Shown: piece by piece, positions 1 to 24,000 of the stretch
How positions within the stretch are numbered: the stretch's first letter is position 1
Layout of the letters: each line of letters begins with the position of its first letter
NCBI RefSeq assembly: GCF_008386695.1
Contig: NZ_VUOC01000004.1
Coordinates: forward strand, 598,327 to 622,326
DNA from: Chitinophaga agrisoli
Lineage (GTDB): Bacteria > Bacteroidota > Bacteroidia > Chitinophagales > Chitinophagaceae
Direction: 5' to 3'
Length of the DNA stretch: 24,000 bases
The notes under the pieces: model-generated
Told to the model about the DNA's origin: nothing
What the model saw: the letters and a program-made list of their open reading frames with translations, nothing else
The model's database searches: none
Program-made: the position numbers and the translations under genes

Positions 1-21
1 CAAGATAACGGGGGGAGCTAT

Positions 22-978
22 GTGATAGTTACCTGCGTATCAATTGTAATTGCCATTATCATATTGGGTGTATTCCTGAATAGGCAACCCAGCGCCTCCA
101 ATACTCCTCCCCCAGCCGTCTCCGACCATCCAACCACGCCCGCCCCTGATTTTGTAAAATTAGTAGACGATTGGAACAAAGCTCATAACACAAGGGACAT
201 AAGCCTTTTTTTTGTGCTTTTTGACAATTCTGTTCTTTTGTATGGCACACAATCGGACAAAAATACCTGTATTGAAAGCAAACTTTCGCTATTGAAGAAA
301 TACAGGTACTTTAATCAGCAGATTAATGGTGGTGTACAAACTGAACTACAGGAAAATGGAGACGTGAAATGCTTGTTTACAAAACATGTCACTATAAATG
401 AAGAGCTAGATAAAGAATATGCTGCATACCTGATATTCCGGAAGGTGGGATATGATTGGAAGATCATTACAGAGGGCGACTTAACAACAGATAAAAATCT
501 AGCTAAAAAAAAGCAGGCCTTAACACAAGGTGAGGTAAAAGGAGACTTCAATGGAGATGGCCAAACTGAATCCGTATCCGTAGTTCCACCGAAGGAAGAC
601 GACACCGGGATGGATTGCGTTGGAGATTGCACCACCTATTTACAGTTCTCAGATACAAATCTTCCCGGAATAAAAATTGAAAATAGTCTGGGAGGCATGG
701 TAAGCAATGTAGGGGATCTTAACGGGGACGGAAGAGATGAATTAGGCTTTTTACCGGGATGGTTCACTAGCTGTTGGAGGCAGTATCACGTATTTACCTA
801 TAAAGATGACAACTGGTTGAATGCGGTCCCGTCCTTTTCCACGCACTGCAACCAATGGGAGCAAGGCATTAAACCAATCGAAACCGATATAAATATATCC
901 GGGAATGTGATCATCAGATATAGCGAATTCACCGGGGATGACATTGTTGTAAAAAATAAATCCGTGCCAATAGAATAG
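22..978 (+). CDS. membrane-anchored protein with NTF2-like middle region and FG-GAP/VCBS-type repeats; function unknown; 5' end may lie outside the window
   Basis: 318-aa ORF starting at GTG 22, but the frame has no stop between nt 1 and 22, so the true start may be upstream. It has a hydrophobic segment (IVTCVSIVIAIIILGVF) followed by a Pro/Thr-rich linker. Two DxNGDGxxE repeats (DFNGDGQTE, DLNGDGRDE) are typical of FG-GAP/VCBS calcium-binding repeats. Confidence 0.6.
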   Translation: MIVTCVSIVIAIIILGVFLNRQPSASNTPPPAVSDHPTTPAPDFVKLVDDWNKAHNTRDISLFFVLFDNSVLLYGTQSDKNTCIESKLSLLKKYRYFNQQINGGVQTELQENGDVKCLFTKHVTINEELDKEYAAYLIFRKVGYDWKIITEGDLTTDKNLAKKKQALTQGEVKGDFNGDGQTESVSVVPPKEDDTGMDCVGDCTTYLQFSDTNLPGIKIENSLGGMVSNVGDLNGDGRDELGFLPGWFTSCWRQYHVFTYKDDNWLNAVPSFSTHCNQWEQGIKPIETDINISGNVIIRYSEFTGDDIVVKNKSVPIE

Positions 979-1500
979 CTCGTTACATATTAAGCTTGTC
1001 ATACACATATATTAAAACCCACTATGCAATTGGCATAAAATCTGGCGACAGTATAGATAATTGGTTCTGCATTGCTATTAATCCGTACACTACAAACTCC
1101 TTCATTAAAACTTAAATGCATGGCGCCAGGTTATAGCATGTTTTGTTTCTACCGTCATCGCCAGCCTGTTATTATATACTTATATTGATACCTTCCTATC
1201 GTGGGAGGATAAAAACTCCGCTGCAATCGCCTAGCACCACGTCTCCGTAACTTAGTCAAACGAGACTAGAAAAACAGTAAGACACTCCCTGATCAATGAA
1301 AACCGACAGTAAACTGATAATAACGCACATCCCGGCAAGGTATGATTACCTTTGGATGCTTGTTGGCTAGCTCTGTCTTCTGGCAGAGGGCCTTTTATAG
1401 TTTAAAGATTTTATCAATACTTGGCTATCCAACGATAAAAAAGCTTACTGGCTGCCGTTGGTGGCAGGAGCGGTAAGGGTGGAGATCTTTAGATACAATG

Positions 1501-1519
1501 AAAAAGGGCCTTTCGGCCC
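1501..1519 (-). terminator. candidate rho-independent terminator on the minus strand
   Basis: The plus strand reads AAAAA GGGCC TTTC GGCCC. On the minus strand this is GGGCC-GAAA-GGCCC followed by TTTTT. It lies 48 nt downstream of the stop of the 70-aa minus-strand ORF 1567..1779. The stem is short (5 bp, all G/C). Confidence 0.4.
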
Positions 1520-3163
1520 ATTCTGATTCTATATAGCCAGATCCATAGATTGATCTGATTAGATACTTAAGGATTATTATCAATATTTCGCCTGTTATTG
1601 CCAGTAATGCCCCGGATAAAGGCAAGCACCCTGTTAAAAGCCCGCTCCCATCCATTGGCACCGATCATCCACTGAGCATTTCCATGCCCATTAGCCTCCA
1701 TCTTTACCGGCATTGGGGCTGGCGTTGACTCAAACTGTTTCCATAAAAACAAATTAGTTAAGGTAAGATGCCGTACCACTCCCTACTCCTCTTCTGAACT
1801 GGCCTCAGGACGCAGCACGGCAATAAAAATGAAAAAAGCAGTATGTAAATTCAGTGCAGTAAAGTCCATAAACTGCACCTACCGGTAAAGGCAGTAAATG
1901 GTCATCATAATCATATCACAAATTCTTCCTATGCAATATTCCGGTAAAGGCACGTCTTATACTAACCAAGGCATAATATATTAGGTGATACCCATAAGCC
2001 AGCCGTTAATGATTACAATATAAAGGTCGTTTAATATTTTCATCTCCCGGTGGACAATCAGGTCAATTGCGGTGCAAAATTGAGTCAACTGCGGTGTTTT
2101 CCCGGCCACCAGACGACCACCGCGGACAGGCAAAAGGATTATTTCCCATCTCATGTTATCATATCTGATGAAGGACGATGTACACCGTGCTTCACCACCT
2201 GAGCAGTAAATTACTCCGCGGTGGGAAACGGGTTTCACGGCTGGTCGGATCTATGAAATGACCATCATTTATTTCTGCCAGCTCTTTATCCGAAGCCTGC
2301 AAGTCTACAGCATCTTCCATTCTTTGGTCCAACTCCCGATGGCAATCACCTAATGCCTATGCAACTTTCCACCTCCGCCTGCAGCTGCAATGACCGGCCT
2401 AAATACCATTGTAATATTAACCAACTTAGGTATACCAAAATTATTAACCAAATAAAGAGCCGTTATTAGTAGTACAACCGGTTTAAATTTGCGTATAGTG
2501 TTATTAGAAAGAAATTGAAACTATGATCGTTCAGATCTTTGGTGGGAAACACCCAAAAAAACGATGGTGCAATATCTGGCCACTATTAAACCTACCTGCG
2601 TTCATCTCTAGCAATCGAAATTTAGGAGCTGGAAATAGGTGAAAATGAAAACAAATAAAATAATAATACAATTATTAACGAAGCGTTCACTACTAACAGT
2701 TATTAGTTACCTAACATTGCATATGATTTCATCTCTTATAAGATGAAATTATAATAATCATATTATTTCACCCCATAATCAAGAGAAAACTATTCCGTCG
2801 CCGTTGAAATTTATATGTAATGCTGAGAATATTAACAAAGGACCATTATGCCCCTATCCTCAAGATTCCCTTTTTATCTGTAAGAATGGTCGGTTCCTGG
2901 CGCCAACTTAGACATACAGCGTATGTCCCAGGCGATAATATCCTAAAGCCTGTAAGCTTACAGCATATATATCAGGGAGATTCGTGTCATATATAGCCGA
3001 TCAGCAAGGTATCCACATAGATACTCATATATAAAACCACCATTAGTGAAATTCCACACGAATATGCGCAGGCGACACCCTGCCTATTTCCTGTTTATTT
3101 CCAAAAACGATGGTGATACACCCTATAAATATTATGGACAACCAATAAAATCAAACTGTACAG

Positions 3164-3775
3164 ATGGGAAGACTAACAACACGCTACAAATCAGCCAATA
3201 ATTATAGAATAGATAAACCAATAATTTTTATGAAAAAGAAATGGCAAGAAAGCGACATCAGCGCACTAATTGAAGAATTTGAACAACTGCTCTTTAAGAA
3301 CAACATGGGAATCGCCACCGAAGAAGAGAACTGCCGTTTAAGTGAACTTATCAAGATAAAGGAAGTGCGAGCATGGTATTACAAAATCAGAGACAGATAT
3401 CCAAATGCACAGTTTAAGATCGAATGTGAGCCGAAACGCAGGCAAATGAAGCGTATTGTAGCATCCATTGTTTCCTTGTTACTATTCTGTGTATTATTAT
3501 ATGCGATTCATCTCGTTACGAAAGACCCTACGCCTGCACGTAAATCAGAGCACGGATTTTACGGCACGCCGTTAAAAGATCTCGTAACAAAAGCCAGCAA
3601 GCAATATGGCAAGACCATCGTCCTGGACCAGCCTCAGATCGGAGACATACCTGTAAGTGGCGGGTTTGAGTTTGAGAGTGATATACGACTGGACGATTTT
3701 CTATACAATTCAACTTACCCCTACGATCTGAGGTATTATACAGATTCGTTGGGAGTAATTCATATCTCATATTAA
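3164..3775 (+). CDS. mini-FecR-like membrane protein (anti-sigma-family N-terminal helix + TM + FecR C-terminal/DUF4974-like domain; central FecR domain absent)
   Basis: 203-aa ORF with one central TM helix (IVASIVSLLLFCVLLYAIHLV). The C-terminal ~75 aa (FYGTPLKDLVTKASKQYGKTIVLD...LDDFLYNSTYPYDLRYYTDSLGVIHISY) fit the pattern of the FecR C-terminal domain of Bacteroidota anti-sigma factors. The N-terminal acidic helix (TEEENCRLSELIKIKEVRAWYYKI) resembles the FecR N-terminal segment. It is a clear paralog of 4234..4758, and both start with ATGGGAAGA. An alternative start exists at ATG 3230. Confidence 0.7.
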   Translation: MGRLTTRYKSANNYRIDKPIIFMKKKWQESDISALIEEFEQLLFKNNMGIATEEENCRLSELIKIKEVRAWYYKIRDRYPNAQFKIECEPKRRQMKRIVASIVSLLLFCVLLYAIHLVTKDPTPARKSEHGFYGTPLKDLVTKASKQYGKTIVLDQPQIGDIPVSGGFEFESDIRLDDFLYNSTYPYDLRYYTDSLGVIHISY

Positions 3776-3791
3776 TTGCCATAATACTGCT

Positions 3792-3826
3792 CCCCCAGGT
3801 CATGGTTCCAGATCATGTCCTGGGGG
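3792..3826 (+). terminator. imperfect GC-rich inverted repeat after the first mini-FecR gene (possible terminator)
   Basis: CCCCCAGGTCATG ... CATGTCCTGGGGG has 13-nt arms with one mismatch and begins 17 nt after the stop at 3773-3775. No T-tract follows it (AAAATTGG), so terminator function is uncertain. Confidence 0.25.
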
Positions 3827-4233
3827 AAAATTGGTACGCATGGTTGACCTTACAGACATTTATCATATTAACAAATTACGCCATGACGTCGCATTGACAA
3901 AACAGGGATGGTACGGACGTTCTCATTTTCCAGTATATTTTATTAGAATGATACTAAATGTTTATGGCCGTTCGATTAGTTGGCCGTCAAATTTGCAAAT
4001 GTTATGGTACCATATCTCATCACCATAAAAATCTGTGCATGCTCACTTACTGAAAAATGAAAAGCAAATGCCGTGGCACATCGAACCAGCCTAACGATGC
4101 TCACTGTTAATATACGCCTGATGCACACGGCTATCTACCGCACGCCGGACTTTTAACGCTCACGGGACACAGAAGCGCTCCATAGCTGTGCACACTTTCG
4201 TATTAACCAACCACTAAATAATAATCTAAATCA

Positions 4234-4758
4234 ATGATGGGAAGAGAAAATTTCAACGTCAAGATATTCCTTGACCTGCTGGAGAAGAAGCAACTTGGCT
4301 TTACAATAGACGAAGAGGACCACTATTTAATCGAGCTGATAGCCACAAACGATGAGGCGGAATATTGGTATAAAGTTTACACACGCCAATTTCCAGAGCC
4401 GCGGCTCAATCTTGGACGCAAACGGGCCGTTACAACAAATTACCCGATAATAATATTCGCACTCCTATTACTCGGTATTTCCGTATATGGATACTTCTAT
4501 CTTAATAAAAAAGCAGCACCGGTACAGAGGATAGAACAGCGGTTCTCCGGTACATCATTTAAAGATATAATGGAGGAAGCTGAAAAGGATTATGGAGTAC
4601 ATATAGTCTTTGATGAGGTCAACATCCAGGAAATGCGTGCCAGTGGCGTCCGCGCCCCGGATAAAATATCGCTTGTCCAGTTCCTTGATTATCTGACCCA
4701 GCCCACTGGCCTAAGATATTATAAAGATCCATCGGGCACCATTCATATTTCAAGGTAA
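4234..4758 (+). CDS. mini-FecR-like membrane protein, paralog of 3164..3775
   Basis: 174-aa ORF that aligns by eye with the upstream paralog: LIELIATNDEAEYWYKVYTRQFP vs LSELIKIKEVRAWYYKIRDRYP, and FSGTSFKDIMEEAEKDYGVHIVFD...VQFLDYLTQPTGLRYYKDPSGTIHISR vs the same C-terminal block. It has a single TM helix (YPIIIFALLLLGISVYGYFYL). Confidence 0.75.
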   Translation: MMGRENFNVKIFLDLLEKKQLGFTIDEEDHYLIELIATNDEAEYWYKVYTRQFPEPRLNLGRKRAVTTNYPIIIFALLLLGISVYGYFYLNKKAAPVQRIEQRFSGTSFKDIMEEAEKDYGVHIVFDEVNIQEMRASGVRAPDKISLVQFLDYLTQPTGLRYYKDPSGTIHISR

Positions 4759-4816
4759 GGAGGAAATAGCCGTGCGTTCCGCAAGGATACCAATACCTGC
4801 TGCTACCGCGGCTGTC

Positions 4817-4855
4817 AAAAAAAATGACCGGGGAACACTGCCCCGGTCATTTTTT
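4817..4855. terminator. bidirectional rho-independent terminator between convergent genes
   Basis: Perfect 10-bp stem ATGACCGGGG (4824-4833) / CCCCGGTCAT (4841-4850) with the 7-nt loop AACACTG. It is flanked by AAAAAAA (4817-4823) and TTTTT (4851-4855). It sits 59 nt after the stop of 4234..4758 (+) and 11 nt after the stop of 4862..5122 (-). Confidence 0.8.
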
Positions 4856-4861
4856 CCTGCT

Positions 4862-5122
4862 TCAAGGCAACCGGTAATAGGGCGTTTGGCACGCATCCTG
4901 GTACCAGGTGCGGGTGGCCGCTCCAAAAGCCGTAGTACAGACAGTACCCGTTACTGAAGGGCCGCAAACATCGGGAAGCGTGGTAAAGGGGAAACACGCC
5001 GCGCCCAGGTTACTCTGTTTGTACCGCCCCTGCAGGAATACTTTGGCTTGCAATTTGACCGTTGCCGAAATACCAGCAACCATAAGACACACGATTAATA
5101 CTCTGATTTTTACATTTTTCAT
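4862..5122 (-). CDS. small secreted 4-Cys protein downstream of the SusC-like gene (possibly DUF6520-like)
   Basis: 86-aa ORF on the same strand as the transporter gene, 180 nt downstream of it. It has a signal-peptide-like N-terminus (MKNVKIRVLIVCLMVAGISATVKLQA). The mature ~60 aa carry 4 Cys (AACFPF, DVCGPS, GTVCTT, QDACQT), and the strong terminator follows immediately. The resemblance to the Bacteroidota DUF6520 small-protein family is from memory and unverified. Confidence 0.5.
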   Translation of the reverse strand: MKNVKIRVLIVCLMVAGISATVKLQAKVFLQGRYKQSNLGAACFPFTTLPDVCGPSVTGTVCTTAFGAATRTWYQDACQTPYYRLP

Positions 5123-5302
5123 ACTCCAAGGTTTTAAGTATTAGAAAATAAAAGATAACACATGCTATCTGCATCATTCAAATACCACAACGAACATCAG
5201 GCTTAGCCTATACGGCGCCTTGTCCGTCCCGGAAAGAGTAAAAACTGAAGTAGCCAAAGATTAAATAGCGCCTGTGAAACGGTTAGTGATTTCCTTCTGA
5301 TC

Positions 5303-8300
5303 CTAAAGACTGAGCTGGATCCCCGCTGTCATGACCCTTAGCGAAGGGTAGATATCCTCATCGGTAATTAGTTCCGGGTCCCTCCCCTTGTAATTTGTTA
5401 TAGTGAAAAGATTTACGCCCTGTAAATATAGCCTGCAGCTGCTGATCTTCATCCTCTTTAAAAGCCTATCTGACCATTGATACCCTAACATCAGGCTTTG
5501 CAGCCGCAGATAGTTCACCGCTGCTATCCGCTTATCGCTTAATAGCGCAAATTTATAAAGCCGTCCCGCCACTGTTCCTGTGTTGGTGGTATACCTTTGA
5601 ACCGGAACATTATCTCCCCCCTCCTGCCATCTATCCAGGACTGTTACCGGCTGATTATACATTGTTCCGGGGGCCTCCGGCGCTAATCCAAAGTCAGCGT
5701 TGTAATTATTCTGCCGGGCAAACCTGAACAGGAGATCCAATTGAAATCCTTTATAGACGATGTTATTTTGAAATCCGCCATAGAACACGGGAACCAGGCT
5801 TTTAGCATAAGGTCTTTTTTGAATAACTTGCGGATCACTGCCACCATATGCAAATTTGTATAAGCCGGCGCCGGCATCTACCCCCTCCATTCCATAGGTA
5901 AGCGCTACATCCAGCGGCGCTCCAATACGGTAAAAATTCCGATAATCCTGCTCTTCAATATGCGGAAAATCTAAAAGTTTGGTGTCAGGGAAAGATATGT
6001 TGATGGAGCTATTGATCCTTAAGGGGCCAGAACGGAACCATTGAGCCGCCACATCCACTTCCACCCCTCTATTTACGATAACTGCCGGATAATTAACGGG
6101 AATACCGACATTGAGGGCATTTGAATACACGGCAGTTAACAGTTGGTCCCAGCTCCTATTATTATAGTAGCAAATAGTCCCGGTCAGCTTATCATCTAAA
6201 AAGCCCATTTCAACGGCAATTTCCGCTTTGCGGATTTTCTCCGCATGAGGGGCGCGTGCAAGTGAATTCCCAAAGCCGGCCAGAAGATCCATTAGCACTA
6301 TTTGTTTACTGGTATCCGCCCTCTCCCGGTACTGATCATTTCCTGAATACCCCCAACTGCCATGAAGCCGCCCGTAGCTAAAGAAACTGCTATCATTGAA
6401 CCAACGTTCCCTGCTAAATACCCAGGCAGCGCCTACGGTCCCATATACGGCGCTATAGTTCTGATTATTTATCCTGTTCGAATTGTCCCTGCTTGCGGTA
6501 AACGTTACTATATATTTATCGTTCCTTTTTACCTCCGCCCTCGCATAAATAGATCCAGCACGAAAATTACTATCCGGTTTAAAAAGCTCCAGGGTTCCAA
6601 TTGCGCCGGATCTACCATAGAGGGAAGCATCATTTGCGAAATACTCCTGCACACCTTCCTGCTGCATATGCTCCCAGAATAACCTGGTACCGAACAGCAC
6701 ACTAACGCGGGTATTGTTAAACTGTTTTTTCCATTGAGTGCTTGCATCGAACATTGTTGTCTGATAGCGGTTATCCAAAAAATTGGAATATGCGGTCATG
6801 CTATCCTTCGGATTAAACGAGCTCATTGGATATACCTGCACTTGCCGGTTCTTCATGTAATTAAAGCCGAATGCAGCGTTGATCAGCCATCCTGCCGCAG
6901 GTGCATATGTATTTCTTATGAATCCCTGCCCGATGCTGGACTTTTCCGTCGATTTCTGTAAAAAATTAACATATGGATTATTCCCAAAATCATTCGCGAA
7001 GTTCAGCTTTCCACCGGCATACAACTCCGGTGTTGTTGGAGGGGTGGTTGAAAAGGACGTCACGTCTACCGCCGGTAATATATTCCTATCTGCTACATAA
7101 CTTACCGAGGCAGCCGTCTTTATTTTTCCTTTTTTGTCGCTATAATTGAGTTGCGCCCTTCCACTCCCTTTCCTGTAATTAAATTGGGAAGACGGGTACA
7201 CCGTACTTTCTGCTCTGTATAACCCGCTCAACCGCCAGAACAGCTGCCTCCGGCTGCCCTTAATTTCCAGACTGGCATCTGTAATATGAGCAGTTCCTCC
7301 GATCATCCTTCTCTGCCAATCTGTATACTTAGTAGTATCCCAAAGCAAAATGTCGTAATCACTGATCGTGGAAGCAGCCCTGCCGTCATTTCTAATTGCC
7401 TGCCGCCTCATTTCTGTATACTGTTTACTATCCAGGAGCCGCAGGAACCTGGTGGCTTGTCCTATCCCGGAATAGATATTTACCGTAAGCGACTGTTCTC
7501 CGGGCGCCGGCGTCTTACTAATTATAAGAATAACACCATTAGCGCCTTTAGTTCCGTATAATGCAGTAGCATCAGCATCTTTCAACACCTCTATACTTGC
7601 GATATCGTGGATGGAAAGCAGATTTAACGGACTGGAAGCAATATTGGCAAGCGGGATCAATTGCACATCTTGCTGGAGTATCGTCTTTTGCTTTTCAAAA
7701 AAGTTATTCGTCAGAAGAGGCGGCAACGGCACCCCATCTATCAAAATTAATGGATCAGTAATGCTTTCAATACTATTCCTGCCCCTTAAGCGGATATTAT
7801 ATCCGCCACCTGGTAAACCAGTTGTTTGGTTAATATAAAGCCCAGATACCCTACCTTGTATTATACTTAACACATTACTGGCGGGCTGGGTCTCTATATC
7901 CTTTTCGCTTACGCCGCTTATAGAAGCGGTCAACTGGCGCTGTTGCGTACCACTTACATCTATCAACTTCAGGGGCGCCACCAGGGCAATCAATTGAATG
8001 CTGATGGAATCTGCATAGGAAGAAAGCAGCATTGGCTTGTAACCAGATTTTCTCACCTGCAGGATACTACCTCGTTTCATATCCGCCAATTTGAATCTTC
8101 CGTTTGCATCGGTTACGCTGCCGATGGTATCGGTAAATACCGAAACGCCAGGTAATGGCCGCATCTTCTCGTCACAGACAATACCGGTAACAGACCGGGT
8201 ATTAGCCGCTACTATAATTCTACTAAGGGCGGTATCACTATTCTTTTTTATAGGAAAGATCACAAACGTTCCTCTGCGATAGGACCATGTTAACCGTCTT

Positions 8301-8575
8301 TTATTTAAAAGCCATGCTAATGCCTTGTCGAGGGGAACATTTTTGAAGTCAACGGAGATGATTTCATAGCTATCCAACTGTTCATCATTGTAGAATGCCT
8401 GTAACCTGGTTTGTTCCCAAACCGTCTCGAAGAAGTCTTTTATCCTTATTTTCCGGGCTGTGTATGTAATTGTCCGCTCACCAGGAGGAATAACCTGTGA
8501 TTGCGCTGTTAGTGGAATTGCTGTTAGAAAAGCCAGAATGGCTATTATACTGAATTTGGGGATTAGGCGCCGCAT
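5303..8575 (-). CDS. SusC/RagA-family TonB-dependent outer-membrane transporter with N-terminal STN signalling domain
   Basis: 1090-aa ORF with a signal peptide (MRRLIPKFSIIAILAFLTAIPLTAQSQ). An STN-like segment follows (ITYTARKIRIKDFFETVWEQTRLQAFYND...VPLDKALAWLLNKRRLTWSYRRGTFVIFP). Next is a carboxypeptidase-regulatory-like domain (VTGIVCDEKMRPLPGVSVFTDTIGSVTDANGRFKL). The plug has typical blocks (IQGRVSGLYINQTTGLPGGGYNIRLRGRNSI, IASIEVLKDADATALYGTKGANGVILI), and a long beta-barrel region completes the protein. Confidence 0.9.
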   Translation of the reverse strand: MRRLIPKFSIIAILAFLTAIPLTAQSQVIPPGERTITYTARKIRIKDFFETVWEQTRLQAFYNDEQLDSYEIISVDFKNVPLDKALAWLLNKRRLTWSYRRGTFVIFPIKKNSDTALSRIIVAANTRSVTGIVCDEKMRPLPGVSVFTDTIGSVTDANGRFKLADMKRGSILQVRKSGYKPMLLSSYADSISIQLIALVAPLKLIDVSGTQQRQLTASISGVSEKDIETQPASNVLSIIQGRVSGLYINQTTGLPGGGYNIRLRGRNSIESITDPLILIDGVPLPPLLTNNFFEKQKTILQQDVQLIPLANIASSPLNLLSIHDIASIEVLKDADATALYGTKGANGVILIISKTPAPGEQSLTVNIYSGIGQATRFLRLLDSKQYTEMRRQAIRNDGRAASTISDYDILLWDTTKYTDWQRRMIGGTAHITDASLEIKGSRRQLFWRLSGLYRAESTVYPSSQFNYRKGSGRAQLNYSDKKGKIKTAASVSYVADRNILPAVDVTSFSTTPPTTPELYAGGKLNFANDFGNNPYVNFLQKSTEKSSIGQGFIRNTYAPAAGWLINAAFGFNYMKNRQVQVYPMSSFNPKDSMTAYSNFLDNRYQTTMFDASTQWKKQFNNTRVSVLFGTRLFWEHMQQEGVQEYFANDASLYGRSGAIGTLELFKPDSNFRAGSIYARAEVKRNDKYIVTFTASRDNSNRINNQNYSAVYGTVGAAWVFSRERWFNDSSFFSYGRLHGSWGYSGNDQYRERADTSKQIVLMDLLAGFGNSLARAPHAEKIRKAEIAVEMGFLDDKLTGTICYYNNRSWDQLLTAVYSNALNVGIPVNYPAVIVNRGVEVDVAAQWFRSGPLRINSSINISFPDTKLLDFPHIEEQDYRNFYRIGAPLDVALTYGMEGVDAGAGLYKFAYGGSDPQVIQKRPYAKSLVPVFYGGFQNNIVYKGFQLDLLFRFARQNNYNADFGLAPEAPGTMYNQPVTVLDRWQEGGDNVPVQRYTTNTGTVAGRLYKFALLSDKRIAAVNYLRLQSLMLGYQWSDRLLKRMKISSCRLYLQGVNLFTITNYKGRDPELITDEDIYPSLRVMTAGIQLSL

Positions 8576-9293
8576 TCACATGTTTCTTTTGGCCTGTAGA
8601 TTAATATACGATGCTTCCAATAATACGGTTTTTTATATTTAAAATAAAGTGGCGATGGGTGATTGGCTAACATAACACCTACTTAAATAAGCGAGTGAAA
8701 TACCGCAGACCAGCAACGAATTCATATTTAATTCAATTTCAATTTATGTTCATATAGCATATATAATTTTCTTAAAAACAAATAACCTGCAAGCAGTGGT
8801 ATTAAATCCAGTACTACAGCACTTGTTGAAACTTATACTGAAATTAAGCAATCACCCGACTCATAATGGTACTCACTCCTATTTTTTGCGTTATTAGCCG
8901 TGATAACAACAATCTTTTCGTATAGGTATCAAAAACATAATTTGCCCGATATGTTATTAATACAATTAAAAGAATAAACCGTCTCAGCCACGCGCCATTG
9001 GTCGCGAACGATATTGCTTTAGACAGCACCCTATCATCAAATATATTAGGTGATAATTACAGCATCTTAATACCAACTGAATAAATACTTAAACAAACTC
9101 ATGTCTGGATGCTCCGGCGGTTATTTGCCGTCATTCAAAAAAGCTCAAGCCTTCCTTGCAGCCCACTCCCCTTTAGAACAATATTGACGTATCCTGATCC
9201 AGCGACAGCGTCGTATTGATTTTTCTATCCGGGATCTACAAAACGTATTCCATAAAACAAGCATTGGGATTACAACAAGAAATCTGATTTAAA

Positions 9294-10637
9294 ATGAAAT
9301 GGGAAAAATTACTATCAGCCAAACGTTGGGGAAATGAGGCCAATTACAGCGAGGATCATAATGAAGCCAGATCAAATTTCACAAGAGATTACGACAGGTT
9401 AATATTCTCCTCCCCTTTCCGGAGATTGCAGAATAAAACGCAAGTTTTCCCACTCCCCGGAAGCATATTCGTTCATAATAGATTGACACATAGCCTGGAA
9501 GTGGCAAGCGTTGGACGATCCTTAGGAAACATCTTTTACAATAAGATAAAAACCAGGGACCCTAAAGTCGATGAGTCAGTTCAATTCATGAGCGAGATAG
9601 GAAATATTGTTGCAGCCGCGTGCCTCGCCCATGACCTGGGAAACCCTGCCTTTGGACACTCTGGAGAAGCAGCGATCTCAAGGTACTTTACGGATGGTGA
9701 TGGCAAAAAATACCAAAATACCTTAACCGATAAACAATGGAATGACCTCACTCATTTTGAAGGAAATGCAAATGCATTCAGAATGCTCACTCATCCATAT
9801 ATCGGAAAAGGGTATGGGGCATTCTGCTTAACCTATTCTACGCTCGCATCAATCGTTAAATATCCATGTTCATCAATTGCGGGTCACGACAAAACAAAAA
9901 TAAACAGAAAAAAATACGGCTTCTTTCAGTCCGAAGAAAAGTCGTTCGAAAAGATAGCGGCAGAACTGGGCTTAACAAGAACACAGGAAATCCCCTTGAT
10001 TTACAAGCGCCACCCACTGGTATATCTGGTAGAAGCAGCGGATGACATTTGTTACACAATAATTGATCTGGAGGACGCCCATCGATTAAAAATATTGACA
10101 TATCCTCAGGTCGAAGAGTTATTGTTTCCTCTATGCGAGGATGACAAATTAAGGAACAGACTAGATAACATCGAAGACCTTGACGCAAAGGTCAGCCTTT
10201 TAAGAGCAAAGGCCATTAACTCCCTTGTTTTGGATTGTTCCGAAAAATTCTTTGATAATCAAAATGTAATACTTCAAAGCGAATACAATAAATCACTAAC
10301 TGAAGATTTAAAACCAACATTACAGCCAATATGGGATAATATATGCAAAATATCGAGGGAAAAGATCTACAACTATTCCTCTGTTGTACAAATTGAAGTA
10401 GCCGGCTACAAGGTTATCGGCGGGCTGTTAGAGGAGTTTATACCCGCTCTGATTAACAACAATACTCATTATTATGAAAAGCTCGTCAAGTTAATACCGC
10501 CTCAATTTAAAAGTAAAACTCCCGATACTTATTCGAATATCCAAAGTGTTCTGGATTTTATATCCGGGATGACAGATCTATATGCCGTCGAACTATTTAG
10601 AAAAATAAAGGGTATTTCATTCCCTACTATTGACTAA
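9294..10637 (+). CDS. dgt: dGTPase-family dNTP triphosphohydrolase (HD domain)
   Basis: 447-aa ORF with the family-typical N-terminus: RSNFTRDYDRLIFSSPFRRLQNKTQVFPL, then HNRLTHSLEVASVGRSLG. The HD motif is AHDLGNPAFGHSGE (H113-D114 at nt 9630-9635). A C-terminal DLYAVELFR-type helix is present. Confidence 0.9.
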   Translation: MKWEKLLSAKRWGNEANYSEDHNEARSNFTRDYDRLIFSSPFRRLQNKTQVFPLPGSIFVHNRLTHSLEVASVGRSLGNIFYNKIKTRDPKVDESVQFMSEIGNIVAAACLAHDLGNPAFGHSGEAAISRYFTDGDGKKYQNTLTDKQWNDLTHFEGNANAFRMLTHPYIGKGYGAFCLTYSTLASIVKYPCSSIAGHDKTKINRKKYGFFQSEEKSFEKIAAELGLTRTQEIPLIYKRHPLVYLVEAADDICYTIIDLEDAHRLKILTYPQVEELLFPLCEDDKLRNRLDNIEDLDAKVSLLRAKAINSLVLDCSEKFFDNQNVILQSEYNKSLTEDLKPTLQPIWDNICKISREKIYNYSSVVQIEVAGYKVIGGLLEEFIPALINNNTHYYEKLVKLIPPQFKSKTPDTYSNIQSVLDFISGMTDLYAVELFRKIKGISFPTID

Positions 10638-10654
10638 TTACTCAAACGAAAAGC

Positions 10655-12634
10655 ATGCCTAACGATCCCAGACACCTAACAAAAAGCCGTTTCAAGCTGG
10701 CCCTCGAATGCCCGGCCAAACTTTATTACACAAACAAGCAAGAATATGTAAATAAAAAGCTAAATGATACTTTTCTTCAGGCCTTAGCCGAAGGAGGTTT
10801 TCAAGTAGGGGAACTGGCCAAACTATACTATCCAAACGGGCAAAACGCTGAGGCCCCTGATCACGAAGAGTGCCTCAGGATCACAAATGAGTTATTACAA
10901 CAGGAGAATATAGTAATTTTTGAGGCTGCTTTCCGATTTGAAAATCTTTATATCAGGGCCGATATCGTAATAAAAGAAGGTAATACTCTGCACTTAATTG
11001 AAGTTAAATCCAAATCCTATGATCCCGATACCGATAGCATCACGACATCGAAAGGTTCGATCAGCTCCAAATGGAAGTCTTATATTTATGATATAGCTTT
11101 CCAAAAGTATGTAGCTACCAAATCGTTCCCCCAATTTAATGTGACCGCTTTTCTTTGCCTGGTTGACAAAAGTAAAAATGCTTCCATCGATGGCCTAAAC
11201 CAAATGTTCTTACTATCAAAAAGTGATGGAAGAACCCGGGTAATCGTGCGCAAAACAGAAAACGCTGCCGATTTAGGACAAAAGATATTGATTGAATTAA
11301 ATGTGGACGATATCGTCAATAGCATATTAACGTCTAAAATATTACCGGATAACTTCTACGATAGTTTCGATAACAGAATTGCCTCCTACTCTAAACATTA
11401 TTTCAACGATACAAAGATGGACGCAGCAATTACGGGTCAATGCAAAACTTGCGAGTTCAGCGCCACTTCAAATGATATAGCGTCAGGGCATAAATCAGGC
11501 TTACACGAATGTTTAACAACGATTGCTAAATTTCAAGAAGCTGATTTTGAAAGGCCTCTGTTATGGGATATCTGGTATTTTCGCAAGACAAATGAATTCA
11601 TCCAATCCGGAAGATATTTTATGGATCAAATATCAGCGCAGGATCTGGAAAGCAGATCCACAAAAAAACAGGTTCCAGCCGGGCTATCAAGAGTAGACAG
11701 ACAGGCTCTGCAGCTCGAAAAGGCTGTCTCAGGTGATCACCAACAATTCATCGATACCAACGGGTTGAGGACCGAAATGGATAAATGGACTTTCCCACTT
11801 CATTTTATTGACTTTGAAACCACCGCCGTTGCAATTCCCTTCAATTCCGGACGCAGACCTTATGAGCCAATAGCCTTTCAATTCTCACATCACCAGGTAA
11901 ATAAAGATGGAACTATTGAACATGCCGGAGAATGGATAAATACCCAAGCTGGTATCTTTCCTAATTTCGAGTTCATTAGAAATTTAAAATCCCAGTTAGA
12001 GAAAGACGAAGGTACCATTTTGAGATATGGGCCTTATGAGAATTCAATACTAAACTCAATTTATACCCAACTACAAAATTCGACTGAAAAGGATAAGGAC
12101 ATATTAATGGAATGGATTAAAACCGTTACTCAATCTAAAGCGGACAGCGCAGAAAGTTGGCAAGGTAACAGGAATATGGTTGATCTGCTGGATCTGGTAA
12201 AGAGATATTACTACCATCCCTCCACCAAAGGCTCAAATTCCTTAAAAGATATATTACCTGCCGTATTAAATGAAAGTAATTATCTAAAGGAAAAGTACGC
12301 TCAACCGATATATGGACAAACAATCGGGAGTCTGAACTACAAAAAACATTCATGGATCAAGCTAGATGAAGAAGGCCAGGTTATCAATCCGTATGCCCTA
12401 CTTCCAAGGATAATTGACGGCTATAACAACGATACCCTGGACACAATCGCGGTTGATGACGAGGGAGAAATTTCTGACGGCGGCGCCGCAATGATCGCAT
12501 ATGCGAAAATGCAGTTTACAGAAATGACTGATAAAGAGAGAGAAATGATCTCTAAAGCGCTGTTGAGATACTGCGAACTGGATACGTTTGCCATGGTGAT
12601 GATCTGGGAGGCCTGGACTCATTGGTGTAAATAA
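10655..12634 (+). CDS. DUF2779-type protein: N-terminal PD-(D/E)XK (Cas4/RecB-like) nuclease + C-terminal DnaQ/RNase H-like exonuclease
   Basis: 659-aa ORF starting 17 nt after the dgt stop. The N-terminus LTKSRFKLALECPAKLYY is typical of DUF2779. The PD-(D/E)XK core is RADIVIK...LHLIEVKSKS (D103, E116, K118). A Cys set (C in LECP, then QCKTC ... HEC) resembles a Cas4/AddB-type cluster. The Exo-I-like motif is HFIDFETTAVAIP (D386 at nt 11810-11812), and the terminal motif is YCELDTFAMVMIWE. Confidence 0.8.
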   Translation: MPNDPRHLTKSRFKLALECPAKLYYTNKQEYVNKKLNDTFLQALAEGGFQVGELAKLYYPNGQNAEAPDHEECLRITNELLQQENIVIFEAAFRFENLYIRADIVIKEGNTLHLIEVKSKSYDPDTDSITTSKGSISSKWKSYIYDIAFQKYVATKSFPQFNVTAFLCLVDKSKNASIDGLNQMFLLSKSDGRTRVIVRKTENAADLGQKILIELNVDDIVNSILTSKILPDNFYDSFDNRIASYSKHYFNDTKMDAAITGQCKTCEFSATSNDIASGHKSGLHECLTTIAKFQEADFERPLLWDIWYFRKTNEFIQSGRYFMDQISAQDLESRSTKKQVPAGLSRVDRQALQLEKAVSGDHQQFIDTNGLRTEMDKWTFPLHFIDFETTAVAIPFNSGRRPYEPIAFQFSHHQVNKDGTIEHAGEWINTQAGIFPNFEFIRNLKSQLEKDEGTILRYGPYENSILNSIYTQLQNSTEKDKDILMEWIKTVTQSKADSAESWQGNRNMVDLLDLVKRYYYHPSTKGSNSLKDILPAVLNESNYLKEKYAQPIYGQTIGSLNYKKHSWIKLDEEGQVINPYALLPRIIDGYNNDTLDTIAVDDEGEISDGGAAMIAYAKMQFTEMTDKEREMISKALLRYCELDTFAMVMIWEAWTHWCK

Positions 12635-12736
12635 TTATACGACTCCAATCATTTGTATTATCTGAGCTATCATATTATCTTAATAAAAACAGATTAAGGG
12701 AAAACTACCTATCTCAATCTAATCCTCTATTTAAAT

Positions 12737-15598
12737 CTACTGAGATTCTAAAACATTCGCTCTTTCCCACAATTCTTCGGCGGATACCGCTGGATCAAGG
12801 CCAACATGCTTCATCCATATGGCTAACCATTGAAACATTCGATTCGGACTTTCCAGTCCGTTCTCACCAGTTAACCGTAAACTGCACAACAGGATCGCCT
12901 CCATCATTTTTGACAAATTATCGGAGGACTCTTTCCAATCCTCCACAATTCCAAGAATGGTGCAAAAATTTAACGTCAGGCGAAGATCATTAAATTCTAA
13001 TTTTCTGTGGCCCAACTCATTTATCAAAAGCCAAGCCCATTCTGAAATGGTTCGACCATATGGCGTCAGGCATATTACCTTCATGATATAGAATAATTTT
13101 ACAATAACCCGTCCAGGATCATCCCTAACACACCCTGGGTTGCTCTGTGTTGCAGAAAATCGCACGATGTATTCCAAGATCGAATGTCGAAGATCTACCA
13201 GCGCGTACGCAAACGCCGTTTCATCCAAAGATGGATGGACGGCTATTTCAGGATACTTTTCAATATACATTCCCAAAGTCCAAATAGTACGGCCGATATA
13301 CTCTCCGTGTCCAATATCTTTAAAGCCCTCAATCGTCCTGAAAAAATATGGAAAGCTTTCCAACTCATGGCCAATCTTATAAAGACATCTGGCGTAACAA
13401 TGCAGATTAGCCAATAGATCATCCTTGTAAAAATGTTCCTCCATAAAAGGGAGTATCGCATCAAACAGGACAATAGCTTTCTGAGGCTCCTTCAGTTGGT
13501 AATAAGCCATAGCCATTTCGGCCTTTATATAGTTCGCCTCATGATCATGCATCTCCGAGTCATTATTATTTTTATCTATCTCCACAAGACGTAGGGCTTC
13601 CTCATACAAGACAATGGCGGCTTTGTGATTACCTTTATTACGCTCAAGATTCGCGCGGGCCTTAGTGGCCATTATCCGGATTGAAAGGATCTGCGTGCTT
13701 TGCGCGAGCTCATCTAACTCATCTATAGTCTTCTCCTGTCCTTCAATATCAAACTGTCTTGATTGCATCGACGTCAATCCCAAATAATTATTAGCGGCTC
13801 CTTCAAACTCGCCTAGCTCCAAACTGGCCTGAATCCCCGCCCTATTTAGTATTACTCCATATTCAAAAAATCCTCTTAAAAAACAATATCTCCCTAACAA
13901 ATCATTTATAAGCTGGATGATAACAAGATATTTATTACGCTGCTCCTGGTCCTGATCTGCTCTGGAAACAATGATCTCTTCGCGTGCTATCCGAAACCCT
14001 TCTAAAAGATTAAGCAGCTCTTCATCAATCCATCTAAATATCAAAGCTAGATTTCCGTTATTGCCACCACCGGAAAAGCGCTCACTCACAAACCAACACT
14101 GCCATACTATCTGATTAATGGCTGCATTTCTTAACTGAACAAAACCTGTCGTTTCCAACATTTTTTCTTTTAAAAAAGGTCGAACAGGGTTAGCGACAAA
14201 TATTCTATCCTCTTTAACTTCCACAAAGAAAAATTGCATGAGAACAGCAACGGCAGTAGAAAAATCCGGCACCTGAGTATGAAGCGTTACTAACTTTAGG
14301 TTCAACCCACCAATAAATACTTGCAAATATTGCAAAGTCTCCTTCTGTTCTTCCGTCAATATATCATAAACGGTCGATAGACAGAGATCAAGCGCATTAG
14401 ATTTATCATGCTTATTCAACATAGGTCGTTTGAGCGCCCCTGTCTTTTTCAGTTGCGCTACAACTTCCGGCTCAGATTTATAGAAAATTAACAGTGAAGC
14501 CACAAGCTTCAACGACAGCGGATGTCCACTGCAAAAATCGAGCAACCACCTTGGGTTCCCCCCAATTATCCCCGCATGTCCCACCATCAACGTCTCTAAT
14601 AGTTGAAGGCTTTTTTGCACATCCAGGCCATCCACCGCAACTATTGTTTTGGGATAATCTATAAGTGACAGATCAATCTGGGAAGTCGCTATTATCTTTG
14701 GCGCCTGGGTTTGAGCAAGAAGTGTCCGGATAAATTCTTCTGTCTCGCTCCGTTGATGGATCAACAGTTTCTCCAAACTATCAAATACAAGGACTATCTG
14801 TAGCTTATCAAGGATTTCAAACAGCGAACTGCCAATATGTTCGCCCGTCAAACGAGATAATTGATTAATTAATACAATATTCAGATCATTAACATTGTTC
14901 ACTGTTTCAACATCAATCCATAAGACGTGGCAATCAGCAGGTATACTTTTCAACGCATTTAGCAACAACTCTGTTTTGCCGATGCCGCCCAAGCCCTCAA
15001 TTACTATGAACCGTTTCAGCGAAATCGCCCCGATCAATTCCGCTAGCTTTTCCTCCCTTCCTATAAATACCGGATGTGGGTTAGGGGCTTTAAACATTGT
15101 TCCAGCGTCCAGATCCCGCCTTAGTTGATCGCGCAGTCTTTCTATTAGCCTATCTTTTGTTTCTCGTAGTAACTGCCTTGAAATAACAGCATTATCGGCC
15201 TTAGTATGTTCTTCCTTTGCAACACGCACCAGATTATGATGATGGTGACTCAGCGACTCTGCATATCCTACGATGTGAGCGTTTTCTAAGGGATAGCCCT
15301 TTCCTGTGATTGGGCATTTACCTTGTATTTCTGTTTTCAGATAATCCTCAATATACCTAGGAATAGCTGGCCGCATCTGATCCGGGGCCGACCAGGGTTC
15401 CTTAAGGTACCCGTCAAATTCCAGGAGTTCCTTCTCTACAAAATAATTTTTACCTGCTATTACTTTGGACGCCAATTTCCTGGTATGCCCCAGGTTCAAC
15501 TTAGGAGCATTTCTCACATAGGCATATAATAACTCTTTTGTAATCCCCAAAAAAAGGGCGGCTTCTGTGTCATTTAATAACTTCTCTATAGCTTCCAT
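12737..15598 (-). CDS. STAND NTPase (NB-ARC-type P-loop) with N-terminal HTH and HNH-like nuclease module and C-terminal TPR/helical repeats; Avs-like antiphage candidate
   Basis: 953-aa ORF. Residues ~10-30 form an excisionase/MerR-like HTH (TEAALFLGITKELLYAYV). The Walker A motif is IVIEGLGGIGKTELL (G202-T209, nt 14972-14995). The Walker B motif is IVLVFDSLE. TPR-like repeats lie in the C-terminal half (e.g. HKAAIVLYEEALRL, AMAYYQLKEPQKAIVLFDAILP, LHCYARCLYKIGHELESFPYFFRTIEGF). Confidence 0.85.
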   Translation of the reverse strand: MEAIEKLLNDTEAALFLGITKELLYAYVRNAPKLNLGHTRKLASKVIAGKNYFVEKELLEFDGYLKEPWSAPDQMRPAIPRYIEDYLKTEIQGKCPITGKGYPLENAHIVGYAESLSHHHHNLVRVAKEEHTKADNAVISRQLLRETKDRLIERLRDQLRRDLDAGTMFKAPNPHPVFIGREEKLAELIGAISLKRFIVIEGLGGIGKTELLLNALKSIPADCHVLWIDVETVNNVNDLNIVLINQLSRLTGEHIGSSLFEILDKLQIVLVFDSLEKLLIHQRSETEEFIRTLLAQTQAPKIIATSQIDLSLIDYPKTIVAVDGLDVQKSLQLLETLMVGHAGIIGGNPRWLLDFCSGHPLSLKLVASLLIFYKSEPEVVAQLKKTGALKRPMLNKHDKSNALDLCLSTVYDILTEEQKETLQYLQVFIGGLNLKLVTLHTQVPDFSTAVAVLMQFFFVEVKEDRIFVANPVRPFLKEKMLETTGFVQLRNAAINQIVWQCWFVSERFSGGGNNGNLALIFRWIDEELLNLLEGFRIAREEIIVSRADQDQEQRNKYLVIIQLINDLLGRYCFLRGFFEYGVILNRAGIQASLELGEFEGAANNYLGLTSMQSRQFDIEGQEKTIDELDELAQSTQILSIRIMATKARANLERNKGNHKAAIVLYEEALRLVEIDKNNNDSEMHDHEANYIKAEMAMAYYQLKEPQKAIVLFDAILPFMEEHFYKDDLLANLHCYARCLYKIGHELESFPYFFRTIEGFKDIGHGEYIGRTIWTLGMYIEKYPEIAVHPSLDETAFAYALVDLRHSILEYIVRFSATQSNPGCVRDDPGRVIVKLFYIMKVICLTPYGRTISEWAWLLINELGHRKLEFNDLRLTLNFCTILGIVEDWKESSDNLSKMMEAILLCSLRLTGENGLESPNRMFQWLAIWMKHVGLDPAVSAEELWERANVLESQ
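15191..15322 (-). other. HNH-like nuclease motif region inside the STAND protein (residues ~93-136)
   Basis: The sequence is GKCPITGKGYPLENAHIVGYAESLSHHHHNLVRVAKEEHTKADN. H108, N122 and H131 have HNH-like spacing (14 and 9 residues). Only one Cys is present, so the usual CxxC zinc ligands are missing. A run of four His (H118-H121) precedes N122. Confidence 0.5.
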
Positions 15599-15645
15599 AG
15601 CTTAAAAATTATACCCCCAAAATAATCGTCATTTTCCCGTATGCT

Positions 15646-15653
15646 CAAAGTTA
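15646..15653 (-). promoter_or_regulatory. candidate Bacteroidota -7 promoter element (TAnnTTTG) for the STAND gene
   Basis: The plus strand reads CAAAGTTA, which is TAACTTTG on the minus strand. It lies 48-55 nt upstream of the ATG at 15598. I found no convincing -33 TTG, and this is a single short motif. Confidence 0.3.
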
Positions 15654-16131
15654 GTAGACATAGGTGTCTGTTGGTCATATATAAAATTTTTACCTGACTA
15701 TATATACGATTGAGTATCCAATACGGATTCACGGGCAGCAAAATACCTCCGTCTGAACTTTAATAAGCTTCCCCAACCTCACCGCGTTAACAACTAATTC
15801 ACATTTAAGTCCCCCAAATAATTGTATCCTTGCTGCCGCGTCTTGTTCCACACTTTTCAGGAGTACAGTGATAGTTAAAGAGAATAAGGAACTGACCACG
15901 TAAACCAATCGCTCATATTATGTTCACGTTACGCTTCGAACTCAAAAAACCTCGCCGCAGATCTACTTCGGAACTCTTTACACAAAGAATTTAATACGAT
16001 TTTATCTCCAGGCAAGCGAATGTAAACTTCCCGTTATGTGAATCTCATGTGAAAACAGGGTTTTCAGCGATCATTATTACTATATAGGAACCACGTATAA
16101 AACTAACCAAAACAATCAACAACACCGCGTT

Positions 16132-19100
16132 ATGGCAAGGATCATAAAGCCCCCCTATTTTGAATCGGTTGTAAATGCCGGAGAAAAGCGCCTGCTTGAT
16201 TACCTGGAGGTAAACCTCCCGGACAGCTTTTACCTGGTGCCTAATGTGGAGATCGCCTCCACCAATCCCCGTAACAACCGTATTCAGTATTGGGAGTATG
16301 ACCTGTTGGTCGTTAGCCCGCATGCCATTTATAATATAGAGAATAAGGACTGGAAAGGCCGTATAGAGGGAGATGACAACTATTGGTATATAAATGACCG
16401 CCAGCGCCAAAACCCGTTGAAGACCGGGAGGCAAAAAACAGCCGTCTTAACCACCCGGCTCAGAGAGCAGGATTCCTCCTGGGGGAGGGCATGGATCCAA
16501 AACATGGTCACGCTGTCTTATCCAAACACGTTTACCCCGTCCTTATGGCAGGAAGCCGGCCGGCTCAGTTTCCAGCTCAATGAGCAGCTGATCAGCTTTC
16601 TGACAGACCCCGCAAATGTGGGTAAAACAGAAAATGATATTGCAGACATTTACAGGGATATTGTAAAATACCTGGATGGTAGCCTCAGCAAAAAAGCGCC
16701 GGATGCAAAACGGGAGGTAGCAGGGTATGAAATAATAGAAATATTGCAGCAGGAGCCCAACTTCACGGAATACCTGGTAAAACCCAAAGGCGTGATCTCC
16801 TCTATTCAAAAAAGAGTAAAAGAATACTCTTTACAGGTAGCGGGCCTCTCACAACAAGCGCTCCTCCGGCGGGAAGAAGTTATAAAGAACCAGTATAAGG
16901 CCCTGCACAAGATCAAGGCAAAACCTTTTATCCTTAATGTGGAGTTTAAAATAGATGAAGAGAACCACCTGTTTTACGAAATATCTGATTTCCTGGATGA
17001 GAATTCCCTAAGGGCGGAGGCCAGGTCTAAAACATTCACCTTCCAGGAAAAGATCGGCATTCTCCGTAATATAATGGCCGCCCTGAAGGAAGCCCATAAG
17101 GAAAACATCTTCCACCGGGATATTAACCCGGATAATATCTATGTGATCAGCGGTTATGCCTATCTGGGGAATTTTGGAAAGTCTTACTTTACGGATCATA
17201 ACCACCAGGGGTATACGGTAATGGCCACCATCAACGAATCTAATGCCACCCCCTATCATCCATTGGAGTTAACGGTTGGGAATGCATCCCGCGCCTCTGA
17301 TATCTATTCGCTGGGGGTGCTCGCCTATTGGCTTTTTGTGGGCGAAGAACCATTCAATACCCCTTATGATCTTGACAGGATGGGTGGAAAGCTGTCTATA
17401 GATAAACTACCCTCTTCCCTTAACAAGGCTTTGCCCAAATGGCTGGATGAGCTGTGCAACCAAACCATTCTCACGGATGACCTGAAGCGGATTGAAAGCA
17501 TTGAAGCAGCAGAAATGCTGATCGAAGAATCTTTAAAAGAGAATGATAGCCTCGCTCCTACCCCACCAAATCCCCCCATCATTCAAACGTCTTCCATAGG
17601 CGCCTATGATCTGAAGGTGGGCGATAAGATAGGGGATTATGTTATTCATCAGATCTTAGGTAATGGCGGGTACTCAAGGGTCTTTAAAGTGAAACACCAG
17701 TTACAGGGGAAATATTATGCGTTAAAACTCTTTCATGAAAGTGTGAACGCAAGTTCCGTTATTGATGAATATAATGCCCTGGTAGGGTTAAGTCATCATA
17801 ATATAGTCCGGTTTGTATGGAATGGCGAAACGCCCAACGGACAATTTTATACATTGATGGAGTTCCTGGAAGGGGAAAACCTGAGTACCTACTCAAAAAC
17901 GGACGCCAGGCTGCCCATTTACAGGGTATATCAGCTGGCCAGGGATATCCTCAGCGCGCTCACCACCATGCAGCGCCTTGCCAAGCCCATCCTGCACCGG
18001 GATATAAAACCCCAGAACATTATCTGGGACAGTGAAAAACGCTTTGTGCTGATAGACTTTAATGTGGCGTCTTTTGTTGATGATAACCGGGACTTTGTAG
18101 GCACCAACCCCTACCTGGCGCCAGATCTTATTACCGATGGCTATAAAGTGAACTGGGATAAGTCCGCAGATACTTTTGCCCTGGGCATTACGCTCTATGA
18201 GCTGGTGTGCAAACAATACCCCTGGGCGCCCAAGAAAATGCCGGCCATGAGCATTGCCCCCATCCATCCCCGGGAATGGGAGCCCCGCCTGTCCACCGCT
18301 TTTGCCGCATTCCTGAACAAAGCGGTGAACCCAAGATCGGCGGAGCGGTTTCCCAACGCCCAGGAGATGCTGAACGCCCTGCTGGCCATTGGGGAAGATG
18401 ATATCATGCAGGAGCCCGGCATACCCGTGCCTTCCATAAAGACCCGGGATAATGAGGGGAATTTCATTAAATATCTTAACTCCCTGTTTAGCCAGTCCAA
18501 AGCGGGGAACTTTGGCACCCGGGCGAGCGAAAACATCAGCGGATTTGATAAGCTTACCTACACCGCGTCAAAACTGGATAAGAAGCTGCTGCCGGATATA
18601 CTCGCCGGCAAATACAAGCTGGTGATCATTACCGGCAACGCCGGAGACGGTAAAACGGCTTTTATTAAACGGATAGAACACGATCATTCCATAAAAGACC
18701 TCCGCCTGCACCACCATAAAAACGGCGCACAGTTTAAGATAGGCGGGGTGCCGTTTGAAAGCAATTATGACGGATCGCAGGACGAGCTGCAACAGGCCAA
18801 TAACGAGGTGCTGGAACGTTTCTTCAGCCCGTTTTCAGATCTGTCAGATTATAATAATGCCGCTGAAGGCAGGATCATCGCCATCAATGAAGGGCGCCTG
18901 GTAGAGTTCCTGAAAACCACCAATAAACATAGGTTCCTGCATGATACCATAGAAAACTATTTTTATAACGAAGGGCATCATGAGCTGCCGCCCGGTTTGA
19001 TGATCATTAACCTTAACCTGCGGTCCGTAGCCGCCCAGGACAGCCAGGAGCCCAGCCTGTTAAGAAGCCAGATCAAAGCGCTCACCAATAAAGAGCGCTG

Positions 19101-20274
19101 GCATAAATGTGATAGCTGCGCTTTGGCGAAAAAATGTTTTATCCGGTATAATGTCGCCTCCTTTAATGACTCTGCCGCAGGTGAAGAGGTTATTACGCGG
19201 ATGGAATGGCTGCTTAGAACCGCCAGTTTTAAACGGGAGCTGCATATTACCATGCGTGACCTGCGCTCGTTTATTGCGTATACCCTTACCAGGGACCATG
19301 AATGCGCGGATATTGAAACGCTGCTCTCCAACACCCAGACAAAACCGGAGCATTACTGGCAATATTATTATTTTAATATCACCAACCCATCCGTTGACGA
19401 CTCGGGCAACCAGGACAGGCTCATAAAACTGCTACGGGAAACAGATATTGGCGAGGTAGCCATCCCGGACCGCGACCGTGACCTGTTCTTTAGCCATCAT
19501 CAGTCCAACGACTACCTGGAGTTCTCTGACCGGGGATCAAGCCTGATCGATGAGTTCAATCAAAATAAGATCTGGGGGCCGGCACATGAGCAAGACAGCG
19601 CACTGATACAAAGGATCCGCACCAACCAGAAAGTATTTATCCGCCATCAGTATTTTGAAGGAAAATCGCAGCTGCTTTCTGTGGAAAACGGTTATGCATC
19701 CGCCGCCACCGATTCCTCCGAAACCATGTTCTCCTCCTACCTGCTTAGATTGCCCTACCACTCCGTTTTTAAATTTGTACGGGTGCTGGCACAGGGGGAT
19801 GACGGCGCCTATACCAAATCCAGTATTTCAAGAGCGATATCCCTTAATGAAGGATGCGACAACCGGGGCATAGATAAGGACCACCTGGTACTGGCGTCCA
19901 CGGATATCCGGGACCCCTATAGCAAATCTTTCAGGTTATTTGATCTCAACGATTTTGAGCTGTTTGTGAACAGGACCGATCACCTGGTGAAATACCTGGA
20001 ATATGCGCCGGACAGCCTCACCTTCCGGCACAGATCGCAAAAGCATATTAAACTGACCATTTCCCTTGATCTCTATGAGATGCTTTATTTTATTCAGCAG
20101 GGCTTTAGCCCCTCATTAAATGACCTGAGGGGGAAATTCGTGGAATTGATCATTTTCAAAAACCTGTTGGAGAACCTGACTTATAAGGAAGTAGTAGTGA
20201 CCAGTGACAATATGGATTTTTTCCGGATCAGCAAAGACGGGAGCCGTCTTTACATAGCACCAATGCAAGCATAG
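16132..20274 (+). CDS. 1380-aa multidomain protein: NERD nuclease-like domain + degenerate kinase-like domain + canonical Ser/Thr kinase domain + C-terminal P-loop NTPase module (PglW-like head; DptF-like tail hypothesised)
   Basis: This is the longest ORF in the window. The motifs are listed under the four domain features below. The stop TAG at 20272-20274 lies 2 nt before the next ATG. Confidence 0.9.
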   Translation: MARIIKPPYFESVVNAGEKRLLDYLEVNLPDSFYLVPNVEIASTNPRNNRIQYWEYDLLVVSPHAIYNIENKDWKGRIEGDDNYWYINDRQRQNPLKTGRQKTAVLTTRLREQDSSWGRAWIQNMVTLSYPNTFTPSLWQEAGRLSFQLNEQLISFLTDPANVGKTENDIADIYRDIVKYLDGSLSKKAPDAKREVAGYEIIEILQQEPNFTEYLVKPKGVISSIQKRVKEYSLQVAGLSQQALLRREEVIKNQYKALHKIKAKPFILNVEFKIDEENHLFYEISDFLDENSLRAEARSKTFTFQEKIGILRNIMAALKEAHKENIFHRDINPDNIYVISGYAYLGNFGKSYFTDHNHQGYTVMATINESNATPYHPLELTVGNASRASDIYSLGVLAYWLFVGEEPFNTPYDLDRMGGKLSIDKLPSSLNKALPKWLDELCNQTILTDDLKRIESIEAAEMLIEESLKENDSLAPTPPNPPIIQTSSIGAYDLKVGDKIGDYVIHQILGNGGYSRVFKVKHQLQGKYYALKLFHESVNASSVIDEYNALVGLSHHNIVRFVWNGETPNGQFYTLMEFLEGENLSTYSKTDARLPIYRVYQLARDILSALTTMQRLAKPILHRDIKPQNIIWDSEKRFVLIDFNVASFVDDNRDFVGTNPYLAPDLITDGYKVNWDKSADTFALGITLYELVCKQYPWAPKKMPAMSIAPIHPREWEPRLSTAFAAFLNKAVNPRSAERFPNAQEMLNALLAIGEDDIMQEPGIPVPSIKTRDNEGNFIKYLNSLFSQSKAGNFGTRASENISGFDKLTYTASKLDKKLLPDILAGKYKLVIITGNAGDGKTAFIKRIEHDHSIKDLRLHHHKNGAQFKIGGVPFESNYDGSQDELQQANNEVLERFFSPFSDLSDYNNAAEGRIIAINEGRLVEFLKTTNKHRFLHDTIENYFYNEGHHELPPGLMIINLNLRSVAAQDSQEPSLLRSQIKALTNKERWHKCDSCALAKKCFIRYNVASFNDSAAGEEVITRMEWLLRTASFKRELHITMRDLRSFIAYTLTRDHECADIETLLSNTQTKPEHYWQYYYFNITNPSVDDSGNQDRLIKLLRETDIGEVAIPDRDRDLFFSHHQSNDYLEFSDRGSSLIDEFNQNKIWGPAHEQDSALIQRIRTNQKVFIRHQYFEGKSQLLSVENGYASAATDSSETMFSSYLLRLPYHSVFKFVRVLAQGDDGAYTKSSISRAISLNEGCDNRGIDKDHLVLASTDIRDPYSKSFRLFDLNDFELFVNRTDHLVKYLEYAPDSLTFRHRSQKHIKLTISLDLYEMLYFIQQGFSPSLNDLRGKFVELIIFKNLLENLTYKEVVVTSDNMDFFRISKDGSRLYIAPMQA
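16153..16506 (+). other. NERD (nuclease-related) domain
   Basis: GEKRLLDYLEVNLPDSFYLVPNVEI...YWEYDLLVVSPHAIYNIENKDWKGRIEGDDNYWYIN shows the D...E-x-K arrangement and the 'copy number / new-event' layout typical of NERD domains. Confidence 0.7.
16717..17530 (+). other. kinase-like domain 1, predicted degenerate (pseudokinase-like)
   Basis: The catalytic loop HRDINPDN (H328) is intact and the subdomain IX block SDIYSLGVLAYWLFVGEEPF is present. There is no Gly-rich loop (EIIEILQQEPNFTEYLV), and the DFG triplet reads NFG (N347-F348-G349, nt 17170-17178). Confidence 0.7.
17605..18393 (+). other. kinase domain 2, canonical Hanks-type Ser/Thr kinase
   Basis: The Gly-rich loop is LGNGGYSRVF (from L509). 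The VAIK-type Lys is in YALKLF (K532). The catalytic loop is HRDIKPQN (H622). A DFG-equivalent DFN is at D642-N644, and an APE-equivalent is in NPYLAPD. The block ADTFALGITLYELVCKQYPW is also present. Confidence 0.85.
18490..20271 (+). other. C-terminal P-loop NTPase module with CxxCx5C motif
   Basis: The Walker A motif is LVIITGNAGDGKTAFI (G835-T842, nt 18634-18657). A possible Walker-B-like strand is RIIAINEGRL. The Cys motif is C993-x2-C996-x5-C1002 (HKCDSCALAKKC, nt 19108-19137). The remaining ~380 aa have no motif I recognise. Confidence 0.6.
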
Positions 20275-20276
20275 TT

Positions 20277-21836
20277 ATGGGCATAAAATTAAACAGGGAT
20301 GAGACCTCGTTCCGCAATGAACTGATCTTCACCGCGGACGCAAAGGCCGTAAATATAGACAATACGCTGGTGAACCTCTATATGCTCCTGAAGCACAATG
20401 GGATAAGACCCAAACAGCGGTCCGGGGAAAAGAACAATTCATTCGTGGACCTGGAAACATTGAAAGTTGTTTTCTCCAAACTGGAGGAAGAAGGCGCTAT
20501 AACTGGATTTAGCAGCAACCCGGAGGCCGCCGAGCTATGGATGCGCAGCAATCTCGTAAACATGGTGTATAGGGGGAACCTGGATAAAGAGAAGATCTCT
20601 TCCCTAAGACCCATTCACCTGGAGAGCTATAGGGTTAGAAATGCGGCCAATACGAGGGACTACAATACAGCCGACCAGGTTTACCTGATGCTGAACGCCA
20701 ACCCCGCTGTAAGGGAAGAGCTAAAACAGTTCTTAATGGAAGGCTGGAACCAGGCCACCGGCGAGATCACTGCCGGATCTGAACTGGATGTGGACAGCCT
20801 GGGCTTGCTGCACATCATCAAAAAAGTTAAACAAGGTTTCCTGGACAGCAGCTCCAGCCTGAACCAGATCCGGCCGCTGCTGCATGAGCTTTCTGAGCTT
20901 TATTGTGACGATGTAAAAAGATTGCTGGTCTATAAGCGATTAATACCCAGGAATGTGTTGATCGACTATTTTAAGACCCTCACCTCGTTCCATCTCTCCA
21001 TTTACATGCAGAAACTGATCTATACGCTGCCTCAAATGGTGGAATCAGGTTCTGATGCGGCGAGGGCGGACTGGAATATAGTTGTGGACGCCACGGATAA
21101 TTTTGAAAGCAAAGTGGCCCGTATTTCCGCGGGTGATGCGGAGGCGCTGAGCAATAATATGTATGATTATATTAAATCCACTTTCCAGATCAACGCCGCA
21201 CTGAGAAGGTTAAAATTGGACAAAAACAATTCAGACCATCTTGCCAAGGCCCTTCGCATCCTGAAGGACAAACCACAGGATTTTGAAATATACTTTGAGA
21301 CCCAGTGGGATAACCTGTATAATATCCTGAATGAAGAAGATAAAGCGCCGATAAATGATATTGTGAAATATGAGGCCACCTATTTTGACCGCTATATTGA
21401 ACTGATCCTGAAAGCGAGAAGCGCCTACCAGTTCCGCTATCATATGCAGCTGCTTGACAACCTGTCTCAAAAGAATAATGAGCGGGGTTTTATTGCCCAG
21501 GGCCGCAGCAGGAAACACCCCAGGAGGTATGTGATGGGCACCCGGTTACTGGAAACACTTGTTCAGATACTGGTCCTTGAGCCGGATGGGGCCGGATTTC
21601 AGACAAAAGTGCTGGCCATAGAAGACCTGATCCAGAAGATCAGGGAACGGTATGGGCTCATCATCAATGGCCTGTCTGAAGAGCGGTTCAAAGACGCCAA
21701 CCTTAACACACACCTTGCATTTAAGGAAAATGTGGAGGCATTCAAATTAAAACTCCGGCAAATAGGATTCTATAACGATCTAAGCGACGCCTATATACTT
21801 CAAAGAATAAGACCCCGCTACGAACTAAATGCTTAA
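20277..21836 (+). CDS. 519-aa protein of unknown function, second gene of the kinase operon (DptG-like position; unverified)
   Basis: The ORF starts 2 nt after the upstream stop. Composition and codon style match the flanking genes. I saw no catalytic motif. The conserved-looking C-terminus is RYVMGTRLLETLVQILVLEP...IRERYGLIING...QIGFYNDLSDAYILQRIRPRY. Confidence 0.8.
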   Translation: MGIKLNRDETSFRNELIFTADAKAVNIDNTLVNLYMLLKHNGIRPKQRSGEKNNSFVDLETLKVVFSKLEEEGAITGFSSNPEAAELWMRSNLVNMVYRGNLDKEKISSLRPIHLESYRVRNAANTRDYNTADQVYLMLNANPAVREELKQFLMEGWNQATGEITAGSELDVDSLGLLHIIKKVKQGFLDSSSSLNQIRPLLHELSELYCDDVKRLLVYKRLIPRNVLIDYFKTLTSFHLSIYMQKLIYTLPQMVESGSDAARADWNIVVDATDNFESKVARISAGDAEALSNNMYDYIKSTFQINAALRRLKLDKNNSDHLAKALRILKDKPQDFEIYFETQWDNLYNILNEEDKAPINDIVKYEATYFDRYIELILKARSAYQFRYHMQLLDNLSQKNNERGFIAQGRSRKHPRRYVMGTRLLETLVQILVLEPDGAGFQTKVLAIEDLIQKIRERYGLIINGLSEERFKDANLNTHLAFKENVEAFKLKLRQIGFYNDLSDAYILQRIRPRYELNA

Positions 21837-21840
21837 CGGA

Positions 21841-24000
21841 ATGCAACAGACAACGCAGATAAATACCTATTATAAACGGATCATTGACCTGATACTGGAG
21901 CTGTATCATGATGATCTGAGCAAAGCTATTCCAGGCCATTGTATGAAGATCACCGGATTGGGCCTGCATGAGCTGGAATTCCTATGGGAACTGATCCGGA
22001 GCAAATACAGCAATATCAATACCTTTATCATTGGCGAACAATCCACCGCTGATGAAAGGTTTATCACCGCCACCAAACTTATTGAATTAAGGAATAAACA
22101 AGACGCGCCGCTGTTAGTGCTGGTGCCATCCAATAGCCGCACATCCGCGGAAGACTCCTATGGAAATGCTACATTCAAAGAAATATCCCTGGAGGGCATT
22201 GAGCAAAGACTAAGGGAACAACTGATCAATAATATTCCCCTGGAATTTTCCGCCATCCTGAAGAACGAGATCCTGGGATCGCTTAATATGTCGCAGGTAG
22301 ACCCGGTGAACGTTGTTAACTACTTACTTTCCCTGGAACAAACAGGATATTCAACAACCTCCATCGGCAACCAGCTGTATCTCCTGAACCTGTTGCCGGA
22401 CGCCGCATTATTGCTGCAGCACGATAAGATACGATCCCGACTGAACTTCAACAATAAAAGCACTACGCTGCTGGCCACCTTTCATAAGCCGCTGTATGAC
22501 CGGATTGCCGAACTGCCATTGGAATCCAACTCGCTTCAGAAAGAGCTGGTAACATTCCTGAAGACTGAAAATAATGCCAGGAGTGCAGCCGATATATGCC
22601 GCATTGTGTATCAACACTATCCTAACCTGAATTTTTCCAACTGGCAGATCCCTGACCTGGATTTCCGGCATATCAAACTTTTTGCCGAAGAGATCAGGTC
22701 CGTTGATTTCTCGCAGGAGGAAGGCCGGCAGGTGCTTAAAGCGCAGGAGCGTACTTCTACTAAAGTAAGGGTAAGATTCTCTATGAGTCAAAACCCTAAA
22801 GAGATCTCCGGCCTTGCCTATTTTAAGGTGATCCTTATGGCGGTGAATGGCGGCGCCGGCGATGAGATGCAGGTAGTACGGAAGATCAAGAACTCCACAT
22901 CCAACAAGCCCTACCGGGATGTTACCGTGGAGCTGAACCCGAATATGATGGAAGAAGGCTCCTATTTCTTTAAAATATGGGCGGAGGACGAGCATGGCAA
23001 TATACTTAACAGCGATGATGATTTCAAAGAGCCTAAGATCCAGGCCGCCTGGAAAGAGGCGAAAGAAAAAAACAGCGCTACCCTGAAAAGCGCTTTCGAC
23101 TATAAACTTACCAGCGACACCAGCGATTTTGATTATGTGGTGGAAGAAAATTCCGAACGGGAAGAAAACCAGCGGAAGGACAAACTGAACAATATACTCC
23201 AGGCTTTCTTCAAATTCCGGATCGAGAAAATAAAATCAGAGGGAGAAACGGAAACGCCCAGGCCCTCCGAAACCTCCAACCTATGGATCACAGACCCGTC
23301 AAAACATACGTCTACTTTCCATATCAATTATTCAGACAGGCATAACTACCAGGTGAACCTGTCTTCCAAATTGCGGATGATAGAAGACCTGTTCCTAAAG
23401 AACAAGGAATGTTTTGGATGCATAAAAGTGCATCTCAGGAACAGCTCATCCGCCATAGGATTTGAATCCATGAGCTTCATCGCCAGCGAGATCTCGTCCC
23501 TTATACCCAAAGAGATCATCGCCCTCCGGAGCGGCATATATACCCGGATCCAGCAGTCCAACGCTGCCGGAAACGGCGTTTTAGAAACGGCTGATATCTT
23601 TAATTTCCCGGACCTGATCAGCGAATATATTCAAAAGCTCACGGAGTGGACCACGGGGCTGCAGCTGCAGATCCTGGAAGCCGATAAACAGGACGCTGAA
23701 CAACCCAGCATCCAGGACCTGCTGGCAGCAATACAGATGCTTGACCTGGTGAAGGTTAAAACAAAACTGCCGGATGGTAAACCGGTGGAGGCATTTTTAC
23801 TGTCTCCGCTTCACCCGCTGCGGTTAGCCTGGTGGACTGAACTGATGGACGTTTTTGCGGCATGGGAAACGCGCACACAAGGTTACCCGGGCTATAAGGA
23901 ATCCTGGTCCAAGGGATTGGCCAACTTATTTGAAGGCCAGCTTACGCCGGAGAACAACCCGCTGATCTTCGTTGAGCCGGGTACGTTTAAGGCGTTCCAT
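21841..24000 (+). CDS. large protein of unknown function, 3'-partial (more than 720 codons, runs off window); third gene of the kinase operon (DptH-like position; unverified)
   Basis: I translated frame 1 by hand from ATG 21841 to nt 24000 and found 720 codons with no stop (MQQTTQINTYYKRIIDLILELYHDD ... LSPLHPLRLAWWTELMDVF ... FVEPGTFKAFH). An in-frame ATG at 21829 would overlap the upstream stop (ATGCTTAA). The ORF is absent from the supplied track, presumably because it has no stop in the window. No Walker A motif occurs in the visible 720 aa. Confidence 0.8.
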   Translation, partial: MQQTTQINTYYKRIIDLILELYHDDLSKAIPGHCMKITGLGLHELEFLWELIRSKYSNINTFIIGEQSTADERFITATKLIELRNKQDAPLLVLVPSNSRTSAEDSYGNATFKEISLEGIEQRLREQLINNIPLEFSAILKNEILGSLNMSQVDPVNVVNYLLSLEQTGYSTTSIGNQLYLLNLLPDAALLLQHDKIRSRLNFNNKSTTLLATFHKPLYDRIAELPLESNSLQKELVTFLKTENNARSAADICRIVYQHYPNLNFSNWQIPDLDFRHIKLFAEEIRSVDFSQEEGRQVLKAQERTSTKVRVRFSMSQNPKEISGLAYFKVILMAVNGGAGDEMQVVRKIKNSTSNKPYRDVTVELNPNMMEEGSYFFKIWAEDEHGNILNSDDDFKEPKIQAAWKEAKEKNSATLKSAFDYKLTSDTSDFDYVVEENSEREENQRKDKLNNILQAFFKFRIEKIKSEGETETPRPSETSNLWITDPSKHTSTFHINYSDRHNYQVNLSSKLRMIEDLFLKNKECFGCIKVHLRNSSSAIGFESMSFIASEISSLIPKEIIALRSGIYTRIQQSNAAGNGVLETADIFNFPDLISEYIQKLTEWTTGLQLQILEADKQDAEQPSIQDLLAAIQMLDLVKVKTKLPDGKPVEAFLLSPLHPLRLAWWTELMDVFAAWETRTQGYPGYKESWSKGLANLFEGQLTPENNPLIFVEPGTFKAFH

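Follow-up and report, generated by a model that had tools for sequence, protein, structure and literature searches.

Several described systems come close to the gene analysed here. Avs3 and Avs4 (AVAST; PDB 8dgc, 8dgf) have in one chain an N-terminal Cap4/Mrr-type PD-(D/E)xK nuclease, followed by a STAND NTPase and, at the C-terminus, a TPR-like sensor. STAND proteins of the PH0952, AfsR and MalT type have a nucleotide-binding domain, a helical domain, a winged-helix domain (WHD) and TPRs in that order, and are signalling or transcription proteins without a nuclease. SspE and DndI, GmrSD-type DUF262 NTPases with an HNH nickase, carry both activities in one protein and are encoded beside phosphorothioate (PT) modification genes; DndI shares a transcript with dndFGH, although the modification genes alone suffice for it to work (PMC11662687). 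The nucleases EcoKMcrA, ScoMcrA and CBASS Cap5 are built on a ββα-Me core, with a histidine ending β1, an asparagine and a histidine on the helix, joined to SRA, SBD or SAVED domains. Finally, the MADS system (mad1-8; bioRxiv 10.1101/2023.03.30.534895) supplies the immediate neighbours of the gene.

The gene lies at 12737..15598 (-) of the window, ie the whole 24,000-nucleotide stretch of Chitinophaga agrisoli DNA that was analysed. It encodes an HTH–HNH–STAND–TPR protein of 953 amino acids, read from ATG to TAG. The deposited protein, F0L74_21620, is 100% identical and about 78 full-length homologues share 27-63% identity with it, so this is a real gene and not a chance ORF. The family is previously undescribed. 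No description of it was found in PADLOC, NCBIfam or the literature, and no STAND/TPR/HNH gene was found described in the literature with SspFGH, PbeABCD or DndFGH. A phage search gave zero matches, and the sole match in a plasmid search was a relative with DnaJ-type zinc fingers.

An earlier note on this DNA had called the protein Avs-like. The tripartite architecture justifies the term, Avs3 and Avs4 are structural matches, and they and the present family both occur in defence-island settings. By sequence it belongs to no described Avs family: it reaches 18.8 bits with the NCBIfam Avs4 model, whose cut-off is 1500, with Avs6-21 (PMC13581612) lying outside the sequence comparison, and the PADLOC search that the note had proposed matched no model to the protein at E ≤ 1, nor any to DUF2779. 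The effector here is an HTH plus HNH, the chain is about half the size of Avs3 or Avs4, and the family is linked to PT/BREX-type systems, unlike the Avs proteins, for which such a link is not reported in PMC13581612. We therefore use 'Avs-like' by analogy. PH0952 of Pyrococcus (PDB 6mfv) is the best structural and profile match to the NOD and TPR region, but the output domain here is an HNH with intact catalytic residues. SspE and DndI are not homologous, the protein having neither the DUF262 DGQQR motif nor DUF1524 and no Pfam match to GmrSD_N or GmrSD_C; its NTPase is a STAND, its HNH stands at the N-terminus together with an HTH, and a large repeat sensor is added. The operon position of DndI with dndFGH is that of members of this family after sspFGH. 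Compared with EcoKMcrA, ScoMcrA and Cap5, the clade found in the window lacks the Cys4 zinc site while keeping C95, has a conserved HHHH run ahead of the asparagine and carries an excisionase-type HTH in place of their partner domains. Cap5 is activated by oligomerisation, as we propose for this protein.

Domain anatomy of the protein

Every direct Pfam match of the protein (nSTAND1, NB-ARC, HNH_2, HTH_17) falls under its gathering cut-off, so the domain calls rest on the family alignment, relatives and structure prediction. The full-length AF2 model has a pLDDT of 85.1 and a pTM of 0.71. The motif positions given in the earlier note proved exact when C95, H108, HHHH, N122, H131, K208 and Walker B were re-read from the translation, and its four parts (HTH, zinc-less HNH, STAND NTPase, helical/TPR sensor) were recovered by family alignment, AF2 and Foldseek.

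Residues 7-66 (15401..15580 (-)) form a winged helix-turn-helix of the excisionase/MerR type, assigned from AF2, HTH_17, Foldseek and conservation. The modelled elements are strand 7-9, helices 10-17 and 21-29, strands 45-47 and 50-54, and helix 55-66. The Pfam HTH_17 match is weak (E 0.034, 14.9 versus a cut-off of 27); Foldseek finds a resemblance to BldC (6ama) and to the RdfS excisionase (8dgl), and A13, G18, T20, L23, L24 and W69 in this region are invariant in the family alignment.

The zinc-less HNH (ββα-Me) nuclease domain follows at residues 81-136 (15191..15358 (-)), as judged by AF2, conservation, Foldseek and relatives. Its motifs are C95, AHIV at 107-110 with H108, HHHH at 118-121, N122, H131 and D135; C95, H108, H118, N122, H131 and D135 are unchanged across 37 homologues. 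The AF2 model of the N-terminus (pLDDT 91.2) shows the winged HTH and a ββα fold in which strands 104-108 and 123-127 and helix 128-135 all exceed a pLDDT of 90. As expected of an HNH nuclease, a histidine ends the first strand, an asparagine follows, and the metal-binding histidine sits on the next helix. The best Foldseek matches of the N-terminus are all HNH nucleases (EcoKMcrA, Cap5, Cas9/IscB HNH, ScoMcrA, TagI), with Cap5 superposing at an rmsd of 3.3 Å over 102 columns. This disposes of the objection, anticipated in the note, that the region might show no nuclease fold. In sequence the signal is fainter: the window protein scores 13.6 bits against 21 for Pfam HNH_2, whereas relatives with the same N-terminal module (N-terminal profile, E 1e-21 to 1e-28) pass with 24-36 bits, and a PDB sequence search with that profile returned just insignificant IscB HNH matches (E 0.29-1.8).

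C95 is the only cysteine within residues 1-175, in agreement with the note's description of an HNH with one cysteine and no CxxC pairs, and the Cys4 zinc site (CxxC…CxxC) is absent from the window clade. HNH_2-type enzymes commonly lack such a site. A sister clade (P0064-P0078) has four or five cysteines and CxxC…CxxC in the aligned columns, from which we conclude that the window clade descends from a genuine zinc HNH and has lost the zinc site. The HTH and zinc-less HNH head is portable and recurs in at least two further undescribed architectures. The head is joined to the NTPase by a long connecting helix, residues 141-165 in the AF2 model (15104..15178 (-)), which is poorly conserved (mean pairwise identity 0.29).

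The P-loop nucleotide-binding domain spans residues 175-325 (14624..15076 (-)) and is assigned from AF2, invariant motifs and profile matches. It is modelled with five parallel strands and carries the Walker A (GLGGIGKT, 202-209, with K208) and Walker B (VLVFD, 269-273) motifs of a STAND, together with T305-S306-Q307; G202, G205, G207, K208, D273 and Q307 are invariant in 37 sequences. Pfam scores are again sub-threshold (nSTAND1 24.9/27.1, NB-ARC 18.0/23.5, AAA_16 likewise), but a sister family sharing the N-terminal module clears NB-ARC at 25.0 versus 23.5. The helical (ARC-like) and winged-helix STAND subdomains occupy residues 326-480 (14159..14623 (-)), according to AF2 and the GxP motif G358-H359-P360, of which G358 and H359 are invariant. 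AF2 places helices at 327-386 and 399-455 and a hairpin at 459-468, and the NB-ARC alignment covers residues 194-411. Both the AF2 order and Foldseek thus give the STAND sequence of helical domain with GxP, WHD and C-terminal repeats. Against the PDB, the full-length model matches the STAND-TPR protein PH0952 (Foldseek E 4e-12), Avs3, Apaf-1, CED-4, plant NLRs and Avs4, and the family profile matches PH0952 (hmmsearch E 6.5e-22), AfsR and plant NLR NODs.

The remainder, residues 486-952 (12743..14143 (-)), is an all-α solenoid of continuous helical hairpins in the AF2 model and is the putative TPR-like sensor. TPR profile matches fall around residues 640-800, and Pfam scores a single TPR segment, 645-673, below threshold. 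The repeats amount to about 470 residues rather than the roughly 600 first estimated, a figure that had taken in the STAND helical and winged-helix subdomains at 327-480. Mean pairwise identity is lowest in the sensor (0.29-0.30) and highest in the effector (0.54-0.59), as would be expected if the sensor were engaged in an arms race.

Genomic setting in the window and across the family

In the window the gene faces a divergent operon across an intergenic region of 533 bp (15599..16131, unstranded), as the earlier note had measured, the next gene starting at 16132. The note's 'kinase operon' does contain kinase domains; its identity, supplied by NCBIfam, is the MADS core mad6-mad7-mad8 (16132..24000 (+)), a module related to DndFGH/SspFGH that lies outside the STAND protein. 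mad6 (16132-20274 (+)) encodes NERD, two kinase domains and a P-loop C-terminus (MAD6, 769 bits/460) and is PglW-like by PADLOC; mad7 is at 20277-21836 (+) (MAD7, 649.5/410); and mad8 starts at 21829 (+) and runs past the window end (MAD8, 235.6/175), the SspH model cross-matching it. All three clear their NCBIfam cut-offs, and their presence carries MADS-core genes into Bacteroidota. The STAND gene and mad6-8 are transcribed away from each other rather than as one operon, and the STAND gene differs in G+C (0.41-0.42 versus 0.47-0.50 for the MADS genes), so that local functional coupling is a candidate only. A consensus scan of the flanks for promoters and terminators gave nothing above shuffled expectation, with a consensus that does not cover Bacteroidota promoters. 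The STAND protein matches no mad model in PADLOC or NCBIfam, and mad7/mad8 occur in 1 of 41 non-redundant family loci, ie in the window and in none of the 40 others; it is ruled out as a MADS subunit.

The strongest signal in the analysis, absent from the note's Avs reading, came from the family loci. Genes of PT, BREX or MADS systems (SspBCD, SspFGH, PbeABCD, DptGH, BREX) lie within 10 kb of the STAND gene in 29 of 33 non-redundant informative loci, and SspBCD itself in 19 of them. With the same HMMs, none of 49 unrelated STAND loci has such genes; the Fisher p of 3e-18 overstates the significance, as the metagenomic loci are not phylogenetically independent. The control consisted of the 49 other loci from a contig scan with the full-length alignment, in which generic Walker A matches dominated and four true family loci were recovered. 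The loci examined are defence neighbourhoods without biosynthetic context, which upholds the defence setting proposed in the note and answers its reservation that homologues might be SARP/LuxR-type regulators in biosynthetic settings. That identity is ruled out by the intact HNH and the defence context, and no OmpR/BTAD or LuxR domain was found by Pfam.

The STAND gene is often the last in operons of PT-type or related systems. In L087 the curated models score SspF, SspG and SspH at 782, 718 and 2430 bits, with the STAND gene 61 bp further downstream; in L058 PbeA (1047 bits) and PbeC are upstream. L078 carries DptH (1198 bits) and DptG (280 bits), and L077 BrxL (421 bits). Where the gene follows sspH, pbeD, brxL or an unknown 820-aa gene (L054, L056-58, L060, L077, L087), 8-69 nt separate stop from start, which indicates co-transcription. 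In L002 and L065 it immediately precedes sspB, with both genes on one strand. DptFGH is found without Ssp in L078, L084 and L094; GmrSD-type proteins appear as separate neighbours, for example in L094. At the locus of the closest homologue (63%, L054) there is just a TIR-TM gene nearby, and PT genes are absent within 10 kb. Several family loci are on conjugative or integrative elements, with genes for a T4SS coupling protein, relaxase or integrase. The linkage holds across proteins just 27-45% identical, across both HNH sub-clades and through rearranged gene orders. It suggests that the family is tied evolutionarily to large modification-based restriction machines rather than to free-standing Avs systems, and it leaves coupling to epigenetic self/non-self marking open as an alternative to plain Avs logic. 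In three loci (L100-L102) the HTH–HNH module is joined to zinc fingers of the DnaJ type; the neighbours there are Gabija-like or IS genes and PT genes are absent. Small as this sample is, it argues against a PT link of the module itself.

A proposed mechanism and its alternatives

With modest confidence, we read the protein as a single-chain, NLR-like STAND immune nuclease that is an accessory or backup of FGH-type modification-based systems. The winged HTH would hold DNA, the zinc-less HNH DNase would be the effector, the NB-ARC/nSTAND1-type NTPase an ATP switch and the fast-evolving solenoid the sensor. At rest the NTPase would be ADP-bound and held closed by the sensor. Once the solenoid had bound a ligand derived from the infection, the switch would open, and ATP-dependent oligomerisation would then gather the HTH–HNH heads on DNA, where they would cut, so that phage DNA is destroyed or the infection aborted. 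The most plausible trigger would be a product of phage attack on, or evasion of, the partner systems, such as an anti-restriction protein. The role as an accessory or backup layer is drawn from the ties of the family to SspBCD with SspFGH or PbeABCD, to DptFGH, to BREX and to the MADS core. Because these partners differ in chemistry (PT, methylation/BREX), a guard or backup fits better than the reader of a single mark. The anatomy, the intact catalytic and NTPase motifs, the resemblances in fold and the genomic linkage are observations, on which the proposed trigger, oligomerisation, DNA cleavage and backup role build. The operonic place after SspFGH or PbeABCD is equally compatible with two roles other than a backup, that of a genuine subunit and that of an effector dependent on PT.

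The last of these is the main rival and deserves statement in full, although we think it unlikely. The protein would carry out PT-coupled restriction as a functional counterpart of SspE or DndI, with its HTH–HNH head scanning DNA. On self DNA, contact with host PT marks would stimulate NTP hydrolysis and hold the STAND switch off; on invader DNA, which lacks the marks, the protein would stay bound to ATP, oligomerise and cut. It would then be one of the restriction partners missing from those sspBCD clusters, roughly 84%, in which both sspE and sspFGH are absent. The frequency of SspBCD nearby (19 of 33 loci) speaks for this, as do the positions directly upstream of sspB or last in sspA-pbeABCD/sspFGH operons. 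There are precedents in SspE, a single NTPase and HNH protein sensing PT (PMC9646914), and in DndI, a PT-sensing NTPase and HNH co-transcribed with dndFGH (PMC11662687), and 83.9% of sspBCD clusters are without known restriction partners (PMC8092258). Conservation is highest in the N-terminal module, and the PT-dependent HNH enzyme ScoMcrA is among its structural matches. However, members also stand beside BREX (L077), DptFGH without Ssp (L078, L084, L094), MADS (the window) or no modification system (L054), a variety of marks that a single conserved HTH would probably not recognise. The sulfur-binding domain of ScoMcrA gave no signal in a Pfam scan at E ≤ 10, a fast-evolving solenoid of some 470 aa is typical of protein-ligand sensing, and the three DnaJ-type loci have the HTH–HNH head with no PT genes nearby.

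A free-standing sensor of the usual Avs type, which recognises some conserved phage protein and shares defence islands or integrative elements with the PT/BREX/MADS systems without being linked to them in function, is rather improbable. The effector–STAND–sensor plan, the Avs3/Avs4 matches and the loci on mobile elements agree with such a sensor; the orientation to neighbours varies (operonic, convergent, divergent), and in the window and L054 the gene appears to be a single-gene unit. Against this, linkage persists at 27-45% identity, in both HNH sub-clades and in rearranged orders, unrelated STAND loci show none (0/49), and the short gaps point to co-transcription with the partner genes. It is very improbable that the protein is a MalT/AfsR-like STAND transcription regulator which switches on the adjacent defence operon and uses the HNH-like fold as a DNA-binding scaffold: the NOD profile does match the SARP regulator AfsR (8k60, E 2.5e-8) and MalT-like PH0952, an HTH is present and the divergent 533-bp layout in the window is classic for a regulator, but H108/N122/H131/D135 are invariant in 37/37, the sister clade keeps a structural zinc site, regulatory output domains and biosynthetic surroundings are missing from the Pfam results and the loci examined, and the gene is often last in an operon.

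Tentatively, the protein may be the first NLR-like STAND wired into DNA-modification self/non-self discrimination, either as a PT-gated nuclease or as a guard of FGH-type machines. As a guard it would sense phage sabotage of SspFGH, DptFGH, MAD6-8, PbeABCD or BREX; as a PT-gated nuclease it would be a 'missing' restriction partner of orphan SspBCD.

The backup reading and the effector reading bear on the same problem. About 84% of sspBCD PT clusters have no known restriction partner (PMC8092258), and how PT/BREX/MADS-type systems stop phages is still unclear. A gene that closes sspFGH and pbeABCD operons and adjoins DptFGH, BREX and the MADS core is a concrete and testable candidate, be it for a missing effector or for a guard in a second line of defence. 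Sub-clades of the HNH with and without zinc offer a natural experiment on structural zinc in ββα-Me nucleases. If the proposed coupling is true, the family would join NLR-like pattern recognition to epigenetic self-marking, which have so far been treated separately.

The HTH-HNH head and the STAND module

The STAND-HNH gene (12737-15598, minus strand) runs from ATG to TAG and encodes 953 residues identical to F0L74_21620, a "hypothetical protein" of Chitinophaga agrisoli. About 78 full-length homologues share 27-63% identity with it, mainly in Bacteroidota but in other phyla too, and are labelled 'TPR repeat protein' or 'McrA/TPR' in some sources. Taken alone, the protein scores under all Pfam cut-offs (score/cut-off: nSTAND1 24.9/27.1, NB-ARC 18.0/23.5, HNH_2 13.6/21, HTH_17 14.9/27), so its domains had to be called by other routes. 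The earlier note had described an Avs-like STAND NTPase with an HTH and a zinc-less HNH-like N-terminus, and its motifs were correctly placed on rechecking: H108 (in AHIV), H118-H121, N122 and H131, Walker A (GLGGIGKT, 202-209) and Walker B (VLVFD, 269-273), with C95 the sole cysteine in residues 1-175.

Modelled with AF2, residues 1-172 (pLDDT 91.2, pTM 0.84) show three elements, namely an excisionase/MerR-type winged HTH (β7-9, α10-17, α21-29, β-hairpin 45-54, α55-66), a ββα unit (β104-108, β123-127, α128-135) that puts H108, N122 and H131 at the places of HNH catalytic residues, and a long connecting helix. The best Foldseek matches of the N-terminus in the PDB were HNH nucleases, which supports the proposed nuclease fold: EcoKMcrA, CBASS Cap5 (rmsd 3.3 Å, 102 columns), the Cas9/IscB HNH, the phosphorothioate (PT)-dependent ScoMcrA, and TagI. 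The HTH part was matched by BldC and the RdfS excisionase. E-values for the N-terminal matches were modest, from 6e-3, with probabilities of 0.9-1.0.

In 37 aligned full-length homologues C95, H108, H118, N122, H131 and D135 are invariant, as are W69, P77, P80 and several positions of the HTH. The alignment divides the family into two sub-clades by the cysteines of the HNH. That of the window protein has a single one (GKCPITGKG … NLVRVAKEEH), and the more distant one carries CxxC…CxxC at exactly aligned positions (C-A-L-C-G … L-C-T-D-C-H), so that the HNH of the window protein derives from a canonical one with zinc and has lost the zinc site. Since the HHHH run is kept in both sub-clades, it is no stand-in for the zinc ligands.

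Among 1.84 billion cluster representatives, 1022 proteins matched a profile of the N-terminal module, which occurs in them in three architectures. Besides the STAND proteins of about 950 residues, it is found in proteobacterial proteins of about 500 residues, joined to zinc-finger repeats of the DnaJ type (CXXCXGXG), and these exceed the Pfam HNH_2 cut-off (24-36 bits vs 21). It also heads another family with NB-ARC, TPR and SEC-C, where residues 7-248 are 48% identical. Given the same module in these fusions, and relatives that pass HNH_2, the HNH assignment is well supported and the HTH-HNH module is portable. Members of the second fusion (P0079-P0085, e.g. P0081) pass the Pfam cut-off for NB-ARC and have canonical TPRs and a C-terminal SEC-C motif. 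They resemble the STAND-HNH family from the head through Walker A only, with nothing alike beyond; a head shared between two STAND families is evidence of module shuffling. The DnaJ-zinc-finger family (P0223, P0247, P0346 and related proteins) is widespread, and its members go by 'zinc finger domain-containing protein' or 'HNH endonuclease' in annotations. Gabija-like GajA/GajB or IS elements adjoin it in three proteobacterial loci (L100-L102), and no PT genes were found near it in those three.

Behind the head, the family alignment shows conservation of Walker A and Walker B, of the triplet T305-S306-Q307 and of a GxP motif (G358-H359-P360). The full-length AF2 model (pLDDT 85.1, pTM 0.71) runs from a five-stranded P-loop domain through a helical and a winged-helix domain to an all-α solenoid (486-952), and was matched by the STAND-TPR protein PH0952 (6mfv, E 4e-12), Avs3 (8dgc), Apaf-1, CED-4, plant NLRs and Avs4. 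Searches with the family profile likewise gave PH0952, AfsR and the nucleotide-binding oligomerisation parts of plant NLRs and, for residues ~640-800, canonical TPR proteins. Conservation declines from effector to sensor (HTH/HNH 0.54-0.59, P-loop domain 0.40, solenoid 0.29-0.30). The protein has four modules in all; its nuclease and NTPase motifs are intact, its folds are those of an HNH and a STAND protein, and its sensor evolves fast.

Linkage of the family to modification-based defence modules

Ssp-type genes (DUF4007/SspB, SspC of about 1100 residues, PAPS-reductase SspD and cysteine desulfurase SspA) adjoin six of the seven homologues looked up. A further 39 metagenomic loci were collected with the N-terminal alignment and all were scanned with HMMs built from annotated neighbours, key neighbours being checked with curated models. 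After STAND proteins at least 95% identical were collapsed and at least 3 kb of flank was required, PT, BREX or MADS genes were present in 29 of 33 loci, and SspBCD in 19. In 49 unrelated STAND loci, these HMMs detected no such genes (Fisher p 3e-18, overstated since the loci are related).

The linkage is seen in the zinc-less and the CxxC sub-clade alike, and under many different gene orders. In L087 the STAND gene comes 61 bp after the genes for SspF, SspG and SspH (782, 718 and 2430 bits) and shares their strand; in loci of the L058 type it lies 20 nt downstream of sspA-PbeA (1047 bits)-PbeB-PbeC-dnd_assoc_4/PbeD. DptH (1198 and 682 bits) and DptG are convergent with it in L078 and L094, an SspH-like protein and dnd_rel_methyl (424 bits) occur in L072, and in L077 it follows PglZ-like-BrxL (421 bits). 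The exceptions are L054, L079, L003 and L004; L054, the closest homologue, has a TIR-TM gene as its sole upstream neighbour, and L004 is a short contig truncated inside the STAND gene. Linkage of the family to FGH-type (SspFGH/DptFGH/DndFGH-related), PbeABCD and BREX modules is therefore strong and evolutionarily persistent. The earlier reading had the architecture right and missed this decisive context.

Three further observations concern individual loci. In seven (L056, at 7527-9992, L064, L066, L068, L069, L071 and L079) a protein of about 820 residues, without a match in Pfam, NCBIfam or PADLOC, is encoded directly upstream of the STAND-HNH gene, with a gap below 10 nt or an overlap; in L066 it comes after sspA. 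It may be a partner of STAND-HNH. A 1514-aa protein in L059 (1-783, minus strand), directly after sspB-C-D-A and ~9 kb from the STAND-HNH homologue, combines a ScoMcrA-type sulfur-binding domain with NERD and two kinase domains (MAD6/DndF-like), and appears to correspond to the window's mad6 in a PT-linked setting. In L094 a GmrSD gene (DUF262 + DUF1524, DndI/SspE-like; 13044-14858, minus strand) lies between the STAND-HNH gene and dptH, so that two different NTPase-HNH proteins flank one DptFGH module.

The neighbourhood in Chitinophaga agrisoli

The "kinase operon" noted across the 533-bp gap from the STAND-HNH gene is identified by NCBIfam models as the core of MADS, an experimentally shown eight-gene defence system with MAD6-8 as its mandatory core (bioRxiv 10.1101/2023.03.30.534895). 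On the plus strand, mad6 (16132-20274; 769 bits vs a cut-off of 460) encodes a NERD domain, a pair of kinase domains and a P-loop at the C-terminus, mad7 occupies 20277-21836 (649.5 vs 410) and mad8 runs from 21829 past the window end (235.6 vs 175). Mad8 is cross-matched by the PADLOC SspH model, one MAD8 homologue is labelled DptH, and NERD- and kinase-fused DndF and HerA/FtsK-type DndH are on record (PMC10853773), which together mark the neighbour as an FGH-type restriction module. No mad1-5 were found upstream of mad6 in the window. The original survey reported MADS in Proteobacteria, Actinobacteria and Nostocales only (bioRxiv 10.1101/2023.03.30.534895); this core, partial for mad8, is in a Chitinophaga. 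A 195-aa minus-strand ORF at 22408-22995 is wholly overlapped by mad8, has no family matches and is almost certainly spurious.

The STAND-HNH gene has a G+C content of 0.41-0.42, like its left flank; the MADS genes have 0.47-0.50, against 0.40-0.42 for the region to the left of them. With G+C different and the genes divergent, coupling to mad6-8 in the window is positional only. To the left lie a housekeeping-type dGTPase gene (PRK01096 just above cut-off) and, 17 nt after it, that for a 659-aa DUF2779 protein (together 9294-12634, plus strand); a DUF2779 gene also directly follows the homologue in L076 (3806-5293). The defence region is bounded on the left by 3164-8575, a stretch of genes that is ordinary for nutrient uptake in Bacteroidota: a fragment of a FecR-like anti-sigma protein (4234-4758) and, on the minus strand, a TonB-dependent receptor of the SusC/RagA type (5303-8575).

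Possible roles of the STAND-HNH protein

SspFGH, SspE, DndI and PbeABCD are already described in PMC8092258, PMC9646914, PMC11662687 and PMC10853773. According to the first, neither sspE nor sspFGH accompanies 83.9% of the sspBCD clusters; DndI (DUF262+HNH) is co-transcribed with dndFGH and functions with modification genes on its own (PMC11662687). No mention of a STAND/TPR/HNH gene was found in the literature on SspFGH/PbeABCD/DndFGH-type operons, and HNH and Ssp are absent from the 2026 survey of Avs families (PMC13581612). Neither PADLOC 2.0 nor NCBIfam 20 contains a model that describes this family, and by their models the protein does not belong to a described Avs type (18.8 bits with NCBIfam Avs4, cut-off 1500). 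The lack is an absence from these resources and no proof of novelty.

The protein could itself be a restriction nuclease that reads PT, and SspBCD and the ScoMcrA match would suit this; the partner marks differ, being PT in some loci and methylation in BREX/MADS, while the HTH is highly conserved, and we regard this reading as rather unlikely. Slightly less likely still is an Avs-like passenger, functionally unrelated to its neighbours; it would agree with the positional coupling in C. agrisoli, and the persistent linkage elsewhere speaks for a relationship. A transcription regulator, which the HTH and the AfsR match might suggest, is very improbable beside a conserved HNH nuclease fold.

The differing marks and conserved HTH favour an accessory or backup sensor, a role that we consider somewhat more likely than not, for example one that detects phage factors attacking the modification-based machines. 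By analogy with Apaf-1, MalT/PH0952 and Avs3/4, a ligand would bind the solenoid; ATP-dependent oligomerisation of the STAND module would then activate the HTH–HNH heads, and DNA would be cut, as STAND biology and oligomerisation-activated HNH enzymes such as Cap5 suggest. The family is a putative STAND immune nuclease with an effector module, and a specific association with phosphorothioate-type systems, that are both undescribed in the resources searched.

Follow-up and report, generated by a model that had tools for sequence, protein, structure and literature searches.

The end of a 24,000-nucleotide stretch of Chitinophaga agrisoli DNA (hereafter the window) carries three same-strand genes that a preliminary description put forward as a candidate undescribed defence system, which raises the question of what these genes encode and what part of a defence system they could represent. 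Judged on sequence, we find that the trio is probably (about 85%) mad6, mad7 and mad8, the core of the Methylation-Associated Defence System (MADS) and a DndFGH/SspFGH-type restriction module. MADS has been published (Maestri et al., bioRxiv 10.1101/2023.03.30.534895; Cell Host Microbe 2024), the three genes match its MAD6, MAD7 and MAD8 at equivalog level, and the word "undescribed" had to be dropped because the relationships at issue are already given in the MADS supplementary notes and by Rakesh, Aravind and Krishnan (NAR 2024). In those supplementary notes the MADS authors pointed out the likeness of Mad7 to DndG and of Mad8 to HerA, together with PglW and SspF matches for Mad6. What is unusual about the window copy is that the DNA-methylase genes that stand on the upstream side in its relatives are not there.

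A coupled trio and its relatives

The three genes, each with the model that identifies it, are:

16132-20274, + strand: mad6 (NCBIfam NF047741 MAD6 equivalog, and full-length alignment with canonical MAD6)
20277-21836, + strand: mad7, a 519-aa DndG/SspG-like subunit (NCBIfam NF047733 MAD7 equivalog)
21829-24000, + strand: mad8, the first 724 codons out of about 1810 (NCBIfam NF047742 MAD8 equivalog)

In the list of open reading frames of the window, mad6 (1380 aa) and mad7 (519 aa) both start with ATG, and mad8 is still open in frame 1 at the window end. The TAG of mad6 (20272-20274) is followed after a gap of 2 nt by the ATG of mad7 at 20277. Around the TAA of mad7 (21834-21836) there are in-frame ATGs at 21829 and 21841; the former is the likelier start of mad8 because the alignment with relatives begins there, and would produce an 8-nt overlap with mad7. 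The near-zero spacing of three same-strand genes that had been reported earlier agrees with the coordinates and with both junctions, and we confirm that mad6, mad7 and mad8 are translationally coupled. MAD6, MAD7 and MAD8 form the mandatory trio in the MacSyFinder model of the MADS authors, in which MAD2 and MAD5 are accessory (bioRxiv 10.1101/2023.03.30.534895), and in the window the corresponding genes are adjacent, on one strand, with the gap and overlap just given. PADLOC also scores the first two as mad6 and mad7.

When co-occurrence was checked, the trio was found with the same order and the same coupling in about 85 further loci (45 in genomes, 41 in metagenomes), and for this reason it is no chance arrangement. 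MADS of Pseudomonas aeruginosa SMC4386 comprises mad1 to mad8, and the window trio shares its order, its tight coupling and equivalog-level scores; a Piscinibacter plasmid operon likewise has MAD1 to MAD8, all above cut-off, with a MAD6 of 1391 aa. Compared with this eight-gene form, the close relatives from Bacteroidota genomes and from metagenomes lack MAD1, MAD3 and MAD4 and are laid out as MAD2-MAD5-MAD6-7-8; a PP2C phosphatase gene comes next, and some loci also have a DUF6577/AbiEi-like gene. In the window copy, moreover, neither MAD2 nor MAD5 is present on the upstream side.

Domain composition of the three proteins

The mad6 product scores 769.2 bits against NF047741 (E 3e-231; cut-off 460), a match that covers only aa 1-615, and its alignment with the MAD6 of a canonical eight-gene MADS operon runs over the whole length (28% identity, E 4e-129). 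Its domains are:

16174-16515, + strand: NERD (PD-(D/E)xK-type) nuclease domain, aa 15-128 (Pfam PF08378, 3e-15)
16717-17541, + strand: degenerate kinase-like domain, about aa 196-470 (second Pkinase stretch in Pfam, motif inspection)
17638-18375, + strand: active-type Ser/Thr kinase domain, aa 503-748 (Pfam Pkinase 1.8e-54, the better of two stretches)
18565-20271, + strand: DndF/SspF-like P-loop nucleotide-kinase core and C-terminal domain, aa 812-1380 (PADLOC SspF/DndF, tblastn DptF)

Pfam and motifs thus bear out the domains that the preliminary description had assigned to gene 1 (NERD, degenerate kinase, Ser/Thr kinase and P-loop), and K532, D624 and K841, which it had singled out, do fall in YALK, HRD and Walker A motifs. 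The putative catalytic residues of the NERD domain (D57, E70 and K72) are invariant in 40 of 40 aligned MAD6 sequences, as are K532 (YALK), D624 (HRD) and D642 (DFN) of the Ser/Thr kinase, whose best match among PDB kinases has an E-value of 3.5e-20. The first kinase-like domain keeps HRD, has GNFG instead of DFG and is without a Gly-rich loop. The Walker A motif GNAGDGKT, with K841, occupies aa 835-842 (nt 18634-18657). The tail (aa 760-1380) matches PADLOC models of SspF (1.2e-24, 2.8e-21 and 7.6e-19) and DndF (4.8e-6) and, by tblastn (2e-16), an annotated DptF on a Priestia megaterium plasmid. The suggestion of a PglW-like head on a DptF-like tail therefore holds, with PglW models matching the N-terminal half and SspF, DndF and DptF the tail. 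MAD6 shares with PglW of type 2 BREX/Pgl the arrangement of NERD, pseudokinase and kinase, but in PglW wHTH and iSTAND-like domains make up the C-terminal half (PMC12839542), where MAD6 instead has the DndF core. DndF variants with an N-terminal NERD domain and an inactive and an active S/T/Y kinase have been described (Rakesh, Aravind and Krishnan, NAR 2024, PMC10853773).

The mad7 product matches NF047733 over its full length (649.5 bits, cut-off 410; aa 5-515 on model positions 1-529 of 529), and in PADLOC it matches mad7 (6.8e-47) and SspG (1.8e-7), the latter in keeping with the DptG-like character proposed earlier for gene 2. Comparison by hhalign gave a probability of 49% (E 1.7e-4) with an annotated DptG and of 96% with a Rhizobium G-like protein; a search of PDB gave no match. 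The AF2 model has a pLDDT of 76.5 and a pTM of 0.79. For P. aeruginosa Mad7, the MADS authors reported an HHpred match to DndG at 99.5% (bioRxiv 10.1101/2023.03.30.534895).

The mad8 product scores 235.6 bits against NF047742 (cut-off 175), a match confined to aa 36-231. The part in the window is modelled by AF2 (pLDDT 83) as an alpha/beta domain, a helical region, a beta-sandwich and more alpha/beta domains, and it ends before the HerA/FtsK-like ATPase that relatives of 1775-1833 aa carry at their C-terminus, and that had been anticipated for gene 3 were it DptH-like. As to that likeness, there is a weak collinear match to a Priestia DptH-like protein (BLASTP 3e-4; hhalign 2.1e-5, probability 77%), and no DptH/SspH profile was matched. 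We also note that one MAD8 homologue carries the name DptH (JGI).

The trio has the three-gene layout and the sizes of DndFGH/DptFGH/SspFGH, and it includes, at superfamily level, a DndF/DptF/SspF-type P-loop protein and a DndG/DptG/SspG-type subunit. That it is itself a phosphorothioate-dependent DptFGH restriction trio, or else a type 2 BREX (Pgl) variant, nevertheless seems hardly credible. The PglW matches in the N-terminal half of gene 1 (NCBIfam 8.7e-69, PADLOC 9e-68) would speak for BREX, and the SspF/DndF matches of the MAD6 tail and the SspG match of MAD7 for DptFGH; however, the score against PglW model NF033442 is 232.5 bits where the cut-off is 990, over model positions 46-765 of 1391 only, and no NCBIfam DptF, DptG or DptH model was matched at E <= 0.1. 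Profile scans of the window found no PglX, PglY or PglZ and no dnd/ssp genes, and those related operons that were scanned or annotated are flanked by an N6-methyltransferase and an S subunit. We rejected a PglW identity for gene 1 on its score below the NF033442 cut-off, and phosphorothioate coupling on the lack of dndA-E and sspA-D genes in the window. In contrast to DndFGH, modification in the relatives of the trio is N6-adenine methylation by MAD2/MAD5 rather than phosphorothioation.

The upstream side of the operon

MAD2 and MAD5 are the basis of the MADS name and of self/non-self marking. The MAD2 methyltransferase is encoded directly upstream of mad6 in 62/62 related Bacteroidota loci, and the gene for the MAD5 specificity subunit abuts mad6 in 64 of 65; four relatives examined gene by gene (one by profile scans and three plasmid loci by annotation) have MAD2/MAD5 upstream, and two of these four have PP2C downstream. 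The window is the sole locus among about 65 without MAD5/MAD2 upstream. Here mad6 is preceded by:

12737-15598, - strand: divergent STAND-like NTPase with TPR repeats (Pfam nSTAND1 2e-5, NB-ARC 0.0018 and TPR, all below gathering thresholds)
15599-16131, no strand: 533-bp intergenic region in place of mad5/mad2, a synteny break against all relatives (DNA homology limits)

The STAND-like gene has no PADLOC match and is part of MADS in no relative. DNA homology to 36 relatives starts at 16129-16132, that is, at the mad6 ATG. No remnants of MAD2 or MAD5 were found in nt 1-16131, no DNA methyltransferase in the 16 kb upstream, and neither MAD2 nor MAD5 there or in the rest of the window; our profile scans thereby agree with the earlier statement that PglX/PglZ and dnd/ssp genes are missing upstream. 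With the mad2-mad5 module missing ahead of mad6, the window copy would therefore either be served by modification genes elsewhere or be an orphaned core.

It is possible, although we hold this tentatively, that mad2-mad5 and the native promoter were lost or replaced by a low-GC block of dGTPase, DUF2779 and STAND genes, leaving mad6-8 intact and the defence gone. The solitary position of the window among the related loci and the lack of remnants are consistent with this, as are the change in GC between the upstream DNA (38-42%) and the operon (45-50%) and the lack, on the + strand of 15599-16131, of an exact Bacteroidota -7 box (TAnnTTTG) ahead of mad6. Deletion of mad2 in P. aeruginosa is viable and abolishes defence (bioRxiv 10.1101/2023.03.30.534895). 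When the MAD2 of a relative was used as query, no C. agrisoli protein appeared among the best 120 matches, all of at least 82% identity, where a co-evolving MAD2 would be expected at about 85-88%, judged from other loci. Against such a loss, the three genes look intact: no stop interrupts the 1380, 519 and 724 codons of their frames, and the proteins agree with all but 2 of 289, 2 of 108 and 2 of 84 columns that are otherwise invariant, with all catalytic residues kept. A dN of about 0.10 to the nearest relative, with dS saturated, points the same way, although these values cannot date a recent loss.

The intact and conserved core genes would also suit a complete but rearranged MADS, served in trans by modification genes from a site beyond mad8/PP2C on the downstream side or from another part of the C. 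agrisoli genome. A related Rhizobium plasmid trio of NERD-kinase-DndF, G-like and H-like genes does have two DNA methyltransferases downstream, and the MADS authors describe operons of varying completeness (bioRxiv 10.1101/2023.03.30.534895). We regard this arrangement as unlikely, given that it occurs in none of about 65 close relatives and that the MAD2 search just described argues against a co-evolving partner in this genome.

Lastly, the trio, intact despite having no mad2/mad5 in cis, might work with no modification partner at all, as the preliminary description had suggested: a DndFGH-type system that stands alone, independent of modification, and detects infection via the P-loop kinase or the Ser/Thr kinase head. 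Rakesh et al. (PMC10853773) argue that DndFGH often occurs uncoupled from a modification module and is a stand-alone counter-invader system, and on the Priestia plasmid no dnd gene lies within 12 kb of dptF, dptG and the DptH-like gene. Yet the sole MADS tested experimentally needs its methyltransferase for defence (bioRxiv 10.1101/2023.03.30.534895), and the near-universal retention of mad2-mad5 by close relatives further makes this distinctly improbable.

Proposed action of the MADS core

In P. aeruginosa, host DNA carries N6-methyladenine marks set by the MAD2 methyltransferase, whose predicted partner is the MAD5 specificity subunit, and unmethylated invaders are restricted; defence there needs all of mad2-4 and mad6-8 (bioRxiv 10.1101/2023.03.30.534895). 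A 2026 review (PMC12904381) still counts the restriction step of MADS among the unknowns. The DndFGH complex is credited with DNA nickase and translocase activities (PMC11662687).

What we observe for the window trio is its membership of the families, catalytic motifs that are intact and a synteny conserved among relatives, and homology suggests how a MADS core of this kind might work. MAD6 carries a PglW-like head (NERD, pseudokinase and active Ser/Thr kinase) joined to a P-loop nucleotide-kinase core of DndF/SspF type, MAD7 is a DndG/SspG-like subunit, and MAD8 is probably DndH-like, with a length of about 1800 aa and its HerA/FtsK-type ATPase beyond the window. By analogy, MAD6-7-8 may assemble on DNA, the MAD8 motor may translocate, and nicking or cleavage may be licensed by target sites that are unmodified. 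A switch or amplifier of the response might be formed by the kinase and the PP2C phosphatase encoded after mad8 in relatives; the PP2C gene follows mad8 in 73 of 74 related loci.

Identity and intactness of the operon

We have found that the three genes at the end of the window are a new, uncharacterised member of the Methylation-Associated Defence System (MADS), encoding MAD6, MAD7 and the N-terminal part of MAD8:

16132-20274, + strand: gene 1 (mad6), 1380 aa in the ORF table
20277-21836, + strand: gene 2 (mad7), 519 aa in the ORF table
21829-24000, + strand: gene 3 (mad8), 724 codons, open at the window end

All three proteins match NCBIfam models at equivalog level, above the curated cut-offs (MAD6, NF047741, 769 bits against 460; MAD7, NF047733, 650 against 410; MAD8, NF047742, 236 against 175), and genes 1 and 2 are also matched by the PADLOC mad6 and mad7 models. 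The preliminary description had proposed an undescribed defence system; the locus is instead MADS, which both NCBIfam and PADLOC already model. MADS was first found in Pseudomonas aeruginosa SMC4386, where its operon comprises the eight genes mad1-8; mad2 encodes an N6-methyltransferase and mad5 a specificity subunit, and defence needs all of mad2-4 and mad6-8; the mandatory components of its authors' detection model are MAD6, MAD7 and MAD8 (bioRxiv 10.1101/2023.03.30.534895).

The gene structure described earlier holds. The ATG of gene 2 at 20277 lies two bases past the TAG at 20272-20274, and in-frame ATGs at 21829 and 21841 stand on either side of the TAA at 21834-21836; genes 2 and 3 more probably overlap by 8 nt, since the alignment with relatives starts at 21829. 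Gene 2 is locus tag F0L74_21630 (a 100%-identical MAD7 entry), annotated only as a hypothetical protein. Gene 1 carries a NERD domain (Pfam, aa 15-128) and a tandem kinase (two Pfam protein-kinase stretches, of which aa 503-748 matches best), and the numbering of K532, D624 and K841, the last inside GNAGDGKT, is correct. As canonical comparator we used a Piscinibacter plasmid operon whose eight genes exceed the cut-offs for MAD1 to MAD8. Its MAD6 (1391 aa) aligns with residues 1-1380 of gene 1 at 28% identity (E 4e-129), and the giant NERD/kinase/kinase/P-loop layout is therefore that of a normal MAD6 and not a new fusion.

The NERD residues D57/E70/K72, kinase residues K532/D624/D642 and Walker A K841 of MAD6 are invariant in 40 of 40 sequences. 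At columns invariant in the other 39 loci the proteins of the window differ in 2 of 289, 2 of 108 and 2 of 84 cases, a deviation inside the range of the other loci, and judged by sequence the three genes look functional. We note that dS is saturated in nearly all pairs, so that dN/dS is uninformative on relaxed selection after methylase loss.

Likeness to Dnd, Dpt, Ssp and Pgl proteins

The domain-level interpretation offered earlier was largely correct, including the resemblance of the three proteins to DptF, DptG and DptH. Residues 760-1380 of gene 1 match PADLOC SspF models at 1.2e-24, 2.8e-21 and 7.6e-19 and DndF at 4.8e-6, and by tblastn the same tail matches a protein annotated as DptF on a Priestia megaterium plasmid (2e-16). 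MAD7 matches SspG at 1.8e-7, and a profile of diverse MAD7s is collinear with the Priestia DptG (E 1.7e-4) and reaches an hhalign probability of 96% with a Rhizobium G-like protein of 607 aa. Gene 3 shows weak but collinear likeness to the Priestia DptH-like DUF87 protein (BLASTP 3e-4; hhalign 2.1e-5); the C-terminal end of MAD8 relatives is a HerA/FtsK-like ATPase, and one MAD8 homologue has been named DptH by JGI. MAD8 aa 341-398 (22840-23040) weakly match a glycoside-hydrolase beta-sandwich region in NCBIfam (E 9e-4), and Foldseek matches them to a CARDB domain, two results in keeping with the beta-sandwich domains described for DndH.

These relationships had already been published. The MADS authors reported the similarity of Mad7 to DndG (HHpred 99.5%) and of Mad8 to HerA, together with PADLOC matches of Mad6 to PglW and SspF (supplement, bioRxiv 10.1101/2023.03.30.534895). 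Rakesh, Aravind and Krishnan described DndF proteins with an N-terminal NERD domain followed by inactive and active S/T/Y kinase domains (PMC10853773), and the same group described an identical NERD/kinase/kinase head in PglW (PMC12839542). MADS loci consistently join a DndFGH-like effector trio to a PglW-like head, which ties MADS, Dnd/Ssp and type 2 BREX together.

Two known systems were considered and set aside for the locus itself. Against the PglW model gene 1 reaches 232 bits (cut-off 990), with the match confined to the N-terminal half, and PglX and PglZ are absent from the window, so the gene content also speaks against type 2 BREX. A phosphorothioate-dependent DptFGH system fails at equivalog level, and dnd and ssp genes are absent from the window.

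On the Priestia megaterium plasmid (L047, 7256-20739) annotated dptF and dptG, together with a DptH-like DUF87 gene, neighbour the genes of a Dam methyltransferase and an AlwI-family endonuclease. With no dnd genes within 12 kb, this locus exemplifies a DptFGH trio that stands apart from phosphorothioation genes. A sister architecture is found on a Rhizobium anhuiense plasmid (L048, 9766-23931), where a 1330-aa NERD, kinase and DndF-like protein is followed by the 607-aa G-like protein and a 1646-aa ATP-binding protein, none of the three being named MAD by PGAP.

Separation from the modification genes

We compared the operon with 86 related loci, of which 41 are metagenomic and 45 come from genomes, the latter nearly all of Bacteroidota; the genome scan gave no locus above 83% identity. 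Their conserved operon has the order MAD2, MAD5, MAD6, MAD7, MAD8 (1775-1833 aa in relatives) and PP2C phosphatase, with a DUF6577/AbiEi-like gene upstream of MAD2 in some loci. Among loci with enough flanking DNA, MAD2 lies upstream of mad6 in 62 of 62, MAD5 abuts mad6 in 64 of 65 (the 65th has a partial match) and PP2C directly follows mad8 in 73 of 74. In Hymenobacter and Bacteroides plasmid copies the kinase gene is immediately preceded by genes annotated as a methyltransferase and a specificity subunit; a Bacillus thuringiensis copy has a 1309-aa gene upstream, annotated as a hypothetical protein. This streamlined Bacteroidota-type operon (L002-L045 and L052-L092; for example L008, 1753-17689) is without MAD1, MAD3 and MAD4; its genes abut (tblastn and gene coordinates), so that neither MAD3 nor MAD4 could fit between MAD2 and MAD5. 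Bacteroidota are absent from the phyla listed as MADS carriers in the MADS preprint (bioRxiv 10.1101/2023.03.30.534895). In an Aureispira locus (L012, 1410-4532) a 1040-aa UvrD-like helicase ORF stands between mad2 and mad5, as one does in a metagenome locus (L060).

The window is the sole exception to MAD2-MAD5 upstream of mad6 among loci with enough flanking DNA. DNA homology with relatives starts at 16129-16132, the mad6 start codon, and in place of mad2 and mad5 there stand a dGTPase gene, a DUF2779 gene and a divergent STAND/TPR gene:

9294-12634, + strand: dGTP triphosphohydrolase and DUF2779 pair
12737-15598, - strand: STAND-like NTPase with TPR repeats, 953 aa

GC content is 38-42% upstream and higher, at 45-50%, within the operon. 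We found no MAD2 or MAD5 remnants in the 533 bp 5' of mad6 or in the whole preceding 16 kb, and tblastn with one MAD2 and 64 upstream (MAD5) segments gave only chance-level matches (best E 0.017). The breakpoint held no convincing repeats or transposon scars, and the intergenic region (15599-16131) no exact Bacteroidota -7 box on the mad6 strand.

The copy may be an orphaned core, mad6-8 without their modification module, a tentative reading to which we give well under even odds. A co-evolving Chitinophaga agrisoli MAD2 would be expected at about 85-88% identity to a relative's MAD2, and none from C. agrisoli is among the best 120 matches listed for that query (at least 82% identity), which is suggestive but no proof. 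It is a little less probable that MADS is complete here with its modification genes located elsewhere, a reading made plausible by the two N6/N4 DNA methyltransferases downstream of the Rhizobium NERD-kinase-DndF trio. A stand-alone, modification-independent system we consider unlikely. In its most far-reaching form, to which we assign a probability of roughly 0.15, mad6-mad7-mad8, presumably with PP2C, would be separated from the methyltransferase and specificity genes yet working as a DndFGH-type defence, activated through nucleotide-kinase and Ser/Thr-kinase sensors and not by absence of methylation. The small residual interest of the locus lies in the apparent natural uncoupling of the core from its methyltransferase genes: such a methylase-less core may offer a way to learn if MAD6-8 can function, or are tolerated, in the absence of the module, and bears on the mechanism of restriction.

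That step is still listed as unknown for MADS (PMC12904381). To tell self from non-self the system relies on N6-adenine methylation at a bipartite motif; phages that escape it carry methylation (bioRxiv 10.1101/2023.03.30.534895); nickase and translocase activities are described for the DndFGH complex (PMC11662687). The locus belongs to the family, with intact motifs and conserved synteny, and MAD6-7-8 may form a DndFGH-like complex in which MAD7 and the N-terminal domains of MAD8 would contact DNA, the MAD8 HerA/FtsK motor would translocate and unmethylated sites would license nuclease action. A phospho-switch could be provided by the Ser/Thr kinase together with the PP2C phosphatase whose gene follows mad8 in relatives. 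An AF2 model of MAD8 residues 1-724 (pLDDT 83) has an alpha/beta domain, a helical region and a beta-sandwich.

Neighbouring genes

The dGTPase, DUF2779 and STAND genes make up a low-GC block (38-42%) that adjoins the MADS core and may be a small defence island. The dGTP triphosphohydrolase scores 456 bits against the NCBIfam PRK01096 cut-off of 439 (PADLOC dGTPase 6e-66), and the 659-aa DUF2779 protein starts 18 nt after it. Matches of the STAND-like NTPase to nSTAND1, NB-ARC, AAA_16 and TPR all fall below Pfam gathering scores; it has no PADLOC match and no domain assigned in its first ~170 residues, and its strand bears a TAnnTTTG -7 box at 15646-15653. Rfam and tRNA scans gave no matches in the window, the stretch at 980-4758 included. 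In that stretch about 2.2 kb (980-3160) are without an ORF above 85 aa, and two short ORFs (203 and 174 aa; 3164-4758) each match a FecR C-terminal domain and adjoin one further gene:

5303-8575, - strand: SusC/RagA receptor with STN domain

The stretch at 980-4758 has the look of a FecR-type anti-sigma region that has decayed or been fragmented.
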